Source of the DNA: a virus
Taxonomy: Duplodnaviria > Heunggongvirae > Uroviricota > Caudoviricetes
Length of the DNA stretch: 64,000 nucleotides
Strand: one strand, 5' to 3'
Virus record (IMG/VR): IMGVR_UViG_2778261223_000007
Span: 12,132 to 76,131 of that record
Made by a program: the position numbers and the translations under genes
In this document: positions 1 to 64,000 of the stretch, in pieces
Layout: each line of letters opens with the position of its first letter
How positions within the stretch are numbered: position 1 is the stretch's first letter
The notes under the pieces: model-generated
What the model saw: only the letters and a program-made list of their open reading frames with translations
Told to the model about the DNA's origin: nothing
Database searches by the model: none

Positions 1-1
1 T

Positions 2-1948
2 AAGGATACATTTTTATCCACTGACGAAAACACAAAACAAGTAAAAAAAGCTGTTGAAGACGGCACCAAAAAAACTGTCGATGCGATTCATTCTTTAGGT
101 GAGCAGCTACAAGGCGGGCGTGATGGTGAAGATGGTGTTGGTGAGCACGGGTATACTTCCCCGGCTGAATTTAATGCCCCTACCAGCAACACCATTGCAG
201 CGGATCTGAATATTGGTGGCAGCAACGCCAAAAACCGCAATTACCGGAATAATAATCTCGGCAACCTTGTTTTCGCTAATCAGGAAGGGGCGACGCTGGA
301 AGCACCAAATGCAAAAGGTGAACAACGTTTTGCGCGATTTAACACGCCTGAAGAAGGGATCAGGGCGCTGGCAAACCAGGTGTCAAGCTATTACAACGGC
401 ACCAGCGCCGCTGCTGGGTATCAGAAGCTACAGACGGTATCCAGTATTATTTCCAAATGGGCACCCCCAAAGGAGAACAATACTAATCAATATATTGATA
501 ACGTCAGCAAATATCTTGGCGTCTCGCCTAATGAAAAAATAGACGTCAGCAACCCAGAGGTTATGACGCAATTAGTTCGTGCAATAGCGACGAAAGAAGG
601 TGGAAACCCGGCGGTTAACAATGAGTTCATAAAGAATGCTCTTGGGGCATTTAACACAAATACTGGTCGATGGGAGGGACAATTCTCTGACGAAACATTG
701 GCGCGGATTAATAAAATTCAGAAAGAAAATGGTGGTCAGCTAATTGCCCGCGATTCGCAATATAGTGTTGGTCGCAAGATAAAATATGTTAATGGAAAAT
801 CTCCAGCTCAACCAGTTTTGAATGCCGTTCCGACAGCAACACAACAGCCAATTGAGGTTGCACAACATGCCCAGGCAGTCAAAAAGCCACAAAAAACAGG
901 CAATCAATCGCAACCGATTAATCCAGAGAACGTTGATGTTAATACTGGCTCTCCATCAAGTCTGCTTGAGAGATTAATCGCTATAAATGACAGCGGGGTA
1001 GGTAATTTATTTGGAGGTGCGGCTACCAGCCTTGCTGGTACAAGCCTTGGCCTGATTAAGGATTTTGCGTCGGCGACTTCGTTTGGTTCTATATCTTCGC
1101 TTTCCGAAAAAGCGAAAGGAATGGATCAGGCTCTTACTGAAAAGATATCCAGCTTAACCGGTAAATCTTTTGGATTTCAAAAAGCAAGCCAGGTAACTGA
1201 TATAAGAGACGCTTTACAAAAAAGACCAAAAGCTGAACGCGATATGCCTTCAGTGGATCTTCTTTCCGGTGTTTCTTCGGCAAGTGAGAGTGAAAAAATC
1301 CCTGTAAACTCAAGGGGGATTCCAGTTTATGACAATGGATACAAGGTAATTGATGGTGAAGATAAGGGGGTGCTTGGCTCTTTGTTTGACTCGTCATTAA
1401 CAGGTCTGAAACGTATTAGCTCTGCTGTGTTACCTGCAATTGGCGATAACGTTTCACGACTTATTGGTGGGGTAGATGGCACTGGCATTGTTAATGATTT
1501 GGTTTATCAGGCTACTGGGCAGAACTCAACAATTGCTAGGGCTATTAGCCCGCTTACCAGGAGCGCCGGTAGTTGGCTGAATAATGGTATTCAACAAACC
1601 GCAGATAGCATTAGAGGTATATCAAACGAAGCCAATAATGCCATATTTGGCTCTGCGTCAGCCGTGCAAGAACCTTTTCTTGCTATGCCACCACAGCTTC
1701 CTACTGTAACAGATCTCGCACGAAGCGGAATAAGACAACCATTAACTACTGACACTATAAATAACGATCCTGCTATGTTGAAGGCGCTGGATAACATCTG
1801 CTCTATCCTGAACGATCTTCTGAATGTGAACAAGAACAATACAAAAGGCGATCCGGATAAGGTTGTCAAAACATCGCAGCCGCAACCGCGACCACGTGCT
1901 AGCACAACTATTAATGACCCGTCGCTGGATGCTCTGCTTGAGGATTAA
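2..1948 (+). CDS. tail/baseplate-associated structural protein, C-terminal part (5' end lies outside window); possibly tape-measure or Sit-like injection protein
   Basis: Frame 2 is open from the window edge to the stop at 1946-1948; sits directly upstream of baseplate-like genes; Ser/Thr/Gly/Asn-rich. Function inferred from position only. Confidence 0.45.
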   Translation, partial: KDTFLSTDENTKQVKKAVEDGTKKTVDAIHSLGEQLQGGRDGEDGVGEHGYTSPAEFNAPTSNTIAADLNIGGSNAKNRNYRNNNLGNLVFANQEGATLEAPNAKGEQRFARFNTPEEGIRALANQVSSYYNGTSAAAGYQKLQTVSSIISKWAPPKENNTNQYIDNVSKYLGVSPNEKIDVSNPEVMTQLVRAIATKEGGNPAVNNEFIKNALGAFNTNTGRWEGQFSDETLARINKIQKENGGQLIARDSQYSVGRKIKYVNGKSPAQPVLNAVPTATQQPIEVAQHAQAVKKPQKTGNQSQPINPENVDVNTGSPSSLLERLIAINDSGVGNLFGGAATSLAGTSLGLIKDFASATSFGSISSLSEKAKGMDQALTEKISSLTGKSFGFQKASQVTDIRDALQKRPKAERDMPSVDLLSGVSSASESEKIPVNSRGIPVYDNGYKVIDGEDKGVLGSLFDSSLTGLKRISSAVLPAIGDNVSRLIGGVDGTGIVNDLVYQATGQNSTIARAISPLTRSAGSWLNNGIQQTADSIRGISNEANNAIFGSASAVQEPFLAMPPQLPTVTDLARSGIRQPLTTDTINNDPAMLKALDNICSILNDLLNVNKNNTKGDPDKVVKTSQPQPRPRASTTINDPSLDALLED

Positions 1949-1953
1949 TAAAG

Positions 1954-2328
1954 ATGCTTTATGAAATAGACGCAAGACTTCAAACGAATGAGAGCGGTGT
2001 CATTATTGCAGAAGGAAGTTCCGCAGCATGGATGGCCCGACTTGACGAGTGGCTACGAACCCCTGAAGGGAGTGTTTATGGTTTACCCTCTTGGGGGAAT
2101 CCAATGGAAGAATTTAAGCATGAACCATTCGGCTCTGAAACTTCGCACATAGTTGAAGTGGCTATTGAAGGGAGAATGATGAAAAAACTACGACAAGACT
2201 TGCCAGGTTTGGATGTGCAGGGGATTCGTTGCACATCAATTTCTGAAGATTCTTTATTAATTAGTTTTTATGCGAAAGGTGGGAGCATGGATATTGTTAT
2301 GCAGAAATCAAGTGGGGTGGGCGCGTGA
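1954..2328 (+). CDS. baseplate wedge protein (gp25/W-like)
   Basis: 124 aa, tightly packed in tail operon; segment EWLRTPEGSVYGLPSWGNPMEEFKHEP resembles gp25/GPW-type baseplate proteins (from memory). Confidence 0.4.
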   Translation: MLYEIDARLQTNESGVIIAEGSSAAWMARLDEWLRTPEGSVYGLPSWGNPMEEFKHEPFGSETSHIVEVAIEGRMMKKLRQDLPGLDVQGIRCTSISEDSLLISFYAKGGSMDIVMQKSSGVGA

Positions 2329-3755
2329 CGATTACAGAATTACTGGACAAATTTAACGCCAAGTTAAATGAAAACACATGGTGGTCACGATTTGTAAATA
2401 GTCAGTTTGTGCAGATGCACGCTATATTCGGATCACAGCTTATTTATATTGCCCGTACATTTGCAAGCCGCGGCCTCACTGAGGGACTTATTTCAACGGC
2501 TACGCGCCGCTCAAGTATTTTAGCGGTTGCTGAAGACCGTAGCTACGTAGGGCGATTTGTTAGTGCTTCATACGGAACAACGTCTATAACCAATAAAACT
2601 GATCGGGATATTACGTTACCAGCCGGGGCTGAATTGCTTGCCAATGACCAAACACCTTTGGCAATTATTAACAGTGTTGTAATTCCTGCTGGAGGAACTG
2701 TTTCTGGCGTAGAAACTAAACAGCATGAAGCTGTTAGCGTTACATTTGATATTGAGAAGGAAACTTTATTTCTGACATTGTTGCTTTCCAGAGAATTAAC
2801 AAAAGAAGTCTCTAGCCTGGATGTTTATGTTATTACAGATGGCGTAGAAGAAAAATGGACATATAACCCATTATTTAGAATGTCCAGAGACAAGAGTAAG
2901 CACTATTCATTGGCATATAAACCTACAGAACAACTTGGAGTCAAGTTTGGTGATGGTTCTATGGGTATGATGCCTCCAGCAGGCTGTCAGGTTCGAATCG
3001 ATGTTATGGCTAGCCTTGGCGACTATACTTTGGCTGAAGGACAAAAGTTAGAACCGGCTGGAAATATCGCTCAATATGTGGAGTCACTAGAGTTTAAAAC
3101 TGATTCGATCATTACCGGTGGTAGTGGTATGGAAACTACAGAAGAAACTCGAAATCGTGCTCAGTATTATGTTGCATACGATGAACAAGTGGTATGGGGC
3201 GGTGATTATCGCCAATTCATTCAGAATGTTGTTCATGGAACTTCATGGTTGAACGTTTGGGGCGAAGCGTTGCAAGAGAAAATAACTGGGTTTGACGTTC
3301 GAAACATCAACAAGATTTTCTTTTGCGGACATAAGCCAGGTGTAAGCCAGGCTCAGCTAAAATCAGAAATACTGAAAGCTCTAGAGAATGTTCCAAATGA
3401 GTTGAACAAGCGGTTTGAGTATGTAGATACAAATGAACAACCATTTACTATAATATTTACAGGTATTGCACGTAAAAATGTTCTGATAGACGACGCTCAA
3501 AATGCTATTAAAGCAGCGTTGGAAGAAAATTTTGGTCGTGATTCGTCATCATTCAGTTTATTACTACAGAGTGATGATGATTCTCAGCAATGTTATGCAC
3601 AGGTAAAAGTTAAAGATATTTGGCGAGTAATAGAGTCGCTGGATATGTTTCTCTCTTATGACATAACAATACAAAATATGAAAGATGCAGTTTACTTTAA
3701 TGACTTCATTTATCTTGACGTGAAATCTTCAACGTTCAGCATTTCTTACCCGTAA
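2325..3755 (+). CDS. baseplate J-like protein
   Basis: 476 aa, GTG start overlapping upstream stop (translational coupling); W-J-I-fibre gene order typical of myovirus baseplate modules. Confidence 0.4.
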   Translation: MTITELLDKFNAKLNENTWWSRFVNSQFVQMHAIFGSQLIYIARTFASRGLTEGLISTATRRSSILAVAEDRSYVGRFVSASYGTTSITNKTDRDITLPAGAELLANDQTPLAIINSVVIPAGGTVSGVETKQHEAVSVTFDIEKETLFLTLLLSRELTKEVSSLDVYVITDGVEEKWTYNPLFRMSRDKSKHYSLAYKPTEQLGVKFGDGSMGMMPPAGCQVRIDVMASLGDYTLAEGQKLEPAGNIAQYVESLEFKTDSIITGGSGMETTEETRNRAQYYVAYDEQVVWGGDYRQFIQNVVHGTSWLNVWGEALQEKITGFDVRNINKIFFCGHKPGVSQAQLKSEILKALENVPNELNKRFEYVDTNEQPFTIIFTGIARKNVLIDDAQNAIKAALEENFGRDSSSFSLLLQSDDDSQQCYAQVKVKDIWRVIESLDMFLSYDITIQNMKDAVYFNDFIYLDVKSSTFSISYP

Positions 3756-3765
3756 TGAGGTTAGC

Positions 3766-4611
3766 ATGAAAGATAATTGGCTTAAGGAACGATTAACTAA
3801 AGTAAAACAGGATTCACATCTCTGGAGTGCATTTATAGACGCTTTACAGGATGTCTGGAATGAGGCAGTAGAACCAATATTAACAAGAATAAGTAACAGA
3901 AAATCCTTCTTCACTATGGACAGTGAGGACATGGATGCCCGCATTGCTGAATACGGGCGTTTTTTCGTTATCACTGAAAAAGATAAGGCTCGTAGGCCAA
4001 TGCTGCTGGCACAACGTTTAGATGAAGTGCACTTTAAAGGCACTATCTTGCCAATTGAGCAGACATTCTGGCGTGAATTCGGTTGTATTCCTGTTAGTTG
4101 GGAACCGCTGTATGCACCTGTAAATATAGAAAAACACCCCTATGGTTCATATTTTGCGACCGAAATAGAAATACCTACGGCACAGGCTCAATTCGGTGAG
4201 TTCTTCCTGACATCAAGGGGGCTGGTCGTTGTTGATCAGAACAAGCTATATCGCTCATATGGAGAGCAGGATAAAGAAGCCGCTGTACAGAAATTGTTAT
4301 CTGACTTCGAAACAGTAATAGCCCCTTTATTGCCATTGCATATTGTTTTTGATGGCGTCTCGTTTCGGCTTAGTGCTGTATTCCCTGAAGTGGCAGAAAT
4401 ACTAAATTGCTTGTCTACGGATGTTTCGGTAATTGAAGGTGTTTATGTTACTGAGAGTATGGCTGATATGCTATCCCGTAGTGATACCTCCTGCCAGGTA
4501 GACAATATTTCTCTTAACGCCATACCGAACCGAACGGCAGAAAAGCAATTACATCTTGATGTAACCCCACTCGATGCGTGGCCTTTGGATTACCACCTTC
4601 AACCTGTTTAA
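3766..4611 (+). CDS. baseplate/tail protein (I-like)
   Basis: 281 aa ORF with ATG start, between J-like gene and fibre genes; hairpin follows the stop. Confidence 0.35.
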   Translation: MKDNWLKERLTKVKQDSHLWSAFIDALQDVWNEAVEPILTRISNRKSFFTMDSEDMDARIAEYGRFFVITEKDKARRPMLLAQRLDEVHFKGTILPIEQTFWREFGCIPVSWEPLYAPVNIEKHPYGSYFATEIEIPTAQAQFGEFFLTSRGLVVVDQNKLYRSYGEQDKEAAVQKLLSDFETVIAPLLPLHIVFDGVSFRLSAVFPEVAEILNCLSTDVSVIEGVYVTESMADMLSRSDTSCQVDNISLNAIPNRTAEKQLHLDVTPLDAWPLDYHLQPV

Positions 4612-4705
4612 TAATTCCTCCCCCGCATTTGGGGGAAGAACAACGGAAATCACAAACTGAGCATACTCTCCTTTGGTTCATTGCTTATGAAGGAGCTATG
4701 TTCGT

Positions 4706-5152
4706 ATGGCTGAAAATTTAAAGGCAAGAGATGGTAACCGCCTGTATAAGGCACAATTGCTTTCCTACTATTATTCACGCCGCGCTGAGTCGGCGATCGG
4801 CAAAGGTGCGCGTTTTGTTATCTCTAAGGCGTATTGGTGCAAATCTAGTCTGGTAACTGCTAATGGTGCAGGAGGCTGGAATATAGCGGACATTCCACTC
4901 GATTTTAAATTGAGTGACGCTCAACAGTTTGCTGTGTCCGATCTGATATTGTCCAGCGTGGATGGGATTATCACTATCAATGCAGCCTTCCCACAAGAAA
5001 GAATGCCGGATAACACGCCTTACGATTTTAACACGCTTGTGCTTGTTGATGCTGAGGAACGGGCTTTTGGTGTGCTTTGCACCCAGCAAGATACCCTCTA
5101 TAAAGGTAAACGTTACAGTATTCTCATGACAATCGAGCAAGTTGAGGGTTGA
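4706..5152 (+). CDS. tail-fibre-associated protein (P1 R-like position)
   Basis: 148 aa, stop overlaps start of tail-fibre gene (ATGA-type coupling). Confidence 0.35.
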   Translation: MAENLKARDGNRLYKAQLLSYYYSRRAESAIGKGARFVISKAYWCKSSLVTANGAGGWNIADIPLDFKLSDAQQFAVSDLILSSVDGIITINAAFPQERMPDNTPYDFNTLVLVDAEERAFGVLCTQQDTLYKGKRYSILMTIEQVEG

Positions 5153-8100
5153 TTATGGGGGCTGATAAAACGAACAACATAATGACACTATCCTCTGGTG
5201 TCTCACAGCCTTTGCTTGCTGATGTTCAATATTTCGAACTCTATAGTAGTTCGGCTCTTAACAGAAAACTTAAAAATATTGTTTTGCCTGGCTTTTACTG
5301 TGGATTTGAACCAGTTCCCGGCACAGGGTTGAGTGTTCGTATAACTTCTGAAAACTCAGAAGGTAAAGGGGCTGCTTCAGTAGATGTAAATAATGTTCAG
5401 ATATCCGTTCAGCAAATAGAAGATGTGACTGTCTCGGTAAAGGCTGGGGCTACCAACATTATTGTGCTGGAAGCCAATTTTGAACATGGTGTAAAAACGA
5501 CACAGGTAGATAGCGCATCTTCTGTCAGTGCTGCAAGAATTTACGCGCGTACGGACAATACTATTGGGCAGAATCAAATTGAATTATGTCGAGTTATCGT
5601 GCCTAACGGCGCAACGGCTGTGACTAAAGAAATGATTGTGCTTAAATACCGGGTTAACCGTGCTGTTGGTGTCGAATTCTCTAATGAAATAAGCAGTACA
5701 GAAGAAAGAAAAGCGGCTACACCTCTGGCTGTCAAAACTCTCCATGATTTGGTTGATACAAAAGCTCCGCTCGATAGTCCGCATCTGTCAGGTACGCCGA
5801 CTTCGCCGACACCTGAACCCGGTACAAACAACACACAGATCGCAAATGCGGCCTTTGTCTATGCTGCTATAAATGCGCTTATCAATGGTGCTCCGGGAAC
5901 GATGGACACGCTGAAAGAAATAGCGGCTGCGATCAATAACGACCCGAATTTCAGCACAACTATCAACAATGCCCTGGCTCTTAAAGCTCCTTTGGCAAGC
6001 CCGGCGTTCACAGGTACGCCGACAGCACCTACGGCCTCACAAGGCACAAATAGCACGCAGATTGCAAATACAGCCTTTGTTAAGGCAGCTATAACGGCAC
6101 TTATCAACGGTGCGCCTGGCACACTGGATACGCTGAAAGAAATAGCGGCTGCGATCAATAACGACCCGAATTTCAGCACAACTATCAACAATGCCCTGGC
6201 TCTCAAAGCGCCTTTGGCAAGCCCTGCATTAACGGGTGTCCCTACTGCGCCGACCGCCGCACAGGGCACAAATAATACGCAGATTGCTACGACCGCTTAT
6301 GTAAGAGCTGCCATATCCGCATTGGTTGGTTCATCACCAGAAGCTCTTGATACCCTGAATGAGCTTGCCGCAGCACTTGGCAATGACCCGAACTTTGCGA
6401 CAACAATGACAAATGCGCTGGCAGGCAAACAGCCTCTGGATGCAACTTTAACCGCGCTCGCTGGCCTTGCGACTGGTGCAAACAAACTGCCTTATTTCAC
6501 CGGTAAGGATACGGTAGCGCAGACTGATTTAACGTCAGTCGGTCGCGATATTCTGGCTAAAACAAGCACACTGGCCGTTATCCAATACCTTGGTTTAAGA
6601 GAACTCGGTACCAGTGGTGAAAAGATCCCCCTGTTGAGTACGGCTAACACATGGAGTGCGCGCCAGACTTTCAATGGCGGGATCACCGGGGCGCTGACAG
6701 GGAACGCCGACACCGCGACGAAATTGAAAACAGCCATAAACATTAATGGCGTCAGGTTCGATGGTTCGGCTGACATTAATATCAATACTCTGGTATCGCG
6801 TGGTCGCGTAACGGCTCTGGGGGCGAATGCACAGGGGACATCCGGGATTCAGCTGTATGAGGCATACAACAATGGCTATCCTTCCCCCTATGGCAATGTG
6901 CTTCACCTTAAAGGTGCCACCGCTGCTGGCGAAGGTGAATTATTCATTGGCTGGAGTGGCTCGAGCGGTGACCATGCGCCCGTACATATCCGTTCGCGGC
7001 GTGATACTGATTCTGCCAACTGGTCTGAATGGGCACAGGTCTATACGTCAAAAGATTCAGTTCCCGGCGTTAATGCCAAAGGGAATCAGGATACCTCTGG
7101 TAATGCGGCTACAGCGACCAAATTGCAGACGGCGTGTACTATCAACGGTGTCTCGTTTGATGGTTCTAAAAACATTGAGCTAACGGCGGAAGATTTAAAT
7201 CTTGAGCAAACCGTAGAATTAGCCGCAGGAGCATTGCAGAAAAACCAGAACGGTGCAGATATTCCGAATAAAGATAAATTCATACAAAACACAGGGGCCT
7301 GTCGTGCATTTAGCGGTCAGACTGATATCGATGGTTCACAAGGTGAATGGTCGACAGTTGCATTTATCTCGTGGCTGGAGAATAACGGAGCTTTCCGACA
7401 TCCATACTGGATGTGTAAAGGGTCATGGTCCTATGCCAGAAACAGGGTTATTACGGATACCGGTTGTGGAAATATCTGCCTTGCCGGAGCCGTGATTGAG
7501 GTTATGGGAACCCGCGGCGCAATGACCATACGCGTTACCACGCCGAGCACGTCCAGCGGTGGCGGAATCACTAACGCTCAATTCACTTATATTAATCATG
7601 GTGATGCTTACGCTCCTGGCTGGCGACGAGACTACAACACGAAAAACCAGCAGCCTGCATTTGCTTTAGGGCAAACAGGACGCAGGGTCGCAAATGATAA
7701 AGCTGTTGGCTGGAACTGGAATAGCGGCGTTTATGATGCAGATATCAGTGGCGCATCGACATTAATCCTCCACTTTAATATGAATGCGGGGAGTTGCCCT
7801 GCTGTACAGTTCCGCGTGAATTACAGAAATGGCGGTATCTTTTATCGTTCAGCGCGTGATGGTTATGGCTTTGAAGCTAACTGGTCAGAGTTTTACACCA
7901 CAACACGCAAACCCTCTGCGGGAGATGTTGGTGCATATACGCAGGCAGAATGTAACTCAAGGTTTATTACAGGTATTCGCCTTGGCGGTCTGTCATCTGT
8001 TAAGACATGGAATGGTCCTGGCTGGTCTGACAGGTCAGGTTATGTCGTTACTGGTTCAGTTAACGGAAACCGTGATGAATTAATTGATACAACTCAGGCA

Positions 8101-8154
8101 AGGCCAATTCAGTATTGCATTAATGGAACGTGGTATAACGCGGGGAGTATTTAA
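5149..8154 (+). CDS. tail fibre protein S (constant part 5149..6590 plus variable part Sv in current orientation)
   Basis: 1001 aa; three tandem 74-aa repeats (NNDPNFSTTINNALALKAPLASP...) typical of phage fibres; the cix crossover site lies inside the gene at 6578..6603; followed by tail-fibre assembly gene. Confidence 0.85.
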   Translation: MIMGADKTNNIMTLSSGVSQPLLADVQYFELYSSSALNRKLKNIVLPGFYCGFEPVPGTGLSVRITSENSEGKGAASVDVNNVQISVQQIEDVTVSVKAGATNIIVLEANFEHGVKTTQVDSASSVSAARIYARTDNTIGQNQIELCRVIVPNGATAVTKEMIVLKYRVNRAVGVEFSNEISSTEERKAATPLAVKTLHDLVDTKAPLDSPHLSGTPTSPTPEPGTNNTQIANAAFVYAAINALINGAPGTMDTLKEIAAAINNDPNFSTTINNALALKAPLASPAFTGTPTAPTASQGTNSTQIANTAFVKAAITALINGAPGTLDTLKEIAAAINNDPNFSTTINNALALKAPLASPALTGVPTAPTAAQGTNNTQIATTAYVRAAISALVGSSPEALDTLNELAAALGNDPNFATTMTNALAGKQPLDATLTALAGLATGANKLPYFTGKDTVAQTDLTSVGRDILAKTSTLAVIQYLGLRELGTSGEKIPLLSTANTWSARQTFNGGITGALTGNADTATKLKTAININGVRFDGSADININTLVSRGRVTALGANAQGTSGIQLYEAYNNGYPSPYGNVLHLKGATAAGEGELFIGWSGSSGDHAPVHIRSRRDTDSANWSEWAQVYTSKDSVPGVNAKGNQDTSGNAATATKLQTACTINGVSFDGSKNIELTAEDLNLEQTVELAAGALQKNQNGADIPNKDKFIQNTGACRAFSGQTDIDGSQGEWSTVAFISWLENNGAFRHPYWMCKGSWSYARNRVITDTGCGNICLAGAVIEVMGTRGAMTIRVTTPSTSSGGGITNAQFTYINHGDAYAPGWRRDYNTKNQQPAFALGQTGRRVANDKAVGWNWNSGVYDADISGASTLILHFNMNAGSCPAVQFRVNYRNGGIFYRSARDGYGFEANWSEFYTTTRKPSAGDVGAYTQAECNSRFITGIRLGGLSSVKTWNGPGWSDRSGYVVTGSVNGNRDELIDTTQARPIQYCINGTWYNAGSI
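5761..6426 (+). repeat. three tandem copies of a 222-bp (74-codon) unit inside tail fibre gene S
   Basis: Copies start at 5761, 5983 and 6205; copies 1 and 2 share long identical nucleotide stretches, copy 3 is diverged. Confidence 0.85.
6578..6603. other. cix-like crossover site (left): TTATCCAATACC-TT-GGTTTAAGAGAA
   Basis: 26-bp site of Gin/Hin/Cin type inside the fibre gene at the constant/variable junction; core dinucleotide TT matches the right site in inverted orientation. Confidence 0.7.
6592..6767. repeat. inverted repeat, left arm (~176 bp) at the inner side of cixL
   Basis: Reverse complement of 10679..10854 with only a few mismatches; encodes the shared first ~60 residues of Sv and Sv'. 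Confidence 0.8.
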
Positions 8155-8156
8155 TT

Positions 8157-8690
8157 ATGATGCACTTAAAAAATATTACTGCTGGCAACCCTAAAACAAA
8201 AGAGCAATACCAGCTAACAAAGCAATTTAACATCAAATGGCTTTATTCAGATGATGGAAAAAACTGGTATGAGGAACAAAAGAATTTCCAGCCAGACACT
8301 TTGAAAATGGTCTATGACCATAACGGCGTTATTATTTGTATTGAAAAGGATGTTTCAGCAATTAATCCGGAAGGCGCAAGCGTCGTTGAATTACCTGATA
8401 TTACAGCAAATCGCCGGGCTGATATTTCGGGTAAATGGATGTTCAAAGATGGCGTAGTGATAAAGCGAACTTATACCGAGGAGGAACAGAGGCAGCAGGC
8501 AGAGAATGAAAAGCAAAGCCTGTTGCAACTTGTCAGGGATAAAACCCAGCTATGGGACTCACAGCTACGGCTGGGTATCATTTCCGACGAGAATAAACAA
8601 AAATTAACCGAGTGGATGCTCTATGCGCAGAAGGTCGAATCCACAGACACCTCCAGCCTGCCAGTAACGTTTCCAGAACAACCAGAATGA
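8157..8690 (+). CDS. tail fibre assembly protein U
   Basis: 177 aa; N-terminus [22 protein letters not shown] is the classic Tfa/U-type start; immediately after the fibre gene. Confidence 0.8.
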   Translation: MMHLKNITAGNPKTKEQYQLTKQFNIKWLYSDDGKNWYEEQKNFQPDTLKMVYDHNGVIICIEKDVSAINPEGASVVELPDITANRRADISGKWMFKDGVVIKRTYTEEEQRQQAENEKQSLLQLVRDKTQLWDSQLRLGIISDENKQKLTEWMLYAQKVESTDTSSLPVTFPEQPE

Positions 8691-8694
8691 AACA

Positions 8695-8720
8695 AGGCCC
8701 GCTATCGGGCCTTAATTTTT
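8695..8720. terminator. bidirectional rho-independent terminator between convergent U and U'
   Basis: Hairpin AGGCCCG-CTAT-CGGGCCT followed by TAATTTTT. Confidence 0.6.
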
Positions 8721-9249
8721 ATTCAGGCTTTTGTGGCCATTCAGGATTTGCCGTATCCACACGGCTGACCAGAACACTATAGCGTTCCCATGACTCCAGT
8801 CGTGCGCGTTCCTCATCCGTCGCCATATTCAGCCTGACAGCGCGTTCCAGTGGCTGAATAACGTTTTCTGCTTCGGAAAGTAACGCGGCCTTTTGTGATT
8901 CGGCCTGTTGTTGTTGCTCGTCTGCCGTATAAATCCGTTTAACCACAGCTCCGTCCTTAAACATCCACTTCCCTGAATCATCGGCACGACGATTGGCTGT
9001 TATATCTGGAATCTCAACGACGCTAAAGCCTTCGGGATTAAGCGTTGAGGCATCTTTGGTTATGGCAACAATAATATTATTTTCGTCGTATACAATCTTT
9101 ATGGTGTCGTCCTGAAAGTTATTTACTTCTTCATACCAGTTTTTACCGTCTTCGGACCATAACCAGATAACATCAAAATTCTTTGTTAGCTGATATTGTT
9201 CTTTCGTTTTAGGATTTCCAGACTTAATATTTTTTAAATGCTGCATCAT
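8719..9249 (-). CDS. alternative tail fibre assembly protein U'
   Basis: 176 aa paralog of U on the opposite strand ([25 protein letters not shown]...), convergent with U inside the invertible segment. Confidence 0.8.
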
Positions 9250-10854
9250 TTACACCTGTGCGACGTTATACCATGTGCCATTGATGTATTTTTGTATTGG
9301 CCTGAAGATGGCTTCATCATCGCCATCTACTTCACCAATGATTCTTAATCCGGTAATTGCGTGTCCGGCTTTTTCATAACGACCACCACGCGCCATCAAT
9401 TGAACAACACGTGTGCCAAGTCGGACATCTCTCACATAGCGTGAGTCAAAATTGCCATAATTGCCGGGAATAACTTGCGCACCACAAAGCCAGTTACCGT
9501 TATTATCCATGTACGCCTGACCATCGGTGCCATTGGCTGTCCTTGAGTTATTAATCATGTAGATGCCAAATTGCTTGTTCCCCAGTCCACCTATCATGAA
9601 CTTTCGGTCGGCGTGATTCTGGCGAAGTAACGCCTGAGCGCTATCAGTGTTAACTATATTTTTCCCAAAGATAGCGTTGTTATCGCGCATCTGAATCCAC
9701 ATACCATTACTGCTGTTAATAGCAAAACGGTCTGAAAGTGTCTCCCCTGAAACATTAAGACCACGTCCCATCGAAACAGCGCCAGTAGCGTTATTAATCC
9801 ATAATGGCCTTAATCCGTTATAAGTCCCCATGTTGTCACCGGAGTTTGTCAACATGAAGTATGTATTTGAACCATCATTACGAATAAAGAATCCGTAATT
9901 ACCATAAGCAATACGTAGGCCGTTTGCTGATTTTGATATGACTTCGCCATTTACAATGGCATTGACAAGAACATACAAAGCATCCCATTTAAGATTCATC
10001 AGGTCTTTTGTTGTGGTACTTTGTTTGCTTCTCCATTTGAAATATTCATTGCCGTTGTCGCCTGTCTCAAACCACATGTATGAATCAGTATCGCTGTCGG
10101 CATCATTTTTAAAACCAATCTTCGCCCAGTCAGTATTCCGAATCCAGGCAAGGATTGAGTCGTTTTCAAAAGTAAGTCCACCGGACAAGGTATCGCCTGT
10201 CTTTTGAACCGCGTTATCAGCCTTGTTTACCGTTTCCTGTAGATTTAAATCTTCCGCCGTTAGCTCAATATTTTTAGAACCGTCAAACGAGACGCCGTTG
10301 ATAGTACATGCTATCTGCAATTTGGTCGCTGTAGCCGCATTACCAGAGGTGTCCTGATTCCCTTTAGCATTGACGCCGGGAACTGAATCTTTTGACGTAT
10401 AGATCTGTGCCCACTCGGACCATGCCGCAGCAGTGCTATCTCTTTTGGATCGAATGAAAGCAGGTGCATGAGCGCCATTTGTGCCACTCCAGCCAATGAA
10501 TAACTCACCTTCGCCAGCAGCGGTGGCACCTTTAAGGTGAAGCACATTGCCATAGGGGGAAGGGTAGCCATTGTTGTATGCCTCATACATCTGCAATCCA
10601 GTAGCAGCACCTTGCGTTGTACCGGTAAGCGCAGTAACGCGTCCTCTAGACGTAATTGTTGGTATCGAAATGTTCGTAGAACCATCGAACCTGACGCCAT
10701 TAATGTTTATGGCTGTTTTTAATTTCGTCGCGGTATCGGCGTTCCCTGTCAGCGCCCCGGTGATCCCGCCGTTGAAAGTCTGGCGTGCACTCCACGTGTT
10801 AGCCGTGCTCAACAGGGGGATCTTTTCACCGCTGGTACCGAGTTCTCTTAAACC
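9250..10854 (-). CDS. alternative tail fibre variable cassette Sv' (expressed only after inversion, no own promoter)
   Basis: Minus-strand frame is open from cixR to 9250; its first ~60 codons are identical to residues following the crossover point in S (STANTWSARQTFNGGITGALTGNADTATKLK...). Confidence 0.75.
   Translation of the reverse strand, partial: GLRELGTSGEKIPLLSTANTWSARQTFNGGITGALTGNADTATKLKTAININGVRFDGSTNISIPTITSRGRVTALTGTTQGAATGLQMYEAYNNGYPSPYGNVLHLKGATAAGEGELFIGWSGTNGAHAPAFIRSKRDSTAAAWSEWAQIYTSKDSVPGVNAKGNQDTSGNAATATKLQIACTINGVSFDGSKNIELTAEDLNLQETVNKADNAVQKTGDTLSGGLTFENDSILAWIRNTDWAKIGFKNDADSDTDSYMWFETGDNGNEYFKWRSKQSTTTKDLMNLKWDALYVLVNAIVNGEVISKSANGLRIAYGNYGFFIRNDGSNTYFMLTNSGDNMGTYNGLRPLWINNATGAVSMGRGLNVSGETLSDRFAINSSNGMWIQMRDNNAIFGKNIVNTDSAQALLRQNHADRKFMIGGLGNKQFGIYMINNSRTANGTDGQAYMDNNGNWLCGAQVIPGNYGNFDSRYVRDVRLGTRVVQLMARGGRYEKAGHAITGLRIIGEVDGDDEAIFRPIQKYINGTWYNVAQV
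10679..10854. repeat. inverted repeat, right arm (~176 bp)
   Basis: See left arm. Confidence 0.8.
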
Positions 10855-10868
10855 AAGGTTTAGGATTG
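10843..10868. other. cix-like crossover site (right): TTCTCTTAAACC-AA-GGTTTAGGATTG
   Basis: Inverted copy of the left site next to the 3' end of cin; resembles hix/gix consensus. Confidence 0.7.
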
Positions 10869-11420
10869 AAATGATGATGCCGGAAACTTCTTATAAAGCG
10901 TGGAAACAGCCACATCATAGATGATTGCAACCTGCTTACGAGGGATGCCCTTCTCCAGCAATCGCCGCATTTGCTGCCATGTTTCTTCTTGGTATTTAGG
11001 CCGACGCCCACCTATACGACCTTCTGCGCGAGCTGCATCAAGTCCAGCGCGTGTACGTTCAATGATAAGCTCACGTTCCATTTCTGCCAGCGCACCCATT
11101 ACGTGAAAGAAAAAGCGCCCCATTGGTGTACTGGTGTCGATGGAGTCAGTGAGACTCCGGAAGTTAATGCCTCTGTCACGCAGCTCTTCCACCAGCACAA
11201 CCAAGTGACGCATGCTGCGCCCAAGGCGATCTAACTTCCATACGACCAGGGTGTCACCTCTGGAAAGAATACGCAGAACCTTTTTTAACCCTGGGCGTTC
11301 AGCCTTTTTGCCGCTCGCCTTATCCTCAAAAATTAGCTCACATCCTGCGCTTTCAAGGGCGTTTCGTTGTAAAGCGGTGTTTTGGTCATTAGTTGATACG
11401 CGAATGTATCCAATAAGCAT
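10860..11420 (-). CDS. cin: serine DNA invertase (Cin/Gin/Hin/Pin family)
   Basis: 186 aa; MLIGYIRVSTNDQNT...VVWKLDRLGRSMRHL...SIDTSTPMGRFFFHVMGALAEMERELIIERT is near-identical in pattern to Pin/Cin invertases; adjacent to cixR. Confidence 0.9.
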   Translation of the reverse strand: MLIGYIRVSTNDQNTALQRNALESAGCELIFEDKASGKKAERPGLKKVLRILSRGDTLVVWKLDRLGRSMRHLVVLVEELRDRGINFRSLTDSIDTSTPMGRFFFHVMGALAEMERELIIERTRAGLDAARAEGRIGGRRPKYQEETWQQMRRLLEKGIPRKQVAIIYDVAVSTLYKKFPASSFQS

Positions 11421-11525
11421 ATGTCCCCCCTTGTATGTTAAGGGGGGAGATTCTAGAAGATGTCCTGTAAGGAAATAACAAACTGACTAAGTTAGTGGCG
11501 CATTAGATGTTATTTCTGGAGGGGT

Positions 11526-11852
11526 ATGTTTGCAGATTATGAAAATCTGGCTGTAGTAGTCATAACATCCCTACTAAGTGGAACCGGCGTATTCCTTCTC
11601 GGAGTTAGAGACGGGCGCATTTCTGCGTCCCTGCTCAATCTTGCGAGTGAATTGTTTACTGCGGTAACAGCCGGGCTTGCGGGGTATGGGGTGGCGGTTA
11701 GCCAAGAATGGCCTGAAGGTATCATTTTCTGCGTTGTTCTGATTGCCAGTAACAACGGTAGTGAAATTTTACAGGGCTTGAAGTCCAGAGCTAGTAACGT
11801 CTTGAATCTCTTAAGCGTAATAGCGAATGGGGGAAAAGGTGGAGAGAAATAA
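11526..11852 (+). CDS. small membrane protein, holin-like (P1 LydA-like by position and size)
   Basis: 108 aa with hydrophobic segments; first gene of the darA-like operon. Confidence 0.4.
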   Translation: MFADYENLAVVVITSLLSGTGVFLLGVRDGRISASLLNLASELFTAVTAGLAGYGVAVSQEWPEGIIFCVVLIASNNGSEILQGLKSRASNVLNLLSVIANGGKGGEK

Positions 11853-12298
11853 TGGGTAACTTTGGAAATTATTTCATTTTTATCATGGCATTTGTTGCCA
11901 TCATTGACCGTTTCATTTTTCGTCGCAAGAGTGTTGAGATTTTGAGTATTGGTGACGCTGTAGTGAAAGAATCCGCTATAGCATTTCCTGTTTCGCTACG
12001 TGTTAAGCGAAGCTGGGTGAGCAATGCTCAAATCGAATATTGGTTGCAAGACCTGAAAAATCCATCTGTGGTTATTTCAGGGAAAACGCGACCAGTTGAC
12101 GCCTCAAAACGCGGTGAGAGAGAAGAGTATTTGCTCATCGATACGAAATATCTTGAGCCAACGAAGTGGGATCTGAAAGTCACATTGACTAACGGTAACT
12201 GCCGACTGAATCCGCTTTATCGCATTTTCCCTATCAATGACTGCATAGAGCGCCAATTTACGATCGAAAAGCGTGAAGGAGACTGGGATGTCAAATAA
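11852..12298 (+). CDS. membrane-anchored protein (P1 LydB-like by position and size)
   Basis: 148 aa, N-terminal hydrophobic helix; start overlaps upstream stop. Confidence 0.35.
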   Translation: MGNFGNYFIFIMAFVAIIDRFIFRRKSVEILSIGDAVVKESAIAFPVSLRVKRSWVSNAQIEYWLQDLKNPSVVISGKTRPVDASKRGEREEYLLIDTKYLEPTKWDLKVTLTNGNCRLNPLYRIFPINDCIERQFTIEKREGDWDVK

Positions 12299-12908
12299 AA
12301 ATAATTATGTTCTTCTTAATTATGATGAGTTAAACGAAAAGGGGCTGTCAAAACTCGTCAAAGAAATCAGCAAAGGTGGTTACAAGATAGCGAGGGTGAT
12401 CCCTGCAAGTAATGGCAGGAAGAAAGATGGGATCATGACGCGCACGTTTACCCTTATTGGTATTGATGAACAGACAATGGAAGTTCAGGTTAACGATACC
12501 GGTGATATATCTGGGATCAAACTGAATGGTAAAACAGTACCGTTCAAGCCAGTAAAAACAATGTCGGCTTTGGGGCAATCTCTTGCGGCTTTATTTAATC
12601 GTGGAGCAACTTCTTTCCAGAAGTCACTAGCTCGAAAACTTGCTCGTGCAGCAAAAAATATTGATGACGGAAATAAGAAGCGGCAGGGAGTTAAATCTAA
12701 CGCTCAGAAATTAGCTGAAGCGAAAGAATCACGTGATGCACTCCGTGAAGATATCGCTAATGCTAACGACAAACTGTCTAAACTCCAGAGCAAGTCAGAC
12801 AAAGTAATGCAAGATACGGGTAATGTTAAAGCTGCCTTGTCTCAGGAAGTAGCTAAGACACGTGCTCTTAAAGAAGAAATCGCGCGCCTGGAGGATGAGC
12901 ATGATTAA
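12273..12908 (+). CDS. hypothetical coiled-coil protein in darA-like operon
   Basis: 211 aa, Lys/Ala-rich coiled-coil C-terminus; operon context only. Confidence 0.35.
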   Translation: MKETGMSNKNNYVLLNYDELNEKGLSKLVKEISKGGYKIARVIPASNGRKKDGIMTRTFTLIGIDEQTMEVQVNDTGDISGIKLNGKTVPFKPVKTMSALGQSLAALFNRGATSFQKSLARKLARAAKNIDDGNKKRQGVKSNAQKLAEAKESRDALREDIANANDKLSKLQSKSDKVMQDTGNVKAALSQEVAKTRALKEEIARLEDEHD

Positions 12909-14838
12909 CAATCCTTTACGAATTAATATTCAGTCTACTTTTGCTGATACGATCCCCGGCTATATGCCAAGTCGCTGGTCTTCAGAAGAATTAAGCGAAG
13001 ATGACCTGATTTTTGAGGCGGCGACCTTAGAAGATATTGAGCTTGCCTATATGGGCAATGAAATTCTGGTTGTGTCTGACGAAGCTATGTTTGAGTCCAT
13101 AACTACAACCAGAATTCGGTTAGCTCAAACAATGCGAGCTTTCGTCCGTGCGCTGAATCGTGGCCTGAATGGTACGAATATTATGGCAGGGACTGATGAA
13201 GCTGGGACCGATGAAAATGGACGTAATTGTATTGGTGGTGCGATTATCGGTCGTGTACGTCGGGTAGCTAATATCCCCGTTTTGACCGCGCAGATACCGC
13301 TTACTGACGGGCAGAGTACAAGCATAATTTTCCACTCTCCAACAGCTGACGGGGCAAAAATAAAGAGTAACGACGAGCTTGTTGCATTTCAGTTTTTACT
13401 TAATAAGCGTAACGTAACTCACGTTGTCGCCCCGATTGGTGGGAGAGATGTTTCTTTAAACCAGGTATGCCAGGCGCTATCTAATTTGATTGAGCGTAAC
13501 AGCGAAAAATTTAAGAAAGCAAAAGAGCGCCAGGACAAAATGAAGGCAGATATTGAGAGTTATCTCAATGAAGCAGATAAACTGGCAGAAGAACGGTCAA
13601 TAATGATTGATCAGGTGGAAGTTGCGCAACGAGGGCTGACTGAAAAGCGTGCTGCTCTTACGGAGATGCAAAAAAAACTTGATTCCCAGAAAGCCATCAA
13701 CGAGGAATTACAAGCAAAACGCGATAAATTGTTGTCTGCTAAAGGTGAAAAAACGAAAGAACGAGCGTTTAGTGACCAGCTGCGACATGTAAAACATAAT
13801 CTTGCCATTGACGGAAAAACAGTGCTGGATAATGGCGCTGAAGTTAATTATGTCACGTCCGGCAGTGATAATTTCGTTACGATAGTAGCACCTGAAGGTA
13901 AATTCAGTATTGATGCCAGTGCTGTCAAAGGAGGCAGTTTGGCAGATGCTGCAACCAAATTACTTAAAGCCTACCGAGAGCATAACGCAGATAAATATAA
14001 AGTTGATGTGTTACCAGGCCAGCAGGAAGACCCCGAACCACCACAGACAGACCCCGAGACGAACCCAGTATCACAACCAGAGAGCCAGGATGTAGGTAAA
14101 TACCACTATGCACTTCAATCTCGCCCGGCTGGTGTTGGTGCTGTGCCGGATGGAAATAAAGCCGTGCTTGATCGTCCTGACCAGGCTGATCAGTATTACG
14201 AATATGCTCGTCACGGTATCATTACGTATGACCGTAAACTGACAGATGAAGAAGTCAGCCAGTACGAGTTGCTCTATCTTCCTGATGAAGATGAGCTGAA
14301 AGATTTTGCAGGCCAATTGGTTGTGTCCAGCATGTCGAAACATATTGATGGCTATGTAGACCTGTTTGGCAGTGACCTGAAAACATTCAAGGCGCAAGTG
14401 AAAATTCTTTTCCGCAAAGCGTTTCCAAACGTGGCGTATCCACTTGGTGATGGGGAGAACCTTTTCATTATGGACGTATATAACGCCCTTCAAAATCATT
14501 CAAACGAAGTAACGCCAGAGCCTGAATTAGCACCTGTAGTTGAGCCAGAATCACACCCACAAACAGCACCAGAGCAACAGCCAACGCCGGAAGACGCTGA
14601 AGAAGCGGCAACTGAAGCTGATCAGGAAGCAGATAAAGCGTTGGAGTACCTTAAATCCGTCCCGGTGCAGTTTACATCTCGCGATCTGACGGTAATCAGT
14701 GCCGAACTTGACCATGTGCAGGAAGCTGCAAACGCTCTTATCAGTGCTGGTCGATACGACGAGAACGAATCAACGGTTGGCGCAGCAGTTGACTACCTGA
14801 TCAACATTCTGGCTGAAATTCAGCAGGGAGGTGCTTAA
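12901..14838 (+). CDS. darA: DarA-like head-associated antirestriction protein (candidate)
   Basis: ~646 aa from the ATG at 12901 (GGAGG 7 nt upstream); size and operon position match P1 DarA as I recall; Pro/Glu-rich linkers. Homology not verified. Confidence 0.4.
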   Translation: MINNPLRINIQSTFADTIPGYMPSRWSSEELSEDDLIFEAATLEDIELAYMGNEILVVSDEAMFESITTTRIRLAQTMRAFVRALNRGLNGTNIMAGTDEAGTDENGRNCIGGAIIGRVRRVANIPVLTAQIPLTDGQSTSIIFHSPTADGAKIKSNDELVAFQFLLNKRNVTHVVAPIGGRDVSLNQVCQALSNLIERNSEKFKKAKERQDKMKADIESYLNEADKLAEERSIMIDQVEVAQRGLTEKRAALTEMQKKLDSQKAINEELQAKRDKLLSAKGEKTKERAFSDQLRHVKHNLAIDGKTVLDNGAEVNYVTSGSDNFVTIVAPEGKFSIDASAVKGGSLADAATKLLKAYREHNADKYKVDVLPGQQEDPEPPQTDPETNPVSQPESQDVGKYHYALQSRPAGVGAVPDGNKAVLDRPDQADQYYEYARHGIITYDRKLTDEEVSQYELLYLPDEDELKDFAGQLVVSSMSKHIDGYVDLFGSDLKTFKAQVKILFRKAFPNVAYPLGDGENLFIMDVYNALQNHSNEVTPEPELAPVVEPESHPQTAPEQQPTPEDAEEAATEADQEADKALEYLKSVPVQFTSRDLTVISAELDHVQEAANALISAGRYDENESTVGAAVDYLINILAEIQQGGA

Positions 14839-15212
14839 TGACTATCTCTGTTTTAGACCGTCTGAAATTGGGTAAAGAGCTATCAGATTTAATGCAGGCG
14901 CAGAAAACCGCGCCAGTATTACAACGCGTCGCCATTGGTAAGCAGATTGTCGATCTGATGCTTAAACTGGGGTTGGGTACTGCCGCTCAACCGATGTCGG
15001 AACCGCAACCACAACCACAGTCTGATCCTGTTGCAGATGAAGTTCCTAAGATAGTGACTGACTTCCTGGGCGGCGTGTTCACAAAGTCCACACAAATGGA
15101 ATTTATTGATGCGCTGCGTGGGATCTCAAACTATGTTGGTGAGTTCCTTACGTTGGAGCAGGCTAAAGAGCAGACCATAAGCTGGGTGAAAGCCAACGGT
15201 TATGCCGGGTAA
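14838..15212 (+). CDS. hypothetical protein (DdrA-like position)
   Basis: 124 aa, ATG overlaps upstream stop; hairpin after stop. Confidence 0.35.
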   Translation: MTISVLDRLKLGKELSDLMQAQKTAPVLQRVAIGKQIVDLMLKLGLGTAAQPMSEPQPQPQSDPVADEVPKIVTDFLGGVFTKSTQMEFIDALRGISNYVGEFLTLEQAKEQTISWVKANGYAG

Positions 15213-15294
15213 TCAAAAGGGGGTGAAATGCCCCTTTCACTTCTCTGTTCTCACATAAATCACACTCTTTTTACACTCACAGCTTTCTCTATAG

Positions 15295-16671
15295 TTGGAG
15301 TGTATTTTGAACAAATCAGTTACTTCTGCGCTTTCCGAGGCCGCAGATATTAACAGCGTCATTGCTCTGGTTTCTTCATTAGAGAGGAAAGAAACACGCC
15401 TGGGGCGAAGTAGCTACGTAGTCACCAGCAAAGGTGCAGAGGTAAAGACGGCTTTTAAGGTCGTTGATGCCAGCAGTCTGATCATTTCGAACAACCTTGA
15501 CGGTACGATTAACCCGGCCTTCCCGGAAGAACTCCAACCACGAGATCGTACCCGGCTATCCAGCAAACTCCAGGTTAACCGTATTGCCTCCGATTTACGC
15601 CCGGCACAATTAACGGATTCCGGTATGAGCAGCCACGGAGCGCCGATAGTTGGTCCGGACAACGTTGTTGAATCCGGCAACGGAAGGAGTATGGGTATCT
15701 GGCGTGCCTATGAGCAAGGACAGGCGGATGAGTATCGCCAGTACCTGATCGACCATGCGAAAGAGTTTGGTCTGAATCCTGACGAAATTTCGCAAATGTC
15801 TATGCCCGTACTGGTGCGAGAAAGACTCACAGATGTAGACCGCGCTCAATTTGCCCGCGATTCAAACATTAGCGATCTGCAAGAGATGGCAGCAAGTGAA
15901 AAAGCGTATGCGGATGCGCAATTTCTCACTGAGAGCGTCATGGCGCTATTTAATCCTTCAGATGATGGAAATCTGCTGGCGCGGTCCAATGATGCGTTTA
16001 TTCGTGCGTTTTTGCGCGAAATTGGCGATACAGCGACGGCAGGCTTGCTTACTGCCGATGGGCGTCCCACGAAACAGCTTATCGATCGCATCCAGAATGC
16101 AATTTTTGCCAAAGCGTACAAGGATGAAAGGCTTGTTCGGCTGGTGTCGGAAGAGCCAGATCCGGAAATGCGTAATATCCTGATCGCATTAAATACGGCA
16201 GCCAGCGATTTTGCGCAAATGCAGTCGCTGTCTGGCGATGTTCACCATGACACGGTAACCGGACTGGTAGACGGTATAGAGCAATTGAATGGTCTGGATA
16301 AACAGGCTATTGCAGCGCTACAGGAAGCAATTAACCTTGTTCGTGAAGCAAAAGATAACGGTCAGGCAGTAGAAGAGGTGATCGCACAGCGTGGATTGTT
16401 TGGAGATAGCACTCCGGAAGCAGAAGCGCTTGCTCTGTTTATTGTTGCCAACAACCGAAGCGCTAAGCGAATGGGGGCCGCTTTCAAGAAACTGGCGCAA
16501 AAAATTAACGATGAACTTATTCACCAACAACAAGCGTTAGGCGATATGTTCGGCGGCGGAGATGTCGATCTGCGTAGCATTTTATCTGCCGTTTCTGATG
16601 AAATTGAGACTGAGTTTGGCGAAGGTAAAGGGTTAATTTTTTCTATGTTTGAGCCAACCTCTGTTGGGTAA
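15295..16671 (+). CDS. hypothetical protein (DdrB-like position); start uncertain (TTG)
   Basis: 458 aa open frame; no ATG near the 5' end. Confidence 0.35.
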   Translation: MECILNKSVTSALSEAADINSVIALVSSLERKETRLGRSSYVVTSKGAEVKTAFKVVDASSLIISNNLDGTINPAFPEELQPRDRTRLSSKLQVNRIASDLRPAQLTDSGMSSHGAPIVGPDNVVESGNGRSMGIWRAYEQGQADEYRQYLIDHAKEFGLNPDEISQMSMPVLVRERLTDVDRAQFARDSNISDLQEMAASEKAYADAQFLTESVMALFNPSDDGNLLARSNDAFIRAFLREIGDTATAGLLTADGRPTKQLIDRIQNAIFAKAYKDERLVRLVSEEPDPEMRNILIALNTAASDFAQMQSLSGDVHHDTVTGLVDGIEQLNGLDKQAIAALQEAINLVREAKDNGQAVEEVIAQRGLFGDSTPEAEALALFIVANNRSAKRMGAAFKKLAQKINDELIHQQQALGDMFGGGDVDLRSILSAVSDEIETEFGEGKGLIFSMFEPTSVG

Positions 16672-16796
16672 CATCAATGTAACTTAATGCTCTTTCTGTG
16701 CGTTCATCACATATCTGAAGATGGGCGCATAATTCATTTTTGTTCCTGTTTAATAATATGTAAACTAGCTGAAAATATAATGAATGAGGATAACCG

Positions 16797-17354
16797 ATGT
16801 CATCATTTACAGATTTGGTTTCAGCTCTTGCATGGCCATTGGTGTTTGTGTGGTTTGTTAATAAGTATGGGGTTGATATTAAGGAGTTAATAGTACGTCT
16901 GAGTAGATTCAAGATTGGAGTAGCTGAAGCTGAGTTTAATGCGGGACTAACCGCAGCAGAAGTATTAGCAACAGATGCATCAGTTGGGAATAGAAATATT
17001 AACAATGGTAATAATAACTCTGAATATATAAATAAAATCGCACAATTAGAGAGAATTGCTGATTTTTCACCTAGAGCTGCTATTATGGAGTCATGGTTGA
17101 TGGTAGAGGAGGCTGCCGGGCGCTCTGGTTTTATACAGGGAGGGTTAAAGCCGAAACGGAATCCAGAACTATTCATTGACTGGTTGATTCAAGAAGGAAA
17201 ACTTGAAGATTCCGCTGCTTTGCTGTTAAAACGGCTTCGCTCGCTAAGAAATGAAGCCGCGCACTTTCTGGATTTTGAAATCACCAGAAATGAAGCTGAA
17301 CGCTATATAAGACTTGCAGCGAAGGTTTCACAACTTATTGTTGATCCAGATTAG
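16797..17354 (+). CDS. membrane-anchored protein with C-terminal HEPN-like Rx4H motif (candidate toxin/abortive-infection protein)
   Basis: 185 aa; N-terminal hydrophobic helix LVSALAWPLVFVWFV; C-terminal LRSLRNEAAHF fits Rx4-6H; lies in a visibly AT-rich island. Confidence 0.45.
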   Translation: MSSFTDLVSALAWPLVFVWFVNKYGVDIKELIVRLSRFKIGVAEAEFNAGLTAAEVLATDASVGNRNINNGNNNSEYINKIAQLERIADFSPRAAIMESWLMVEEAAGRSGFIQGGLKPKRNPELFIDWLIQEGKLEDSAALLLKRLRSLRNEAAHFLDFEITRNEAERYIRLAAKVSQLIVDPD

Positions 17355-17398
17355 TTTTACTTACTTAGCTTTGATAATTTATAACATGGAGTATAGTT

Positions 17399-17731
17399 AT
17401 GAGAAATATAATCCTGGTTTGTGCTTTATTAGCTTCTGCATCAGTTTGTGCTGCGCCCTATAAGATAAAAATCCCTTCTGATCCAAAAGCTACTTATACA
17501 GTGCTGGATATTGGTCGTGAAGGTGAATATAAAACTATCATTACAAAAAGGGAAGGCCCATCTGGGACAGCATATTCGAAGAGAATATATAATTGCATGA
17601 CAAATGAAGTGAAGTATCTTGGTTCTGGGGAGACGCTTGAACAGATGAAAAATTCAAAACCTGATCCCAAAATGGGGGGGATTGTAAGTGGTTCCATCGC
17701 TGACTATGTGGGCAGGGAAGCGTGTAAGTAA
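17399..17731 (+). CDS. small secreted/periplasmic protein
   Basis: 110 aa with signal peptide MRNIILVCALLASASVCAAP; AT-rich island, downstream of the HEPN-like gene. Confidence 0.45.
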   Translation: MRNIILVCALLASASVCAAPYKIKIPSDPKATYTVLDIGREGEYKTIITKREGPSGTAYSKRIYNCMTNEVKYLGSGETLEQMKNSKPDPKMGGIVSGSIADYVGREACK

Positions 17732-17815
17732 TCATTAACAGCACCAATAAAACTCTCCTATCAAATCACATACTGATTATGCTGCCGCAAAACTGGAAAC
17801 AATTTGCGGTGATTC

Positions 17816-19498
17816 ATGGCAACGAAAGACAAAAACAAAGGCTTTCTGTCAGCATTGAAGAAAGCCTTCAACGGTGGTGATGTTACGCCCGCCGATCCGG
17901 TCGTTTTTACGAGCGGGCATAGTGTCGTTGCTCGTTCCGGCCTGTCTGCTTTACGTCCAGGTATACTGGGGAGCAACAGCGATGGCATGACGAGTGCAGC
18001 AGATTCAATTTCTTTATCCGCTGAACTGCCCGGCGAGCGCCTGCAAAAGTACAACATCCTGGAAACGATGGCTAAAAGCCCGACTATCTCGACGGCTTTA
18101 AACATTCACATTGCACATGCGCTTGCGCCTTCAAAAAAAACCGGACAAGCATTCATCCTTTCGCCAAAGGATGGTTCCGATGCTGAGGCAGTAAGTAGAT
18201 GTGAAGAGTTAACCGCTGATTTGGGGGCGATGATTAATGACGGACTTCCTTCATGGGCCATGATTATGGCTATCTTTGGGGTGTCTTATGTCCGACCTTA
18301 TGCTGAACAGGGCAGGGGGATAACAGGCATTGAGTCCAGTTATTACACTCTGCCACACTTCGTCCAGGAGTTTTATCGTGGTAGCCAGCTGGTAGGTTTC
18401 AGTGGTGATTACATTCTGGATACGCATAGTTTGCGCAGAGTAATAACCGAACCGTGGAATCTGGTTTCCATGAAAAATCCCTATTGGACGCCACAGCATA
18501 AAGTTATTCCGGTTAGCTACGGCACAAAAGGGTACTCACTGTTAAGTGATCAGGCTGATAAGCCGTTAATGGAGACGCAGAATTACGGAACTTCATTCCT
18601 GGAATACAGCTATGAACCTTACCTTAATTTATGTGCTTCGCTCGCCGCGCTGAAATCAACGCGAAATAATGCAGCCAAAATTGACCGCCTGATTGCTCTT
18701 ACGACGAACACACTGGACCCGGTTAATGCGGCGAACTATACGCGTGGCGTCAGCCAGGCATTGAAGCGTCATAGTGACCTGGTGGCGCAAAGGTCGATTA
18801 ATGCCAACGCTATTCCGACTGTGCTTAACCATCTGATACCTGTTATGGGAGACGGGAAGAACGGCATCACCATTGATACGCAATCCATACCCGCAGATAT
18901 CAGTGGTATCGAAGACGTTATGTTTCACCTCCGGCAGCTTGCTGCAAGCCTCGGCATTGACGCAACAATGCTTGGCTGGGCTGATCAGATGAGCGGAGGG
19001 CTTGGAGAAGGCGGCTGGCAGCAAACTGCTATCCAGGCTGCATTGCGTGCGAACTGGATCAGACAGGCCGCCCAGCGAACTATTTATCGGCTTCTGGACA
19101 TTCACCTCGCTTATAAATACGGCAAGGTTTACACCGAAACAAACCGCCCTTATGACGTGCAATTCAACTCAATGAACACTGCTATCCAGGAAGAGGAAAA
19201 CCGAGAACTGGATGCACGCGCCAACTTTGTTGCTGTCATCTCCCAAATTATGGACCAGATCCAGAACAACCCGAAACTGGCTGGTAGCGACGCGTTTATG
19301 CGTTATCTGTTCACTGAGCAGTTGCACATCGACGATGACACTCTCAACACCATGATCAAAGAGTTTAAGGCGAATGAATCAGAGCAAAACAACGAGCATG
19401 GTATGTACGAATCCGCGCCGTTGTCGTCCGGTGACGATCCGGAAAACTGGACGCCAGAACAGTTAATAAACTTTGCAAAATTTGTGATGAGCAATTAA
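17816..19498 (+). CDS. phage structural protein, possibly portal (P1 Prt-like by size)
   Basis: 560 aa ORF followed 14 bp later by a 332-aa ORF; assignment by size and arrangement only. Confidence 0.3.
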   Translation: MATKDKNKGFLSALKKAFNGGDVTPADPVVFTSGHSVVARSGLSALRPGILGSNSDGMTSAADSISLSAELPGERLQKYNILETMAKSPTISTALNIHIAHALAPSKKTGQAFILSPKDGSDAEAVSRCEELTADLGAMINDGLPSWAMIMAIFGVSYVRPYAEQGRGITGIESSYYTLPHFVQEFYRGSQLVGFSGDYILDTHSLRRVITEPWNLVSMKNPYWTPQHKVIPVSYGTKGYSLLSDQADKPLMETQNYGTSFLEYSYEPYLNLCASLAALKSTRNNAAKIDRLIALTTNTLDPVNAANYTRGVSQALKRHSDLVAQRSINANAIPTVLNHLIPVMGDGKNGITIDTQSIPADISGIEDVMFHLRQLAASLGIDATMLGWADQMSGGLGEGGWQQTAIQAALRANWIRQAAQRTIYRLLDIHLAYKYGKVYTETNRPYDVQFNSMNTAIQEEENRELDARANFVAVISQIMDQIQNNPKLAGSDAFMRYLFTEQLHIDDDTLNTMIKEFKANESEQNNEHGMYESAPLSSGDDPENWTPEQLINFAKFVMSN

Positions 19499-19511
19499 CC
19501 GGAGGGAAATA

Positions 19512-20510
19512 ATGCAATCACTGAATACTGTTACGGATCGCTTCTCCCTGGTAGAGAAAATCCGCAAACACACACCGCAGAACAACCGAAATTACGTCAT
19601 TCAGTCGGTACGAGACACATTCAACTCGCCAGAAACAAAAGAGCGTATCGCGCTGGGTGAGATGTATGGTTATTACGGTCATGGTCGCCGGGCGATGCAC
19701 TATAACAAAACGAAAAGCCTGAACTTGCCGGAAGTCTCTGTTGTGATGGTAGATGGGAAGCCTGTTGTATTGGAGAACGTGCCGTCAAACAGGACTATCG
19801 ACATTTCGATTGACGACAACGGCATTGTTACGCATACGCAGGAAATACTGGATACAGACACCGGGCGTATTGTTCAGGGCATGATTAATTCTGGTGCTGG
19901 TGGTTGGTCGTGGGCTACATCTGGTCCAGATTCATCGGTATCCCTGGTAAAGTCTTTCCACGGCTTTGATTACGTAACTGTGCCTAACTATATCAGCCTC
20001 GACAAGAAAAGCCTGATGCTTGAATCAGCAGAAGAGCGCGATGCGGCTATTCATGCAGCACTTATCGAACAAGGTTTTACCGATAACGCTGCTACGGATC
20101 TGGTTCACCACTTTTCAGCAATGAAAAATCAGCAAGCCATGCTCGAATCTGCACATCGTGAAGCCCTGGAATCAGAATTGATGCTCCTTGAAGTGGAAAA
20201 CATACAGCTTCGAGATAAGCTGCGCGCTCAAACAGCGATGATGGAAAGCCAGGGGGAAAATGCAAAGCAATGCCGCCGGATTTTGCGTGACGCTATCCAG
20301 GAAATGCCTGTTTTTATCAGCGCAGAACAGCGCCGGGCGCTTTGCCGTATGCAGTCTGAAGATGATGCCCGCATAGTGGCTGCGATGCTTGAATCTCTTG
20401 GGGCAAATGCTACTTATGGCTTACCGGTATCAGGCAAGAAAGAACCAGAGTTATCACCGAAGGAGAACAAAAACACCACCCCGTTACTCTTCGTTTCTAG
20501 AAGGGGGTGA
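19512..20510 (+). CDS. phage protein, possibly prohead protease/scaffold (P1 Pro-like by size)
   Basis: 332 aa; coiled-coil C-terminal half; RBS GGAGGG upstream. Confidence 0.3.
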   Translation: MQSLNTVTDRFSLVEKIRKHTPQNNRNYVIQSVRDTFNSPETKERIALGEMYGYYGHGRRAMHYNKTKSLNLPEVSVVMVDGKPVVLENVPSNRTIDISIDDNGIVTHTQEILDTDTGRIVQGMINSGAGGWSWATSGPDSSVSLVKSFHGFDYVTVPNYISLDKKSLMLESAEERDAAIHAALIEQGFTDNAATDLVHHFSAMKNQQAMLESAHREALESELMLLEVENIQLRDKLRAQTAMMESQGENAKQCRRILRDAIQEMPVFISAEQRRALCRMQSEDDARIVAAMLESLGANATYGLPVSGKKEPELSPKENKNTTPLLFVSRRG

Positions 20511-20522
20511 TTGCCTTGTTAA

Positions 20523-20539
20523 GTTAAATTTCTAACATA
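20523..20539 (+). promoter_or_regulatory. operator-like motif GTTAAATTTCTAACATA
   Basis: Member of the dispersed TTTCTAACA motif family; upstream of RepL-like gene. Confidence 0.5.
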
Positions 20540-20624
20540 GTGTATTTATATACACTGTTGATCCTGGTGGATGGGATCGAGTAGGATCGCGGTCACTGCT
20601 CCGGTAGCGACTGCCAAAAAAGCA

Positions 20625-20648
20625 AAAGCCGCTGAGAAGCGGCTTTTT
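20625..20648 (+). terminator. rho-independent terminator
   Basis: Hairpin AAAGCCGCT-GAGA-AGCGGCTTT followed by a T-run. Confidence 0.6.
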
Positions 20649-20710
20649 GGGTGTATAAATCCACTGCCATAGATTTATACGGTAGATAGATTTTTTCACG
20701 GAACTATCTG

Positions 20711-21673
20711 GTGAGTATTTTAAATTCAGTTTCAGTAACTTTCAACACTTCTGAGTATAAAAACAACACTGAATACCACAAAAAAATCAAAGGTCATCAG
20801 TTGAGTTTTTTTGCTCGTCATAGCGGTCTTCTTTCCCCTTCACATAGCGCCATTATTGCCGAGTTCGCCAACCTGGCAGGGTCTACCGATGAATACATGA
20901 TCCGTCGCTCATATGCTGATATGTCCGAGATTACAGGACGCAGTATTTCTACTGTGCGCCGGGCATTTGCTGAAGCGACGAAGTGCGGAATGCTTGTTAA
21001 GCAACATCAGGTAGCGAATAACAATGCCCAGGTGTGTAACGTATATCGGTTTACGACACAATTTCTCCACTTCATTCATGTAGCAATGGAGATAGGGGGT
21101 AAGCAGGGCATCAAATTTGCCAACGCCACAAAACTGGTTAAGCAGTTGATTTCAAAGGTTCGTTATTTTTTTGAAACTGGGAACCCCCTGTTCAAATTGA
21201 ACAAGTCCCCCCATGTTCAAAATGAACAGCCAATAGAAAATAAGAGTCACTCTATAGCCAAAAGAAGAGAAAGATCATACGCGGTTCAGCCAAAGGCTTC
21301 ACCAGCAGATAGTTCTCAAACGGATAACGGTGTACTGGATAAAAAACCAGTAATCAGGGAAGAACATACCAACCACTGCCTGGCGGCGGCAAAAGCGAGA
21401 GCTGCAAAGCGTCGTTCAGACGAGGGGCACGCAAAACGGCAGGCTCTGTATCGTACCGCTGAAAAGCTGGCAAAAAAATTTGCATGGATACGTAGTGCCG
21501 CTACCGCAGTGAATAAGCCTAAACAATCCAATGCCCTGGATTTCTCAATGGATTATTCTGGCTCCCAGGGGTGTGCAACCATTGGTGAAGCCTTTGACCT
21601 GATGAAACAGCGTGGCTATCGGTCTGAATTTGACCGGGAGGATTGGTCAATCCCTGCGGGATTTAGGGGATGA
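20711..21673 (+). CDS. putative replication initiator with winged-HTH (RepL-like)
   Basis: 320 aa, GTG start; HTH-like segment YADMSEITGRSISTVRRAFAEATKCGMLV; operator-like motif upstream at 20523..20539. Confidence 0.35.
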   Translation: MSILNSVSVTFNTSEYKNNTEYHKKIKGHQLSFFARHSGLLSPSHSAIIAEFANLAGSTDEYMIRRSYADMSEITGRSISTVRRAFAEATKCGMLVKQHQVANNNAQVCNVYRFTTQFLHFIHVAMEIGGKQGIKFANATKLVKQLISKVRYFFETGNPLFKLNKSPHVQNEQPIENKSHSIAKRRERSYAVQPKASPADSSQTDNGVLDKKPVIREEHTNHCLAAAKARAAKRRSDEGHAKRQALYRTAEKLAKKFAWIRSAATAVNKPKQSNALDFSMDYSGSQGCATIGEAFDLMKQRGYRSEFDREDWSIPAGFRG

Positions 21674-21725
21674 CCTGTGTGTCTACAAAGCATCCCAATG
21701 ATCGGAAAATGCCCGCTCGATGATT

Positions 21726-21744
21726 TATGTTAGAAAATTAATTT
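21726..21744 (-). promoter_or_regulatory. operator-like motif (rc AAATTAATTTTCTAACATA)
   Basis: Motif family member; upstream of immI-like module 1 promoter. Confidence 0.5.
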
Positions 21745-21811
21745 GCTGTTTCTAAATCGGAATGTATGATCTGCATCATCGACTGAAGTCATCCATTGCT
21801 GAAATTTTTAG

Positions 21812-21840
21812 TTGATCTTCCATGTTTTCAGGCTTATATT
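21812..21840 (+). promoter_or_regulatory. sigma70-like promoter (-35 TTGATC, 17-bp spacer, -10 TATATT) for immI-like module 1
   Basis: Seen directly; start site would fall just upstream of the first antisense target repeat. Confidence 0.4.
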
Positions 21841-21996
21841 CATGCCGTCGTAGCAAATTCTGCGACCAGGTTTGACAGCCTGAATGTTAGTGCGGACAAC
21901 CGCAGATTTCCGATATTGCGGTATTTTTGTGTCCGTAAACCGCGTTACGCCCGAATTATGGTGGGGCGTGATGGGGAGGCTTCGGCCTGCTGGTTT

Positions 21997-22016
21997 CACT
22001 AACGCCAGTCTGTCAA
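21997..22016 (+). ncRNA. candidate c4-like antisense RNA core (CACTAAC-N6-CTGTCAA)
   Basis: Complementary to two repeats TTGACAG...GTTAGTG at 21871..21892 and 22039..22075, the second overlapping the RBS of the icd-like ORF. Exact RNA ends unknown. Confidence 0.35.
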
Positions 22017-22086
22017 CCCTGTCACGTCCTGCCACCTGTTTGACAGCGGGTAGCAGGTTGTTAAACCTGTTAGTGAGGCCGTAACT

Positions 22087-22311
22087 ATGGTTAATGCCAA
22101 TCCTTGCTCACGTCCAGAATTCATCTGGCGTTTCCACTCCCTGCAAAAACACTGCGATCACTTCGCAATTGCCGCAACCGAAAAAGAAGCCCGTTCTCTG
22201 ATCCCTGATCAGCATGGTGTTCTTACTGGTCGTTTCTCTACTTCCCCACAACCAAACACTAATCCCTGGTATCGCAATATTACCAATCCCGGCATTGCGG
22301 AGGCACACTGA
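22087..22311 (+). CDS. Icd-like small protein (immI-like module 1)
   Basis: 74 aa; stop overlaps the antirepressor start (TGATG); paralog at 58280..58495 shares the EFIWRF...QKH...AATE.EARS...VEAH pattern. Confidence 0.5.
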   Translation: MVNANPCSRPEFIWRFHSLQKHCDHFAIAATEKEARSLIPDQHGVLTGRFSTSPQPNTNPWYRNITNPGIAEAH

Positions 22312-23018
22312 TGGATATCTGCATTCTTGAAAAGCCATCAATGACCAGCATTGAGATCGCGGAGCTGGTGGGAAAACGTCATGACAATGTGAAGCGTACC
22401 ATTGAAACATTAGCCGAATCCGGCGTTATTGTTCGTCCTCAAATTGAGGATGAACCAAAAATAGATGTAATGGGGCGTTCTCGATTAATTCAGGTGTTCC
22501 GATTTAGCGACGAGCAAGGCAAACGAGACAGCATCATTGTAGTCGCACAGCTTTGTCCTGAGTTTACTGCCCGGCTGGTGGACCGCTGGCGCGAACTGGA
22601 AGAACAAGTACGCCAGCCGTTGACCGAAATAGAGATGATCGCCGCAATGGCTGCAAATGCAGTTCAGCAGCAAAAGCGGCTTCATGCTGTTGAGTCAAAG
22701 GTTAGCCAGGTCGCTGAAACCGTCGAGCAAATCAAGAAGGGCAATATGCCAGATGGCTACATTGGCTACCGCCAGCTGGCGGCGAAATGTGGCCTGACCG
22801 AAGCCAAATGCCGTAACCTGGTTAACGCTTACCGGATTCCCACCGATACACATGAGTTTTTAACTCCAGAGGGGGTATTGTCGCGTCGTTCCATCGTGGC
22901 CTTATCTCCCTTCATGAATGCTTTTAACCGGATGATGTCGGAGGCTGAACACCGAGGAAAACGCTGGTATCACCCCAAAATGGGGCAATTCCAGGTGATC
23001 GGTTGGGGAGGTGAGTGA
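22311..23018 (+). CDS. antirepressor, Rha-family N-terminal domain
   Basis: 235 aa; MTSIEIAELVGKRHDNVKRTIE matches the phage Rha regulatory-protein signature; paralog of 58495..59421. Confidence 0.6.
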   Translation: MDICILEKPSMTSIEIAELVGKRHDNVKRTIETLAESGVIVRPQIEDEPKIDVMGRSRLIQVFRFSDEQGKRDSIIVVAQLCPEFTARLVDRWRELEEQVRQPLTEIEMIAAMAANAVQQQKRLHAVESKVSQVAETVEQIKKGNMPDGYIGYRQLAAKCGLTEAKCRNLVNAYRIPTDTHEFLTPEGVLSRRSIVALSPFMNAFNRMMSEAEHRGKRWYHPKMGQFQVIGWGGE

Positions 23019-23215
23019 TGGACATCATGCAGGCGGTAAAAAAAATCAGGGAAGGACAGGCTGAAGTGTGCCGCCGTAAAGCATGGAGTGTTGGTGTATG
23101 GGCCTGGCCTGATAATTACTCTACTACCGGATGGTTTTGTATTAATGGACTCCAGATCCGGGAAGTTGATTTATCGACGGCTGATATAGTCGGTAATGAT
23201 TGGATCGTGACTTGA
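23015..23215 (+). CDS. small DUF2829-like protein (split-off C-terminal domain of antirepressor)
   Basis: 66 aa, GTG start overlapping upstream stop; aligns with the C-terminus of the fused paralog at 58495..59421; ends DLSTADIVGNDWIVT. Confidence 0.45.
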   Translation: MMDIMQAVKKIREGQAEVCRRKAWSVGVWAWPDNYSTTGWFCINGLQIREVDLSTADIVGNDWIVT

Positions 23216-23223
23216 AGCGTGAT

Positions 23224-23248
23224 GCCCCGGCCTGGCCGGGGCTTTTTT
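23224..23248. terminator. terminator hairpin between convergent genes
   Basis: CCCCGGCC-TGG-CCGGGG followed by CTTTTTTC; a near-identical hairpin occurs after the paralogous antirepressor at 59434..59455. Confidence 0.55.
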
Positions 23249-23733
23249 CATGCCTCATTAGTTGAGGTTGCTGCGTCTCCGACTGGTAACAGAGCGGTAT
23301 TGCGTGGTTCGCCAGCAGGCCAGCGATAGCCAGACACTCTTGATGTTGGGAATGCGCGAATATTAACCGCATCCCCCTGGTTCCCACCCAGGACAAGCAG
23401 ATCGCCATTGGCGCGGCGTCCGACAACGAAGCCTACGTGCCCACCGCCTACACGGGTAAATACAACGATACATCCGTATGCCGGTGTATCTAATTTCTCG
23501 CCCCAATCCAGATAGGATTTTGCCGACTCAAATCTTGTTGAGCGGATGCCTACACGTTCCAGCATTGCACCGACAAATGCTGCGCACCACGGCGTTTCAT
23601 CGTCTTTAATTCCGCCGCGCTTGATGTCGCGCCAGAACTGAACGATTTCAGGGTTGTGTTTAGCGCCTTTTATTTCAGTCAGGCCAATGTGCTTACGGGC
23701 TTCAATTAGCCAGCGAGGTTCAATGTTTGCCAT
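23248..23733 (-). CDS. NlpC/P60-CHAP-like amidase family protein (TIGR02594-like)
   Basis: 161 aa; conserved Cys (TPWCAAFV) and His (GGGHVGFV) arrangement typical of this family (from memory). Confidence 0.5.
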   Translation of the reverse strand: MANIEPRWLIEARKHIGLTEIKGAKHNPEIVQFWRDIKRGGIKDDETPWCAAFVGAMLERVGIRSTRFESAKSYLDWGEKLDTPAYGCIVVFTRVGGGHVGFVVGRRANGDLLVLGGNQGDAVNIRAFPTSRVSGYRWPAGEPRNTALLPVGDAATSTNEA

Positions 23734-23884
23734 ATTTTTCTCCCGGTCATGGGTTAATAAGTAGGCAAACTATGGGGAGTATGTGATTTTGACGGTAGTA
23801 TCGTCCCCCTGAAAATAACATTCTCCATACCCTCTCAACCGTACCGCATAGCGGAATTTTTTACGGTTTAGAGGGGGAAATCCT

Positions 23885-26800
23885 TTGGACAAACTACTTC
23901 ATTCAATCAGTGAAGCCTCCAGCTTAGGCGAACTGATTGAAATTGTTAGTCGGTTGCATAAATTACGTGCTGTTGCGACCTTTGGCGTCAGGAAAGCCGA
24001 TGGCGTCAGTATTCAGAAAACACGCCGGGCAGCAAATAATGCCGCAGTAAATCTTCTTAATTCCCTTCCGCCCGGCTTCGATGGGGCGAAATTAACTGAC
24101 GAACAACGTCAGATTCTTGCCGGGTATACCGGTGAAGGCGGCCTGACAGATGGTGAGGGCAGCCAATACGAATACTACACGCCACAGTTTATGGCTGAAG
24201 GTATATGGGATCTGTTTGCTGACTACGGTATTGATGGCGGGCACGTACTGGAACCATCAGCGGGCACAGGTATTTTCCAGGAGACAAAACGGCAGGGCAT
24301 GATAATGACCAGCGCGGAACTGTCTCCGATTTCTGGTCGAATAAACCAGCTTTTGCACCCGGAAGACGATGTGAATATCGGGGCGTTTGAGGCGCTGGCG
24401 GCGAAAGATGCAATGTATGACCACGCTGTTGGTAACGTACCGTTTGGTGAAGGGCGTTCCGGCGTTGCCGGGCTTGATCCGGCATATGCAAACGAGAAGA
24501 ACGTTGGCAATTACTTTGTGCTGCGCACGATCGACAAGGTTAAGCCTGGTGGGCTTATCGTATTGGTGGTGCCAAATGGCATGACCGATGGTACGAAATA
24601 TAAAAAATTGCGCGATAAAGTCAGCCGTAAAGCGGAATTTTTGGGCGCACATCGTATGCCTTCCGGTACGTTCAGCGAATCCGGTACAGATACCGTGGTG
24701 GACGTATGGGTATTGCGTAAACACCCGGAAACCTTCCTGGAGATGATCCCCGACACGGATGATTCAACACTCAAATCGGCAAACGTCCTTTGGGATACCT
24801 TCCTCAAAGGAAAATGGTTTACAACCGAAGGGAAGCGATTTGTTTACGGCGACATGGAACGTGCCAGCTTCCGCAATACCCTGGTGGTGAAAAAAGACGG
24901 TCGTGTATCCAATGAGTCGATGAAAACCGCGCTATCTCGTCGCTTTGATAGTCGCATCAATTGGGATTTGCTCGGCGTAACTACTCAGGCATGGCAGGGC
25001 GCGAAAGTGGGCGATAAACGCCTTGTAGGCGGTATCTGGCATGAGTTTGATGGTCTGAAATGGGTTAAGGACACGACAACCAAATCCTCCGCGCTTGATG
25101 TAAGTCGATATGGTGTTTCGACGTTTGGCGATCTGCAGATCGCGTTCCAGTCAACAAACGGGATTCTGGCTTTGTCATGGGACCAGATATCGGCGATCGC
25201 GTCCGACTATCCATCGGTTGTCAGTGATGAAGTGGCAGCAATGATTCGCTTTGCTGGCAAGCAGCGAGAAAAAGATAGAGAGCGCGTTATGCGCGGTGCG
25301 CTGATAGGGCAGTTGATCAACAAGGCACTTGATTTGCGTAACCTGGGGGTGAACGTTGATGACAAACTGGCAGATGCATCCCGCCTGGCGGCAGCAGAAG
25401 TTGCGAAGTATGGACCACCACACGCCATTAAGCTGAATGGGCTTGCTGAAGCTGGCGCTAAAAACTGGATGACGTTCACTGGCAATGTGAAACAGGATGG
25501 TTCCACTTCTGACCTTCTGGCAGGGCGACTTGATGTAACGGATGGTGCTGCCGGTATTGACTTTACACGTCCTGAACAAGTGATAGCACATCTTTTCAGT
25601 GATGTAGCCCTTAATCCTATAACGCTGGGAGACTTTCGTGAGGCGTTTGCTGGTGAACTGCCAGAGGACGACGACGCGGCCCTTGAATACCTGGCGAAAT
25701 TTGATGATATCGCTATTGATGGGTATGGCTGTCTGCTGCCGATGGACCGCGCCACCAGCGGCGATGTTGCAACCAAAACAGCACTGCTGGTGGGCTGGCG
25801 TGATGCGTCAACAGGTGAGCAGAAAGCGAACTTTGAGCGTCAGTTGGCGAAAATCGAAGAGAAACGCATTTTCACGCCACTAAATAAAGTCACCGTTAAT
25901 CTGAATGCCCGCTGGCTGGATCGCCGCTTGATAAAAGAGTTCTTGGCAGAGCAGGGCTATGACGAGTTTAAGTACACTGAACCTGATCTGAAGGTCGTCG
26001 ATGGCATTCTGGTATCTCCGGACGATTACGAAGGTAAGGACGGGGTATTTACCGGCTATCAGCTACGAACCGTAAACGGCAAAAACGGGAATGAGTTCAA
26101 GAAGGCCAACAATAAAGACGGCTTCCTGAACCAGTTAGAAAACTACCTGAACGGTGTTAAACCGCGTGGGCAGAACGCTAACGAGTACCTGGATAAAATT
26201 GCTCAACTGGAAGTTAGCTTTAACGACTGGTTACGCACCCACCCGCAGGCGGATCAGATAGCCCGTGACTATAACGACGCATTCAATGGTTTCATTCCGT
26301 TCACACATTCTGACGCACCGCTTGGCCTGGAAGGGATTAGTGGAAAGCGCATTCCTCTGACTTATCAGAATGAAGAAGTTCGGCGCTTGTCAGAAGATGG
26401 GCGTGGCATCATGGGATTTGGTACCGGGCTGGGTAAAACCACGACCGCGCTTGCGCTTGAGGCGTATAACTTCGAAACAGGTCGCACTAAACGCACGTGT
26501 ATTGTTGTTCCGAAGGCGGTTTATCAGAACTGGTATCACGAGGCACAGAGTTTCTACAGTGCTGATGCCTTCGCCAATATGATGTTTATCGGTTTGGATG
26601 AAGTTCGTGATGACAGCGGAAATATTCTGACCGCGCCGGTGCTTGATGAAAATGGCGAACCACGCCTCGACAGTAACGGGCAGCCTCTTACCAGAAATGT
26701 TGTGAAAGAGTCCTCCAGCGCCGTTATCGTTCAGCGTATGAACATGATCCCGTCGTCAAATTGGCGAACGGTCATCATGACAAAAGAACAATTCGCGTCT

Positions 26801-29800
26801 ATCCCGCTACGAGAAAAAACCATCGAGGAGAACTCACAGCAAGCTGTCTTTAATGCTGTGGAAATGGGGCGTCTTGACCTGGCGTCCGGTAAACACCGTG
26901 ATGCGCAGAAGAAGAACAAGATTAAGGATCAGGCCGCGAATACCGGTACAACGAAGAAGCAAAATATCCCGTACTTTGAGGATATGAACTTCGATAGCGT
27001 GATTGCCGACGAGGGGCATAACTACCGCAACTCCTTTAATGCCGGGCGTGAAGCGGGACAACTGGCATATTTGCCTAACCCGGCAGTATCCAAGATGGCC
27101 CGCGACATGGCTGTAAAAGCTGCGTACATGATGAAACGCAACAACGGGCGTGGTGTAGTCATGCTGACGGCAACACCGCTGGTGAACAGTCCGATTGATG
27201 CCTTCAACATGCTGTCTACTGTCATTCCGCAGGAAGAGTGGATGCGTATGGGCATCATTACGCCTGATGATTTCGTTCGTGTGTTTGGCAAAACAGCCAC
27301 AGTTCAGGTCCAGAAAATTTCCGGGGAAGTGGAAGAGAAGCAGGGGCTGGTGGGCTTCCAGAACCTTGACGGCCTGCGTGGTATTTTCCATCGTTGGGCC
27401 ACTCTGAAGACTGCTGCAGATGTCGGAGCGACGGTTAAAATTCCCGACATCATCGAGAACACCTTGCAGATCCCGATGACAGGGGAGCAGGAGACTGCTT
27501 ATGAAGAGCTTCGTAAGCGTGCTCAGGAGTTAAGTCGCAATGATGAGCTGACAGTCGATGAAAACGGGCATATCACTAACGACAAACCGGATGATTTCAT
27601 CTTCTCCATCATCCGTGACATGGATAAGGTTGCTATAGACCCGGATCTGTATGCCAGTGCGATTACATTCCAGTTCCCCGTTGAGCTTGCAGACCAGGTA
27701 AAAGCTATTGCTGATGCCTTGCCAAAAGTAGCTGGCGGTAAAGTGGCAGATGATGTTGATGAGGCCGAGGAAGACGGCGCTGGCGGGCTGGTCAGTACGC
27801 GTACCAGCAAGGTAGTGAAGACCGCTTTTAGTGAACATCCGACGCATGTTGAAATACGTGCCAGCATTGAACTGGAAGCTGAAATACTGAAGGCCATTGC
27901 GGCTGCCGGCATTGATATGCAGCAGGTATCGCACCCCATCCCGCCGAAGTATGCCGCGCTGATCGAAAATCTTCGTGAAGGTCTGAAGAACGGTAAGCAG
28001 ATCGTCTTTATTGATGAAAAAGCCCAGCACCAGAAGCTGCGCCGTATTATCGCCAGTGCACTGCAAATGCCGGAGCAGGAGATTGGCATTATCAATGCGA
28101 CGACAGTTAGCCAGGCTGGTGGCATCAAACTGAAGAAGGTGAATAAGCCGACCGAACCTACTCCAAACAAAAACGGTGAATACAAAGAAGGGGCATGGGA
28201 AACCTACTACAGCAAACTTGCCCAATATGAGGATTATCTCTCCGCTAAAAATGATGCTGGCCTTGAGGGCATGGAAGGTATTGCCGCCGACTATAACGAA
28301 GGTCGCACGCGCATCATAATCTGTAACAAGAAGGCTGAAGTAGGTATTAACCTGCACATCGGGACAACCGATATCCACCACCTGACACTACCCTGGACAC
28401 CAGCCAGTATCGACCAACGAAATGGGCGCGGTGCGCGCGTAGGTTCACCGCAAGAAAAGGTCAATGTTCACTACTATTGTGGCAAAGGCACATTCGATGA
28501 CTTCCGTCTGGATACGCTTAAACGTAAGAAAGACTGGATCAAGATGGTGATGACCTCCGACATGTCAGAGATCGCCAATGGTGATGCGGATGATGCTGAT
28601 GAACGCGCCATTATGCTGGCGGCAAACCCGGAAGAACGCCGCGCAATCATGGCTCGCCAGGCGCAAGAGCGTGAAGAACGTCTGAAACTGAAAGCACAGC
28701 GCGAGGCCAACAATGCTCTCGATATCTACCTGAAAGCGGCAAACGCCGCCGGAAAAGATATCGGCATGATGGAGACAGAACTGAAAAGCGCGATGGAACA
28801 GATAGAGTATTACCAGCGAAATCTTGACGACCTGATAAAAGCGGGTACGAACAGGAATGGGCAAAAATACGCGCTTGAGCAGTTGAGTAGCTACAGAAAA
28901 CGTGCGCGGGTGCTGCGGTTTGCGATCACCAGGGCAAAAGACGCGGATACCATAATGAAACGCTCTCGTGGTGATGTGGAGCGCGCTATTAAGTCTGGTG
29001 TGCTGGATATCAGTATCGATGTTATTCAGAACCCACAGGAATATATGCGCACTGACAAGAATATCCTGTTGCATAAAGGTAGTTATTACCGTGCAGTCAT
29101 TGATGATCGCGAAACAACAGCGATTGTCCGGGTGGAAAAAATTGACGGTGAAAAAGCACAATACCTCTGCCGTATCGCCTGGCTGGATAGAGCAAGTCGT
29201 TACGCTCGAGCACCGGGGTCAATCGTTACATTGCCGTTTGACTCTGTGATTGAAGCGGTAACTTTTGAAGAGGGGGTAGCTGAATCGCGCGCAACGGCTG
29301 CGCGAGGTGTTCAGTGCCACCAGCTATCAACAATACTTACTCGCGATCAGTTCTATGATGCTATTCGCAATGGGGTAATGAATGTTATTGCTGGTAAACC
29401 TGGTAATGCATGGGGCGGTGGGTCAGCTATTAAATACTGGGCATATCGCACAGATGATGGTCAGATCGCGCTGTCATCGGCCTATGATGGCGTGATAGGC
29501 CAAAAAATCGGGCGAGCATCGGATATAGCACCTGAGCGATGGATATATCCTGATGGCAACGACGAGGCGCTGAAGCGTGAAGTGGCAAAAATACAAGCCA
29601 GTGATAACCCGCTGAATATCGTGGACGGCGAGGGATTCCTCCAGGCATTGTATGGGTATGATTACATCCAGGGAATGCAGGCATGGGGCGCACAGGCAAC
29701 GATGGATGATGTTGCCCAGGAGTTCGAAAACTGGATGGCTGGGCGTGGTCTGTCAGGTCGTTCGCTTAATAAAGTCACTTCTGAAGATATTCTTAGCTTG

Positions 29801-30721
29801 TTCCGCAAACCGTCCGGAGAAGGTCTGGAATCATTCTGGAGGACCGTGCTGGCATACCGTTTATTCCAGGGCAGGATGAAAGCCTTTAGCAATATCGATG
29901 ATATTGAACGGATGTTTAATCAGGTCAAGATCGCGAAAATTAAGGCGAAGATCGAAAAAACACGTTCTGCGCTGGTGGCCTGGCGCGATGCATTGTTTGA
30001 GCAATATAAATCACTCAGTGATGCAGATGGATGGGCGGCATTGGAACAGCTGGCGAATAATGGGGTAGATGGAGCGAAACTCGCCATTGTTCAGGCTGAT
30101 AACCCCCTGGAATCACCGGCAGCACAGTGGATTAAGGTGGGGGCTGTCATCAATGCATTTGATGAAAAACACATTAGTAAGGACGATTTTGCTGATGCTG
30201 TTTCTGTTAATCGCCTGGTAGAAATGGCTACCCGCCGCGCCCGTGAGTTGAAAGACGGCGACTATGTGAATGAGTTGCCGGATACGCTCAAATCGGCAAC
30301 GTGGCAGGACTATGTATCGCTGAAAAACGGCGGGGCCACTGAATCAGAGATCGCGGAAAGGCTTGAGCAGGCTGAAAGCAAAAGAGAAGAGCAGGCGGCA
30401 GTGGCTGAAGCCAGAGCTGATGAAGCGGCGAATGATGACTATATCATTGTGGTTAATGATAAGCCGATTCGCGCTAAGGCGCGTGTTCGCGGGCGCTGGT
30501 GGAGCGTCAGCGAGGACGTTGGCGCGGTTTATCTCATTGCCGACCAACCAGGTTCCTCGACAATACGGAACGCCAAAGACGCGATTAAGAAGATTGGCGG
30601 GCGTTTCTGGAATTTTGAAGCAAACCCGGTTGCTGATGTGAACTTTGACCGTCCTGCATGGATGGTATCTACGCGTTACTCGGTAGATGAACTGCGTAAA
30701 ATAATCGCCGATGCGGCCTAA
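23885..30721 (+). CDS. darB: DarB-like antirestriction protein: N6-adenine methyltransferase-like N-terminal domain plus SF2 helicase-like domain
   Basis: 2278 aa, TTG start with GAGGGGG RBS; MTase-like NVPFGEG motif; helicase Walker A GFGTGLGKTT, DEGHNYRN box, motif VI QRNGRGARVG; size matches P1 DarB. Confidence 0.8.
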   Translation: MDKLLHSISEASSLGELIEIVSRLHKLRAVATFGVRKADGVSIQKTRRAANNAAVNLLNSLPPGFDGAKLTDEQRQILAGYTGEGGLTDGEGSQYEYYTPQFMAEGIWDLFADYGIDGGHVLEPSAGTGIFQETKRQGMIMTSAELSPISGRINQLLHPEDDVNIGAFEALAAKDAMYDHAVGNVPFGEGRSGVAGLDPAYANEKNVGNYFVLRTIDKVKPGGLIVLVVPNGMTDGTKYKKLRDKVSRKAEFLGAHRMPSGTFSESGTDTVVDVWVLRKHPETFLEMIPDTDDSTLKSANVLWDTFLKGKWFTTEGKRFVYGDMERASFRNTLVVKKDGRVSNESMKTALSRRFDSRINWDLLGVTTQAWQGAKVGDKRLVGGIWHEFDGLKWVKDTTTKSSALDVSRYGVSTFGDLQIAFQSTNGILALSWDQISAIASDYPSVVSDEVAAMIRFAGKQREKDRERVMRGALIGQLINKALDLRNLGVNVDDKLADASRLAAAEVAKYGPPHAIKLNGLAEAGAKNWMTFTGNVKQDGSTSDLLAGRLDVTDGAAGIDFTRPEQVIAHLFSDVALNPITLGDFREAFAGELPEDDDAALEYLAKFDDIAIDGYGCLLPMDRATSGDVATKTALLVGWRDASTGEQKANFERQLAKIEEKRIFTPLNKVTVNLNARWLDRRLIKEFLAEQGYDEFKYTEPDLKVVDGILVSPDDYEGKDGVFTGYQLRTVNGKNGNEFKKANNKDGFLNQLENYLNGVKPRGQNANEYLDKIAQLEVSFNDWLRTHPQADQIARDYNDAFNGFIPFTHSDAPLGLEGISGKRIPLTYQNEEVRRLSEDGRGIMGFGTGLGKTTTALALEAYNFETGRTKRTCIVVPKAVYQNWYHEAQSFYSADAFANMMFIGLDEVRDDSGNILTAPVLDENGEPRLDSNGQPLTRNVVKESSSAVIVQRMNMIPSSNWRTVIMTKEQFASIPLREKTIEENSQQAVFNAVEMGRLDLASGKHRDAQKKNKIKDQAANTGTTKKQNIPYFEDMNFDSVIADEGHNYRNSFNAGREAGQLAYLPNPAVSKMARDMAVKAAYMMKRNNGRGVVMLTATPLVNSPIDAFNMLSTVIPQEEWMRMGIITPDDFVRVFGKTATVQVQKISGEVEEKQGLVGFQNLDGLRGIFHRWATLKTAADVGATVKIPDIIENTLQIPMTGEQETAYEELRKRAQELSRNDELTVDENGHITNDKPDDFIFSIIRDMDKVAIDPDLYASAITFQFPVELADQVKAIADALPKVAGGKVADDVDEAEEDGAGGLVSTRTSKVVKTAFSEHPTHVEIRASIELEAEILKAIAAAGIDMQQVSHPIPPKYAALIENLREGLKNGKQIVFIDEKAQHQKLRRIIASALQMPEQEIGIINATTVSQAGGIKLKKVNKPTEPTPNKNGEYKEGAWETYYSKLAQYEDYLSAKNDAGLEGMEGIAADYNEGRTRIIICNKKAEVGINLHIGTTDIHHLTLPWTPASIDQRNGRGARVGSPQEKVNVHYYCGKGTFDDFRLDTLKRKKDWIKMVMTSDMSEIANGDADDADERAIMLAANPEERRAIMARQAQEREERLKLKAQREANNALDIYLKAANAAGKDIGMMETELKSAMEQIEYYQRNLDDLIKAGTNRNGQKYALEQLSSYRKRARVLRFAITRAKDADTIMKRSRGDVERAIKSGVLDISIDVIQNPQEYMRTDKNILLHKGSYYRAVIDDRETTAIVRVEKIDGEKAQYLCRIAWLDRASRYARAPGSIVTLPFDSVIEAVTFEEGVAESRATAARGVQCHQLSTILTRDQFYDAIRNGVMNVIAGKPGNAWGGGSAIKYWAYRTDDGQIALSSAYDGVIGQKIGRASDIAPERWIYPDGNDEALKREVAKIQASDNPLNIVDGEGFLQALYGYDYIQGMQAWGAQATMDDVAQEFENWMAGRGLSGRSLNKVTSEDILSLFRKPSGEGLESFWRTVLAYRLFQGRMKAFSNIDDIERMFNQVKIAKIKAKIEKTRSALVAWRDALFEQYKSLSDADGWAALEQLANNGVDGAKLAIVQADNPLESPAAQWIKVGAVINAFDEKHISKDDFADAVSVNRLVEMATRRARELKDGDYVNELPDTLKSATWQDYVSLKNGGATESEIAERLEQAESKREEQAAVAEARADEAANDDYIIVVNDKPIRAKARVRGRWWSVSEDVGAVYLIADQPGSSTIRNAKDAIKKIGGRFWNFEANPVADVNFDRPAWMVSTRYSVDELRKIIADAA

Positions 30722-30757
30722 CAGATAAGGAGCGGCCCCAACTGGGGCCGAATTTGA

Positions 30758-31192
30758 ATGACGACATTAATTGACACTGTAAAACCGACGGAATCCTACC
30801 TTGAGGACATTTTGCCGCAGGCGCTCAATGGCAGGAGTGAAGAGGCGTTTCTGGATGCATATCTGAATGGCATGGTGGAAAGGCTGAAACGAGATCCACA
30901 GCTTTATCACCTTTATGGGCCGTGGTGGCCTGCGCTTAAAACGTTATTGCTGGAGCGCGGCGACATATCATTTGGACAAGTGGTAGATAGTGATGTGGCA
31001 GAGATCTACAAAATGAGTCGCCCGGCGCTTACGGTTTTGGCTGGGCATCTGTATTCGAGCGATCGCCTGGAAAATGACGCGGTATACAATCCTGTTCATG
31101 CTCTGGAAGTCGCACCTTATGCCGATGATACAGAGCCATACGTGTACACAAGTTACGACGAGTCTATAGAGAAATATCGAATTATGGGGTAG
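30758..31192 (+). CDS. hypothetical protein
   Basis: 144 aa ORF, ATG start 37 bp after darB. Confidence 0.45.
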   Translation: MTTLIDTVKPTESYLEDILPQALNGRSEEAFLDAYLNGMVERLKRDPQLYHLYGPWWPALKTLLLERGDISFGQVVDSDVAEIYKMSRPALTVLAGHLYSSDRLENDAVYNPVHALEVAPYADDTEPYVYTSYDESIEKYRIMG

Positions 31193-31194
31193 CC

Positions 31195-31455
31195 ATGCGA
31201 AAGAATCGTAGGTTTACGGTCGAAGACCTAAAGGAATATTCCATATCGAAGGGGTATATCCTTGAGTTCCACCGATACAAGAAGGTTTTTACGCTGCGAA
31301 AAGCAGAAAACCCTGCGAACTGGAGCTGGATATACTTTCCTCACACCGATGATAAGTTGGTAGAACTTGTTGATGATTTAACCTATGAAGGTTGGTTGAT
31401 CGCAATCGACAAGACAATCAAAGAATTATCCGAACAGGATAAAATAACCCTTTAA
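31195..31455 (+). CDS. hypothetical protein
   Basis: 86 aa ORF closely following upstream gene. Confidence 0.4.
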   Translation: MRKNRRFTVEDLKEYSISKGYILEFHRYKKVFTLRKAENPANWSWIYFPHTDDKLVELVDDLTYEGWLIAIDKTIKELSEQDKITL

Positions 31456-31777
31456 AAATAACAGGTTGGGTAAATGCCATGCGATTTACCCTCCTTGTTG
31501 ATTAAGGTCGCTCTTTACTCTAAAAGCAAATCCGACCTGTTGCATATAGACCATCCTTGAGTAGTATCTCTCTTGTTTTACAAATCTAACGTTGTTGTTA
31601 TTATTTCGCATATTTACTATCAATTGGTGTGTTAGAAAAATAGCGCGAAAGAGAAGGCGTCGCAGTGAATATTCTGAAACATCCCCACATGCCGCAGCTC
31701 TTAGAGAACTGGAGAAAAACCCAGATCTAATCAAAAGGAACCATGAGCATTACGAGCAGGTTCGCGTCCTGGACTGG

Positions 31778-32086
31778 ATGTATCGCAATATGCGTTATGT
31801 GTATGAGCATACTCACGCCACTCCAAACGGTGGCCTGCGAGGCATAAGGACGGCAATAAAAATGGTGGCAGAGGGCCAAAAGAAGGGATATCCCGATCTT
31901 TCTATAGACCTTGCTTGTGGGGGATACCACGGAATGCGCATTGAGATGAAACATGGGAGAAATCGCCTGACTCCCGAACAACTCGTCTGGATGACTCGCC
32001 TCACAGAAGCCGGTTACTACTGCTTTGAGGCGCGCAGTGCCGCTGAAGCCATAAAAGCTATCACGGAGTATGTTTGTCTTGATTAA
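31778..32086 (+). CDS. VRR-NUC domain nuclease (PD-(D/E)xK); N-terminus uncertain, frame open upstream to 31592
   Basis: GYPDLSIDLACGGYHGMRIEMKHGRNRLTPEQLVWM matches the VRR-NUC core (PDL...E.K...Q..W). Confidence 0.55.
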   Translation: MYRNMRYVYEHTHATPNGGLRGIRTAIKMVAEGQKKGYPDLSIDLACGGYHGMRIEMKHGRNRLTPEQLVWMTRLTEAGYYCFEARSAAEAIKAITEYVCLD

Positions 32087-32100
32087 ACGGAGAAATCGTT

Positions 32101-32301
32101 TTGCGTTTACATAACGTGGCAGAACTTATCCCTGCAGGAACTAATGCTATCGCTCGTCGTCGCTCATGGCAGCAGGCTCTATGTATTGAGATCTCGAAAC
32201 GTATCAATGGAAGTTTTGAAGCTCGCAATATTGTTACTGGCGATAAGGTTCACATAACCCCGGAAAGTGCAAGCGCTGATGATTGGGAGTTTGTACATTG
32301 A
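32101..32301 (+). CDS. small protein with DUF2829-like C-terminal motif
   Basis: 66 aa; AIARRRSW ... SASADDWEFVH resembles the R..W / D.W pattern of the other DUF2829-like ORFs; non-ATG start. Confidence 0.3.
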   Translation: MRLHNVAELIPAGTNAIARRRSWQQALCIEISKRINGSFEARNIVTGDKVHITPESASADDWEFVH

Positions 32302-32597
32302 GCAAAAAATATTATGTGAGTCTGGCGTTCGCTGACGATGCGGGGAGGACGCGGAGTATCACGTTGAGCACACCGGTTCAGGCTGTGACAGCGCCGTTAA
32401 TCCGTGAAGCTCTCAGAGAGCTGGAATTGGGTGAAAACTCGGCACTGTTGTCGGTTAGTTGGTTAGGGAAAATGTCAGAGAAACAATACGTGGATGGAGT
32501 TACCCCAATAACAGTAATGAGGCTACTTTCATTGCTGCAATGGGCCATCGTACCTGTATTTATCGCGTATCTTATTTATCAGGCTGCAACACAGTAA
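32283..32597 (+). CDS. tail-anchored membrane protein, hypothetical
   Basis: 104 aa; C-terminal hydrophobic helix LLSLLQWAIVPVFIAYLIY; rho-independent terminator follows. Confidence 0.4.
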   Translation: MGVCTLSKKYYVSLAFADDAGRTRSITLSTPVQAVTAPLIREALRELELGENSALLSVSWLGKMSEKQYVDGVTPITVMRLLSLLQWAIVPVFIAYLIYQAATQ

Positions 32598-32604
32598 TTG
32601 CATA

Positions 32605-32632
32605 AAAACCCGCCAATTAGCGGGTTTTTTGT
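32605..32632 (+). terminator. rho-independent terminator
   Basis: AAAACCCGC-CAATTA-GCGGGTTTT followed by a T-run. Confidence 0.65.
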
Positions 32633-32670
32633 TTATTGCATCTTCCGATACCGTCATCAAACTAATAAAA

Positions 32671-32689
32671 TATGTTAGAAAACTAATTT
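32671..32689 (-). promoter_or_regulatory. operator-like motif (rc AAATTAGTTTTCTAACATA)
   Basis: Motif family member; 20 bp upstream of the 32711 gene. Confidence 0.5.
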
Positions 32690-32710
32690 AACAAAGTGAC
32701 GGGAACAGCA

Positions 32711-33919
32711 ATGAGTCAACACACTGATACTTCTAATCTGGAAATTATCTCGACAGCAATTGAAACGCTGCGCACACAAATCGCTCTTATACAGAAACGG
32801 AATCCTGGTGATGACCTGTCAAAGCGACTGCACGAGAGTGTCATTGCCACTACAGATAACCTGGTGGCGGAAATCAACAAGCTGCTTGATGATGGGGCAG
32901 TTGATTACAATAAGCTGGTGGATCAGTTTGAGGAATACCAACAAGCCGTTAATGATGGCTTGATCCGTTTTTCACAAGTCACAGGCGTATCAGCGACAGT
33001 TGAAAGCCTGGGTGATGCAGTTAATCAATTTGCCACGAATATGCGTAATGAGATCGGCAATCTGGAAGCGCGTCTTGAACAGGCAAATACACTGCGTAAA
33101 TCTGCTGAAGCCGATTTGAACCGTTACAAAAAAGACTATCCGCCCACCCTGACAAAGCGGCTGGATGTTGCGGAGAAGGATAACCGCACGCTGAAAAGAG
33201 AGCGCCGGGAACTAAAAGAGCGTTTAACCAAGCTCAATCAGCAATGCATTGATTATCAAGGCGAAGGCGTCACACTGCGTAAAAAGTTGGCTACAGCGCA
33301 GAGCATTATCGAAACATTAAAGCGAGAGTGCTCACAGCTTGGTCACGATCTGAACCGTGCTTGTGGCATGGGACAAAGACCAGAGACATTTCCACTTATG
33401 TATGACGGAAGGGATGCCATTGCCTACATCCATGAGTATCCGCACGGCCTGGTTGCGGAAACTGGGCAGCGTGGCGAAGCACTGCTGACGGCTAATTACC
33501 ATCAACAAATCAGAACCAATCGCCTGTTAACGATGGATGTGATCCCATCGGTATGGGGAACGCCGCTTTACTATCGCCTGCCGGGCTTCGAAAAGGACTG
33601 GAATACCGACATAGACGAATGTCTCGCAGATAAAATTATGGCGTACCTGGAGACGGATTTTCCGCGCTTATATCGCCGGATTATGGACTCAAAGGATGCG
33701 CCAATCGATGAATTAAAAATGCGTCCGGAGACGCTGGAGGCAATCAAGCAGACGGAGTTTGATACTGTATTCAGTGTGGCCTGCATTCCAAGCTGTTTCC
33801 ATGAAAGCATTCCGTTCATGCAAGGAGATCGTCGTCAGGAAATCATTGACGCTTGCCGGGTATGGGCGAACGAATGGGATAAGAAGAATGGGGGTGTAGA
33901 AGATCTTTACGGGAAGTAA
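32711..33919 (+). CDS. hypothetical coiled-coil protein, bracketed by operator-like motifs
   Basis: ~403 aa from the ATG at 32711 (frame opens at GTG 32696); operator-like motifs at 32671..32689 and 33919..33938. Confidence 0.5.
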   Translation: MSQHTDTSNLEIISTAIETLRTQIALIQKRNPGDDLSKRLHESVIATTDNLVAEINKLLDDGAVDYNKLVDQFEEYQQAVNDGLIRFSQVTGVSATVESLGDAVNQFATNMRNEIGNLEARLEQANTLRKSAEADLNRYKKDYPPTLTKRLDVAEKDNRTLKRERRELKERLTKLNQQCIDYQGEGVTLRKKLATAQSIIETLKRECSQLGHDLNRACGMGQRPETFPLMYDGRDAIAYIHEYPHGLVAETGQRGEALLTANYHQQIRTNRLLTMDVIPSVWGTPLYYRLPGFEKDWNTDIDECLADKIMAYLETDFPRLYRRIMDSKDAPIDELKMRPETLEAIKQTEFDTVFSVACIPSCFHESIPFMQGDRRQEIIDACRVWANEWDKKNGGVEDLYGK

Positions 33920-33938
33920 TGTGTTAGAAATCTAAAAT
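33919..33938 (-). promoter_or_regulatory. operator-like motif (rc ATTTTAGATTTCTAACACAT)
   Basis: Motif family member; at the stop of the 32711..33919 gene. Confidence 0.45.
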
Positions 33939-35153
33939 CACAATTCGAATGTGTTGATTGTGAAGGTAACTTAACATAGAATTTTCCTTGCTGGTGGGCG
34001 GTACCCACGTTTCGCTTGCTGGGCTTGATAGTCACTTATTGGTTATTGTTCGCCCACCAGCATTTAACAAATTAAAGCGTTAGAAAAGTATAGTAACGCA
34101 AGAGCACGCTTTGGCACTGTGCAGGCAAAAGTTCAGCAGGTTTAGTGCGGAAAGTGGTTTCAGAGAGAGCACTTTGCGGAGTAAACGACAATACATGTTG
34201 AGCCACGGAAGGTCTTTTTAAGGTGTTCATTGATGATGGTCCGGCAGAGAGTAACGGTACATGCTGCATCTAATCATCAATGCACATCTTCAACATTAAG
34301 GAGGCATAGGGATTTTTGTGGCGGTTACCTTTTGCCCTGAGTCTCCTTAATGTTGCAGTAATGCACCTATGCGGATGTGGCCTTGCATTGTGTCTTGAAA
34401 GAATGGGGTAAGGCCGGGGATATCCCCAGGGGGAGGCACTCCCGCTGCAACGAACAGCCACAGACGGCAGTCGAGTGATGGGAACGTGAAAAGACTTTAA
34501 ACCTCGTTATGGCTGGCGTGGCAAACGCGACAACCGAGACAGAGCGGTGACGGGCGGAGAGAGTGCCGCATCAAGAAAGAAGCCGACTTGTGATCCCTTT
34601 CAGCGGGCATTTGAAAGTGAATCCAACTCAGGCAGTCGGCTTCTTTCTTGTGTGAGATGTAGCGTATTTGCCCATCTTCGGGTGGGCTTTTTTAGGGTTT
34701 TCGTCATGGTTAGCGACTTTGCGGCGGTTTAGAAACCGACCATTAAAGTAAATGCAAACGATGATCTGATGATGGTAGCGGCCTAAGAAGCCAGACGCCA
34801 CGGGGTATGAGTCGTCCCCCGTCAAAAAATCGACCGCAGAGTGTCCCCGTCTGTGTATTAGGGAACGGGGAGGCATAACAGGCAAGGGCGCTGGTGTGAT
34901 TAACCAGATGAATGAGAAGGGTCAGGTCTTTCTGGTCAGCGCCCTTACCTGTTACGTCCCTCCCGCGTAACAGCCATTGCTTAATGGCATCCTGGGGGAA
35001 TTTCTTGTAACGGGTATATCCCGTCATGCTGAAGGCGCTAATCACGCTGGAAGCCAGGGTTGTGCATCCCCTGTTACCGAATTGCAGCCAGGGCGCGGTG
35101 CGCCGAAAAGCATACGGAGGTGGAAGCCCTCGCCGGAGACGTACCCGGCAAGT

Positions 35154-35229
35154 GATGGTGTAGCTCAGCGGTTAGAGCGGTTGACTGTTAATCAACGGGT
35201 CGATGGTTCAAATCCATCCACCATCGCCA
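35154..35229 (+). tRNA. tRNA-Asn (anticodon GTT)
   Basis: 76 nt; acceptor stem GATGGTG/CACCATC, anticodon loop CTGTTAA, T-loop TTCAAAT, 3' CCA encoded. Confidence 0.85.
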
Positions 35230-35231
35230 AT

Positions 35232-35307
35232 GCCGGTTTAGCTCAGTTGGTAGAGCGCCTGCCTTGTAAGCAGGATGTCAGCGGTTCGAGTCCGTTAATC
35301 GGCACCA
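35232..35307 (+). tRNA. tRNA-Thr (anticodon TGT)
   Basis: 76 nt; GCCGGTTTAGCTCAGTTGGTAGAGC..., anticodon loop CTTGTAA, T-loop TTCGAGT, 3' CCA. Confidence 0.85.
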
Positions 35308-35308
35308 G

Positions 35309-35395
35309 CACAACAGGTAAGGGTATTTTGCGACGTCGGAGATCGCCGAGCTTGGCAGAGGGTTCGAATCCCTACGAAGTACCCTTACCGTTGTG
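35309..35395 (+). ncRNA. tRNA-like element: T-arm consensus (GGTTCGAATCC) inside an extended 16-bp hairpin
   Basis: Arms CACAACAGGTAAGGGTA and TACCCTTACCGTTGTG are reverse complements; cannot be folded into a canonical cloverleaf by eye. Confidence 0.3.
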
Positions 35396-35772
35396 ATGAA
35401 GTGCAGCTCTTTGAAGCAACCAGAAGATAAGCATCTGGCTTCACAACATAAACCGCAGGAACGACCAATAAACGGTAGTCCGTACGGAGAACACCCCGTT
35501 GAGGAAGAGGCCTGGCCGGAACCGTAACCGGCACTACAACGTTGAGAACACTGGCGTAACGGGGTCATATCCCAATCTACGAATAAATGTTGCGTTGCAG
35601 CGTGACAACCAGTGTTCTCAACGTTGTGGTGGATTCGCAGGCTGATGCGATAGCTTTCTTGGATGTTAGGGAAATGCGGCCGCAAATCTTCCCTTTCGCG
35701 AGCGGTGATCGTCCGTAGTCCTAATTGGCTGCACCGTATGCCGGAGATTCAGTACCGGCCACCACAACGGCC

Positions 35773-35859
35773 GGAGAGTAGGGCGCATGGTGCTCAAGCG
35801 GTCTTGAAAACCGTCCCATTGCGCAAGCGATGATGGTTCGATTCCATTACTCTCCGCCA
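35773..35859 (+). tRNA. type II tRNA, Ser-like (anticodon TGA), possibly degenerate D-arm
   Basis: 87 nt; acceptor GGAGAGT/ACTCTCC + G + CCA; anticodon arm GCGGTCTTGAAAACCGT resembles E. coli serT; long variable arm; T-loop TTCGATT. Confidence 0.5.
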
Positions 35860-36126
35860 GCGCAACGTTAAGAGTATTTGGCTAATTAAGCGAATGCCGG
35901 AAGCAGAACCGGATCACCAAATGCGTACAGGCGTCATCGCCGCCCAGCCAGCCAAGTGCTCTTACCATTGCGGTGAATGCGGCTAAGCGCACGCGGAACA
36001 GTTAAAACAATCCTCCTTAGTGGTTAAGTCAAAAATCCCGGCGTTAATTGTTAACTGGTTAACGTCACCTGGAGGCACCAGGCACCGCAACCTAATAAAT
36101 ACGTCATGTTTATTGAGGGATAACCA

Positions 36127-36561
36127 ATGTTCGGTAAATTTTTCGGTAAGAAAGTCGCTTCAGCAAAAGTAGAGCTGAAAAGGGTTGAGAATCGCGATCT
36201 GATGGAGGCCATTATCGGTGGCTGTTTGTTGGTGTCTGCCGCAGATGGTGAAATCGAAAAGGAAGAAACAGCGAAACTTGATCAGCTTGTCCGCTCTAAT
36301 CCTCGCTTAAGTCATTTTGGCAACGAAATTACCGCAACAATCACCCGTTTTACTGAGCAACTGGAAGCTGGTTTCCGTGTTGGTCGCATGAATATCCTTC
36401 GCGAAATTGAAGATATCAAAAATGATCCAAAAGAAGCGGAAGAAGTATTCGTTAACATGCTGACGATTGCAGAAGCGGACGGTGAAATCGAGCCAGCAGA
36501 ACACAAAGTACTGGAAGAAGTAGGCCGTCGTTTGGGCCTTCGTGTGGAAGATTATCTGTAA
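36127..36561 (+). CDS. tciA: TerB-like protein (tellurite-resistance/colicin-immunity family, P1 TciA-like)
   Basis: 144 aa; two repeats of the (A/E)ADGEIE motif (SAADGEIEKEE ... AEADGEIEPAE) typical of TerB; embedded among the tRNAs as in P1. Confidence 0.7.
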   Translation: MFGKFFGKKVASAKVELKRVENRDLMEAIIGGCLLVSAADGEIEKEETAKLDQLVRSNPRLSHFGNEITATITRFTEQLEAGFRVGRMNILREIEDIKNDPKEAEEVFVNMLTIAEADGEIEPAEHKVLEEVGRRLGLRVEDYL

Positions 36562-36725
36562 TGATTGGCAAGGCGCGTATTGCGTGCGCCATTGGTTTTC
36601 TCGTTTTGTCCGTGCTGGTGGATTTCACCAGCAAAGTGATGTCGGTGTTGGCTGATGGGGCACTGGTTTCAGTAGCTGTGGTATTGCTATTGCCGATTAT
36701 TAAAGCTGCGTTCAGGAACTCATGA
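36561..36725 (+). CDS. small hydrophobic protein (TciB-like position)
   Basis: 54 aa, ATG overlaps tciA stop; two predicted transmembrane stretches. Not in ORF track (below 60 aa). Confidence 0.35.
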   Translation: MIGKARIACAIGFLVLSVLVDFTSKVMSVLADGALVSVAVVLLLPIIKAAFRNS

Positions 36726-36835
36726 TGGATTTTTGGACGTATATTGATAAGAACCCTGGATGGTCTTTGCTATTTCTGCTTGTGATCGTATACGGAGTAG
36801 AACAAGTAGCGAAGAATCTCAGGCGTCGAAAATAA
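36722..36835 (+). CDS. small hydrophobic protein (TciC-like position)
   Basis: 37 aa, overlaps upstream stop; MMDFWTYIDKNPGWSLLFLLVIVYGVEQVAKNLRRRK. Confidence 0.3.
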   Translation: MMDFWTYIDKNPGWSLLFLLVIVYGVEQVAKNLRRRK

Positions 36836-36844
36836 AAACTAATT

Positions 36845-36920
36845 GGCCCCTTAGCTCAGTGGTTAGAGCTGGCGACTCATAATCGCACGGTCACCGGTTC
36901 AAGTCCGGTAGGGGCCACCA
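36845..36920 (+). tRNA. tRNA-Ile2 (anticodon CAT, lysidine type) or tRNA-Met
   Basis: 76 nt, near-identical to E. coli ileX over most of its length (GGCCCCTTAGCTCAGTGGTTAGAGC.GGCGACTCATAATCGC...GGTTCAAGTCC...GGGGCCACCA). Confidence 0.85.
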
Positions 36921-37374
36921 TATTTGGTTGTAACACGGCGTCTGGCACATGCGTCGTTAGCGGTCTGGTGACGTTAAAGGGGTTACCTTTTCCCCTAGCT
37001 CAGGCAACAAACCAGGTAGCCGGAATGTGCAAGCCCCGTTCATATCGTCGGACCGAGGATTCACCATCCTGGCGATTCGGTGTGACAGCCGGAAGAGCAC
37101 GGCGCACAACAGGAAAAGGCGTTTAATTAGCGTGAGCGCCGTTTCCGTTGTGGTAATTGCGGCTATGCGCTCGTGACGAAGCCATTTTCATTCACTACGT
37201 TCTGATAAGTGACGTCGCCAGGAGTGGCTAACCTGGCAGGTGGAGGCACCACCGCCACAACTCCTTTCAATTCATCATATAGCCGCTCAGGCTGTACCCC
37301 TTAATTAATACGAAGTTACGACATCACTACCGGCACTTCCGGGGGATAGTCGCGCGTGTAAAAAAGGAGACGTT

Positions 37375-37950
37375 ATGTTAATGGCGAACGATAACGCATA
37401 TGCAGAAGAAGATCTCATTTTGAGTGACTTCATAGGGAAGCGTGAACGCTGGACCCAAAAGCGAGAGGAACTTTACGCCTCATTAGTTCGCAAAGGCGTC
37501 AATATCGAAACCGCACAGAGCGGCGATATGACAGTGGTAAGCGTTGGATTGCACGGTGTAAGCGTGTCAGCAATCAATCATGAGCCATACGTTGCGTTAT
37601 CCGAGTCAATGGTAAGGTTAGTTAAGTTCCTGAAGTACACAGAAGCGAATAATGTAATCATTGGCAAAAAGAATATCCCTTTTTCCTCGGCTTTTTACTG
37701 GATGATGAAAGGGCTTGATGCCCGGCGGACATCATGGCCTAAAGGGAGCTATATATCGATGTTCCGTGGCAGCATTGGCAGCAAAGAAAAGCTCTTCGAA
37801 TTCTTGCCGGAAGAGGCATTCGATATTGTGGAAGGGTGCGATGTGATGGTGATGCCTCGCCTGGTAATGATGAATGGTGATTTACAGGCGCAGACAGACT
37901 GGTTTGCAACTGGTGTGGATATTATCGCGACTGACTGGGAGGCTTTCTGA
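37375..37950 (+). CDS. hypothetical protein with DUF2829-like C-terminal domain
   Basis: 191 aa, AAGGAG RBS; C-terminal AFYWMMKGLDARRTSWPKG ... DWFATGVDIIATDWEAF parallels the DUF2829-like ORF at 45597. Confidence 0.45.
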   Translation: MLMANDNAYAEEDLILSDFIGKRERWTQKREELYASLVRKGVNIETAQSGDMTVVSVGLHGVSVSAINHEPYVALSESMVRLVKFLKYTEANNVIIGKKNIPFSSAFYWMMKGLDARRTSWPKGSYISMFRGSIGSKEKLFEFLPEEAFDIVEGCDVMVMPRLVMMNGDLQAQTDWFATGVDIIATDWEAF

Positions 37951-38342
37951 TGTACGGGACTACCAAATTAAGCACTCAACAGGCCACCAATATTGAGTGG
38001 TCTATCGCTAACTGTAAGATCGTGTCATGCAATGCCACGCGTACTGATGTGGGCCATAAAAGCACTATAACAGGCTATCTAGTAATGACCACCAGGGGGA
38101 TGAGGGTTAGATTTCGTTGGAAAGCAGAGCAAGTAACGCCATTCAGAGAGCCATCAATGCCGCTGCAGGTTGAGCAGGATTATCTATGTTTACCAGAAAT
38201 AGATGGCGGAATGCTGGTGGAGTCTGATGGTAGTAAGGCTGATTTTGAAGCCAATTTGAAGCTGGCACAGGCCGTAATCAATAGTTATCGCGGACAGTGG
38301 ATCGCAAAAGTGAAACATGTTGTTCGTTTGTCTCGCTGGTAG
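37950..38342 (+). CDS. hypothetical protein
   Basis: 130 aa, ATG overlaps upstream stop. Confidence 0.4.
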   Translation: MYGTTKLSTQQATNIEWSIANCKIVSCNATRTDVGHKSTITGYLVMTTRGMRVRFRWKAEQVTPFREPSMPLQVEQDYLCLPEIDGGMLVESDGSKADFEANLKLAQAVINSYRGQWIAKVKHVVRLSRW

Positions 38343-38357
38343 TATTAGATATTTGGT

Positions 38358-38374
38358 ATTAATTTTCTAATACA
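38358..38374 (+). promoter_or_regulatory. operator-like variant ATTAATTTTCTAATACA
   Basis: Weaker variant of the motif, upstream of the Lpa-like gene. Confidence 0.3.
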
Positions 38375-38450
38375 ATCATCTTTTTGCCAGTCTATACAGT
38401 TTTAACATTCTCATTATCATCCCCTCGGTCATTTCCTGCCCGGGGGATTA

Positions 38451-38843
38451 ATGGAACAAATCAGCAGCGCAGAAATTGCGGATATCATGATCAGGGCTGA
38501 CTGCTATCTGACAGTCACTGAAATTACCACTCTCGCCAAAGAAAAATACCCTCATCTCCATGTTTCACGAGTAAGTGTAACTAACATCATTCGTCATTTT
38601 GTTCGTTCAAGCAGGGCAATCTGTGAGCTTGATGATCGTGTGTATCCACGAAAATACTGGTTGCATGGCCTGAACGGATATCAGTTCAAGGTGCGTGGGC
38701 GAACCCCGGAATACGGCAGTTTACTGGTTAAAAACTGTAGCAGGAAATCAGTCGAACAGGCGCGAAAAGAGCAACGAGAGCTGGTGGACATGGCGAATAA
38801 GCTGTGGAATGCCGCCGTTAAAAAGCGTGGTGTTGCTTTATGA
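38451..38843 (+). CDS. putative late-promoter activator (Lpa-like by position upstream of pacA)
   Basis: 130 aa; operator-like variant motif at 38358..38374 upstream; position only. Confidence 0.35.
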   Translation: MEQISSAEIADIMIRADCYLTVTEITTLAKEKYPHLHVSRVSVTNIIRHFVRSSRAICELDDRVYPRKYWLHGLNGYQFKVRGRTPEYGSLLVKNCSRKSVEQARKEQRELVDMANKLWNAAVKKRGVAL

Positions 38844-40204
38844 GTCTGGTTAATTGGGAGGAGCACCGCGCCCGCTTTATGGCGTTGCGTGAAGAAAAAG
38901 GGATCACTGTAAAGGAATACTGTGAGGAGCATGGCCTTAGCTTCAATACAGCCAGAAAGCATCTCAATATGAAAAAAAATGAGGTGCGGTCGCAGGTAAA
39001 GACAACAAAAAAAAGCACCAAATCACCTGAAAAAAAACGGGCGGGAAGAGCAACAAAAAAGCTGGAAGAGGGTGCAGAAAAAACAAAATTTACAGAAATT
39101 GACAATTCGCAGGGCGCAGGTTCTTTCCGAAGTATGCCGAGAAAGAAAACTTCGGATCATGAAAATAATTCAAATAATAACAATGAGATAAAAGAATCCG
39201 TCAGGAGATCATTGCGCGAAAAAATGGCGAAAATGATCCCCGAAGAAGATAAAAGCGCCCCAAAAATTGAGGGATCTTCTGCAATGATCCCTGACGGTGC
39301 TGTGCAGCGTGCCACATTGCCAACTACGAATGTGGCTCGCGATATGATGAAGAACGGCGCAGAAGAACACCTGCGGTTAGCAATTCAAATGGCGCAAGAG
39401 CGCGCACTTCAGTATCAAAGCATTGTTGATCAGGAGGCCGAACGTCTACAGGCGGAAATAGACGCCTTGGGCGATAAAGAGCCAGAAGGAATGCACCCTG
39501 GGCAGCGCCTTCTCGGTCTAATCAGTGACGCGGCCTACTACATGAATGATTTTATCAGTAGGTTGGCAGCTATATATCAGTCCGAACAAAAGCTGCGACA
39601 GGGGGATGAAAAGCTTCGTCAGAGCGCTCGCCAGCAAGCATTCAAAGAGGCTGAGGCCAGAGAAAAACTCGAATTAGCACGCCTACAGGCCGAACAGCGT
39701 GGCAAAGAGATTGAATATCGCATTGGCGCTGACGCACGCGCAGCCAGAGTTATCGCCGCCGCTATACGTATGCGTGAGCGCGAGGAACTGGATGATATCG
39801 GTGTTGCTGAATACATCGAGCGCCAGGGTGTCAGCGTCCCGGCTATCCTCGCGGCGCGCGCGGCGAAAGCTATCACTCTTCTCGAACCACCTGTTTCTGA
39901 CGTCAATGATGTTGATGATGAACAGCTGGACAAAGAGGCAAGGGAGTTTGCAACGCTTCAGGCTAACCATCCGCAATGGCTGGCAGAGCGCCGGGCGGAT
40001 GTGGCAACCATTGTTGAAGAATTGGGGTGCGGAGATTACGACCGCAATGGCGAGCGTAAAGCAGGAGAATTCGAGGCCAACGACGAAGAGCTGGATATTG
40101 ACCCTTCGGCAACGGCTGAAATTTACGGTGATTATGATGCATCTGATGCAGGGTATGACGCCGGAGATGATGATATCGCGATAGAACCGCCGGAGGATGA
40201 TTAA
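38840..40204 (+). CDS. pacA: terminase small subunit / pac-recognition protein (PacA-like)
   Basis: 454 aa; N-terminal HTH-like segment, highly acidic C-terminus; immediately upstream of and coupled to the large terminase gene. Confidence 0.55.
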   Translation: MSLVNWEEHRARFMALREEKGITVKEYCEEHGLSFNTARKHLNMKKNEVRSQVKTTKKSTKSPEKKRAGRATKKLEEGAEKTKFTEIDNSQGAGSFRSMPRKKTSDHENNSNNNNEIKESVRRSLREKMAKMIPEEDKSAPKIEGSSAMIPDGAVQRATLPTTNVARDMMKNGAEEHLRLAIQMAQERALQYQSIVDQEAERLQAEIDALGDKEPEGMHPGQRLLGLISDAAYYMNDFISRLAAIYQSEQKLRQGDEKLRQSARQQAFKEAEAREKLELARLQAEQRGKEIEYRIGADARAARVIAAAIRMREREELDDIGVAEYIERQGVSVPAILAARAAKAITLLEPPVSDVNDVDDEQLDKEAREFATLQANHPQWLAERRADVATIVEELGCGDYDRNGERKAGEFEANDEELDIDPSATAEIYGDYDASDAGYDAGDDDIAIEPPEDD

Positions 40205-41712
40205 TGGCTGGAGGGCGCAAGATTAAATGCGTCACCAGCGATCCACGCTGGCGCGATATGGTAATCAAATACCGCTACAACTTTACCCAAGCTGTTGTCG
40301 ATATTTTTGGGATGTTCCCCTCCCACCAGCAGCAGCAGATCATTCAGTCCGTGCAGGAAACGGGGAGTAGGACGACCGTCACGTCCGGACACGGAACGGG
40401 GAAGTCGTCCCTTACCGCGATGTTGCTGTTGATTTTCATGATCCTGTTCCCCGATGCCCGTGTCATCATTGTTGCTAACAAGATAGGCCAGGTAAAAACA
40501 GGCGTATTCAAATACGTTAAACAGTATTGGGCGAATGCAGTTAAGCGTCATGGGTGGTTGCAGACCTATTTTGTCCTCTCTGACACCATGTTTTATGAGC
40601 GCTCCCGTAAGGGGATTTGGGAAGTTCTCTGCAAAGGTTATCGACTCGGCAACGAAGAAGCGCTGGCGGGGGAACACGCGGCACATTTGCTTCTAATTCT
40701 GGATGAAGCATCTGGTATATCTGATAAGGCGATCGGCGTAATGACCGGTGCTCTTACTGAAGAAGATAACCGGATGTTGATGCTATCCCAGCCAACAAGG
40801 CCAAGTGGTTATTTCTACGATTCGCACCATTCTCAAGCAAAAACCCCAGACAACCCGAAAGGGATCTGGACAGCAATTGTTCTTAACTCGGAAGAATCAC
40901 CGTTCGTCACACCACAATTCATCAAGCAGAAGCTTCTGGAATATGGCGGGCGCGATTCTATTGAGTACATGGTCAAGGTGCTTGGTCAGTTCCCACGAGA
41001 AATTAACGGCTATTTGCTTGGTCGTGATGAATGCGATCGCGCTGCTCGCCGCAAGGTGTTGTTGGAGAAAAACTGGGGATGGGTGGCAACGGCTGACGTT
41101 GGTAATGGGCGAGATAAGTCGGTCCTCAACATCTGCAAGGTATCAGGTCACAGGGATAAGCGGCGCGTTGTTAACTTTAAGGTAATGGAGATGCCTGGCA
41201 CTATGGACCCATTGGCCTTTGCTGACTTCATATATAACGAATGTACGCCGGAAAAATACCCGAATATAACAATCGCGGTTGATGCTGATGGTTTTGGTTC
41301 TGATACGTGTGCGCAGTTGGTGCGTCGTGGTGCGAACCCGGTACGTATTCGGTGGGGAAAACCCATGTTTGCGAACAAAGACAGGGAGCGATTTGTTAAT
41401 CAGCGTGCCTACGCAAATATTATGGCGCGTGATGCCATAAAGTCAGGGCGTATGCGGATAGACAGTGACCCTAAAACGGCAGAGCAAGCGTCAAAAATCC
41501 CCTTTTTACTGAATGAAGAAGGGAAAATGGCGATGATGCGCAAAGAGCACATGCGGCAAAAGCTAAACATCAAATCGCCTGACCGATGGGATACCTACTG
41601 CTTCACTATGCTGGTGGACTATGTGCCTGCTAATGAAGATATTGGTGCCGAAATGGCAACTTTCCGAGATCAGGTTCTGGCGGATATCGAAATGCCGGAT
41701 CTGGATATATAA
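40204..41712 (+). CDS. pacB: terminase large subunit (PacB-like)
   Basis: 502 aa; Walker A TSGHGTGKSS, Walker B-like LLLILDEASGI, nuclease-domain acidic residues; overlaps pacA stop. Confidence 0.75.
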   Translation: MAGGRKIKCVTSDPRWRDMVIKYRYNFTQAVVDIFGMFPSHQQQQIIQSVQETGSRTTVTSGHGTGKSSLTAMLLLIFMILFPDARVIIVANKIGQVKTGVFKYVKQYWANAVKRHGWLQTYFVLSDTMFYERSRKGIWEVLCKGYRLGNEEALAGEHAAHLLLILDEASGISDKAIGVMTGALTEEDNRMLMLSQPTRPSGYFYDSHHSQAKTPDNPKGIWTAIVLNSEESPFVTPQFIKQKLLEYGGRDSIEYMVKVLGQFPREINGYLLGRDECDRAARRKVLLEKNWGWVATADVGNGRDKSVLNICKVSGHRDKRRVVNFKVMEMPGTMDPLAFADFIYNECTPEKYPNITIAVDADGFGSDTCAQLVRRGANPVRIRWGKPMFANKDRERFVNQRAYANIMARDAIKSGRMRIDSDPKTAEQASKIPFLLNEEGKMAMMRKEHMRQKLNIKSPDRWDTYCFTMLVDYVPANEDIGAEMATFRDQVLADIEMPDLDI

Positions 41713-41739
41713 AGCCCCGCGATGCGGGGCCGGTTGTGA

Positions 41740-42777
41740 TTACCAGAGCTTCGCGGCGTACTGCGTTTGGGGGAATGTGTATCCGTAACGTTCTTCGATT
41801 GCTTTGCCGTATTTTTTACGAGCTTCATTCAGTTTAATGCCGGTCAGGTCGTCTCCAGAGGCCATCATTACGTCTAACAATTCCAGATCCATTTTATCCA
41901 GCCTTGCCATTGCTTCACGTGATGTACGTATCTTACGCTCAATGATATGGCGAATAGCCGGATCGGCATCCTCCAGCATCTTAGCGGATTTCTGCTTAAG
42001 GCTTTCATTGCGAATATCGATGTTCCTTAAGATGTACGACTTCGCAACGTAGCTTGGCTGGTGTTTTTCCAGGTCACGAACACGATATAAGTTAAAATCG
42101 CCGAGAAGGCTGCAAGGTACCGATTCGACGCCAGAATAAATTGTAATGCTCCGGCGTTCACCAACATTATTGACAACGGGGATCGTTGTCTTCGGTTGTC
42201 TTGCGAAAACCAATGCGCCATGTGCGCCAACTCTAAAGCGAGAAAGGGCATTGCTGCCTTCGATGTTTGTTGTCAGCACAACATCTGTATATGCCTCTTT
42301 ACGCGCCCGGTAGATCTCGCCTTCAGGCTCAGCTTCAAAGAAGCGCTGTTCTTCTTCAAGAGCACCTACGATTTGAGAAAAAACCCTATTTTTCAGGCTT
42401 TTCTTTATGATTTTGTCGTATTTTTTTAGCAATTGTTCACGTGTAAATGTACGTGTTGTTGTAGCGCTTTGCACAACGACATGCGTGCTTTGATTGGTGT
42501 CCTCAATGATGAATGGGATCGGAGAATATACAGACTCAACAATGTTCGACGCTTTGCCGTCGGCATCGCGGCACATGTCAACGAAGGCTTTCCATTCAGC
42601 AAGACATTTTTCAGCTTCTTCTAATATGTTTTGGTCATGCGTTAATGCAACATGGCGGAATTCCTCGCCAGCATAACTGGTATCATGGAAAACAGAGTTT
42701 GCGACCACCAGCTCTTTCCACCGTTCAGCGGTTTGCAGGAACCGTTTGTACTCTTTCTCGATCGACTTCTTACTCAT
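41740..42777 (-). CDS. hypothetical protein at the immC-equivalent position (candidate repressor or immunity function)
   Basis: 345 aa, convergent with pacB; operator-like motif 42790..42807 overlaps its start region; no recognisable similarity to P1 C1 by eye. Confidence 0.5.
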   Translation of the reverse strand: MSKKSIEKEYKRFLQTAERWKELVVANSVFHDTSYAGEEFRHVALTHDQNILEEAEKCLAEWKAFVDMCRDADGKASNIVESVYSPIPFIIEDTNQSTHVVVQSATTTRTFTREQLLKKYDKIIKKSLKNRVFSQIVGALEEEQRFFEAEPEGEIYRARKEAYTDVVLTTNIEGSNALSRFRVGAHGALVFARQPKTTIPVVNNVGERRSITIYSGVESVPCSLLGDFNLYRVRDLEKHQPSYVAKSYILRNIDIRNESLKQKSAKMLEDADPAIRHIIERKIRTSREAMARLDKMDLELLDVMMASGDDLTGIKLNEARKKYGKAIEERYGYTFPQTQYAAKLW

Positions 42778-42789
42778 TATTCCTACTCG

Positions 42790-42807
42790 ATTTAGTTTTC
42801 TAACATA
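42790..42807 (+). promoter_or_regulatory. operator-like motif ATTTAGTTTTCTAACATA
   Basis: Motif family member; overlaps the start region of the minus-strand gene 41740..42777. Confidence 0.5.
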
Positions 42808-42987
42808 AAATTACTATGACAAATTTATGTCGAATAACAGAGTGAGTAAAGGATCGAACTGTGATTTTTTGTCATCAATTTTAGAAAACCAACCGTAGAA
42901 ACCACACTTCGCTAATTAAAGACCATGAAGGCAACGTGTTACTGGTCATCATCAATCTATGATGGATTAAAAAAAATCGGCATTTTA

Positions 42988-43019
42988 TAACTTTAAATAA
43001 TTGGCATTATTTAAAGTTA
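42988..43019. other. rox-type recombination site (32 bp: 14-bp inverted arms, 4-bp spacer TGGC)
   Basis: TAACTTTAAATAAT-TGGC-ATTATTTAAAGTTA is the reverse complement of the rox site as I recall it; 14/14 arm complementarity; 150 bp upstream of the Cre-family gene. Confidence 0.8.
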
Positions 43020-43028
43020 GGCTATAAT
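43001..43028 (+). promoter_or_regulatory. sigma70-like promoter overlapping rox (-35 TTGGCA, 16-bp spacer, -10 TATAAT)
   Basis: Seen directly; oriented toward the recombinase gene. Confidence 0.4.
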
Positions 43029-43171
43029 CATGTGTAGATGAACAGTATTGACATCACTGAAAATACGTGCATCCAATCAAAGGCTTGTATTTTGAAAATT
43101 AACTTATAGCTACCCTGTCATTTTTATATTTTTCGCGTAGCTTCATCTGTATATAGAGGTGAAATGGTTTC

Positions 43172-44200
43172 ATGAGTGAATTAATTATCTCTGGCAGTTC
43201 CGGTGGTTTTCTGCGCAACATTGGCAAAGAGTACCAGGAAGCCGCAGAAAACTTTATGCGGTTCATGAATGATCAGGGTGCTTATGCGCCGAATACTCTG
43301 CGCGACCTCCGGTTGGTGTTTCATTCCTGGGCGCGCTGGTGTCACGCTCGCCAGCTTGCCTGGTTTCCGATCTCACCAGAAATGGCCCGCGAGTATTTTC
43401 TTCAGTTGCATGATGCCGATCTGGCTTCGACCACCATTGATAAGCACTACGCCATGCTTAACATGCTGCTTTCTCATTGTGGCCTTCCGCCACTTTCGGA
43501 TGATAAAAGTGTTTCTCTGGCTATGCGGCGTATCCGGCGCGAAGCGGCAACGGAAAAAGGCGAACGAACAGGCCAGGCTATACCGCTGCGATGGGACGAC
43601 CTGAAACTGCTCGACGTCCTGTTGTCCAGGTCAGAACGGCTGGTGGACCTGCGCAACCGGGCTTTTCTCTTTGTTGCATACAATACGCTGATGCGTATGT
43701 CGGAAATCTCGCGTATTCGTGTAGGAGATCTGGACCAAACAGGTGACACTGTCACGCTACATATTTCACACACGAAGACAATAACGACCGCCGCCGGGCT
43801 TGATAAGGTGCTTTCCCGTCGCACTACTGCTGTGCTGAATGACTGGCTGGATGTTTCCGGGCTTCGTGAACATCCTGACGCGGTGCTGTTCCCGCCGATA
43901 CACCGTAGCAATAAGGCCAGGATTACGACAACGCCCCTTACTGCACCTGCAATGGAGAAAATATTCAGCGACGCCTGGGTGTTGCTGAATAAAAGGGATG
44001 CCACGCCAAACAAAGGGAGATACCGGACGTGGACCGGGCATAGTGCTCGTGTCGGGGCCGCTATCGATATGGCTGAAAAGCAGGTGTCTATGGTGGAGAT
44101 TATGCAGGAAGGAACCTGGAAGAAACCGGAAACACTTATGCGGTATCTGCGCCGTGGCGGTGTGTCTGTGGGGGCTAATAGCCGCTTGATGGATTCATAA
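43172..44200 (+). CDS. dre: Cre-family tyrosine recombinase (Dre-like)
   Basis: 342 aa; blocks SWARWCHARQLAWFP, AMLNMLLSHCGLPPLSDDKSVSLAMRRIRRE, WTGHSARVGAAIDMA...MRYLR align with Cre (catalytic R, H-x-x-R, Y); cognate rox site upstream. Confidence 0.9.
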   Translation: MSELIISGSSGGFLRNIGKEYQEAAENFMRFMNDQGAYAPNTLRDLRLVFHSWARWCHARQLAWFPISPEMAREYFLQLHDADLASTTIDKHYAMLNMLLSHCGLPPLSDDKSVSLAMRRIRREAATEKGERTGQAIPLRWDDLKLLDVLLSRSERLVDLRNRAFLFVAYNTLMRMSEISRIRVGDLDQTGDTVTLHISHTKTITTAAGLDKVLSRRTTAVLNDWLDVSGLREHPDAVLFPPIHRSNKARITTTPLTAPAMEKIFSDAWVLLNKRDATPNKGRYRTWTGHSARVGAAIDMAEKQVSMVEIMQEGTWKKPETLMRYLRRGGVSVGANSRLMDS

Positions 44201-44218
44201 ATTAAATTTCTAACACAT
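44201..44218 (+). promoter_or_regulatory. operator-like motif ATTAAATTTCTAACACAT
   Basis: Motif family member; immediately after the recombinase stop. Confidence 0.5.
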
Positions 44219-44261
44219 CTTTTTAGATTGATATCTTTGCTGTAAAGTACCCTCGCCTATT

Positions 44262-44618
44262 TTGGAGGGTGCTTTGCAGAGTCAAATCACGGAATCAAGA
44301 CGCTTCACGGTGGATGGTTACACCGTAACCTTCGCCGCTGGTGTTAAGAACAGTCATGCTGTCGTTGTATTCGGCATCATGACCGGGCTTGAGGCCGTCC
44401 CTGTGTTTACCCTCGAAAAAAACTGGCGAAATCTGGAGGAAGCAGAAAGCTACGTCCGGAAAGTAACCATCATTGCCGCCGAAAAACTCCTGGCCCACTA
44501 TCAGGAAAATTATCGCACTATGGTCGAGAAGATTAATCTCGCTTTCACTCGCCCCACTACCGGCTTTATTGCACCGGATACTAATGCAGGTCGATATCCG
44601 GCAAGGGGGCGTCGGTGA
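44262..44618 (+). CDS. hypothetical protein (TTG start)
   Basis: 118 aa; operator-like motif 44201..44218 directly upstream. Confidence 0.35.
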   Translation: MEGALQSQITESRRFTVDGYTVTFAAGVKNSHAVVVFGIMTGLEAVPVFTLEKNWRNLEEAESYVRKVTIIAAEKLLAHYQENYRTMVEKINLAFTRPTTGFIAPDTNAGRYPARGRR

Positions 44619-45091
44619 AAACTTATTACCCATCTCTGAATTGTTACCCGTCTTCCTATCCAGGATTGTCCGGGAAGCTGTTAGCTCTATTAGCTAAAGC
44701 ACCTACGGAATGGTTTAAGCCAGTCGTTATCAATCCACACTTCCTGGATTACGGATCTGTTCGCACTCGTAACGAACTCAAAAACCTACTGGCGCATGGA
44801 TTCATTCGACACCGTGCCGGTAAAGGCTATCAGTTATCGATTGCGCCAGAAGAGGCCGTGCGGCTATTCGCATATCGTGACAGCCAGACAAAAGCTCGGG
44901 TAATAGCTCAAATACTTCATAACGGCAGCACCTATGCCCGCCAGTTTGGCGGCGACACGTCGCAGTTCTTGCGGGCGGTGCGATCGCTGGAGGAGCAAGG
45001 AGTTATTGAAAGTTCCTGTCTTCCTGTTCCAACCGTTCCACATATCAAACGTCGGGTTTACACCTTCACGCAGAGAGCTAAAAAACAATGA
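44615..45091 (+). CDS. hypothetical protein, possible winged-helix
   Basis: 158 aa; overlaps neighbours by 4 nt on both sides. Confidence 0.4.
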   Translation: MKTYYPSLNCYPSSYPGLSGKLLALLAKAPTEWFKPVVINPHFLDYGSVRTRNELKNLLAHGFIRHRAGKGYQLSIAPEEAVRLFAYRDSQTKARVIAQILHNGSTYARQFGGDTSQFLRAVRSLEEQGVIESSCLPVPTVPHIKRRVYTFTQRAKKQ

Positions 45092-45582
45092 TTTACGTAA
45101 AAGTGAAACGCCTACATCCGGCAGCAAAACTTCCAGCTTATGCCACCTCCGGATCGGCGGCGATGGATTTTGAGGCTGTTGAAATAAAACCATGTGTCGA
45201 TAGCAATGGTGCAATTTCCTCAAGCTGGTGGGTGTACACCGGATTGGCTATGGAGATCCCGCCCGGCTGGTGTCTGAAACTCTATCCGCGATCCGGATTG
45301 GGCTGCAAAAAACATACTCGCCTGGCTAACTGCGTAGGAATTATCGACTCCGATTATCGCGGCGAAATCATGGCAAAACTGATTACTGATCCCGGCGGGG
45401 AAGGCGTTTGTCTCAAGCCTGGAATGGCTGTCATGCAAGGAATTTTTGAGCGTGTTGAACAAGTCTCACTAGTCGAGGTTGAGGAACTCAACGAAACGGA
45501 ACGTGGTGATGGTGGCTTTGGTAGCACATCGGAAGGCCACTTTGAAATTAAGCGTTCACCGCTTCAGTACGAAAAGTTATAA
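45088..45582 (+). CDS. dut: dUTP diphosphatase (dUTPase)
   Basis: 164 aa; motifs YATSGSAAMD, PRSGLG, GIIDSDYRGE, RGDGGFGSTS match the trimeric dUTPase motifs. Confidence 0.8.
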   Translation: MIYVKVKRLHPAAKLPAYATSGSAAMDFEAVEIKPCVDSNGAISSSWWVYTGLAMEIPPGWCLKLYPRSGLGCKKHTRLANCVGIIDSDYRGEIMAKLITDPGGEGVCLKPGMAVMQGIFERVEQVSLVEVEELNETERGDGGFGSTSEGHFEIKRSPLQYEKL

Positions 45583-45596
45583 GCAGAGAAAAGACT

Positions 45597-46037
45597 ATGA
45601 ATAACATGGCAACGAAAGAGCTTTTTAAGTTCCTTCCAAAATACAAAGCTCACAAAAAAAATGGAACCACGGTCATCATTACGGATGACAACGGCGTGAT
45701 GATTAATCTTACCGGGAGCGTAACTATTTCTGCTGGTGGCATCACCACCCAGCAAGAAGAAATCGACCTTGAAGCAGCCGACTTTTCTGACGCGCTGATG
45801 TGGCTGAAGGATGGCAAGAAAGTTGCTCGACGCGGGTGGAACGGCGAAAACCAATTCTGCTGGCTGGTTCCTGAAGGACAGTACCCGGCACGAATGGAAG
45901 CCATTAAGGGATATTTCCCCGGCGACCTCGTTCCGTATGGTGCTTATTTCGCCTTAAAAAATGCACAAGGTGTAGTTGTTCCGTGGGTTCCTTCTGTAGG
46001 CGACTTACTGGCATGTGACTGGTTTGTGGTGGAGTGA
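45597..46037 (+). CDS. DUF2829-like protein (Tad2-family fold candidate)
   Basis: 146 aa; ALMWLKDGKKVARRGWNGENQF ... PWVPSVGDLLACDWFVVE fits the DUF2829 pattern as I recall it. Confidence 0.5.
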   Translation: MNNMATKELFKFLPKYKAHKKNGTTVIITDDNGVMINLTGSVTISAGGITTQQEEIDLEAADFSDALMWLKDGKKVARRGWNGENQFCWLVPEGQYPARMEAIKGYFPGDLVPYGAYFALKNAQGVVVPWVPSVGDLLACDWFVVE

Positions 46038-46043
46038 TTTAAC

Positions 46044-46820
46044 GTGGAAAATACTAAAGCAATTCAATACCGCTTGCGTAATGGCCTGCTGGTGGCTGTT
46101 AACGCCGACATGTCACTGCCGTTTGACACGATTGAACGCACTATCATGACATATCTCGGCTTTAATGAAGAACTGAATGAAGAGCATGGCGTAGCTATAT
46201 GGAGCGATGCAGAAAGCGGCGTTCATCGTTACATCACCGCCAGGGGCAAAGACTACTCTCTGGAAGAACTGTTTACCCTTGCACAGTCTTTCGAATGTGT
46301 AGCATTAGACATGTTTAATGATCCTGCTATAGCGCAACGACTTATACGCGAGCTTGGGCTATCCGTTACACCAATTATCTTTAAGAATGGCAGCCTGACT
46401 GGCACATGGCGCGTAGAACGCATCTCAAACTACCTTCCATATAACCGACAGTTAAATGGAGTAATCTCCGGCGTTAATCAGCCCGTAGCGTGTGAAAATG
46501 TAAACCTGGTTGTCGCTGTTTTGGCAACCGCATGTCGTGTTATCGGTTTGGCTAAACAGGCATTTATTCATTTCCCAAATGGTGCAGAAGGTAGCGCAGA
46601 GATTATCGCGTGTGATTTCGAATTTACCTGGATGCTACGCGAATATCTGGACCAAACAGTATTCCGTGCCGAAGAACTGGATATGTATATCACGTCAACG
46701 ATTCCAGACGATGTGCGAGCAGAAGCAATCGCTACAGCCAGGGCGAAATGCCGTGCGGCGATTGCAGAACGGGCCAAAGAAGAACAGTCCAATGATACAG
46801 CGGCAGAAGAGGTGGAATAA
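46044..46820 (+). CDS. hypothetical protein
   Basis: 258 aa, GTG start; terminator hairpin after stop. Confidence 0.45.
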   Translation: MENTKAIQYRLRNGLLVAVNADMSLPFDTIERTIMTYLGFNEELNEEHGVAIWSDAESGVHRYITARGKDYSLEELFTLAQSFECVALDMFNDPAIAQRLIRELGLSVTPIIFKNGSLTGTWRVERISNYLPYNRQLNGVISGVNQPVACENVNLVVAVLATACRVIGLAKQAFIHFPNGAEGSAEIIACDFEFTWMLREYLDQTVFRAEELDMYITSTIPDDVRAEAIATARAKCRAAIAERAKEEQSNDTAAEEVE

Positions 46821-46824
46821 CAAA

Positions 46825-46854
46825 AAGCCCGCTTGGTATGGCGGGCTTCTTTTC
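46825..46854. terminator. terminator hairpin between convergent genes
   Basis: AAGCCCGC-TTGGTATG-GCGGGCTT followed by CTTTTC. Confidence 0.55.
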
Positions 46855-47049
46855 AAATACTGGAAGCACTTTGTCTGCTACCAAGCATTCTCTGTTTAAG
46901 CACAACCATTTCCTGACGGCATAACACAGCAATAGCGGTCCTGGCACCAATTTGCTTACCAACCAGGTATTGCTTTACCTCGCGGCGACTCACGCCATCA
47001 AGAAGCATCTTTAACGCTTCACGGGACAACTTGTTGTATTTACGTGCCA
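46853..47049 (-). CDS. small HTH-like protein downstream of doc (post-doc position)
   Basis: 65 aa from the ATG 6 nt after the doc stop; MARKYNKLSREALKMLLDGVSRREVKQYLVG. Confidence 0.35.
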
Positions 47050-47054
47050 TTAAT

Positions 47055-47435
47055 CTACTCCGCAGAACCATACAATCTACGTAACGTGTCGGCGACAGAA
47101 GATACAGATATCTCGCCAGTCGCAGCGCCTACAGTAAGGTCTGCCAGTTCAGGTGAATCAAATACCTGAACCCCGTTACGGCGTAGAAATAGCAGCGCAC
47201 TGTTTAGCGCGGTACGCTTATTGGCATCATTGAATATATGCCCTCTCGCTGTAGCCACCAGGTAGGTGGCGGAGACTTCGAAAAGGTCGCTGATCTCTTC
47301 GTAGGCAACTCTGGCCTGAACTCTCCCGATAATGGCCTCTGCCCTACCCGGATCTGACATTCCCGGCAGGCCACCGTAGCGGCTTATATTCGCATCATGA
47401 AGCGCAATAAGTTCTTCCGGTGATATATGCCTCAT
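47055..47435 (-). CDS. doc: Doc toxin (Fic/Doc family)
   Basis: 126 aa; sequence matches P1 Doc as I recall it ([25 protein letters not shown]...). Confidence 0.9.
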
Positions 47436-47656
47436 TATCGGTTAACCAGTTCCTTGTTGGTGGAGTCCAGGGTGTCAAACAGGGATGCAAATTCGGCATC
47501 CAGCGCCGCTTTTTTGTAGGCTTCAAAAGTAGCCTTGCTAACAATTACTGCTGGCTCACGGCCTCTGCGGGTGATTTCAACCTCTTCCCCGGCTTCAACA
47601 TTGTTGAGCACTTCAGAAAGGTTGCCGCGCGCGGTACGGAAGTTAATGGATTGCAT
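47435..47656 (-). CDS. phd: Phd antitoxin
   Basis: 73 aa from [17 protein letters not shown]...; stop overlaps doc start; matches P1 Phd as I recall it. Confidence 0.9.
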
Positions 47657-47764
47657 AAACACCTCGTGTGCTCGTTATGTGTACGCAATTATAGGTTTTA
47701 ATGATGCTGAATACCACTTCTTGGTGCCTTAAATCCTCGAGATGCAGTCTTGCAATTGCTGGGA

Positions 47765-48187
47765 TTAAGCAGAATAAGTGGTTGGAATTCTGAGCAGTAA
47801 TCCAATCTTGGCTATGTGCTCATATGGCAGCTCTCCGGTTTTACCGTCATGTATCGAGGCTATCAGATTCAATTCTTGCGCCGCTTTACGAATTTCAGTT
47901 TCTGATGGAACAAGGCGAAAACCGATGTGTAACATTTTGATATAGAAAGGTAATAGTTCGTACTTCACCCGTAACTGTGCTGCCGCATCTTTCAAATCAT
48001 GGATGATTTCTTGTTTTAAGTCAGAGCGGGGATTCGATAGCTTTGCTTGGTTAGACAATAACAGATGCGATATTTCCCCCAACTGTTCCTTGAATGAAAT
48101 GTAAGACTCAACCCCCTTGATGATGAGTCGACCTAGGACAAAAACGCTTACTCCAGTGACAACAGTGACAAAAGCAGACGAACTCAT
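47765..48187 (-). CDS. membrane-anchored hypothetical protein
   Basis: 140 aa, N-terminal hydrophobic helix. Confidence 0.4.
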   Translation of the reverse strand: MSSSAFVTVVTGVSVFVLGRLIIKGVESYISFKEQLGEISHLLLSNQAKLSNPRSDLKQEIIHDLKDAAAQLRVKYELLPFYIKMLHIGFRLVPSETEIRKAAQELNLIASIHDGKTGELPYEHIAKIGLLLRIPTTYSA

Positions 48188-48321
48188 TCGCGTACCTAAA
48201 AAGAGAATTATAACCTCATCTTATCTTCAAGTGAGTAACCGCGTCTAATGGGAGGAATCATTTAAATGGCCAGGGCGATATAGATCCAGTCATGCCTCTC
48301 TATGGTTTCTCTGAAAACAAA

Positions 48322-48711
48322 TCATATAGCAGGACTATCATCAAATTCACCGCCCCTGGCGTCATTGATAATGTGGGTGATCACACCAAAAACAGCATTA
48401 CTACCCGTGTAACCATCGTCATCTACTGGTAACGCCTCTTTCTTCCCGGTGCTTAAATCCTCCAGGTGCTGGCGCGGATACTTCCGGTATCTTTTTACGC
48501 GATATTCCCCCTCCATAGCGCATATAAGCAGTGAGCCATCAACCGGAGTAAGTGAGGAATCAACCACCAGCAAAGCACCCTGCAATATTCCCTCACGGTG
48601 ATGGCTATCAGCTGCCCGCATGAAGTAGGTTGCTGATGGATGTCTAATTAGTTGCTGATCAAGAGAAATTCGGCTTTCAACATAATCCGCCGCAGGAGAA
48701 GGGAAGCCCAT
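48322..48711 (-). CDS. humD: UmuD'-like S24 peptidase-family protein (HumD-like)
   Basis: 129 aa; GFPSPAADYVE ... GILQGALLVVD ... KRYRK pattern of UmuD/LexA C-terminal domain; LexA box 19 bp upstream. Confidence 0.75.
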   Translation of the reverse strand: MGFPSPAADYVESRISLDQQLIRHPSATYFMRAADSHHREGILQGALLVVDSSLTPVDGSLLICAMEGEYRVKRYRKYPRQHLEDLSTGKKEALPVDDDGYTGSNAVFGVITHIINDARGGEFDDSPAI

Positions 48712-48729
48712 AGCGTTTTACCTCAATGA

Positions 48730-48749
48730 TACTGTTTATTCATACAGTA
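48730..48749. promoter_or_regulatory. LexA (SOS) box TACTGTTTATTCATACAGTA
   Basis: Perfect CTGT-N8-ACAG palindrome between divergent genes humD (minus) and 48902..49252 (plus). Confidence 0.7.
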
Positions 48750-48901
48750 TACATTGAAAAGGCATAGTTTGTGAAAGCGGGGTTTGTAAGCAACGCCGCT
48801 GGCGGCAAGGTCTACGTTCACCTTGTCTCGCTCTTCCTGGCTTTTAGCTGCTATATTTCGATCTGACACAAGAAACCTCCAGGAGTTAGTGGATCAGGCA
48901 C

Positions 48902-49252
48902 ATGCACAATAACGTTCTCAATGTTAGCCGTTCAATTCAGACAATCAGAGACTGCACCAGTGTGGTGGCATCAATCCCATTGCGAAACAGCATAGACGAA
49001 CTGCAAATTCGTGTATTGAATCTGAATCAGGCTAATAAGCAATTGCGCTTTATTTTGACGCTGAAAAGTGAAACAGAGGGGATAAAGCACAGCGTAAAAG
49101 TGTTTTCTGAGGCCATTCTGCTTAATGGGAAGCTCCGGCATCTAGTAAGGCCAGAACGTCAATATCCTGACGTCCTGGCGCGTGAAAAAGACCTTCTTTC
49201 TGAAGTTCAGGATAGGGTGATCGATTTCGTCAAATGCTATCCCCTGCATTGA
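48902..49252 (+). CDS. hypothetical protein, divergent from humD (likely SOS-regulated)
   Basis: 116 aa, ATG start; shares the LexA box region. Confidence 0.4.
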   Translation: MHNNVLNVSRSIQTIRDCTSVVASIPLRNSIDELQIRVLNLNQANKQLRFILTLKSETEGIKHSVKVFSEAILLNGKLRHLVRPERQYPDVLAREKDLLSEVQDRVIDFVKCYPLH

Positions 49253-49358
49253 GGGCAGGTGTTCCCTTCCGCAAAGTAGGGAAAACTGCTATCAAGTTCA
49301 TCACACCATCTGCGATGGTCGTAGCACCAAAACGCCTCCCACGGTGCACGGAAATACT

Positions 49359-49511
49359 TCATCCACCAGGACACTCGATCAGGTATATCTGCTGGTGGCA
49401 GTTCTTCTGGCAATAATTTGCCTGATAATCCCGCGACAGCATTTTTTTGAGGCTCGCGTTCTCTTTTTCAAGCTCATCTACGCGCACCTGTAATTCAGCT
49501 TTCGTTGGCAT
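49359..49511 (-). CDS. small coiled-coil protein (candidate)
   Basis: 50 aa from ATG with GAGG RBS; overlaps 3' end of upstream gene by 17 nt. Confidence 0.25.
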   Translation of the reverse strand: MPTKAELQVRVDELEKENASLKKMLSRDYQANYCQKNCHQQIYLIECPGG

Positions 49512-50577
49512 GGTCCGCCTCATGCTTTTCAGCCACCAGCGGCAATAAAGCCCTGGCCATCTTATGAACCAATAGTGCATCAATAATGCCAAGCGTATGC
49601 CCCGGCTTAATGTTTAATGCCGCCTCAAGGTGACACCTTTCCAAGCCACTTTTCTCGGCTTGTTTATGATGATCTGGTGTAATAACGTCGCCCAAAACAC
49701 GGCTAATTCTTTCTCGTAATTGCTGGGTGCCCGCACTCTTGATCGCTGTATCGTGGAGACGGTTAACCAGTTCGCGATAAACATGCGGCTTAATTCGGAT
49801 ACGTTCACCGGTGACGCCCTTTCCTGGCGCTGGCACCGAACTATCCGGAATATCCGGATAGTTGCCAGCCAGTCTACGCAAAACGGCCTTAACAGCCTCA
49901 ATACGGTCATCATCGCAATTTTCCAGCGTATCTATGCGATCGAGCATGATGATGGCGTTATCAATATCAGGATTGCCGGTCCACTCATTACCGCGATTGG
50001 ATTCGGCAGCCTGGTTGCCGCGTACTGGTTGATTATCGGCTTTACCCAGTCTGTCGTTGCTGCATGAATGCCCTTCCAGCCAGGCCAATGCTTGTCGCAT
50101 GAAATACGCAATATGTTTGCCGTGGTAATCGTCTTCATCGATGTGAAAAGCGATACTGCGGATGTATTCAATTGCGTTTTCAATGGCCTCCGGCGTTATC
50201 GGCGCTGACATATTTTGATTTTGGAGTGCCAAGACGCGGCTGGCATCCTCAACACCTTTAACGGCATCTGCGCAGTAGTTATAGCGATTGCATTCCACTA
50301 ACTTCTGCTTGAGATTTTCAATTGCTTGCGCGACATCAGCCTGCAATTCCCGAACTGGCGGAGTAGCATATAACGGCACCCACTTTGGTGCTTTATCCCC
50401 GACCGAACGCTGATACCAGTCACCCGGTTTGTATTCATAAAACTCACCAACAGGCTCTGCTTCCAGCGATGCCAGCGCAATTTCATAAGCACGGCGCTCA
50501 ATATTGTCTCGAACGTCCAGACTGCCTATGCGCTCTTTGATTTCTTTAATCAGTTCTTTGTCGGTTAAAACGGTCAT
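49495..50577 (-). CDS. hypothetical protein
   Basis: 360 aa, ATG with GAGG RBS. Confidence 0.5.
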   Translation of the reverse strand: MTVLTDKELIKEIKERIGSLDVRDNIERRAYEIALASLEAEPVGEFYEYKPGDWYQRSVGDKAPKWVPLYATPPVRELQADVAQAIENLKQKLVECNRYNYCADAVKGVEDASRVLALQNQNMSAPITPEAIENAIEYIRSIAFHIDEDDYHGKHIAYFMRQALAWLEGHSCSNDRLGKADNQPVRGNQAAESNRGNEWTGNPDIDNAIIMLDRIDTLENCDDDRIEAVKAVLRRLAGNYPDIPDSSVPAPGKGVTGERIRIKPHVYRELVNRLHDTAIKSAGTQQLRERISRVLGDVITPDHHKQAEKSGLERCHLEAALNIKPGHTLGIIDALLVHKMARALLPLVAEKHEADHANES

Positions 50578-50587
50578 AATTTATGCC

Positions 50588-50824
50588 TCAGTTGTAGCCA
50601 ATCGGATTAACAGCAACAAGAACGCCGTCGGCGAATAAGTCTTTAATGAGGTGTTCGCTCGGCTTGCCTTTTTCGTACTCTTCAATAAGGTAAGTGTCGC
50701 CATTTTCATTGATATAAACAGGAAGGATGGAGCCGTTGATAAAGTAGGTTCCGTTATTGTCGAGGATTTTTGCCTCGGCGATTTGTTTTTTGGTAAAACT
50801 CTCTTCTTTTGTCAAAGTTGCCAT
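50588..50824 (-). CDS. hypothetical small protein (frame stays open upstream to 51043)
   Basis: 78 aa from the ATG preceded by AAGGA; MATLTKEESFTKKQIAEAKILDNNG... Confidence 0.4.
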   Translation of the reverse strand: MATLTKEESFTKKQIAEAKILDNNGTYFINGSILPVYINENGDTYLIEEYEKGKPSEHLIKDLFADGVLVAVNPIGYN

Positions 50825-51044
50825 ATCAGTTTCCTTGTATGGGTTAATTTTATTGTGTAGTGCCCCGAATGGTTTACACACTATATCGATATACAGGTCA
50901 ACTAACGGTTCAAATGCTTTCCCCACTAGAACAGTCACTAATATTGAGGATATCGGTATCAGCAGCACGATAAACAGAATGAGAAACAAGAGTTCTATAG
51001 CCCTGCTTCTTCGCGGATATTCTTTTCTGAATAATGTCGGCACA

Positions 51045-51260
51045 TCACTCTCCTTTGTTGATCCTCAAAATTTTATGACCTGGCGCAAAAGCACGCGTTT
51101 TGTCGGCGCTTATTCGCCAGCCATCCTTACGCGCCTCTTTTGCACAGCCAGCCCATGACGTACCGATATACTCACCGAAGTCTGGCGTTTGATATTTACC
51201 ATTTGTACACTGGCGACAATCACAGTAGAGATGCATGGTGTAACTTGCGGCAATAGCCAT
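51045..51260 (-). CDS. small Cys-rich (zinc-binding-like) protein
   Basis: 72 aa from ATG with AAGGAG RBS; YCDCRQC ... GC cysteine cluster. Confidence 0.4.
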   Translation of the reverse strand: MAIAASYTMHLYCDCRQCTNGKYQTPDFGEYIGTSWAGCAKEARKDGWRISADKTRAFAPGHKILRINKGE

Positions 51261-51439
51261 ATCAGTCTCCTTTAGTGCGCAGGTGGTTTTTCCAGCGGTT
51301 TTGCGCCGCGCTGCCCTTATCTCGGACTCCCTCTCTGGCAATTCCAGAAAATGAAAACAACACCACACGACGATTGCTAACTCTCAACCACTGGCTGGGA
51401 TAGCAAAGTCTGTATACACGGGAGATAAGCATCTTAGCT

Positions 51440-52087
51440 TTACGGTTTTTCATCGTTTTGCTCTCCTGCGTCTCCTTTGATGCAAATGCCAGCGACGCGT
51501 GGCACATTAACTTCCACGATGCGCACTGTTGGTTTGTACATCTCAATCGCTGTCAGCCAGTCAGCGCCAGTCATGCGCTTTTCTGCATCGCCATTAGTCC
51601 ACTTAACCGGTACACCAATAGCCTTCATCGCGATTTCTATTTCCCCGGCGATGGCGCTTTTTCCGCAACCAGTAAAACCAGAAACAACGACAAGAACTTC
51701 ACCTTTGGCTGGTTTTATTTCCCGTGCTTCCAGTTCTGCTATGCGCTTTTCTGATGCTTCAAGTAACGCCTGCTTATCGCGTAGCGCTTCTTCCAGTTCA
51801 GCAACATGGCATTCACTATCAATAAGGTTGTTCTCTGCTGCTTCCAGCTCAACACGCAGCTTCCCTACCGTTAGCGCAATATCCTCGTTCTCCTGATCGC
51901 GGCTTTTGATGTATTGCAGGTTTCTTTCCCGTTCATCCAACAATGCCAGCGCGATATCTGGCGAAAAGTGCTTCATAAAATCGTTAAGCGCATTAATTCG
52001 CTGATCGAAAGGCATTACAGGTGCTTCACCAGCAATTTTTGTTTTTTCAGCGATTTCACGAAGCTTTTGATAATCAATCTTGCTCAC
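51440..52087 (-). CDS. Ead/Ea22-like coiled-coil prophage protein
   Basis: 215 aa; central coiled coil and C-terminal SGFTGCGKSAIAGEIEIAMKAIG block resemble the Ea22/Ead family of lambdoid prophages (from memory). Confidence 0.45.
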   Translation of the reverse strand: MSKIDYQKLREIAEKTKIAGEAPVMPFDQRINALNDFMKHFSPDIALALLDERERNLQYIKSRDQENEDIALTVGKLRVELEAAENNLIDSECHVAELEEALRDKQALLEASEKRIAELEAREIKPAKGEVLVVVSGFTGCGKSAIAGEIEIAMKAIGVPVKWTNGDAEKRMTGADWLTAIEMYKPTVRIVEVNVPRVAGICIKGDAGEQNDEKP

Positions 52088-52373
52088 TGGTTGCCTCCGC
52101 TTCCCACGTTTTCAGACTTTCACCACAGAATGGGCAAAATGAAACTCGAATAGGCGATTTAGAAAATTCACCAGACCGCAGCATGATCAGGTCCTGTGAA
52201 TGAATTAATTCATGGTTATAGACTTTGTATTTCAGCAGGCCTTTTCGCGTCGTGTATTCAGCATCCTGCTCCAGAGATTGTGCCAGCGCCGCGCACGGTT
52301 CTATTTTTCTGCCATTAATCAAACAAGTGGAGATTCTGCACTTTGCAGCTCCGTCACCGTTACCTTGACTCAT
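52074..52373 (-). CDS. small zinc-ribbon-like protein
   Basis: 99 aa; CRISTC and CPFCGE cysteine pairs. Confidence 0.35.
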   Translation of the reverse strand: MSQGNGDGAAKCRISTCLINGRKIEPCAALAQSLEQDAEYTTRKGLLKYKVYNHELIHSQDLIMLRSGEFSKSPIRVSFCPFCGESLKTWEAEATSEQD

Positions 52374-52386
52374 TGCGTTGTTCCCA

Positions 52387-53382
52387 TCAGTTATTAAACG
52401 TGATCACTCCGCGCTCGATGGCGAAGTCGAAAAGCTGGTTAGCGGCTACATAAAGTCGTATGCCATGTGCTTTTTCCCATGCCCGGACATCGTTTTCTGC
52501 GCTTCTGGCGCAGTCATCGCAAAGAGGAACAGCCCAGCGGTCGTGTTCGTTTAACGAGCGGACGCGGTACATGAACGGGTGGTTAACTTTGCCACCGCAT
52601 CCGATGCACGGACGAGAAACCACAAACCGGAGATAAGCTGGGCTTTTACCGAGGACCACTTTTGGTCGGCGCATATAAAGCAGGCCGGAATCCTCATCTA
52701 CAGACAGGTTGACGATCTGCTCTGCGGTTATGTCCACCAGCTCGCGGGTACTGTGCTCCCAAGTGATATCTGATTCTTTCAGCGTACCGGTAGGGATTTC
52801 AGTTTTTGGCTGACAAAATGCAATGCGACCGGCTTCATCTGGCAGCTCATCTTTCAGATTCCGGCGAATGGCCCAAAAAGTGAGTTCAACCATGCTCAGA
52901 TCGCGTTCTGGCGGTAGTTTTAACTCGCTCGCAGCCCAGTTCATAACCCAGTTGGCGCGATTCAGGGATAACTGGTCGTCCAGCTTGCTGTACCCCTTCA
53001 TCATGTATTCCGCATCATGCTTCCAGCACAGGCGAACGGCAGAGCCGTTATAGAAATGAGTGGTTAGCTGGTGGCTACAATCGCGCTTATCGTGCGCCTG
53101 GCAATCGTGGATATTGGAACTTACCCAATGAACAAGCGAATCTTCACCGCCTAACGCGTTAAATACGCGCTCGCTTTGAAAAAACGGTTTCAGAGACTGG
53201 TTGGCAACCAGCGAATAATTCAGATCCACTACGCCATCTGGCGTGTTTTCAGCCTGTTCACGCGGAAGTGGGGAGATAATGAAACGGCGACCTGCGCCAA
53301 TGTAGTTACTGGTGGGCTTGTCTACCGGAAAGACAGCCACACCAGCTCCGTTTACGAAATGAGGTGTGATTATTGCACTCAT
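52387..53382 (-). CDS. DUF968-like prophage protein with C-terminal Cys cluster
   Basis: 331 aa; C-terminal PCIGCGG...HP...R...WAVPLCDDCAR motif; first gene downstream of a paired operator-like motif at 53422..53454. Confidence 0.45.
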   Translation of the reverse strand: MSAIITPHFVNGAGVAVFPVDKPTSNYIGAGRRFIISPLPREQAENTPDGVVDLNYSLVANQSLKPFFQSERVFNALGGEDSLVHWVSSNIHDCQAHDKRDCSHQLTTHFYNGSAVRLCWKHDAEYMMKGYSKLDDQLSLNRANWVMNWAASELKLPPERDLSMVELTFWAIRRNLKDELPDEAGRIAFCQPKTEIPTGTLKESDITWEHSTRELVDITAEQIVNLSVDEDSGLLYMRRPKVVLGKSPAYLRFVVSRPCIGCGGKVNHPFMYRVRSLNEHDRWAVPLCDDCARSAENDVRAWEKAHGIRLYVAANQLFDFAIERGVITFNN

Positions 53383-53421
53383 AATGTATACCGACTCTGT
53401 TTTGTTCCGAGCGGTAAAATA

Positions 53422-53454
53422 ATGTGTTAGAAAACTAAAATCAATGTTCTAACG
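53422..53454 (-). promoter_or_regulatory. paired operator-like motifs in inverted orientation (GTTAGAA ... TTCTAAC, 14 bp apart)
   Basis: Full motif at 53422..53441 plus inverted partial copy at 53444..53454; upstream of the minus-strand operon starting at 53382. Confidence 0.5.
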
Positions 53455-53480
53455 TAATTTTGAGTGCGTAAATGATTTGA

Positions 53481-54173
53481 TCAGACTTTAAGCTGCCCTC
53501 CCTTCACCTGCATTAGCGTCAGATTTCCGCAAAAAACCGCGCCCGTGTCTATGTAGTGCTGATTCCAGTATGCTTTTGGTCTTCGTACCGGTGTGTGCCC
53601 AAAGATAAAGCGATCTGCGCCTGTGATTTCTCCACCAATGCCATCTATCGAATCACCGACGCGACTGCGCGACCAGACAACATCAAAAAGCGACACATCC
53701 TTACCGAACTGGTACTCTCCACCTGGATAGTCGGCATGGGCTATAACGATAGTTTCATGCCCGGTGTTCAACTCAATGATATATGGCAGACGCTTTACCA
53801 GCTCCACCAGCGCCCAGGCTAATATTTCCTGATCAGTGTCCAGCATGAAGAACCATTGTCCGCCATTCATTAGCCAGTTATTCACGTTGCCATCAGGACT
53901 TAACGCATCAAGCATCAACCGCTCATGGTTCCCCATTACTGCCCTGAACCAGGGCATCTGCAATAGTTCCAGACATTCGACATTTTCAGTACCGCGATCG
54001 ATAAGGTCGCCAACAGATATCAGTAAATCCTGCGCCGGGTCAAAATCCACACGATGGAGTTCGGACATCAGTCTGGTGTAGCAACCATGCAGATCACCAA
54101 CAACCCATATGTTTCTGTAGCCAGAACCATCAATACGGCTATATAAATTCACTTCATGCATAGTCTGGATCAT
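53481..54173 (-). CDS. Ser/Thr protein phosphatase (calcineurin-like metallophosphoesterase, lambda PPase-like)
   Basis: Motifs GDLHGC, GDLIDRG, GNHE; start set at MIQTMHEV (GGAGAAGG RBS), which overlaps the upstream gene stop. Confidence 0.65.
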
Positions 54174-54481
54174 GCGGCAACCTTCTCCCGCAGCCAGATA
54201 CAAACTGGACCATCTTCAGTGTCATGAATAGAGCCAACAAACCAGCCTTCACCCTCTGGTCGCTCCGGTTCCCAGGCGGCAATATCGGGACCAGCTGCGT
54301 CCAGATCAAAATCATCTTCATCCATACTGCGAATAGTCCACTGAAGATTATTTTCCTTCATCCAGGCGTCAAATTCCTCAGTGGAAATATATTCACGACC
54401 TGCGCAAAACTTCTCATACTCCGGATGTGTCCAGCAGCCATATTCATCACGTTCTACCGGCATTTCTTTAATGATGCTCAC
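54170..54481 (-). CDS. hypothetical acidic protein
   Basis: 103 aa, operon context. Confidence 0.4.
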
Positions 54482-54702
54482 TCTTCATCCTCCAAGTCGG
54501 CAACGGCCTCCATCACATCAGAACCGCGAATAACCGCAAAAGCACGGCAGGCCATTTCAAACACCTGTTGTTCTTGCGGATGCGGTGACTCCCAATACTT
54601 AAAACCAGGTCGATGCTCGTAACCCATCATGGAATAAAAATCGCCAGCAAGTTCAATCGCGGCATCAACAAGTTCGCGATTTGTCATCGTCTGTTCTGTC
54701 AT
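54478..54702 (-). CDS. hypothetical protein
   Basis: 74 aa, overlaps neighbours in operon. Confidence 0.35.
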   Translation of the reverse strand: MTEQTMTNRELVDAAIELAGDFYSMMGYEHRPGFKYWESPHPQEQQVFEMACRAFAVIRGSDVMEAVADLEDEE

Positions 54703-54973
54703 TTGGTTTCTCCTGTCTGAACATCACTATCATCAGGTCGCCTTTTATCGCTATTCTGGCTGTTGTGCCTGGTTCAATGCGGCTAAGTTCAAATGCGTCA
54801 TAGAACGCTTCTAATGCCTTCTGGCGTAGTTCCTGTTTGCGCCGTTTTTTCCACTCTTTTAGGAAAATGGAACCCAGCCATCGCCAGGTACGGGACATGA
54901 TGTAAAGCCAACCGAGAAGTGCCAGACCGGTATTTAGGGCCGTATCGATCGTTATCGTGGTGTCGATATTCAC
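54665..54973 (-). CDS. membrane protein, hypothetical
   Basis: 102 aa; hydrophobic helix LALLGWLYIM. Confidence 0.35.
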   Translation of the reverse strand: MNIDTTITIDTALNTGLALLGWLYIMSRTWRWLGSIFLKEWKKRRKQELRQKALEAFYDAFELSRIEPGTTARIAIKGDLMIVMFRQEKPNDRTDDDKSRTC

Positions 54974-55251
54974 TGTGGTGGCTCCTGCTTTTCTGCCTTT
55001 AATACCATGCGAGAACCATCATCCAGCTCCCAATTAATTTCACCGCCTTCAGCCATGACTAGATGCCAAACGAGTTGTGCGGCCTCGTTGGTTACATCAC
55101 GACCGCGATCATTGCCGACACGACGTTTTGTTCCATCCCCTAAGTCACGCATTTTTGCCAACACGATGGTTTTTGATAGCGGTGAAAAACCAAGCTGTAG
55201 TCGTGCGGTATTACTCACTGTTTGCCTCCTTTGCGAAGCTGTTCCGCCCAT
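54970..55251 (-). CDS. hypothetical protein (start uncertain)
   Basis: 93 aa open frame; no clear RBS. Confidence 0.25.
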   Translation of the reverse strand: MGGTASQRRQTVSNTARLQLGFSPLSKTIVLAKMRDLGDGTKRRVGNDRGRDVTNEAAQLVWHLVMAEGGEINWELDDGSRMVLKAEKQEPPQ

Positions 55252-55703
55252 TCTTCAAGGGATTTCTCCGCATATTCACCGGACAGGCCATCAATCGGGT
55301 GCGGTTCATTAGCCAACTCTTCTTTCGCTGACAGAATCATGCGCGTAACGTCGAAAACTTCACGTAAAGACTTATTGATAAATCCGTGGTTGAAAGCAGC
55401 AGCAAGACGGCTTGCGGTATAGTTAATCCCCTCGTTGCGAGCCGCCGCACGAATTTCAGCCAGAAAAGCATCGGTGGCTGGAGTTTCGCTGTGGTGCAGG
55501 GCATCGTTGATAATCATTGCAGCAACTCCGGCCTGACCTGCATCCGTGACCGACACATGCTCAAGAGTTACAGCCATTGCATGTTTCAGCCCAGCATTCT
55601 CCGCCGCCAGCGCAGCACACGCTTTCTCAAGTCGGGAAATTTCCGTTACATACTCAGCGTTACGCTCTGCCAGTTGTGCGGGCGTTAAACCTTCAGACTT
55701 CAT
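55215..55703 (-). CDS. hypothetical protein
   Basis: 162 aa. Confidence 0.4.
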   Translation of the reverse strand: MKSEGLTPAQLAERNAEYVTEISRLEKACAALAAENAGLKHAMAVTLEHVSVTDAGQAGVAAMIINDALHHSETPATDAFLAEIRAAARNEGINYTASRLAAAFNHGFINKSLREVFDVTRMILSAKEELANEPHPIDGLSGEYAEKSLEEWAEQLRKGGKQ

Positions 55704-56010
55704 ACACTCTCCTTTCGAAATAAACGTACTGATTAATCATGCCTAGGGGCATTTCGAGTTTTTCCGCGATCTCACGGCGGGGAACACCACACCGATGAAG
55801 CTGCCGTGCCAGTTCTATATCGCCCTGCCGGTATTTGGCTGACGGGTGAAAGTCTCCTTTCAGAATCATGCAGATCCGCAGTTGCCGCGCTTTGGTTCTG
55901 ACAGCACTACCGGTACGCCCGATCAGCCTCCCAATACTCTCGACTGTCATAGTCCCGGCGCACTGGCGGAGTATCATGATTTCTGCCCTTCCCCATCCCC
56001 GCCAGCTCAC
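55693..56010 (-). CDS. putative HTH DNA-binding protein
   Basis: 105 aa; two HTH-like stretches (ESIGRLIGRTGSAVRTKARQL; RREIAEKLEMPLGMINQYV). Confidence 0.35.
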   Translation of the reverse strand: MSWRGWGRAEIMILRQCAGTMTVESIGRLIGRTGSAVRTKARQLRICMILKGDFHPSAKYRQGDIELARQLHRCGVPRREIAEKLEMPLGMINQYVYFERRVYEV

Positions 56011-56618
56011 GCAGAACTCCTTCTAACCAAAAGCACGCCATCTTCAGAAACAACGTTGCAGGACTTCAGGTAATTCATTGCCTCTTTCGGTAATGGATTC
56101 TTTGGATCGGCGTTTGCCAGGGATTTCGATAACCTCATGATAAATTTGATCATTACCTTCTGGCGGAGCTTGTGCTCATGAGATAAAGACAGGTAATAGG
56201 AAATGGTATGGGCTAAACGCTCACGAAGCTGTTCTGTGCCGTGATATACAGCAGCGATATCACACAGTGCATTGACCAGTTCCCGGTAAATATGCGGAGC
56301 AACCTGGCATTCAATGTTGGTTGGTGACTCATAAATTACAGTCAGCCCCAGCTTTTCAGCCAGCGCGTGCTCTGCACGAGCACCAATCGATTCCTCCCAT
56401 CGATTGAGCAAGTAGATCGCATCAGCAGAACGCACCATTGCCAGGCAAATATCCATGTATTCACTCTGACAAAGGCCACCAGGTAACACAGCTGGATTCA
56501 GAACGATATGCCCTTCAGCCATCAGCTCGCTCGCTTTCGCATTAAACGCAGCACGGTTGTAATCTGGATAACCAGTCATCGGCCCCGCGATGTAAATTTT
56601 CAAAACACGTTTCACCAT
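56007..56618 (-). CDS. DUF4406-like protein (nucleoside 2-deoxyribosyltransferase-like fold)
   Basis: IYIAGPMTGYPDYN motif; start set at MVKR, which overlaps (TGATG) the stop of the upstream small ORF. Confidence 0.45.
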   Translation of the reverse strand: MVKRVLKIYIAGPMTGYPDYNRAAFNAKASELMAEGHIVLNPAVLPGGLCQSEYMDICLAMVRSADAIYLLNRWEESIGARAEHALAEKLGLTVIYESPTNIECQVAPHIYRELVNALCDIAAVYHGTEQLRERLAHTISYYLSLSHEHKLRQKVMIKFIMRLSKSLANADPKNPLPKEAMNYLKSCNVVSEDGVLLVRRSSA

Positions 56619-56773
56619 CAAAATTTCCCCAAAATCGTGACGCAAAACATAAGCACTGCGAAAAGCTCAATACCAAGCTCAAGTAGCGCCAACGCCCCGA
56701 AAAACAACACATAGAACAGGCCAATCTCATTCACAGATGGCTGGTGGATCGCACTTAAAGCTATAAGCATCAT
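56618..56773 (-). CDS. small hydrophobic protein
   Basis: 51 aa, GGAGG RBS, coupled to downstream gene; not in ORF track (below 60 aa). Confidence 0.35.
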   Translation of the reverse strand: MMLIALSAIHQPSVNEIGLFYVLFFGALALLELGIELFAVLMFCVTILGKF

Positions 56774-56810
56774 GTCCTCCAAACAGTTATCAGGAATGAT
56801 ATTAATGTTT

Positions 56811-56829
56811 TGTGTTAGAAAATCAATTT
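56811..56829 (-). promoter_or_regulatory. operator-like motif (rc AAATTGATTTTCTAACACA)
   Basis: Motif family member; in the divergent region between 56773 (minus) and ref (plus). Confidence 0.5.
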
Positions 56830-56890
56830 TGAATATCTAATCATTTTGATCAATCATAGAAAAATCGCTGAAAAGTAAGAGGCAGCCATC

Positions 56891-57469
56891 ATGCAGAAAC
56901 AGAGCTATTGGGAGAAACAGAGACAAAAAGCCATGCAAAAATTGGCTGACCCAGCCTGGCGAGAGGAACAAAGGGCAAAGTGCCTTCAACAAGCTCAACG
57001 CCAGCAGCAGCGAGCGAGAGAAAAAGCCGCATCGCCTGAATATCGGCAAAAGAAAATTGAAAAAGCAAAGCAATATGAACAGCGGAGAAAAGATAAAGCT
57101 GTATCCGCTCCGTCCAAAAAAACACGCACGTCACGCGGCCTGAAAGGCAGATCACTCACAGCCGATGAACGCCGGATACAGACCGCTATCGGTGCTCTCC
57201 CCTGCATTGCCTGCCATATTCACGGGCAACATAGCCCAGTGGTATCCCTGCACCATATCTTCGGGAGAACGGCAGAGAACGCGCATAAATATGTCCTCCC
57301 TTTGTGTAAATGGCACCACCAGTACGCAGCGCCAGCCGAGGTCCGAGAACAATATCCCTGGCTGGTCCCTGTTCATGCTGACGGAAAAATAGGCGGAAAA
57401 GCAGATTTCATGCGGCACAATGCCGATGAAATGACGTTGTATCAGATGGCGATTGAATTGATAAATTAG
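56891..57469 (+). CDS. ref: HNH endonuclease, Ref-like (recombination enhancement function)
   Basis: 192 aa; basic N-terminus, then ALPCIACHIHG...SLHHIFGRT...LPLCKWHHQ HNH core and the AAPAEVREQYPWLVPVHADG block that I recall from P1 Ref; flanked by operator-like motifs. Confidence 0.7.
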   Translation: MQKQSYWEKQRQKAMQKLADPAWREEQRAKCLQQAQRQQQRAREKAASPEYRQKKIEKAKQYEQRRKDKAVSAPSKKTRTSRGLKGRSLTADERRIQTAIGALPCIACHIHGQHSPVVSLHHIFGRTAENAHKYVLPLCKWHHQYAAPAEVREQYPWLVPVHADGKIGGKADFMRHNADEMTLYQMAIELIN

Positions 57470-57480
57470 TTTTCTAACAT
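57463..57480 (+). promoter_or_regulatory. operator-like motif AAATTAGTTTTCTAACAT
   Basis: Motif family member; overlaps the ref stop. Confidence 0.5.
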
Positions 57481-57800
57481 TTTAAGTTGAATTGTAAATT
57501 TCTCCGATGTACATTCACTACCGATTGGCACACCGGTCAACTTTTTGAGACAAACTGTTTAGTTTTTCGTATTATTGCCGCCGCTATACCTATGGCGGTG
57601 CAATATAGGTGGCTGAAAAGCCCCCGTTGACTCACGGTGTTCCAGCCTTTATTGCGCCGCCACCAGACCGTGGAACAGTCGATGGCGGCTCCGAAAGCAA
57701 GGAGTCACTACACTATGAACAGCTACTGTCTTTTCCCATCACTCGTTGTCCGCCACTCACGCGATAATCTGCATTCTTTACTCGCGCTGGGGGTGTCAAA

Positions 57801-57968
57801 ATGACCGTTCGTTACCTCAACTTTCAAATCCAGAACATCACTGGCGGTTGCTATGACTGGTTTGTCACTCTCGGAAAAGAAGTGATCACCGGGAAGCTGG
57901 ATGAAGTGAAAACTAAAGCAATGGCCTACGCCTGCAAGCAAGCCCGGAAGAAATCCGCCAAAGCATAA
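57801..57968 (+). CDS. small ORF (candidate)
   Basis: 55 aa, GGGGG RBS; followed by terminator at 58073..58094. Confidence 0.25.
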   Translation: MTVRYLNFQIQNITGGCYDWFVTLGKEVITGKLDEVKTKAMAYACKQARKKSAKA

Positions 57969-58072
57969 AATACTGACTGTTGCGCCCTGGCATTATCGTG
58001 GGGTATATTTCTACGGCACCTTAGAAAAACGGGTGCCGGGATTGGAACCCCGGATAATGTCAAAGGCGACAC

Positions 58073-58094
58073 AGACGCCGAAAGCGTCTTTTTT
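58073..58094 (+). terminator. rho-independent terminator
   Basis: GACGC-CGAAA-GCGTC followed by TTTTTT. Confidence 0.6.
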
Positions 58095-58139
58095 GTGTCA
58101 TGCCATCGCACAGCCATACGTAGCGTTTAGCTCAGAGAT

Positions 58140-58270
58140 CAATGGTAGTGCTGGCTGGGCTGCCGAAAGGCAGGCCGGTTCCCTTTGACGCCGGTAGTTC
58201 CAACCCAGTCAGTGCTACCGCCATTGAGATTGGAACCTCACGCGGTAGCTCCTTAACTTAGTCAAAGGAG
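58140..58270 (+). ncRNA. candidate c4-like antisense RNA region of immI-like module 2
   Basis: CCTTTGAC at 58182..58189 is complementary to GTCAAAGG at 58261..58268, which overlaps the AAGGAGG RBS of the icd-like ORF; further pairs GTTCCAA/TTGGAAC and GGTAGTGCTG/CAGTGCTACC (with G-U pairs). Confidence 0.25.
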
Positions 58271-58279
58271 GCTGCCAAT

Positions 58280-58495
58280 ATGGCTACTATCCCTACCCCA
58301 ACTCATTCTGAATTTATCTGGCGTTTCTATTCCTGCCAAAAACACCTGTATATCTGCGTCATGGCTGCTACCGAAGCAGAGGCGCGCTCATACCTTCCCG
58401 AAGAACCCTGCATTTTTGCTGCTCGCTTCACTCTTGATGCGATGGAGATCCTCAATTACTGGAATCTGCCGATGAACTGCGTGGAGGCGCACTGA
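58280..58495 (+). CDS. Icd-like small protein (immI-like module 2)
   Basis: 71 aa paralog of 22087..22311; AAGGAGG RBS; stop overlaps antirepressor start. Confidence 0.5.
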   Translation: MATIPTPTHSEFIWRFYSCQKHLYICVMAATEAEARSYLPEEPCIFAARFTLDAMEILNYWNLPMNCVEAH

Positions 58496-59421
58496 TGAAT
58501 CTGTCCATCTCTCAAAAAGCGACAATGACCAGCATTGAGATCGCGGAACTGGTAGGTAAGCGCCCTGATAACGTTAAACGCACCATTGAACACCTGGCGG
58601 AACGGGGCGTAATATCTTTTCCTCAAATTGAGGAAAAGCCCACCGCAGGCCGCCCGGCGAGCTATTACGTCTTTGAAGGCGAACAAGGCAAGCGTGACAG
58701 TATCATTGTCGTCGCACAGCTTTCTCCCGAATTTACCGCCCGGCTGGTGGACCGCTGGCGCGAACTGGAGAATGCCCGGGTACAGTTAAAATCAAAAGCC
58801 GAAATCCTGGCTGAAATGGCGCAAATGCATCTTGAGCATGAACGCCGGATCAACGCCGTTAATGCCCAGGTAGCCGAAGTATCGGCACAAGTGTCCAAAG
58901 TCGCTGAAACCGTCGAGCAAATCAAGAAAGGCAATATTCCGGAAGGCTACATTGGCTACCGCCAGCTGGCGGCGAAATGTGGCCTGACTGAAGCCAAATG
59001 CCGAAACCTGGTTAACGCTTACCGGATTCCCACCGATACGCATGAGTTTTTAACTCCCGATGGTTTGCTTGCGCAACGCTCCATTGTGGCCCTGGCCCCC
59101 TTCCGGAAAGCCTTTAAGCAGGTGATGTCGGAGGCAGAACCACGCAATAAACGCTGGTATCATCCAAAGATGGGGATGTTTCAGGCAATCCACCATCCTG
59201 TGCCTGAAAGTCCAAAGGCAAACCTGTCGTTGCATACCGCCAGAGAGAGGATTAAAACAGGCTATGCAATCGTATGCCGTCGAGCATCCTGGCCTGAAGG
59301 TGTATGGGTGTGGCCCGAAGGTGGATCACGAAAGCACTGGCGCACTATCCGGGATGGGAAAATCCATGCGATTGATTTAGCTCCAGAGGATGTTGTTGCT
59401 ACGGACTGGATTGTTAGTTAA
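58495..59421 (+). CDS. antirepressor: Rha-family N-terminal domain fused to DUF2829-like C-terminal domain
   Basis: 308 aa; N-terminus MTSIEIAELVGKRPDNVKRTIE; C-terminus YAIVCRRASW...DLAPEDVVATDWIVS corresponds to the separate ORF 23015..23215 of module 1. Confidence 0.6.
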   Translation: MNLSISQKATMTSIEIAELVGKRPDNVKRTIEHLAERGVISFPQIEEKPTAGRPASYYVFEGEQGKRDSIIVVAQLSPEFTARLVDRWRELENARVQLKSKAEILAEMAQMHLEHERRINAVNAQVAEVSAQVSKVAETVEQIKKGNIPEGYIGYRQLAAKCGLTEAKCRNLVNAYRIPTDTHEFLTPDGLLAQRSIVALAPFRKAFKQVMSEAEPRNKRWYHPKMGMFQAIHHPVPESPKANLSLHTARERIKTGYAIVCRRASWPEGVWVWPEGGSRKHWRTIRDGKIHAIDLAPEDVVATDWIVS

Positions 59422-59480
59422 TTACTGTTGCCCCGGCCTGTCCGGGGCTTTAACTACTAAATAACCGGATTCTCCGCACG

Positions 59481-59765
59481 ATGAAGAAAATAGATTTCAC
59501 TTACTCTGCTGCCACAATCCAGCGACGTTTCAGTCTCATAAGGGAAGTGGAACTATCAAAAAACTGCTATCAAATTCTACTGGATGAAGAGTTTTCACTG
59601 ATGGTTATAGCAGAAAAATTGGCTATGCCGAATGACCGGCACAAGGTCATAGCCAGCCTGGATCTGGTGACAAACAGATACTGGGAATACGAGGAACTAC
59701 TTGAAGTTGGCTTGATACGCGAGATGATAGAACAGGCTGTTCCCCTCCACTTACAGCAACCATAA
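59481..59765 (+). CDS. hypothetical protein
   Basis: 94 aa. Confidence 0.35.
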   Translation: MKKIDFTYSAATIQRRFSLIREVELSKNCYQILLDEEFSLMVIAEKLAMPNDRHKVIASLDLVTNRYWEYEELLEVGLIREMIEQAVPLHLQQP

Positions 59766-59901
59766 TTGAAAGATCTTAACGATAGTCTGCCACGAATAGT
59801 TACTTCCACTGCCTAAAGTTATTTAATTGCATTACAAAGTGTAAATTAGTAACATTAGAATCTCACACAGCACTATAACTATATGTTTTTTATGTAAAAG
59901 G

Positions 59902-60261
59902 ATGATAATCGTGGCTACTAAAATTAAACTTGAAAACCCTCAAACTGGCGAATCAATCACCGGTTTTTATGGTTTTTCCTGGACTACATTCTTGTTTGGT
60001 GCTTTTCCAGCTTTGTTCAGGAAAGACTTTATAACTTTTATTGGGGTATTTGTAGTGATGCTGATACTGGCATTCCTCACAGCCGGAATTGGCCCGTGGA
60101 TTGCCTCATTTATCTGGGCGTTCATGTATAATAAATATTTCACCGTAAATAAGATAAAACAAGGCTTCATTTTTGCTGGTTCTCACACAGAAAATGAGTT
60201 GGCTGCTAGCAAGCTAGGATTGTCATTAAATCAAAACAACTGCAAAACTATTACCGAGTAA
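59902..60261 (+). CDS. small inner-membrane protein (candidate superinfection-exclusion-type moron)
   Basis: 119 aa with 2-3 hydrophobic helices; AT-rich surroundings. Confidence 0.4.
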   Translation: MIIVATKIKLENPQTGESITGFYGFSWTTFLFGAFPALFRKDFITFIGVFVVMLILAFLTAGIGPWIASFIWAFMYNKYFTVNKIKQGFIFAGSHTENELAASKLGLSLNQNNCKTITE

Positions 60262-60300
60262 AGCCAAAAAGCAGGCTTAATAGTAAGCCTGCTATGTCAA

Positions 60301-61134
60301 TCACGAATCTCTCTGACAATTCAGAAACATAAACGCCCGCTTGTCTGTTAAATCCGTAACATAATACTCTCTCATGCCTGTAGGTTTTATTCTACGAGCA
60401 TATACAAACTTATGAACTGGTTGTTTTTCCCCATAACTTACATCAGTCCTAAATTCATCAACCACGCTACCATCTTTTTCAGTTTCCTTTCTCACTAGCT
60501 GATTTTCTAATACAGGCTTTGATTCGTCCATGCCACTAAAAGCATCCTGACCTGTGCTGTTGCCTCGGTTTCCGCGTGGCAAATCCCATGAAAAATAAGT
60601 GCCATAGTCAGTAATCACACGATCCCATGTTCCGGAATCCCCCATATAGTTAGAACGCTCCCCCTTGTAAGTTACAGCCACCTTACAGGCATACGTTTCA
60701 CCATTATTTTTTTTATCATGTCCAGCCATGCTTGCAGGAGTTGCAGGGGAATTATGAATAGATGCGCTTACATCATCTTGCGTTAATTTCTCAACTGGAG
60801 CAAATTCATATATGGGTGTGCCGAGGCTATTTAAATATAACTTATATCTAACCCTAAGCGCACTTCCATCTGAGAATTCATACGTTCCCAGGCATTGGAG
60901 CTTATTGTTTTCTCTTATCTCATTGATCTGATTATAAGCATCAATTACAGAGATTGCTTCCTGCTCGTCCTTCAGCAGTTCATTATAATCATCGATTAAC
61001 ATCTGCCTAGTTTTAGGGGAATTGCAGTCAATTTTGCTAAAATCATAAGCAAAGGTGAGTGTGGGAACAAAAAGAGCAACAACAGTAGCTAGTATTGTTG
61101 AGGAAAATCTTTTTCCATTTTTTATAAAAAACAT
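60301..61134 (-). CDS. secreted protein / putative lipoprotein, hypothetical
   Basis: 277 aa from ATG with GGAG RBS; signal-peptide-like N-terminus; AT-rich gene. Confidence 0.4.
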   Translation of the reverse strand: MFFIKNGKRFSSTILATVVALFVPTLTFAYDFSKIDCNSPKTRQMLIDDYNELLKDEQEAISVIDAYNQINEIRENNKLQCLGTYEFSDGSALRVRYKLYLNSLGTPIYEFAPVEKLTQDDVSASIHNSPATPASMAGHDKKNNGETYACKVAVTYKGERSNYMGDSGTWDRVITDYGTYFSWDLPRGNRGNSTGQDAFSGMDESKPVLENQLVRKETEKDGSVVDEFRTDVSYGEKQPVHKFVYARRIKPTGMREYYVTDLTDKRAFMFLNCQRDS

Positions 61135-61427
61135 TTCATTAACTCCATACCTTACCATCTTAGCCGCGAGCGCGGTCCCTAAAACCATTAACTTCACTGC
61201 ACCGTCCTTCATGCAATCAAAATGACTTTTATGTTATAAAAATAATCAGCCAAATCAACATGATTTAGGCCAAATTTCTGTCAAAAAATAAAATCCACAA
61301 AAAGTGGTTGACACTATTTTGGAAATCACAAACTGCACATAATCCATCGCGCTAACGGCTCCCGTTGAAGGTTCTTTTGACGATTAACTTTCAGCCGAAG
61401 CGCGGTAGGGAGTCATAACGCCAAAGC

Positions 61428-61452
61428 AGGCCGCCATGTGCGGCCTTTTTTT
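61428..61452 (+). terminator. rho-independent terminator
   Basis: AGGCCGC-CATGT-GCGGCCT followed by TTTTTTT; no plus-strand CDS directly upstream. Confidence 0.55.
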
Positions 61453-61479
61453 GTATCCGTCATCCGTGGAGGAAGGACA

Positions 61480-62133
61480 ATGGAAAAGATCGCAATATTC
61501 AGCCTGACCACCAGCAAGCCTCAAATGCTCACTGCAATACTGAAAGACGGTGCTCTCATTATTAACGAAGTAAAACCCCTTCCCGCGTCAGCATTGGAGC
61601 AAAAGCAAAAAATTCCTCCAGCTATAGCAGCCCTGCGGAAAAGCAAATTTAAGGTACTGGTAGACGAAATTACGCCAACGATCTCCGCTGGCACCGGAGC
61701 AAGCCAGGTGACTCTCAAGACCCGTCATGCCGATGGCAGAGCAGCAATCATCGTCGGGATGGAAAGATACAGAGAGTTAAAACTCCAGAAGCTATTATCC
61801 CTGCCGCAAAATAACAAAGGTGCTTTCGAAATCCCTGACTCCATCGTTGACACCGAATACAACGGTAACGGAGAAGAAGTCTACCGGGTGAACTGGCAGG
61901 ATATCAGGCCGGAGCATATTTTGATGATCCTGTGTTGCTACGCGACCGTATACCACAATGTTGCCAGTGCGGATTACGTAGAGCAGATGACCGGTACAGT
62001 CGAGAAAGAGCAAAAAACAGGCATACTCGCTTCGTTCCTGTCCATTATTGGGCATGAAAAAGTTAAAGCAGGCACCTCCCAGCCAAAGTCACTGACTGGG
62101 AAAGAAGTTGATGAAGATACCGTGATACTTTGA
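61480..62133 (+). CDS. hypothetical protein
   Basis: 217 aa from ATG with GGAGGAAGG RBS; the longer frame from 61438 would begin inside a terminator hairpin. Confidence 0.45.
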   Translation: MEKIAIFSLTTSKPQMLTAILKDGALIINEVKPLPASALEQKQKIPPAIAALRKSKFKVLVDEITPTISAGTGASQVTLKTRHADGRAAIIVGMERYRELKLQKLLSLPQNNKGAFEIPDSIVDTEYNGNGEEVYRVNWQDIRPEHILMILCCYATVYHNVASADYVEQMTGTVEKEQKTGILASFLSIIGHEKVKAGTSQPKSLTGKEVDEDTVIL

Positions 62134-62461
62134 TCACATTAGTAGCTTTGTTAACTCCCTCAATACCAGGTAGAAGAGTAACAAAAATATTGACGCCAGT
62201 ATTTGCGTGGTCAATGAAGCGTTCATAAACAGATCAATTAGCATTAATAATTCGAAGATAACATCCATGTCATTCACTCCGTTTAATTTTTAATCTAATG
62301 CCAGCAAATGAAGCTGGCCCCCGCATAAAGATTAATGAAAGTCACTTGTCACCAGTGAGGGGATTTATGAACCACATCCCCCTGAACTGGTGGCCTGTCT
62401 GTTTCTCGCATTTCACACCCTGCATACAGTTTCCCCCAGGTTATGACTGAGAGGCTTTGTT

Positions 62462-62791
62462 ATGGGCTATAGCAGACTCGACGATAGGTACATTGAAGAC
62501 GATATTTTTCGTGCGCTGTTTCACCAGGAAATGATTAAGCGGGTATCGGAGTATCACTCTGATAATTTCCAGTACACGATAAAGATTGATGAAGTATATC
62601 GTTCAGACCTTGCAGCCTACCGGGCGTATGGCAATGCAGATTTGCGCTGGGTATTCCGGGTGCTGGTGGGCCATGAGTCAGAAATGGAAGAAATGCCCGC
62701 CGGGACCACGTTAACTCTTCCTGATGTGGCATGGCTGAGGAACAAGATCCGTGATTACGCGAGCGCGGAACCGGAGATAGAAAATGCCTGA
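62462..62791 (+). CDS. hypothetical protein
   Basis: 109 aa; overlaps downstream gene start. Confidence 0.4.
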   Translation: MGYSRLDDRYIEDDIFRALFHQEMIKRVSEYHSDNFQYTIKIDEVYRSDLAAYRAYGNADLRWVFRVLVGHESEMEEMPAGTTLTLPDVAWLRNKIRDYASAEPEIENA

Positions 62792-63926
62792 TTTCCTGAA
62801 AAACCAGGACGGGCGCTATATCACTGACGGCCTGTCCTCTAAGGACTTCACGCGTTTATTCGACCTTATCAGGAAAGAACAAACCCGTAAGCGCCGACAA
62901 GCTCACCGGACGCTGACGCCAGGTAGACTGAGGAACAAATCCGCCGAAGATATTCTCAAGTTAGGGAAGAAAAAAGGCGGCACGTTCTTCACGCGAGACG
63001 ACCTGAAAGGTTTCGAAAAGCTACGGAGTAAAACACGCGAAAAATATGACAGCAAGACGGCTGGCATCACATACGCCCAGCTGGTGGCATCCAGCCAGGC
63101 AATCGATATTAAGCGTGCAAATAACGCCGTGGATGACGGATCTGGTATCAAAAGAGCTACACCCGTATCTCTTCGCCACAACGTGATTAATATCCGCGTA
63201 GAAGCATCGAATATATCCGTCCACCAGCACCATATCGTCCGGATACGCTTTGAAGAATGGGATCAGATGGTCGATGACATCGCAGAAGACGATAAATCAG
63301 CTCTGAAAATCACTAAATCACTGTGCGCCGGGCGGGTGTCTTTCGATTGTGACTGTGGTCGTCATCAATACTGGTATCGTTACATCGCTACTGCGGGTAA
63401 CTTTGCCCTGGCCCCGCCAAAAGAATACGCCTATCCAAAAGTTCGTAACCCTAAGCTACAAGGCGTCGCCTGTAAACACGTGATCCACTCAATGACGCGG
63501 TTACAGTCCGCCAGTTGGCAAATGAGTATTGCTCGTGCGTTACAAAAGGCTGCAACGCAAATTGCATTTGGTGACGATCGCCGCCGTACAACCAAACACT
63601 TCTCAAAAGAAGACGAGAGGGAGTTTAATCGCAATCGCAACAGTAAAACAAACGTTGACGCTGCCAAGCGCGAATGGAGGCTCTATCAGAAGCGCCAGGC
63701 AGCTTTAAGTACAAAACTGGCAAAGGACAACGGCAAGATCGACAAGCTACGTGACCAATTGACCAGGGCCAGAAAGTTGTCAGACGCACAGAAAAAACGG
63801 GCGGCTGCAAAAGAAGCGGCCTTGCAACGAGAGAAACAGAAAAACAAGGAGCTTCAGCAACGCCTTGCCGATCAGTTCGCACTGAAGAAGCAGGCGTTCA
63901 TTGATGCGCTTGTCATGGCAGGATGA
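62784..63926 (+). CDS. hypothetical protein with basic coiled-coil C-terminus
   Basis: 380 aa. Confidence 0.45.
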   Translation: MPDFLKNQDGRYITDGLSSKDFTRLFDLIRKEQTRKRRQAHRTLTPGRLRNKSAEDILKLGKKKGGTFFTRDDLKGFEKLRSKTREKYDSKTAGITYAQLVASSQAIDIKRANNAVDDGSGIKRATPVSLRHNVINIRVEASNISVHQHHIVRIRFEEWDQMVDDIAEDDKSALKITKSLCAGRVSFDCDCGRHQYWYRYIATAGNFALAPPKEYAYPKVRNPKLQGVACKHVIHSMTRLQSASWQMSIARALQKAATQIAFGDDRRRTTKHFSKEDEREFNRNRNSKTNVDAAKREWRLYQKRQAALSTKLAKDNGKIDKLRDQLTRARKLSDAQKKRAAAKEAALQREKQKNKELQQRLADQFALKKQAFIDALVMAG

Positions 63927-64000
63927 ACCGCCCCGGAAATCCTGGAGACTAAACTCCCTGAGAAAGAGGTAAACAGGATGACTAAAAATACTCGTTTTTC

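Follow-up and report, generated by a model that had tools for sequence, protein, structure and literature searches.

Structured Elements of the Intergenic Region

The 64,000-nucleotide stretch of DNA analyzed here (the window) corresponds to phage D6, a P1-like plasmid prophage (99.7% identity), and the roughly 2 kb between its pmgS-like gene and tciA contain tRNA genes, hairpins, and larger RNA-like modules. A first-pass annotation had regarded this region as a structured-RNA locus with almost no coding capacity, and the eight open reading frames (ORFs) of 56-139 aa found there, none of which matches Pfam, bear out the latter point. The promoter-like motif GTTAGAAA-NN-TAnnnT is present on the + strand at 33923-33938, directly 3' of the pmgS-like stop codon, and again at 34079-34094, in direct repeat D1, a copy that is kept in pHX138. 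The window contains eight copies of this motif against 0.06 expected, and these copies probably represent D6 late (Lpa-type) promoters. An intrinsic-terminator-like hairpin (GCCCATCTTCGGGTGGGC followed by T6; 34670-34693, +) marks the point where homology to P1 and P7 begins, and the 'dicF-like region' annotated in the ban leader of P1 ends with the counterpart of this hairpin. The DicF identity of that P1 region was rejected, since neither P1 nor D6 has an Rfam DicF match at E values up to 0.05.

Three or four genuine tRNAs had been proposed for the region, and a tRNA scan identified three within range and a fourth at 36845-36920 (CAT; Met/Ile2). The three are tRNA-Asn (GTT) at 35154-35229 (+, 74.5 bits), tRNA-Thr (TGT) at 35232-35307 (+, 72.9 bits), and a class II tRNA-Ser (UGA) with G73 and an encoded CCA at 35773-35859 (+), the last of which matches only the tRNA-Sec model in Rfam (43 bits, under the gathering score). 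Immediately after tRNA-Thr, at 35309-35395 (+), lies the unit that had been described as tRNA-like but lacking a cloverleaf, here called the T-module. That description holds: the unit has the T-loop UUCGAAU and a closing stem of 6+15 bp (~21 bp, including the inverted repeat 35316-35328/35377-35389), with the anticodon arm absent (z -6.1). Reading from the sequence, the D-arm is GCGA-CGUCGGAGA-UCGC with GG in its loop, and the T-arm is AGGG-UUCGAAU-CCCU with a 4-bp stem; this core is invariant across 17 sequence variants. With its T-loop and GG-containing D-loop, the T-module is predicted to form a tRNA elbow, and it has no anticodon arm, 7-bp acceptor stem, or 3' CCA that would make up a cloverleaf. 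ARAGORN does not recognize it as a tRNA, and a search with the Rfam tRNA model at E values up to 10 gave no match to it. YrlA/bacterial Y RNA (RF02553) was considered for the T-module and discarded, as the only match (25.6 versus 69 bits) was an artefact spanning two real tRNAs and the arms are in the order D then T, not permuted.

All of the features listed in the first-pass annotation exist at or near the positions it gave, and folding shows that the hairpins greatly exceed shuffled sequence in stability (z -4 to -9.4). The individual z-scores are -4.4, -4.1, -5.9, -4.7, -5.2, -6.1, and -9.4, with none of 200 dinucleotide shuffles being equally stable, while the looser stretches 35386-35452 and 35622-35771 do not fold significantly against dinucleotide shuffles (z about -1.3 to -1.4). 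The first hairpin (33989-34062, +, z -4.4) has 12-bp perfect arms, TGCTGGTGGGCG / CGCCCACCAGCA, which are retained in pHX138 around a diverged interior. Two long hairpins overlap at 34217-34293 and 34281-34365 (+; z -4.1 and -5.9), the second being the inverted repeat noted at about 34290..34350 (arms 34281-34311/34335-34365, core CAACATTAAGGAG/CTCCTTAATGTTG); the block that holds both (34230-34460) is about 98% identical in pHX138, and the 34281-34365 hairpin is uninformative on conservation because it is nearly identical there. The repeat placed at about 34567..34642 is a 17-bp perfect hairpin at 34572-34650 (+; arms 34572-34588/34634-34650, 17/17 bp), detected by inverted-repeat search and folding, and it is not kept in pHX138, the one diverged relative compared. 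The hairpins of 34217-34365 are specific to the D6 lineage, and the two among those originally listed (34281-34365 and 34572-34650) are confined to it.

The remaining hairpins belong to modules with long stems. At 34870..34960 the inverted repeat is real, but its arms are not the clean 17-bp arms that had been reported; they are 27 nt long (34867-34893/34937-34963, 81%) and form a long-stem module, CATAACAGGCAAGGGCGCTG ... CAGCGCCCTTACCTGTTACG, around a cargo hairpin (34867-34963, +, z -5.2). The 19-bp perfect repeat claimed at 35536..35627 was recovered as 23-nt arms with 96% agreement (35532-35554/35609-35631); by our own reading, not reported as such by any tool, the mismatch falls in the outer four positions and leaves a 19-bp perfect core. 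This 23-bp-stem module (35532-35631, +, z -9.4) carries the cargo UAACGGGG-UCAUAUCCC-AAUCUAC, which is common to a P1 long-stem module. The long stems form a family with at least 12 cargo types, in which the same cargo recurs in different stems and the arms are mosaic between loci (L011 and L052 each combine arms of two stem classes). To our knowledge, there is no earlier description of a conserved 13-bp stem that has a mismatch at a fixed position and whose cargo can be exchanged. A further domain at 35622-35771 (+; own fold z -1.3) is closed by GUUGUGGUGG / CCACCACAAC and contains the hairpins GCAGGCUGAUGC and CCGGAGAUUCAGUACCGG; L052 and L250 also carry related copies.

Upstream of tciA, the segment 35969-36089 (+) resembles the STnc100/PasD small RNA family (Rfam RF02076; 39.6 bits, E 3e-6, model positions 31-147 of 206), although it scores below the gathering threshold of 47. 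The same element scores 43 bits in P7 and 33 bits in P1, and a paralogue is located at 37150-37262; both D6 copies have a closing stem, internal hairpins, and the GGAGGCACC hairpin in common with the family. In Stx-type prophages the STnc100/PasD family is found near TerB (tciA-like) genes and tRNAs (bioRxiv 10.64898/2026.05.13.724894). The D6 copy differs in being sub-threshold, in having no evident terminator, and in residing on a P1-like plasmid prophage, and the likeness is limited to this one module of the region.

The structured-RNA reading is thus backed in general terms, as large parts of the region are kept at 70-90% identity across unrelated phage families, the helices contain compensatory changes, and one segment belongs, with a score below threshold, to a known small RNA family of prophages. 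That reading was generic, however, and overlooked the main element, which is situated at 34693-34871 between two of the listed hairpins.

A Putative tmRNA-Derived Element

The segment 34693-34871 (+), here termed the tm-element, is best explained as a tmRNA-derived RNA minus the tRNA-like domain, judging from its sequence and covariation. A 5' domain (34693-34731, +) that is antisense to nt 67-106 of host tmRNA is followed by a spacer, AAACCGACCAUUAAAGUAAAU (34732-34753, +), that ends in the pre-resume context U -5, A -4 and is 21-22 nt long, about equal to host nt 68-89. The resume codon GCA (preceded by ..UAAAU) opens a tag frame encoding ANDDLMMVAA and ending in UAA (34754-34786, +). Two H-type pseudoknots with covariation lie 3' of the tag, pseudoknot A at 34801-34834 (+; CGGGG/CCCCG and GAGUCG/CGAC) and pseudoknot B at 34836-34871 (+; GCAG/CUGU and UCCCCGU/ACGGGGA), and there is no equivalent of tmRNA pseudoknot 1 (PK1).

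Two features expected of a tmRNA are therefore present, namely a resume codon in a conserved context that opens a short stop-terminated tag ORF, and pseudoknots downstream of it. Among 22 distinct nucleotide versions of the tag frame, encoding 13 peptides, every one has 10 codons plus UAA; all four synonymous codons are in use for the last Ala, and stops in the other two frames across the tag are variable. Fixed length, an invariant resume context, and synonymous variation at the terminal Ala suggest that the frame behaves as a translated one. The phage tags end in VAA, MAA, AVA, or AAA and never in LAA, the host tag being ANDENYALAA. Across the pseudoknot helices, 91.7% of the aligned cells are paired, versus 36-47% when partners are slid, 14 of 22 pairs have changed on both sides, and none of 500 shuffles matched the covariation score.

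The tRNA-like domain is missing, as no strand partners the 5' end and no T-arm is adjacent. The Rfam models tmRNA_permuted, alpha_tmRNA, and beta_tmRNA give alignments of 22-33 bits over the pre-resume and tag region, but the best tmRNA scores of the element (24-33 bits) fall under the gathering scores (47-84), and it is not called by ARAGORN, Rfam, or the PGAP annotation of NCBI. Several candidates for a missing acceptor strand were rejected. An acceptor partner for the invariant 5' GUUUUCG (CGAAAAC, G:U allowed, with NCCA) near a T-arm was found neither in the window nor in related loci; a 6-bp partner, ACGAAG, in the D6 T-module is not kept in L011, L025, or L052; and both matches to TGGAGGCACCA are loops of STnc100-like hairpins. 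The alignment to tmRNA_permuted had hinted that the 5' domain might be a sense homologue of the tmRNA 5' half, a possibility dismissed when the sense score proved to be background and the antisense score much higher.

Predicted Pairing with Host tmRNA

The antisense 5' domain is 33-42 nt long (39 nt in D6), and its complement on host tmRNA (nt 67-107) takes in PK1 loop 3 and the 3' strand of the second PK1 stem, runs through the A-rich spacer, and includes the resume codon together with codons 1-6. All 28 representatives examined are predicted to pair at the same ssrA site (24-35 bp, -31 to -40 kcal/mol, computed), with a 30-bp duplex of -37.5 kcal/mol for D6, and the same is predicted for a copy from a lambdoid prophage (35 bp, -41.4) and for a Rosenbergiella variant; such extended and conserved complementarity, in 28 of 28 representatives and two further variants, is what would be expected of an antisense RNA directed against tmRNA. 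The 5' domain comes in three sequence types that are complementary to one common host stretch, each in its own register, with indels located in internal loops. In local alignment, the reverse complement of the domain scores 31-34 against ssrA (shuffle mean 15.5, sd 2.2), and none of 1000 shuffles reached the type I score. Because a genome-wide search space would yield similar chance scores, the antisense argument depends on there already being reason to connect a tmRNA-like RNA with tmRNA.

Against mononucleotide shuffles, the pairing energies reach moderate z-scores (-1.8 to -6.1), and full-length cofolding of element and tmRNA gives a net -8 to -15 kcal/mol that beats controls in three of four cases, the D6 gain being equalled by 5 of 30 controls. 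Pairing of the 5' domain with its own coding region is weak (z about 0); a weak fold-back of the domain onto that region is also predicted. Pairing of the spacer with ssrA was also considered and set aside, as nt 54-56 were found consistently at energies that are not significant. As a weak test, in the supplementary tables of the Hfq-dependent EPEC RIL-seq data set (strain E2348/69, which may lack the element), ssrA appears in the gene/sRNA annotation lists and not among the interactions listed.

Distribution of the Element

The tm-element is carried by P1, P7, lambdoid prophages, Ackermannviridae, Drexlerviridae, Schitoviridae, and Akiravirus. DNA matching 34696-34889 at 70-89% is found in the latter four groups and in P1-like phages, in gene orientation and often beside tRNAs. 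More than 120 loci were identified in IMG/VR, and 702 E. coli records contain the element, the match being unannotated in almost all of them. A loose pattern scan of genome contigs returned almost entirely chance matches and one real variant, L241 (Rosenbergiella). Nothing is annotated for the element in P1, which is among the best-studied phages, and the same holds for hundreds of plasmids and prophages of E. coli as well as for lytic phages from at least four further families. The literature search returned no description of a tmRNA-like or anti-tmRNA RNA from P1 or enterobacterial phages. The complete genome of Cronobacter phage CS01 contains the element and no tRNA or tRNA-like match, which indicates that a phage-encoded acceptor is not needed.

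Proposed Function and Alternative Explanations

The region is best explained as an array of phage non-coding RNA modules that would be co-transcribed with the tRNA genes during the lytic phase, to judge from the putative transcription signals. In P1 the array lies within the leader of the ban operon, which is repressed by C1, and in lambdoid prophages it is flanked by the genes for the Q antiterminator and the holin; the Akira array has its own predicted sigma-70-like promoter (TTGACA-17-TAGATT), the D6 array is preceded by two late-promoter-like motifs, and module order is shuffled between phages. Since an intrinsic terminator sits 8 nt upstream, the D6/P1 element would need read-through or processing. 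The long-stem modules that flank the element, the elbow at 35309-35395 among them, most likely act in processing or stabilization of the shared precursor and as separate small RNAs derived from it.

Within such an array, the tm-element is predicted to dock on host tmRNA, masking the host tag template and offering its own, a reading to which we assign a probability of about 0.5. The phage RNA would lock the host tag template in a duplex and present its own template at about an equal distance from the PK1 S1 hairpin, so that ribosomes would end translation in the phage frame after rescue by host Ala-tmRNA/SmpB and nascent chains would receive a tag ending in VAA, MAA, AVA, or AAA instead of ANDENYALAA. 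Carried through in full, this would mean that a widespread phage RNA hijacks host ribosome rescue in trans by hybridizing to tmRNA, silencing the host template, and substituting its own, a proposal made tentatively and one that may well prove wrong. No earlier case of a trans-supplied tag template is known to us.

The antisense evidence also fits with an RNA whose 5' domain simply blocks or destroys host tmRNA (through template masking, disruption of PK1, or creation of an RNase III substrate) and whose tag frame is untranslated, the tmRNA-like 3' part serving only to stabilize the RNA or to divert SmpB, S1, or RNase R as a decoy. The phage anti-sRNAs AgvB and AsxR, as covered in PMC5286369, are an established precedent, and a phage tmRNA form consisting only of the tRNA-like domain (TLD) inhibits host tmRNA (PMC4131195). 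Such a role is nevertheless unlikely for an element whose tag frame looks translated in 22 versions (10 codons fixed, resume context invariant, synonymous variation in the terminal Ala), and a block of rescue that provided no stop codon would presumably trap ribosomes that the phage needs.

The mosaic stem arms of L011 and L052, the identical cargo in different stems, and the shuffled module order could also point to decayed tRNA or tmRNA remnants and recombination linkers, that is, DNA-level exchange sites with no RNA function. This is improbable given that helices are kept by compensatory changes, that the tag frame and antisense domain are clearly constrained, and that module orientation always agrees with transcription.

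Very improbable is a two-piece phage tmRNA in which the tm-element is the coding piece and the phage supplies the acceptor piece, e.g., the T-module at 35309-35395. Two-piece tmRNAs occur in three bacterial lineages (PMC11915505), and in L011, L041, and L052 the T-module comes immediately after the element, in L025 immediately before it. However, it lies within -1000/+1500 nt of the element in only 36 of 84 loci and is missing from P7, and CS01 is without any tRNA-like sequence, so this partnership was rejected. In addition, no T-arm in the window or the related loci searched is accompanied by a strand complementary to the 5' end with NCCA, the third pair of the T-module stem is U:U or U-A and not G:U with the CCA end absent (read from the alignment), and sense similarity of the 5' domain to the tmRNA 5' half is at background.

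Protein coding on the reverse strand (phrog_27020 or P1 plp-like ORFs) is scarcely credible and the ORFs were rejected as genes, for although ORF 34743-35045 (-) gives the only PHROG match in the region (phrog_27020, of unknown function, E 1.4e-51) and hypothetical proteins are annotated here in SJ46 and some plasmids, the longest stop-free stretch on the reverse strand is not constant in either frame or size (65-112 aa) across 44 variants of the P1/D6 type, its N-terminal half shows no homology between them, Pfam gives no match, the ORF is found only in P1-like phages while the + strand element is conserved beyond them, and the curated P1 record has no gene here.

Relation to Known Systems

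The tmRNA/SmpB pair is the main bacterial system of ribosome rescue and protein tagging, and λimmP22, Mu, and P22 depend on it. The tm-element resembles tmRNA (SsrA; RF00023, RF01849-51, RF04321) in its A-rich pre-resume context with U -5 and A -4, its GCA resume codon, its 10-codon AND...AA frame ending in UAA within a small hairpin, and its pseudoknots 3' of the tag. Unlike tmRNA, it has two pseudoknots only and is without an acceptor stem, T-arm, CCA, or pseudoknot 1, and its 5' part is antisense to tmRNA instead of homologous to the tmRNA 5' half. If the element does bind host tmRNA, it would represent a new viral route to reprogram or disable translation quality control. If the proposed substitution is also true, rescued proteins would gain a phage-chosen tag without the canonical LAA degron, altering their fate; this would be the first tag template to act from a separate RNA and would add a new class to the ways in which viruses take over translation quality control, and the hybrid would amount to a natural tmRNA with its tRNA and mRNA functions on separate, non-covalently joined RNAs of different origins.

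Two other phage systems offer partial parallels. The 'TLD-only' tmRNA form of mycobacteriophage DS6A, proposed or shown to interfere with host trans-translation (PMC4131195; PMC11915505), is likewise a partial tmRNA carried by a phage, but it consists of the tRNA-like domain alone, whereas the D6 element comprises the coding part and pseudoknots plus an antisense domain. AgvB and AsxR of EHEC prophages are described as Hfq-dependent sponges with short seed mimics (Tree et al. 2014, as cited in PMC5286369), and the predicted behavior of the D6 element is similar to what is described there in that a prophage RNA base-pairs with a non-coding RNA of the core genome and thereby alters what that RNA does; compared with those short mimics, the D6 element has an interrupted 24-35-bp predicted duplex with tmRNA and a replacement template.

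The surrounding modules are reminiscent of RNAs and processing hairpins of other phage tRNA clusters in that structured tRNA-like and long-stem elements occur among tRNAs on one precursor. Known examples include the T4 species 1 and 2 RNAs, the T7 R sites, and the RNase P-processed P1 c4 RNA, from which the D6 modules differ in having no sequence or model match to them. The D6 array suggests that intergenic DNA at phage tRNA clusters holds reusable RNA modules that are missed by current annotation tools.

Genomic setting of the hairpin-rich region

With a match of 99.7%, the window belongs to Escherichia phage D6, a circular plasmid prophage of the P1-like kind. The stretch that the first-pass annotation described as hairpin-rich and non-coding (33940-36100) is flanked upstream by a pmgS-like gene (32696-33919, +) and downstream by tciA (36127-36561, +). 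Homology to P1 and P7 begins at 34667 and continues downstream; the corresponding sequence in those phages forms the leader of the ban operon, which is repressed by C1 and has the order Pban/Op72, 'dicF-like region', trnA, trnT, tciABC, trnI, ban. The preceding segment (33940-34666) is found only in D6-like plasmids, and the D6-specific 5' part (33940-34693) has conserved stems and an intrinsic terminator at its end. Within it, a 230-nt block (34230-34460) containing a hairpin (34281-34365) and a GC-rich segment (GGCCGGGGATATCCCCAGGGGGAGGCAC) is ~98% identical between D6 and its diverged relative, plasmid pHX138, while the flanks are far more diverged; this block has no family match.

All of the inverted repeats proposed earlier are present in the sequence, and as RNA the hairpins far exceed dinucleotide shuffles in stability (z -4.1 to -9.4, with 0 of 200 shuffles equally stable). 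Two looser stretches of the region do not differ significantly from shuffles. The proposed tRNA cluster was likewise recovered, with ARAGORN calling tRNA-Asn, tRNA-Thr, and tRNA-Ser(UGA) within the range, as well as a CAT tRNA at 36845-36920 that is equivalent to P1 trnI. The poor coding capacity also holds: the ORFs of the region lack Pfam matches, and only one of them, on the reverse strand, has a PHROG match. Neither the frame nor the length of this ORF is constant across 44 close variants, and it is taken here to be a mis-call opposite structured RNA.

The RefSeq record of D6 (NC_050154) annotates three tRNAs (35154-35307 and 35773-35859) on the strand opposite to the ARAGORN/Rfam calls, and the fourth (CAT) carries no annotation. 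Of the Rfam models, tRNA-Sec but not general tRNA gives a score for the tRNA-Ser(UGA) at 35773-35859 (43-47 bits). P7 has this tRNA too, unannotated in its record (L002 4095-4181), and in P1 the position of the tRNA is occupied by the reverse-strand genes plp and upl. The P1 lipoprotein gene plp (L003 3618-3995, - strand) overlaps, on the opposite strand, the tRNA-Thr 3' end and the whole T-module (a D-arm/T-arm elbow on a long closing stem); the 5' part of the plp ORF may therefore be non-coding.

A widespread tmRNA-like element

In a sensitive search at the DNA level, 34696-34889, which includes most of an element at 34693-34871 (+), matched intergenic sequences without annotation, at 70-89% identity, in unrelated phages belonging to the Ackermannviridae (Serratia 3M, Klebsiella Menlow, Shigella Ag3), Drexlerviridae (Cronobacter CS01, ESP2949-1), Schitoviridae (ECBP1), and Akiravirus. 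In those phages the element is always oriented with transcription, often with tRNAs downstream. A pattern scan found at least 120 loci in IMG/VR, and 702 RefSeq E. coli records contain the element, nearly all of the matches listed having no annotation underneath. It is not called by ARAGORN, nor by Rfam at the gathering score (tmRNA-family models reach only 22-33 bits), and a phage form of this kind is absent from the tmRNA database papers.

Alignment with the phage relatives gives ...UAAAU GCA AAC GAU GAU CUG AUG AUG GUA GCG GCC UAA, which shares the resume context and type of tag frame of tmRNA and reads ANDDLMMVAA*. Among the IMG/VR loci, 22 nucleotide versions of this frame encode 13 peptides, and Serratia 3M adds a further tag, ANDNAFLMAA. 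Every version has 10 codons plus UAA; codons 1-3 are invariant, the last Ala codon occurs in all four synonymous forms, and stop positions vary in the two remaining frames. Based on this pattern, the tag frame is read as a translated frame. No tag among the 14 has an LAA ending (VAA, MAA, AVA, AAA, IAA, or AAP are found instead). Two H-type pseudoknots with strong covariation lie 3' of the tag: 91.7% of cells are paired (versus 36-47% with slid partners), 14 of 22 pairs have changed on both sides, and the covariation score is reached by 0 of 500 shuffles.

A diverged copy in Rosenbergiella nectarea (L241, NZ_FOGC01000021, reverse strand, ~3883) has the tag ANDDYKLAAA, a shorter 5' domain predicted to pair contiguously with host nt 79-106, and long-stem modules and two tRNAs downstream.

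Complementarity to host tmRNA

The 5' domain of the element, with its invariant 5' end AGUUUUCGU(C), GCGAC/GCGAU block, GCGG, and U-run, corresponds in reverse complement to nt 67-107 of E. coli tmRNA (UAAAAA-GCCGC-AAAAAAUAGUC-GCA-AAC-GAC-GAA-AAC-U; the ssrA sequence used was verified). In the host RNA, this stretch takes in loop 3 of pseudoknot 1 (PK1) together with the 3' strand of the second PK1 stem, and extends over the single-stranded spacer, the resume codon, and codons 2-6. In RNAduplex, every one of the 28 representatives is predicted to pair at one host site, with 24-35 bp and energies of -31 to -40 kcal/mol. A further copy, from a lambdoid prophage, reaches 35 bp and -41.4 kcal/mol, and the Rosenbergiella variant is predicted to pair at the same site. 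In local alignments against ssrA, the reverse complement of the 5' domain scores 31-34 (shuffle mean 15.5, sd 2.2), a score reached by 0 of 1000 shuffles for the common type, whereas the sense orientation scores at background. Against the coding region of the element itself, the 5' domain pairs 10-20 kcal/mol more weakly and does no better than shuffles. Three sequence types of the domain are complementary to this host stretch, each in its own register (UUU beside GCGG; UAU beside GCGAU and a U6A run; contiguous U5GUU), with the indels between them located in internal loops, as expected if the host RNA is the fixed partner. Full-length cofolding favours the complex with host tmRNA by -8 to -15 kcal/mol, which is better than shuffled-5'-domain controls in three of four cases, D6 itself being matched by 5 of 30 controls.

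The simplest model is template replacement, which would explain both why the element has an antisense domain and why its tag frame is under selection. By docking on host tmRNA, the element would melt the second PK1 stem and sequester the host template, and the phage strand would exit the duplex beside the PK1 S1 hairpin (host nt 67), with its own resume codon 21-22 nt further on. The phage spacer (21-22 nt) is comparable in length to host nt 68-89 (22 nt), and U(-5) and A(-4), which are known to set the tmRNA reading frame (a topic addressed in PMC2481249), are retained before the phage resume codon. Host Ala-tmRNA/SmpB would then perform the rescue, with the ribosome resuming on the phage frame. 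The main rival is that the element is a pure inhibitor of host tmRNA; the anti-tmRNA step is common to both readings, and template replacement would in addition account for the tag frame. Under template replacement, the lack of an LAA ending suggests that ClpXP/SspB recognition of the phage tags is altered.

A standard, permuted, or phage-complemented tmRNA is ruled out because no acceptor partner or T-arm was found in the window or related loci, the complete 48-kb genome of the element-bearing Cronobacter phage CS01 yields no tRNA or tRNA-like hit, and the T-module is adjacent to the element in only 36 of 84 loci and missing from P7.

In Salmonella phage Akira, a tRNA-like structure without an ARAGORN call lies 3' of the element (L007 1690-1870), with an acceptor-like stem (GUUGUGGUG/CUCCACAAC), a D-arm (GCUC-AAUGGC-GAGC), a perfect T-arm (GUAGG-UUCGAUU-CCUAC), and ~70 nt where the anticodon arm would be.

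Expression context

Judging from its surroundings, expression of the element looks lytic-phase: it lies within the ban leader in P1, between the antiterminator (Q) and holin genes in an E. coli prophage (where pR' and tR' were read from the sequence), ~6 nt 3' of its own TTGACA-17-TAGATT promoter (from sequence) in Akira, and downstream of two copies of the motif GTTAGAAA-NN-TAnnnT in D6. This motif is 130-fold over-represented in the window, with 8 copies versus 0.06 expected: 20521-20536(-), 21729-21744(+), 32674-32689(+; just 5' of the pmgS-like gene start), 33923-33938(+), 34079-34094(+), 44199-44214(-), 53426-53441(+), and 57463-57478(-). The motif probably represents the late (Lpa-dependent) promoter of D6, and it differs from the P1 late promoter.

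Flanking modules

Modules at many loci share a closing stem, (ACAACA)GGUAAGRGCAYUG ... CAGUGCUCUUUCC(GUUGUGG). Its 13-bp core has a mismatch at the third pair that is conserved, the more internal pairs show compensatory changes, and the cargos enclosed are of at least 12 kinds. D6 carries two such modules, at 34867-34963 and 35309-35395 (the T-module; its D-arm and T-arm are the same in all 17 variants), and the hairpin with a 23-bp stem (35532-35631) encloses a cargo that also occurs in a P1 module. The stem arms are mosaic between loci, and the stems may therefore double as recombination joints.

A sub-threshold match to STnc100/PasD-type prophage sRNAs, a family known to be located near TerB genes and tRNAs, lies at 35969-36089. 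Its paralogue at 37150-37262 (+), upstream of orf6 (37375), matches 35969-36092 at 78 of 131 aligned positions; both the closing stem and the GGAGGCACC hairpin are retained in it, by way of a compensatory change from CCUGG/CCAGG to GGUGG/CCACC.

Follow-up and report, generated by a model that had tools for sequence, protein, structure and literature searches.

Positions 42988 to 44200 of the window, by which we mean the whole 64-kb stretch of phage DNA analyzed here, are the Dre/rox module for site-specific recombination in its native setting, from phage-plasmid D6 or a stock 99.5 to 99.8% identical to the deposited genome. In the arrangement that we propose, dre would most likely be transcribed from a near-consensus sigma-70 promoter whose −35 hexamer is the rox crossover region and whose −10 hexamer lies beyond the right arm of the site. 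Taken whole, this explanation is very probably correct; nested within it are two inferences, namely that the promoter is active, which we consider likely, and that Dre represses it, which we consider possible at somewhat less than an even chance. Genome engineers working with mice, zebrafish, and bacteria routinely pair Dre/rox with Cre/lox. The system of Escherichia phage D6 was reportedly described by Sauer and McDermott in 2004, and D6 sequences are deposited in GenBank as AY753669 and MF356679. The module is already known and has been heavily used since 2004, and its recovery from the window is a correct identification and no discovery. The only addition to the public annotation is a hypothesis, that of a candidate promoter embedded in rox with possible self-repression by Dre.

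The recombinase gene, dre (43172 to 44200, + strand), encodes a Cre-like tyrosine recombinase of 342 amino acids (aa) whose translation is 100% identical (342 of 342 positions) to Dre AAV84949, from the D6 immC region deposited as AY753669. The tyrosine recombinase family PF00589 was detected in Pfam with 62.6 bits (cutoff, 27.1), and all six catalytic residues are present (R175, K202, H290, R293, W316, and Y325); the catalytic residues listed for Dre in the literature are R175, H290, R293, W316, and Y325, with K202 not in the list (PMC4777119). The alignment with P1 Cre is nearly full length, with 41% identity over 322 aa, and Cre chains in the PDB are matched end to end (E = 5e-69). Judged by its sequence, the window recombinase is a Cre homologue of distinct specificity, Cre itself being excluded by the 41% identity. 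The first-pass annotation of this DNA had described a Dre-like protein that aligns with Cre yet is clearly diverged from it; the divergence stands, and comparison with Dre, where an identity below that expected of orthologs had been named as the point of failure, returned Dre itself. Recombination of rox by Dre, the same protein and site as here, is documented in E. coli and in mammalian cells (PMC3082901, PMC4957104, and PMC4777119). In E. coli, Dre recombines rox without cross-reaction with loxP (PMC3082901), and plasmids carrying rox are recombined efficiently even in uninduced cells (PMC4957104).

The site itself is the 32-bp palindrome TAACTTTAAATAATTGGCATTATTTAAAGTTA at 42988 to 43019, which can be written TAACTTTAAATAAT-TGGC-ATTATTTAAAGTTA. 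It consists of a left arm (42988 to 43001), the asymmetric spacer TGGC (43002 to 43005), and a right arm (43006 to 43019), a 14-4-14 layout. This stretch is the exact reverse complement (32 of 32 positions) of wild-type rox, printed as 5'-TAACTTTAAATAATGCCAATTATTTAAAGTTA-3' (PMC4777119); the + strand of the window reads the reverse of conventional rox. The published native D6 string, '(A)TAACTTTAAATAAT TGGC ATTATTTAAAGTTA(G)' (PMC3082901), is identical to the window, including the flanking A and G, and is given in the same orientation, and the site is also identical to the misc_recomb feature 'rox' of AY753669. The initial reading of the palindrome as rox in reverse orientation, for which a mismatch to the published site had been named as decisive, is upheld with no mismatch. 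With up to 3 mismatches permitted, the 64-kb window still has no second match, 100 shuffles yielded none at all, and no Dre half-sites were found in the window besides the two 14-bp arms. Identification of the site as loxP was rejected, the P1 site being ATAACTTCGTATAGCATACATTATACGAAGTTAT and the window site rox. A run of 6 to 8 A residues lies 11 to 20 bp to the left of rox (42968 to 42977); it is kept in most lineages with an otherwise very divergent left flank, is absent from two relatives (L107 and L109), and might act as an UP-like element, bend the DNA, or be the remnant of a terminator.

The surrounding genes follow the P1-like layout of pac, c1, site, and recombinase. pacB, encoding the large terminase subunit (40204 to 41712, + strand), and c1, encoding the prophage repressor (41740 to 42777, − strand, divergent from dre), were placed from the list of open reading frames (ORFs) and the AY753669 annotation, c1 being annotated in MF356679 as well, and the 394-bp c1-dre intergenic region contains rox. 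Comparison of the neighboring ORFs with the annotation gave the order pacA-pacB / c1 / rox / dre / orf2-orf3-dut, equal to that of AY753669, in which c1, a 'region of crossover (rox) site for Dre recombinase', and dre are all annotated. The order of c1, site, and recombinase is retained in all viral relatives. The 345-aa C1 repressor (41740 to 42777, − strand) had no Pfam match, and its identity in relatives with this gene order runs from 35% to 99.7%.

A megablast search with positions 42700 to 44500 returned three phage records, all of them Escherichia phage D6 at 99.8% identity, and the window is 99.5 to 99.8% identical to the D6 genome; together with the equal gene order, these values bear out the earlier suggestion that the element is D6-like. 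Positions 30000 to 54000 align collinearly, at 99.5% identity, with MF356679, the complete D6 genome; the alignment breaks exactly at the linearization point of that circular record, in the middle of rox. Between 42700 and 44500, there are three differences from AY753669 in 1,801 bp, at 43069, 43071, and 43142, none of them in rox or dre, and MF356679 differs from the window at the same three positions. The three substitutions cluster in the 152-bp leader between rox and dre, with none in the 1,029-bp dre gene, and natural relatives share the window allele at two of the three positions.

It is rather unlikely that the element, rather than being D6 proper, is one of the many D6-like plasmid prophages of the Enterobacteriaceae with an identical dre/rox module. 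Such an origin would be consistent with the three leader positions at which the window differs from both D6 deposits, with an identity of 99.5%, below 100%, over 13 kb, and with how common D6-like plasmids are. D6-like modules were found in 144 PLSDB plasmids and in 124 of 5,426 complete E. coli genomes, the carrier being a plasmid of ~90 kb in nearly every case, and D6-like plasmids are also present in Salmonella and Shigella. However, the D6 records were the best matches in all three collections, at 99.8%, whereas the best plasmids reached no more than 99.5% (Salmonella) and 98.3% (E. coli). The identity of the feature is in any case unaffected by the distinction between D6 and a D6-like plasmid.

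Relatedness to the window, compared over 42388 to 43619, shifts abruptly across rox among the relatives L076 to L107. Three of them (L077, L081, and L090) have 83 to 84% identity in the 600 bp to the left of rox and 95 to 98% to the right, and two others (L088 and L094) have 100% identity to the left and 93 to 94% to the right. The rox left-arm variant TAACTTTAGATAAT mostly accompanies a c1 allele of 89% identity. The shifts in identity suggest that immunity modules may have been exchanged at or near rox between co-resident phage-plasmids.

The candidate promoter lies on the + strand at 43001 to 43028 and faces dre. Its −35-like hexamer, TTGGCA (43001 to 43006; 5 of 6 consensus positions), is the 4-bp spacer with one adjoining base from each arm, thereby coinciding with the crossover region, and is followed after 16 bp by the −10 hexamer TATAAT (43023 to 43028; 6 of 6), for a total of 11 of 12 matches to the sigma-70 consensus. 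A promoter overlapping the spacer and right arm and directed at the recombinase gene had been noted at first pass and is confirmed as a feature of the sequence. Neither D6 record (AY753669 or MF356679) annotates a promoter at rox. Across both strands of the 64 kb, the promoter scan returned no other sigma-70 site with at least 11 of 12 matches. In first-order Markov simulations, the mean was 0.85 such sites per window, and the chance of one in a prespecified 60-bp stretch of one strand was ~4e-4 under the same model. No other sigma-70 match of at least 9 of 12 was found on either strand of the c1-dre intergenic region, and the scan returned no leftward promoter of that quality reading through rox toward c1, as P2coi does in P1. 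Since TTGGCA is dictated by rox itself, the −35 hexamer is not independent evidence. Only the −10 hexamer counts as such, because the TTGGCA center also occurs in sites from Pantoea that have no −10 in register.

The −10 hexamer is invariant in the D6-like relatives. TATAAT was present in all 33 D6-like viral loci, which range from 70 to 100% Dre identity, while the 3-nucleotide (nt) linker between it and rox varies (GGC, AGC, GTA, TCA, or GGT) and the 12 nt downstream vary widely. A pattern scan of viral contigs found TATAAT at 28 of 28 full rox palindromes and no palindrome lacking the hexamer; these 28 were largely on contigs already in the relative set, and the loose scan otherwise yielded mostly single-arm chance matches. 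At 70% Dre identity, L107 keeps the same register with TTAGCA/16/TATAAT (10 of 12). A hexamer that is not part of rox and yet stays constant between variable flanks points to a working promoter, with the reservation that invariance of six bases is of limited statistical weight because the D6-like relatives are closely related. We predict from this pattern that TTGGCA/16/TATAAT is, on balance, probably an active promoter in vivo.

The −35 hexamer of the relatives is mostly TTGGCA, with TTAGCA in L107, TTGGAG in L103, and TGGGGA in L093, and the spacers of L093 and L103 weaken it while TATAAT is retained. These natural rox spacer variants read GGGG in L093, TGGA followed by G in L103, and TAGC in L107; because recombination partners are matched through the rox spacer (PMC4777119), sites with these spacers may fall into groups that do not recombine with one another.

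Alternatively, the promoter-like match might be a by-product of an A+T-rich palindrome beside A+T-rich DNA, with rox having no regulatory role and dre depending, as in P1, on read-through or on weaker promoters within the 150-bp leader. We consider this unlikely, although several observations are consistent with it. The recombination site itself determines the −35, and Pantoea sites without a matching −10 have the TGGC center too; a damaged −35 is tolerated in L093 and L103; the genuine cre promoters of P1 are weak consensus matches outside lox that a simple scan misses; and the D6 leader has conserved blocks of its own, one of which contains TTGACA (43049 to 43054). A by-product, however, fits poorly with a TATAAT that stays constant amid changing neighbors down to 70% Dre identity, with a match that is the only one of at least 11 of 12 in 64 kb, and with the lack of any other match of at least 9 of 12 upstream of dre. 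Direct inspection also showed that the TTGACA at 43049 has no acceptable −10 at 16 to 18 bp.

With transcription from the rox-embedded promoter, the start would fall 6 to 8 nt past the −10 hexamer, as placed from the promoter geometry, and the predicted dre leader would be ~137 nt long (43035 to 43171, + strand), with a good ribosome-binding site, GAGGTGA, at 43156 to 43162 ahead of dre, as would suit expression from this promoter. The conserved leader block AGTATTGACA (43046 to 43054) includes the perfect TTGACA, and two more blocks, ACTTATAGCTACCCTGTCATTTTT and TTTTTCGCGTAGC, lie within 43102 to 43142, the latter recognizable even at 55% protein identity. No matching −10 was found for the conserved blocks at 43046 to 43054 and 43102 to 43142. 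A conserved RNA structure in the dre leader was rejected, the consensus energy being only −6 kcal/mol and covariation negligible, and an Rfam search of the leader returned no match. The conserved blocks, including TTGACA, could belong to other regulatory elements.

More distant relatives were recovered in two groups. The larger comprises 74 relatives (L002 to L075) from Pantoea, Erwinia, Rahnella, and Mixta, located on chromosomal contigs and large plasmids, with 41 to 47% Dre identity. Most of them have a rox/lox-like palindrome 165 to 260 bp upstream of the recombinase gene, in some cases with a TGGC center. TATAAT is always found on the gene-facing strand of these palindromes, at the junction of left arm and spacer, and many of the sites are followed by GGATCC...GATCC with Dam methylation sites, recalling the Dam sites of the P1 cre regulatory region. 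We checked 59 distinct Pantoea-group sites in two registers, one with the −35 in the spacer and the −10 past the right arm (register A) and one with the left-arm TATAAT as the −10 and the −35 upstream (register B). Neither register was consistent across the 59 sites and upstream −35 scores were at chance, and a site-embedded promoter as a trait of the whole family was rejected. The TATAAT inside these sites is more simply read as part of the recombinase recognition sequence. Given that the P1 cre promoters are outside lox and that no overlap is conserved in the relatives of 41 to 47% identity, site-embedded control is not family-wide. The Pantoea-group loci constitute a large pool of Cre-like systems yet to be characterized.

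The second group is a phage-plasmid lineage (L109 and L110) with 55 to 56% Dre identity and a pox/lox-like site, TAACTTTATATAA-TGTCAG-TTATATAAAGTTA. A promoter match of 11 of 12, TTTACA/16/TATAAT, overlaps this site and faces the recombinase gene (2804 to 2831 in L109; the same in L110). Its register differs from that of D6, the −10 lying in the left arm. As predicted from these sequences, a recombinase-directed promoter at or beside the site recurs in phage-plasmid lineages, whose registers differ; placement of the −35 within the site is specific to the D6 lineage.

Cre/lox of P1 is established to circularize incoming DNA and to resolve plasmid dimers. By analogy, Dre/rox in D6 would circularize infecting, terminally redundant DNA and resolve dimers of the plasmid prophage for segregation at low copy number, a role that has been assumed for D6-like plasmids (PMC6799933). 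Each 14-bp arm of rox would be bound by one Dre monomer, two sites so occupied would synapse, and strands would be exchanged in the central region through Tyr325. In Cre-loxP structures, the recombinase clamps each arm plus the adjacent spacer bases. The rox site (42988 to 43019) overlaps the predicted core promoter of dre, with the −35 inside the site and the −10 starting 3 bp after it, and with a start near 43035, rox spans ~−47 to −16; RNA polymerase should then have no access to the −35 while a Dre dimer occupies rox. Negative autoregulation of this kind could produce a burst of Dre upon entry of naive DNA and then hold Dre steadily low in the lysogen. From the geometry alone, repression of dre by its own product through rox is an idea that we hold tentatively, and the cautious 'could' with which the first-pass annotation raised it is apt. 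No mention of promoter activity at rox or of autoregulation by Cre or Dre was found in the literature searched, the original D6 Dre and genome papers being outside its coverage.

Control by the phage repressor was considered as well. The P1 C1 operator consensus had no match in the 64-kb window, and a P1-type C1 operator at the D6 promoter was rejected on that ground. A dispersed 15-bp motif, TTAGTTTTCTAACAT, had 14 matches with up to 3 mismatches compared with 2.5 expected, a number that no shuffle reached. These sites are at 20524, 21727, 26132, 31629, 32672, 33921, 38359, 42792, 42878, 44202, 53424, 56812, 57466, and 61231; the c1 start codon has a copy 15 bp upstream of it, and the dre stop codon is followed by one after 2 bp. 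The motif is probably the D6 counterpart of the dispersed C1 operators of P1, and none of the three copies near the locus (42792, 42878, and 44202) overlaps the promoter at 43001 to 43028.

Less probable than either alternative above is a promoter that functions free of Dre control, with expression constitutive or set by another factor, as might be the case if rox occupancy in vivo were transient or low or if RNA polymerase outcompeted Dre. The candidate C1 operator motif does not overlap the promoter, so the obvious phage repressor is not placed there, a finding that would sit with such a reading, as would the lack of reports of Cre or Dre autoregulation in the literature searched. On the other hand, rox covers −47 to −16, Dre matches Cre chains over their full length and would be expected to share the Cre-type clamp on the arms and adjacent spacer, and recombination in E. 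coli is efficient in the uninduced state (PMC4957104), which implies effective binding of Dre at low protein levels. It is conceivable, though we would not favor it at present, that rox also serves as an operator, with bound Dre repressing a strong promoter whose −35 is the crossover region and recombinase synthesis thereby depending on site occupancy, and that the promoter directed at the recombinase gene has shifted its place with respect to the site more than once among phage-plasmids. It ends 15 bp upstream of the site in P1, has its −10 in the left arm in the lineage of 55% identity, and has its −35 in the spacer in D6, which on this view would suggest recurrent selection for such coupling.

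If the promoter is real and repressed by Dre, it would be, as far as we found, the first described case of Cre-type self-regulation and would explain how a phage-plasmid holds a potentially damaging recombinase at a low level. The rox site would then carry a ready-made −35 facing one direction, with a risk of unintended transcription in bacterial constructs. Even so, the gain for phage-plasmid biology would be modest, together with a practical note for users of rox in bacteria.

Compared with P1, the D6 module has a homologous recombinase (41% identity) with the same catalytic residues, a palindrome that precedes the recombinase gene and has the same orientation relative to it, and the same layout of c1, site, and recombinase, and the roles in circularization and dimer resolution are presumably shared. 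The sites differ in design, 13-8-13 in loxP and 14-4-14 in rox, and in their distance from the gene, 418 bp between lox and cre versus 152 bp between rox and dre, and the P1 genes cra, coi, and imc are absent from D6. None of the four cre promoters in the curated P1 annotation overlaps lox, in contrast to the D6 candidate, the −35 of which is part of rox; the P1 promoters are weak consensus matches that went undetected in the same simple scan. P4cre (94740 to 94769) ends 15 bp before lox, which starts at 94784, reads through it, and overlaps the C1 operator Oc1e, while D6 has no sign of C1 control at the candidate promoter. P3cre, P2cre, and P1cre are downstream of lox, and P2coi, a promoter of coi distinct from the cre promoters, reads leftward through it. 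Classification of the D6 promoter as a P4cre type was rejected, because it overlaps rox rather than lying wholly upstream, and neither the P1 operator consensus nor the candidate D6 operator motif falls on it.

Dre cross-reacts with the Panto/pox system of Pantoea sp. aB, whose recombinase is 52% identical to Dre (PMC4957104). Panto/pox and its relatives resemble Dre/rox in having Cre-like recombinases and a rox-like palindrome 165 to 260 bp upstream, several with TGGC centers. They differ from it in protein identity (41 to 56%), in arms that read ...TATAA compared with ...AATAA in rox, and in having no −10 past the right arm and no consistent promoter overlapping the site. Autoregulation of a recombinase gene through the recombinase's own site is known from the Tn3 and gamma-delta resolvases acting at res, for which repression has been demonstrated. 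Those enzymes are serine recombinases with a multi-subsite res, and for Dre, repression is deduced from geometry only; the proposed D6 arrangement would nevertheless share with them a recombinase binding site that overlaps the promoter of the recombinase gene.

Follow-up and report, generated by a model that had tools for sequence, protein, structure and literature searches.

The 20-bp palindrome at positions 48730-48749 of the window, the whole 64-kb stretch of viral DNA analysed here, is very probably the LexA operator of humD, and would block the humD promoter (PhumD) until DNA damage occurs. Control of humD by the host LexA/SOS system had been proposed in the first-pass annotation, and as a reading of the sequence this proposal is strongly supported by the quality of the site, by its overlap with the predicted promoter, by its conservation across unrelated phage backgrounds and by the annotation of phages P1 and P7. 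LexA control of humD is already known, on the basis of GenBank annotations and secondary citations, and our finding repeats the P1/P7 annotation. A LexA-site feature can nonetheless be added with confidence to the GenBank record of phage D6, which carries no annotated LexA site, although the significance of this goes little beyond annotation.

Identity of the window and gene layout

Over region 47000-49600 the window matches Escherichia phage D6 (MF356679, reverse complement) at 100% identity, and the stretch 21150-21550 shows 99.0% identity with D6 and 99.8% with an E. coli plasmid. From the D6 matches in these two places we take the window to be phage D6 or a near-identical, D6-like plasmid prophage of the P1 family. 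A scan of 47000-49600 against Rfam gave nothing above threshold, the chance sub-threshold match to mir-67 scoring 25 bits where the gathering score is 53. The features of the locus are as follows.

47055-47693, minus strand: phd-doc addiction operon with its own promoter, comprising a -10 element TATAAT (47693-47688), then the operator, phd (47435-47656) and doc (47055-47435); identified by Pfam PF02604 and PF02661 and by alignment to the annotated P1 Pphd
47765-48187, minus strand: orf109 (D6_109), hypothetical, 140 aa, phrog_7512, without a Pfam match
48322-48711, minus strand: humD (D6_108), in the D6 record 'umuD-like, similar to P1 humD'
48723-48869, minus strand: hot remnant (D6_107), 48 codons, in the D6 record 'theta subunit-like, similar to P1 hot'
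48730-48749, no strand assigned: probable LexA (SOS) operator, a consensus match homologous to the sites that P1 and P7 carry as LexA protein_bind features, and kept in 79/79 related loci
48746-48775, minus strand: predicted sigma-70 promoter PhumD, with -35 TTCACA (48775-48770), an 18-nt spacer and -10 TATACT (48751-48746)
48902-49252, plus strand: orf106 (D6_106), hypothetical, phrog_2594, divergent from humD

A LexA box upstream of humD

The CTGT-N8-ACAG box that had been described at 48730-48749 is there as TACTGTTTATTCATACAGTA, which reads TACTGTATGAATAAACAGTA in the orientation of humD, and it is the sole occurrence of this pattern in the window. The loose pattern alone proves little, because 0.76 occurrences per window are expected by chance. 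The full 20-mer, however, agrees with TACTG(TA)5CAGTA at 17 of its 20 positions, with both 6-nt arms perfect, and this level of three mismatches or fewer was reached in none of 100 shuffles of the window. With a heterology-index (HI) matrix based on a set of 19 E. coli operators, which gives approximate values, the humD box scores ∼3.3, compared with 5.3 for the recA operator and 7.8 for the best site across 50 shuffled windows. The site is thus by far the best LexA-box match in the window, and has the 20-bp palindrome and CTGT-N8-ACAG core of a gammaproteobacterial LexA operator. Its distance from the humD start, previously given as 19 bp, needs a small correction: 18 nt lie between the box and the humD ATG, 19 being the spacing in P1-type relatives.

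Orthologous sites are annotated in two records, as a protein_bind feature at 87545-87564 of P1 (AF234172; 'LexA binding site in the regulatory region of lxr and humD') and at 94404-94423 of P7 (AF503408; 'regulation of humD expression'). Later papers list lxr among 'LexA-regulated functions' and term humD a LexA-regulated SOS gene. The P1/P7 site resembles ours in having identical arms and in belonging to a homologous gene and promoter region, the step to the humD ATG being 19 nt there and 18 nt here. The P1 box, TACTGTATAAATGAACAGTA, differs from ours at two spacer positions, and the -35 element is nearer to consensus here (TTCACA) than in P1 (TTGCAC). Upstream of the box the two elements diverge, with lxr and then hot in P1, and a deleted hot followed by orf106 here.

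A similar arrangement is found in the host. The E. coli umuDC operator, which we take to be TACTGTATATAAAAACAGTA, and further SOS boxes of high affinity, that of recA among them, have the same 20-bp consensus, a low HI and a position over the -10 element and start site, as does the humD box with respect to its predicted promoter. The umuDC operator also controls a gene of the UmuD family; in our case, however, this gene encodes a pre-truncated UmuD' analogue and has no adjacent umuC.

Overlap of the box with the predicted humD promoter

Within 47400-49400 a single site resembles a promoter, the minus-strand TTCACA-18-TATACT, with 10/12 consensus matches. Four bases of its predicted -10 hexamer also belong to the box. 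The start site predicted for humD, deduced from the consensus promoter rather than mapped, falls at ∼48739, in the middle of the box. This predicted overlap of the -10 element and start site is the classic layout for occlusion of RNA polymerase by LexA. A Shine-Dalgarno sequence for humD, GAGG, is present at 48724-48721.

Among IMG/VR loci encoding HumD, the -10 hexamer is TATACT in 76 of 79 and TATGCT in the other three, and in three sequence backgrounds a -35-like hexamer is found at an unchanged register. Our promoter call conflicts with the P1 record, in which the predicted PhumD lies ∼480 bp further upstream, within lxr.

One difference within this promoter concerns laboratory P1. HumD of P1 is said to be poorly expressed, an observation attributed to McLenigan in 1999. 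In laboratory P1 (AF234172; M95666), the base predicted to lie at -11 of PhumD (equivalent to 48750 of the window) is G rather than A, giving TGTACT versus TATACT. The hexamer is TATACT in P7, wild P1 (MH422554), SJ46, RCS47, 813R1 and D6, and the TATGCT of the three IMG/VR loci also has A at -11. The A-to-G change at -11 could account for the poor expression reported for P1 HumD.

Conservation of the box in related and distant phages

We collected as close relatives 79 IMG/VR loci that encode HumD with a locatable start codon, and the box lies 18-19 nt upstream of the humD ATG in every one of them. Twelve variants of the box occur in this set; CTGT and ACAG are invariant in all of them, and 8 of the 12 other positions change. 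Between lineages, homology stops 10-57 bp upstream of the box; since it breaks off just beyond the box, the box, the promoter and humD appear to travel as one module across contexts. Conservation among these close relatives would on its own be weak evidence, because their protein identity is 92-98%, and it is the distant phages that carry the weight.

In N15, phiKO2, HK639, BTP1 and Hafnia phage yong1, a CTGT-N8-ACAG box lies 14-44 nt upstream of humD-like genes with 43-67% identity. A box also stands just upstream of the first gene of a two-gene unit in HK140, and in ST846-OXA48phi9.2 one lies ahead of what is probably the true start of a full-length umuD. In all 7 of these distant phages with a box at a humD-like gene the flanking DNA is unrelated, so that the site is kept at both orthologous and analogous genes despite diverged flanks, as is characteristic of a LexA operator. 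The closest parallels are gp23 of phiKO2, upstream of which a lexA site is annotated in the phiKO2 record, and gene 26 of N15, both of them stand-alone umuD'-like phage genes with a LexA box just upstream, as here. Judging from these comparisons, phage-borne pre-truncated umuD' genes almost always come with a LexA box of their own, forming a compact SOS-inducible cassette.

Escherichia phage APC_JM3.2 has a degenerate box, TACTGTATGTGCATGCAGCG (664-683 of the stretch compared), in which ACAG is changed to GCAG, the sole such case among the humD-like loci examined. At 99 aa, its annotated humD-like coding sequence is also shorter than those of the other phages, and this phage may be losing box and gene jointly.

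The HumD protein and its proposed induction

HumD is a 129-aa stand-alone UmuD'-like protein that matches Pfam PF00717 (S24 fold) and phrog_811. Its residues 2-118 align with residues 1-114 of UmuD' and 25-136 of UmuD, with HumD residue 2 pairing with UmuD' residue 1, which is UmuD residue 25. The positions of the catalytic dyad are kept, the Ser of 'DSH' corresponding to that of 'DSM' in UmuD and the Lys of 'VKR' to that of 'VKK'. HumD thus combines the S24 fold and the Ser/Lys positions with an N-terminus at the Cys24/Gly25 cleavage point of UmuD, as expected for a UmuD'/HumD protein, and it is made in an 'already cleaved' form because it begins at the equivalent of Gly25. No umuC lies beside humD. 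P1 HumD, which is 95% identical to the protein encoded here, reportedly replaces UmuD' in combination with host UmuC, a result ascribed to McLenigan et al. in 1999.

With this in mind, one may outline how the locus would respond to DNA damage. In the undamaged lysogen, a dimer of host LexA would bind 48730-48749, covering four bases of the -10 element and the predicted start site of PhumD, and RNA polymerase would be blocked. DNA damage would activate RecA and lead to self-cleavage of LexA, and humD would then be transcribed. The pre-'cleaved' HumD would presumably pair with host UmuC and give a Pol V-like translesion synthesis activity, bypassing the RecA-dependent processing of UmuD.

A truncated hot gene running through the box

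The first-pass annotation overlooked that the 152 nt separating the box from orf106 hold a truncated hot gene, a homologue of the Pol III theta subunit. The remnant matches only positions 3-31 of the 70 in PF06440 and does not encode a full-length theta, its remaining codons being derived from promoter/operator DNA. In comparison with RCS47 and 813R1, ∼218 bp are deleted between GCYTACAAA microhomologies, and the deletion took the 3' two-thirds of hot together with the hot-humD spacer. The GGAGG-GTG start is kept, and the open reading frame now passes through PhumD and the LexA box to a TGA stop (48725-48723) that overlaps the humD Shine-Dalgarno sequence. An existing family of 48-aa proteins, phrog_27764, matches the remnant end to end.

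The same hot deletion is found in IMG/VR contig 2526164631_000025, and a second IMG/VR contig has the same 152-nt spacing from box to orf106 as D6. Relatives with a full-length hot carry a GGGGG-N14-CCCCC hairpin, GGGGGAGAAATGTGATTAGCCCCC, in the interval that separates the stop codon of hot from the humD promoter (RCS47, ∼3160-3240 of the stretch compared, minus strand). This hairpin may be a terminator or insulator that was lost in the D6-type deletion.

Possible read-through into orf109 and phd-doc

Transcripts from derepressed PhumD might run on through orf109 into phd-doc, in which case DNA damage would raise the expression of the addiction module. Terminator scans of the window predicted no intrinsic terminator between humD and phd, and the same is true of P1, whereas in N15 and phiKO2 a terminator is annotated right after the humD-like gene. 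Folding the two spacers, humD-orf109 and orf109-phd, as RNA likewise gave no terminator and no unusual structure. In addition, P1-like phage-plasmids are reported to share humD-phd-doc as a conserved cluster (PMC9603915).

Several features nevertheless make this extension of SOS control unlikely in our view. Terminator prediction covers the intrinsic type, and Rho-dependent termination lies beyond its reach. The distance from humD to phd in D6 comprises 134 nt, the 140-aa reading frame and a further 108 nt, orf109 being an insertion that P1, P7 and RCS47 lack in this interval. Moreover, phd still has a -10 element of its own, TATAAT, as well as the Phd/Doc operator; the P1 record annotates Pphd, and the phd-doc operon is autoregulated. 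Some SOS-driven read-through into phd-doc is therefore best regarded as possible, alongside the preferred reading of the box as the operator of humD.

The Phd/Doc operator (47660-47690, minus strand) has two T-to-C changes compared with P1 and RCS47, one per repeat: the repeats are GCGTACAC and GAGCACAC here versus GTGTACAC and GAGTACAC in P1/RCS47.

The D6-type deletion invites a broader speculation, which we find more doubtful still than read-through by itself. Unterminated, SOS-derepressed transcription from PhumD would read through orf109 into phd-doc; in addition, upstream (late or constitutive) transcription of hot could translationally feed humD independently of LexA, because the reading frame of the hot remnant ends on the humD ribosome-binding site. 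If this were true, DNA damage would become coupled to the dosage of the 140-aa orf109 protein as well as to that of the addiction module.

The divergent orf106 gene

The box had also been regarded as shared with the divergent gene at 48902-49252, orf106, and here the architecture argues against the first-pass annotation, with the hot remnant lying between and a distance from box to gene that ranges from 152 to 721 nt among relatives. If the operator were bidirectional, a single LexA dimer would shut off not only PhumD but also a rightward promoter driving orf106. On the plus strand, an extended -10-like TGaTACTGT (48727-48735) and a weak TTCATA-18-CATAGT (48739-48768) do overlap the box, but these rightward candidates reach only 8/12 consensus matches. 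A separate candidate for orf106, an extended -10 TGcTATATT at 48849-48857, lies 44 nt before the ATG and ∼100 bp from the box, and would be LexA-independent.

Comparison of loci points the same way. Orf106 was found at 35 loci, 34 with a box in the available DNA and one without a box in its stretch. The distance from box to orf106 is 368-369 nt in 27 loci, 720-721 nt in four, 344 nt in one and 152 nt only in the two D6-type loci, whereas that from box to humD is fixed. In 32 of the 35 the box is thus 344-721 nt away with hot in between, and in four of these with further DNA as well; the usual layout places a complete, oppositely oriented hot between box and orf106. In 813R1 the box and humD are present, but no orf106 is annotated alongside.

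Truly shared boxes do exist in phages. The box of phiKO2 occupies a short intergenic region between the divergent SOS-type genes gp22 (dinI-like) and gp23 (umuD'-like), whereas here the hot remnant and a variable distance intervene. A short intergenic box with two divergent promoters, in a layout kept among relatives as in the uvrA-ssb or phiKO2 type, is therefore not what we find at this locus. The annotators of P1 made a similar guess for lxr, but orf106 and P1 Lxr are unrelated (E = 3.8), which also rules out that orf106 is a diverged lxr. Taken together, joint repression of orf106 by the humD operator seems improbable, even more so than the coupling of hot, humD and phd-doc considered above. 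Naming a neighbouring gene 'LexA-regulated', as was done for P1 lxr, reflects proximity only.

Chance matches and a second LexA-like palindrome

That the humD box itself is a chance palindrome or a decayed relic with no regulatory role is barely credible: a loose CTGT-N8-ACAG match is indeed expected in a window of this size, but the full 20-mer was never approached in shuffles, all 12 variants keep its arms unchanged, and unrelated phages carry the site as well.

A further palindrome, TACTGGATAAAAAACCAGTA at 21333-21352, also resembles a LexA box, with an approximate HI of 5.6 that beats all of the 50 shuffles. It sits within a repL-like lytic replication gene (20711-21673, plus strand). We do not claim it as a functional LexA site, since the palindrome is not conserved in relatives with 71-72% identity, and it is probably a chance or lineage-specific match; in a 95%-identical relative, CTG-N10-CAG is retained.

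Follow-up and report, generated by a model that had tools for sequence, protein, structure and literature searches.

Conserved frame genes, variable slots and two putative repressor-controlled operons in the accessory-gene region of a D6-like plasmid prophage

The window, i.e. the whole stretch of 64,000 nucleotides of viral DNA analysed here, is by its sequence a D6-like plasmid prophage and thus a relative of P1. Mapping of its ORF list onto the D6 annotation revealed a block of 17 co-directional minus-strand genes (49359-56770), flanked by the hot remnant/humD on one side and by ref (56891-57469, Pfam RecA_dep_nuc) on the other, which is the position given in an earlier note on this DNA. 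The at least 16 mostly overlapping ORFs reported there were also found, since 11 of the 16 gene junctions overlap by 1-38 nt, four show gaps of 1-13 nt, and the single 98-nt intergenic gap is located at 53383-53480. Domain annotation resulted in a phage-family (PHROG) match for each of the 17 genes (E <= 4e-26), hence they can be regarded as true genes and not as chance ORFs. The block shows 99.9% DNA identity over 100% of its length to the plasmid prophage pYU39_89 of Salmonella Typhimurium ST213 (CP011430) and 99% identity over 94% to Escherichia phage D6 (NC_050154 / MF356679), in which the counterpart genes are named orf88-orf105 and carry notes that refer to genes of lambdoid phages. It is an already sequenced and annotated accessory-gene region of the D6-type plasmid prophage, already known, real but ordinary. 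The genes are listed below with their assignment to two putative operons (A and B) and to a conserved frame or two variable slots.

56618..56770, minus strand: orf88, 50-aa hydrophobic protein, first gene of operon A, frame (phrog_8890, E 2e-35)
56007..56618, minus strand: orf89, DUF4406 protein (PF14359, E 1e-33; phrog_355)
55693..56010, minus strand: orf90, 105-aa putative helix-turn-helix DNA-binding protein, frame (phrog_323 'transcriptional regulator', E 4e-26)
55215..55703, minus strand: 162-aa chimeric gene, slot A (phrog_614 and phrog_368)
54970..55251, minus strand: DUF7446 gene, slot A (PF24233, E 8e-18)
54665..54973, minus strand: orf94, DUF4752 protein, frame (PF15944, E 7e-41)
54478..54702, minus strand: orf95, 74-aa acidic protein, frame (phrog_4132, E 2e-41), resembling phiV10 gp47
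54170..54481, minus strand: orf96, 103-aa acidic protein, frame (phrog_1372, E 1e-53)
53481..54173, minus strand: ppp (orf97), lambda-type (NinI) Ser/Thr protein phosphatase, last gene of operon A (PF00149 Metallophos; phrog_246)
52387..53382, minus strand: orf98, DUF968 protein with Cys clusters, P1 PdcB homologue, first gene of operon B
52074..52373, minus strand: orf99, 99 aa, like P7 upf87.4, slot B (phrog_4030; 95% DNA identity to P7)
51440..52087, minus strand: orf100, Ead/Ea22-family coiled-coil protein, slot B (PF13935, E 4e-22)
51262..51453, minus strand: orf101, 63 aa, like phiV10 gp51, slot B (phrog_1380; 94% DNA identity to phiV10)
51045..51260, minus strand: orf102, 71-aa Cys-containing protein, like phiV10 gp52 and 933W L0068, slot B (phrog_926)
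50588..51043, minus strand: orf103, DUF4014 N-terminal half fused in frame to a second module, slot B
49495..50577, minus strand: orf104, 360-aa mosaic protein, slot B (phrog_60 and phrog_21459)
49237..49521, minus strand: last gene, an intact 94-aa gene in other D6-like plasmids (DNA alignment and translations)

The families expected from the earlier note (DUF968, Ea22-like, DUF4406, small Cys-containing or membrane proteins) were all recovered with Pfam and PHROG, and small hydrophobic and Cys-containing proteins are indeed among the products. The same is true for the phosphatase with the motifs GDLHGC, GDLIDRG and GNHE, because ppp matches the lambda phosphatase (PDB 1G5B, E 1.6e-92). The N-terminal domain of orf89 is predicted to adopt a nucleoside 2-deoxyribosyltransferase/N-glycosidase-like fold (AlphaFold pLDDT 83-98; best Foldseek matches 2a0k, 6qai and 8pqp); S77, G79 and E83 are invariant in this protein, and its C-terminal part contains a PmgU-like helical module that is also present in orf104 (42% identity, E 1e-10). 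Weak similarity to Sigma70_r4_2 was found for orf90, which is labelled 'DNA-binding protein' by RefSeq in relatives. The orf98 product shares 38% identity with that of P1 pdcB (E 8e-76). The closest solved fold to its modelled C-terminal zinc domain is the HNH fold of P1 Ref (PDB 3PLW), in a whole model of moderate quality (mean pLDDT 66). However, the sequence similarity to Ref is not significant (E 0.13) and the canonical HNH histidine pair (HH) of Ref pairs with YR in the model, therefore a nuclease role of the DUF968 protein is only putative.

Several genes of slot B are of composite structure. The C-terminal domain of orf100 includes GFTGCGKS, and the gene shows 84-92% DNA identity to phiV10 gp48 and 933W L0069. 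In orf103, PF13198 covers residues 2-71, phrog_1832 residues 1-71 and phrog_8930 residues 36-151; the DUF4014 half resembles 933W L0067, and the junction sequence GCCATATCAGT(T/C)TCCTT is repeated at 50820 and 51256. The N-terminus of orf104 is of EaA/Ea22 type, while residues about 236-349 match P1 pmgU (95% in DNA; window 49530-49870 versus P1 and P7, 95-96%). The last gene is split by a 10-bp deletion at 49429/49430, shared by the window, D6 and pYU39_89, into orf105 (49359-49511, 50 aa) and an out-of-frame tail. Hence, it is a frameshifted remnant that stops at 49359, the 3' end of the block, whereas the intact gene of relatives reaches 49237. The only terminator-like hairpin (49354-49336) is situated inside this stretch, which is coding in relatives and blurs the end of operon B.

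Regarding control, TTTCTAACA occurs 10 times in the window versus 0.5 expected copies, and a weight matrix built from 12 sites detected 15 sites in the window versus about 1.3 in shuffles (18 in D6). The operator-like motifs previously noticed at 53422..53454 and 56811..56829 are thus real and non-random, and the matrix places them at 53421-53443(-), 53436-53458(+) and 56809-56831(-). The motif is asymmetric and differs from the P1 operator consensus, which is absent from the window. In D6, sites were found upstream of c1, lpa, repL, both c4/icd/ant regions, ref, hrdC-dmt and the pmgR/pmgS area. Since the placement at c1, lpa, repL, c4/icd/ant and ref mirrors the C1 regulon of P1, in which ref is repressed by C1 (PMC4713147), we read the 15-site family as operators of a diverged D6 C1 repressor. 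The C1 protein of the window is only 20% identical to P1 C1 (242 residues, E 9e-8), which fits a changed operator specificity, and one operator copy (42787-42809) lies directly upstream of its gene. The regulatory features are as follows.

56771..56890: regulatory region A, divergent between ref (+) and orf88 (-)
56809-56831, minus strand: main candidate operator of region A, CAAAATTGATTTTCTAACACAAA (weight-matrix score 24.3)
53383..53480: regulatory region B, with a bivalent candidate operator at 53421-53458, GTTAGA-N16-TCTAAC (28 bp; scores 28.7 on the minus and 15.2 on the plus strand)
41740..42777, minus strand: D6-type C1 repressor gene, predicted to act in trans (D6 orf1, annotated 'similar to P1 gene C1')

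Both regions are kept in 9/9 relatives although the adjoining genes vary. The bivalent operator of region B is conserved in all nine loci; in region A an intact GTTAGA-N16-TCTAAC pair exists in five of them, and the inverted partner is degenerate in the window and D6 (half-site ATTAGA for GTTAGA). In both regions, 38 nt separate the end of the main site from the first start codon (orf88 and orf98), and both sites have the same 28-bp inverted geometry as the bivalent Oc1ab of P1. Putative promoters were read by eye as TTGATT-16 nt-TAATAT in region A and TTGATT-17 nt-TATTTT in region B; both are weak (hexamers with 4/6 matches each, below the promoter-scan threshold) and overlapped by the operators, which hold the same position relative to the TTGATT and -10-like hexamers. 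Hence, the operator pair assumed to head the block behaves like the operators of two transcription units. These features bear on the idea that the genes are morons, i.e. lysogenic-conversion genes expressed from the resident plasmid for host benefit, as has been discussed for other cargo of the element (glnS, tciA/B; PMC6799933). We consider this very improbable, because both putative promoters are overlapped by repressor operators, no single gene is framed by a promoter and a terminator of its own, and stop and start codons of neighbouring genes overlap in the tight packing.

The comparison of nine D6-like plasmid loci revealed the shared order ref, operator, orf88, DUF4406, HTH, slot A, DUF4752, orf95, orf96, ppp, operator, DUF968, slot B. 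This frame, including orf88 and orf96, was found in 9/9 plasmids, and the variation is confined to slot A (about 54970-55703) and slot B (49237-52373). The 162-aa gene of slot A matches D6 orf91 with its N-terminal half and the 3' end of phiV10 gp46 (Eae-like) with its C-terminal half (96% DNA identity; window 55214-55482, 96.3% match), the breakpoint relative to D6 being 55445/55446. Here, 473 bp of the window (54973-55445) stand in for 1176 bp of D6 (orf92, orf93 and the 3' end of orf91); the DUF7446 gene is thus missing from D6 and was found in three of the nine loci. Its start codon is uncertain, and the RefSeq form is shorter (82 aa). The adjacent orf94 lost one A from a poly-A run, which makes it 11 codons longer than in D6 (alignment with D6, L012). 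In slot B, orf99 is wholly or partly replaced in several loci, and relatives carry a PAPS-reductase-family gene there.

The slot cassettes are closely related to lambdoid-type phages: orf100-103 and the C-terminal half of the 162-aa gene, as well as the frame gene orf95 (89.5% to phiV10), show 81-96% DNA identity to the Stx phage 933W xis-exo or the phiV10 early accessory region. Such identities over segments of 200-670 bp point to recent exchange with lambdoid-type phages. This supports one half of the earlier proposal that the families are lambdoid rather than P1-like; the other half does not hold, since ppp, pdcB and pmgU are P1 genes and P7 and RCS47 also carry Ea22-like genes in the counterpart region. 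The cassettes, together with the finding that only small parts of the block match P1 or P7, could also be explained by a single mosaic insertion of lambdoid prophage DNA, 7.4 kb in size, into a P1-family backbone, as the earlier note had considered. However, the frame is conserved together with both regulatory regions and only the two internal slots vary, which argues against one foreign insertion. Moreover, the G+C content of the block equals that of its flanks, P1 and P7 possess C1-operator-controlled operons with ppp and similar cassettes, and the block promoters seem to bear the phage's own operator. Among the D6-lineage loci examined, none lacks the frame and has ref directly next to the hot/humD region. 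We therefore regard a single insertion as improbable. Exchange in small portions is consistent with the description of this type of region as highly variable in P1-like phage-plasmids (PMC9603915), in which about 30% of the genes were recently exchanged (PMC10879196).

What the genes do can be approached via P1. According to a table in PMC10695390, the counterparts ppp, pmgT, pmgU and pdcB are non-essential, and CRISPRi and earlier work tabulated there agree that pmgO-pmgQ, pmgS-pmgV, ppp, pap and pdcB are dispensable for plaques, whereas pmgN and pmgR were each essential in only one of two sources. Hence, functions in virion morphogenesis, as implied by the historical names pmgT and pmgU and by a D6 annotation ('similar to P1 gene pmgU; putative morphogenetic function'), have hardly any probability; in addition, D6-like elements that are otherwise almost identical differ freely in their gene content, and no P1-type late-promoter motif was found inside the block. 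A role as counter-defence or host-takeover island is compatible with our main explanation but in itself rather unlikely. It would fit with the predicted early expression of the genes under repressor control, with their non-essential P1 counterparts (PMC10695390), with small, often acidic products (orf95, orf96), with fast-exchanging slots including the PAPS-reductase-family gene of relatives, and with the predicted nucleotide N-glycosidase-type and HNH-like folds. Nevertheless, a PADLOC search gave no match of block proteins to known defence-system proteins, and beyond ppp neither PADLOC nor NCBIfam nor PDB sequence searches gave a match. To our knowledge, no block member matches a characterised anti-defence protein. 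Moreover, the sole characterised relatives are genes of the exo-xis region in lambda and Stx phages, ea22 among them, and these influence the choice between lysis and lysogeny, not host defence (PMC7093339; PMC10834534).

Altogether, the block is likely a non-essential accessory-gene region of a D6-type plasmid prophage, which belongs to the second subgroup of P1-like phage-plasmids, and it probably consists of two tightly packed, repressor-controlled early operons. Operon A would extend from orf88 to ppp (56770 to 53481) and, head-to-tail on the same strand, operon B from orf98 (DUF968/PdcB-like) to orf105 (53382 to about 49237), each transcribed as a polycistronic unit. The promoter of each unit would be weak and of sigma-70 type, with the operator for the C1-like repressor lying over its -35 box and spacer. 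In the plasmid prophage state, C1 on both sites would keep operons A and B and the divergent ref silent, and upon induction or infection both operons would be expressed early. As no terminator-like site was found between ppp and region B, transcription of A likely continues into B. The frame genes have probably been passed on vertically in the D6 lineage, while the slots were presumably filled with small cassettes that are exchanged with temperate phages of enterobacteria, lambdoid ones included. This exchange would proceed by homologous recombination, both at the junctions between genes and within conserved N-terminal segments. The likely products, i.e. a lambda-type Ser/Thr phosphatase, a nucleoside 2-deoxyribosyltransferase/N-glycosidase-fold enzyme, a Ref-like zinc/HNH-fold protein, a helix-turn-helix protein and Ea22-family coiled-coil proteins, would act early in development, either on host physiology or on the course of lysis and lysogeny, and be dispensable for particle formation.

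Among known systems, D6 and pYU39_89 share element type, position, gene order and regulatory regions with the block; D6 differs by the replaced part of slot A and by one additional base at the end of the DUF4752 gene. The content is not conserved across the P1 family, since P1 and P7 share only ppp (89% DNA identity), the pmgU piece (95%), the P7 upf87.4 piece (95%) and, in P7, a few shorter fragments (87-91%). Nevertheless, the block corresponds to their C1-controlled non-essential ppp/pmgT region, a documented variable region, in which early operons are arranged around ppp (Oppp: pmgN-pmgQ; OpmgR: pmgR, pmgS, pap; OpmgT: pmgT-pmgV ... hot) and the portion from pmgT to humD is termed 'variable region 8' of P1-like phage-plasmids. 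In both cases co-directional non-essential genes headed by repressor operators lie on the hot/humD side, contain ppp and pmgU-type sequence and are hypervariable between relatives; Ea22-like cassettes exist in the counterpart region of P7, RCS47 and JL22. In contrast, the pdcB homologue directly follows ppp in the block but is next to lpa in P1, the other flank is ref instead of the gene 26 baseplate operon, pmgR/pmgS homologues are located elsewhere in D6, the orf88-DUF4406-HTH head was not found in P1 or P7, and the operator sequence has changed along with C1. The lambdoid xis-exo (ea/b-region) genes, e.g. 933W L0065-L0069, and the early accessory array phiV10 gp46-gp52 have EaA-like, DUF4014, Ea22 and small Cys proteins and the lambda phosphatase (NinI of the nin region, the counterpart of ppp) in common with the block, as well as the tight packing and the early-gene status, which is predicted for the block. 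However, in lambdoid phages those genes depend on pL or pR with CI/N control and lie beside int-xis or replication genes, whereas the block resides in a plasmid prophage, with a putative P1-type C1 operator and a lineage-specific frame.

The accessory-gene block studied here is carried by a D6-like plasmid prophage. In megablast searches with 49359-56773, Escherichia phage D6 covered 94% of the query with 99% identity. The Salmonella Typhimurium plasmid prophage pYU39_89 (CP011430), like two sister plasmids, covered 100% of it with 99.9% identity. In PLSDB, at least 24 D6-like plasmids span 80% or more of the block. pYU39_89 has been described as a D6-like plasmid prophage (PMC6799933), and D6 has been placed in the second subgroup of P1-like phage-plasmids (PMC10879196). 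The block corresponds to orf88-orf105 of the D6 record, in which the depositors' notes cite the lambdoid phages phiV10, 933W, mEp213, ES18 and SPN1S and also point to P1 ppp, pdcB and pmgU. Since both sequence and annotation of the block are already public, its own novelty is nil, and with its genes and their lambdoid affinities standing in GenBank (D6, pYU39_89) it matters little as a discovery. The best-supported model is a pair of early operons repressed by C1, whose accessory genes are non-essential and which are built as a conserved frame with two slots for cassette exchange. Its main parts are:

49359-56773, minus strand: the block, with operon A (orf88 to ppp) and operon B (the DUF968 gene, orf98, to orf105)
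53383-53480: regulatory region B, between ppp and orf98
56771-56890: regulatory region A, between ref and orf88
56891-57469: ref

Mapping of the ORF list on the D6 annotation gave 17 genes, which bears out the co-directional minus-strand array described in the earlier note. The 16 junctions comprise 11 overlaps (1-38 nt), four gaps of 1-13 nt and a single 98-nt intergenic gap (53383-53480). All 17 genes matched PHROG families (E <= 4e-26), and the Pfam families DUF4014, Ead_Ea22, DUF968, Metallophos, DUF4752, DUF7446 and DUF4406 are represented. The flanks were also correctly described before: humD and a truncated hot border the block at one end, ref (56891-57469) at the other. The hot ORF (DNA polymerase III theta-like, 48723-48869) has just 48 aa compared to 87 aa for P1 hot, and a LexA-type box, CTGTTTATTCATACAG, lies inside it at 48732-48747, 21 nt upstream of the humD start, adjoined by a promoter-like site (48775-48746).

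The earlier note had suggested that the block may be a mosaic insertion. Our comparison covered nine D6-like loci, that of D6 itself and those of eight plasmids from E. coli and Salmonella. All nine possess ref, regulatory region A, orf88, the DUF4406 gene (orf89), the HTH gene (orf90), the DUF4752 gene (orf94), orf95 and orf96, as well as ppp, regulatory region B and the DUF968 gene. Variation was found in slot A, between the HTH and DUF4752 genes, and in slot B, from orf99 to orf105. Composition gave no sign of a foreign origin, as the G+C content of the block (0.42-0.53) resembles that of its flanks. Given that the frame is kept while only the slots vary, and that the base composition is like that of the flanks, the block is not one insertion, and the suggestion is only partly right. 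The block is instead a region of accessory genes that is inherited as such and contains two slots for exchange.

Many cassettes are clearly related to lambdoid phages, as claimed before: slot cassettes are 81-96% identical to the 933W xis-exo region (L0065-L0069) and to phiV10 gp46-gp52. In slot A, the window carries 473 bp in place of 1176 bp in D6, and one breakpoint is intragenic, which created a 162-aa chimera whose C-terminal half shares 96% DNA identity with the end of phiV10 gp46; this gene matched only Ea22-related PHROGs. Other slot alleles among the nine loci include several Ea22-like genes, a ClpX-type zinc-finger gene, ASCH, eaa, DUF551 and PAPS-reductase-family genes. For the head of operon A (orf88, DUF4406 gene and HTH gene), no near match was found in phages other than D6. 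The only stretches common to P1/P7 and the block are ppp (89%), a pmgU segment (95%), P7 upf87.4 (95%) and a few shorter P7 fragments. Regarding attC-like or other systematic cassette boundary elements, the repeat search gave only short two-copy matches. Two of these short repeats coincide with likely recombination points. The first (50820-50836 and 51256-51272; coding strand AAGGA(A/G)ACTGATATGGC) falls on an RBS-stop-start junction, and one of its copies is located within orf103, where two modules form a single ORF. The second (50462-50484 and 51936-51958) is a conserved Ea22/EaA-type N-terminal segment.

Two small sequence changes affect the gene ends. orf105 (49359-49511) represents the front part of a gene (49237-49521) broken by a 10-bp deletion at 49429/49430, which the window shares with D6 and pYU39_89. 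In four other D6-like plasmids the gene is intact, codes for 94 aa, extends up to window position 49237 and overlaps the end of the convergent orf106. The intact protein shows a leucine-zipper-like helix at its N-terminus and a CPQC motif at its C-terminus, and its reconstructed sequence had no Pfam match. A terminator-like hairpin at 49354-49336 was rejected as the operon end because it lies inside this intact gene of the relatives. Furthermore, as one A is lost from a poly-A run in comparison to D6 and other relatives, the DUF4752 gene runs 11 codons further, across the orf95 start (54665-54702). pYU39_89 shows the same loss, for which either a genuine mutation or a sequencing error in the homopolymer could account.

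The regulatory part of the model rests on the repressor and its candidate operators. The 345-aa ORF at 41740-42777 is the counterpart of D6 orf1, annotated as 'similar to P1 C1', and has 20% identity to P1 C1 (BLASTP, E 9e-8), while no Pfam match was obtained with our local Pfam copy. The window thus encodes a C1-family repressor, and the low identity is consistent with an altered DNA specificity. No match to the consensus of the P1 C1 operator, ATTGCTCTAATAAATTT, was found in the whole window with up to three mismatches allowed, hence the element does not use the operator of P1. Instead, the operator-like motifs that the earlier note had recognized stood up to counting: the core common to both block motifs, TTTCTAACA, occurs in 10 copies in the window versus 0.5 expected. 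A weight matrix built from 12 sites describes a D6-specific asymmetric motif, (A/T)ATTA(G/A)TTTTCTAACA(C/T), with 15 sites in the window (between 20519 and 61250), compared to about 1.3 in shuffled sequence, and 18 sites in the D6 genome. In D6, such sites immediately precede c1, lpa, repL, both c4/icd/ant immunity regions, ref, the hrdC-dmt operon and the pmgR/pmgS area. Examples of weight-matrix sites in the window are:

42787-42809: upstream of c1
57461-57483: downstream of ref
44197-44219: further site
38354-38376: further site

This target set is the same as the C1 regulon annotated in P1, in which ref is known to be C1-repressed (PMC4713147). Because their positions are those of the C1 operators in P1, the D6-type C1 repressor is the candidate to act at these sites, which would form a putative asymmetric operator of about 17 bp repeated genome-wide at immunity, replication and early-gene promoters. 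The operator copy at 57461-57483 precedes an ImmI-like immunity region. There, Rfam matches to isrK (58016-58094, plus strand, 62.7 bits) and to C4 antisense RNA (58138-58225, plus strand, 77.1 bits), which confirms one of the two c4 regions, are located just upstream of icd (58280-58495) and an antirepressor gene (58495-59421). A second region of this kind is present elsewhere in D6.

The two block sites share their architecture. Both contain the inverted pair GTTAGA-N16-TCTAAC with a span of 28 bp, and in both regions a weak predicted promoter has its -35-like TTGATT and its spacer under the main site, with the first start codon exactly 38 nt past the end of the main site. The promoter-like hexamers (TTGATT-16-TAATAT upstream of orf88, TTGATT-17-TATTTT upstream of orf98) were read by eye with 4/6 matches each. 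They fall below the 9-of-12 threshold of the consensus promoter scan, which returned nothing at either regulatory region, so that we infer their promoter function. Their position is conserved in nine loci, and both regulatory regions are retained in all nine aligned relatives. The left half-site of the region A pair is degenerate (ATTAGA) in the window and in D6 and intact in five other D6-like plasmids. The terminator scan revealed no terminator-like site between ppp and the second operator, and the P1-type late-promoter pattern (-22 box plus -10) had no match inside the block. C1 would bind the block sites and repress the genes, and derepression upon induction is predicted.

Several of the products can be assigned to families. 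ppp displays GDLHGC, GDLIDRG and GNHE motifs, PF00149 and a match to the lambda phosphatase 1G5B (E 1.6e-92, residues 10-226), which place it in the family of lambda-type Ser/Thr protein phosphatases (NinI / P1 Ppp). The DUF968 protein (PF06147, 153.5 bits, cut-off 27.8) is 38% identical to P1 PdcB over 341 columns (E 8e-76) and is thus a member of the DUF968 / P1 PdcB family. Four Cys and H280 are invariant in this protein, but the catalytic HH of Ref aligns with YR, so that any HNH-type nuclease activity is putative. A more distant P1-supercluster locus, L018 (Logan SRR33769978 contig; 3192-4184 and 8846-9898), has a 50% identical DUF968 gene that adjoins umuC-like and SRAP genes and not ppp; also encoded there are a C1-family repressor (PF27008) and a cre-like recombinase, and the D6 pacB/pacA positions are taken by two unassigned ORFs, of which one has 504 aa and the other is truncated at the end of the locus. 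orf100 (51440-52087; PF13935 at 79.9 bits, cut-off 27) belongs to the Ead/Ea22 family. In its C-terminal domain, GFTGCGKS (residues about 136-143) fits the Walker A pattern (GxxxxGKS), and no ATPase family match was obtained for orf100.

The DUF4406 protein (PF14359) was modelled with a mean pLDDT of 75 (83-98 in the N-terminal domain). In Foldseek, the model resembles nucleoside 2-deoxyribosyltransferases and the nucleotide N-glycosidases Rcl, MilB and BcmB with probability 1.00 but TM of only about 0.4-0.5 and a best E of 2e-4. Within its motif S77-x-G79-x3-E83, S77, G79 and E83 are invariant in 48 homologues, E83 being the putative catalytic Glu. PDB sequence searches with the DUF4406, DUF968 and Ea22-like proteins returned nothing meaningful. 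The DUF4406 protein and orf104 have in common a helical module of about 55 residues (PH-V/I-YRELVN...GT-x-QLRER; 42% identity, E 1e-10), which several PHROG families contain fused to different N-terminal domains:

49650-49812: pmgU-like part of orf104, residues 256-309
56157-56321: C-terminus of orf89, residues 100-154

A relationship of orf104 to P1 PmgT was rejected, since there is no protein similarity and the DNA match is to pmgU.

A more far-reaching reading is that a D6-lineage C1 with a re-specified 28-bp bivalent operator gates a two-slot exchanger sampling the lambdoid pool, with some cassettes or frame genes serving as uncharacterised counter-defence or host-takeover factors. The genes meant may be those for the N-glycosidase-fold DUF4406, the Ref-like DUF968 and the acidic orf95 and orf96 proteins, and such candidate factors would be deployed in the first minutes after derepression. 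PADLOC-DB models gave no match (E <= 0.001) for the ten block proteins scanned, NCBIfam provided no names for block proteins, and no anti-defence name came from NCBIfam, Pfam or PDB sequence searches of block proteins. We regard this reading as rather unlikely.

Modest additions of this analysis are the candidate operator motif with its regulon map and tentative folds of the PdcB-like protein and the DUF4406 protein, and a useful by-product is that the conserved gene frame is clearly told apart from the two exchange slots. The motif and regulon map, the distinction of frame and slots and the fold leads could guide work on the roles of P1-family early accessory genes. Moreover, they indicate where D6-like plasmids, a group in circulation among Salmonella and E. 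coli, can take up cargo.

In P1-like phage-plasmids, the corresponding region has already been described as hypervariable and non-essential. Eight regions of these elements are highly variable, among them the pmgT-humD part (PMC9603915), and most genes of the P1 region were non-essential by CRISPRi and in earlier work tabulated alongside, pmgN and pmgR each being called essential by one source of two (PMC10695390). The P1 transcriptome paper holds no data on these genes. The lambdoid exo-xis genes, ea22 included, are early genes affecting the lysis-lysogeny decision (PMC7093339, PMC10834534). P1 and P7 likewise have a chain of co-directional operons on the hot/humD side, headed by the C1 operators Oppp, OpmgR and OpmgT and holding ppp and pmgU; in P7, RCS47 and JL22, this chain contains Ea22-like and other lambdoid-type cassettes. 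The 28-bp span of the block operator pairs, finally, is that of the bivalent Oc1ab of P1.
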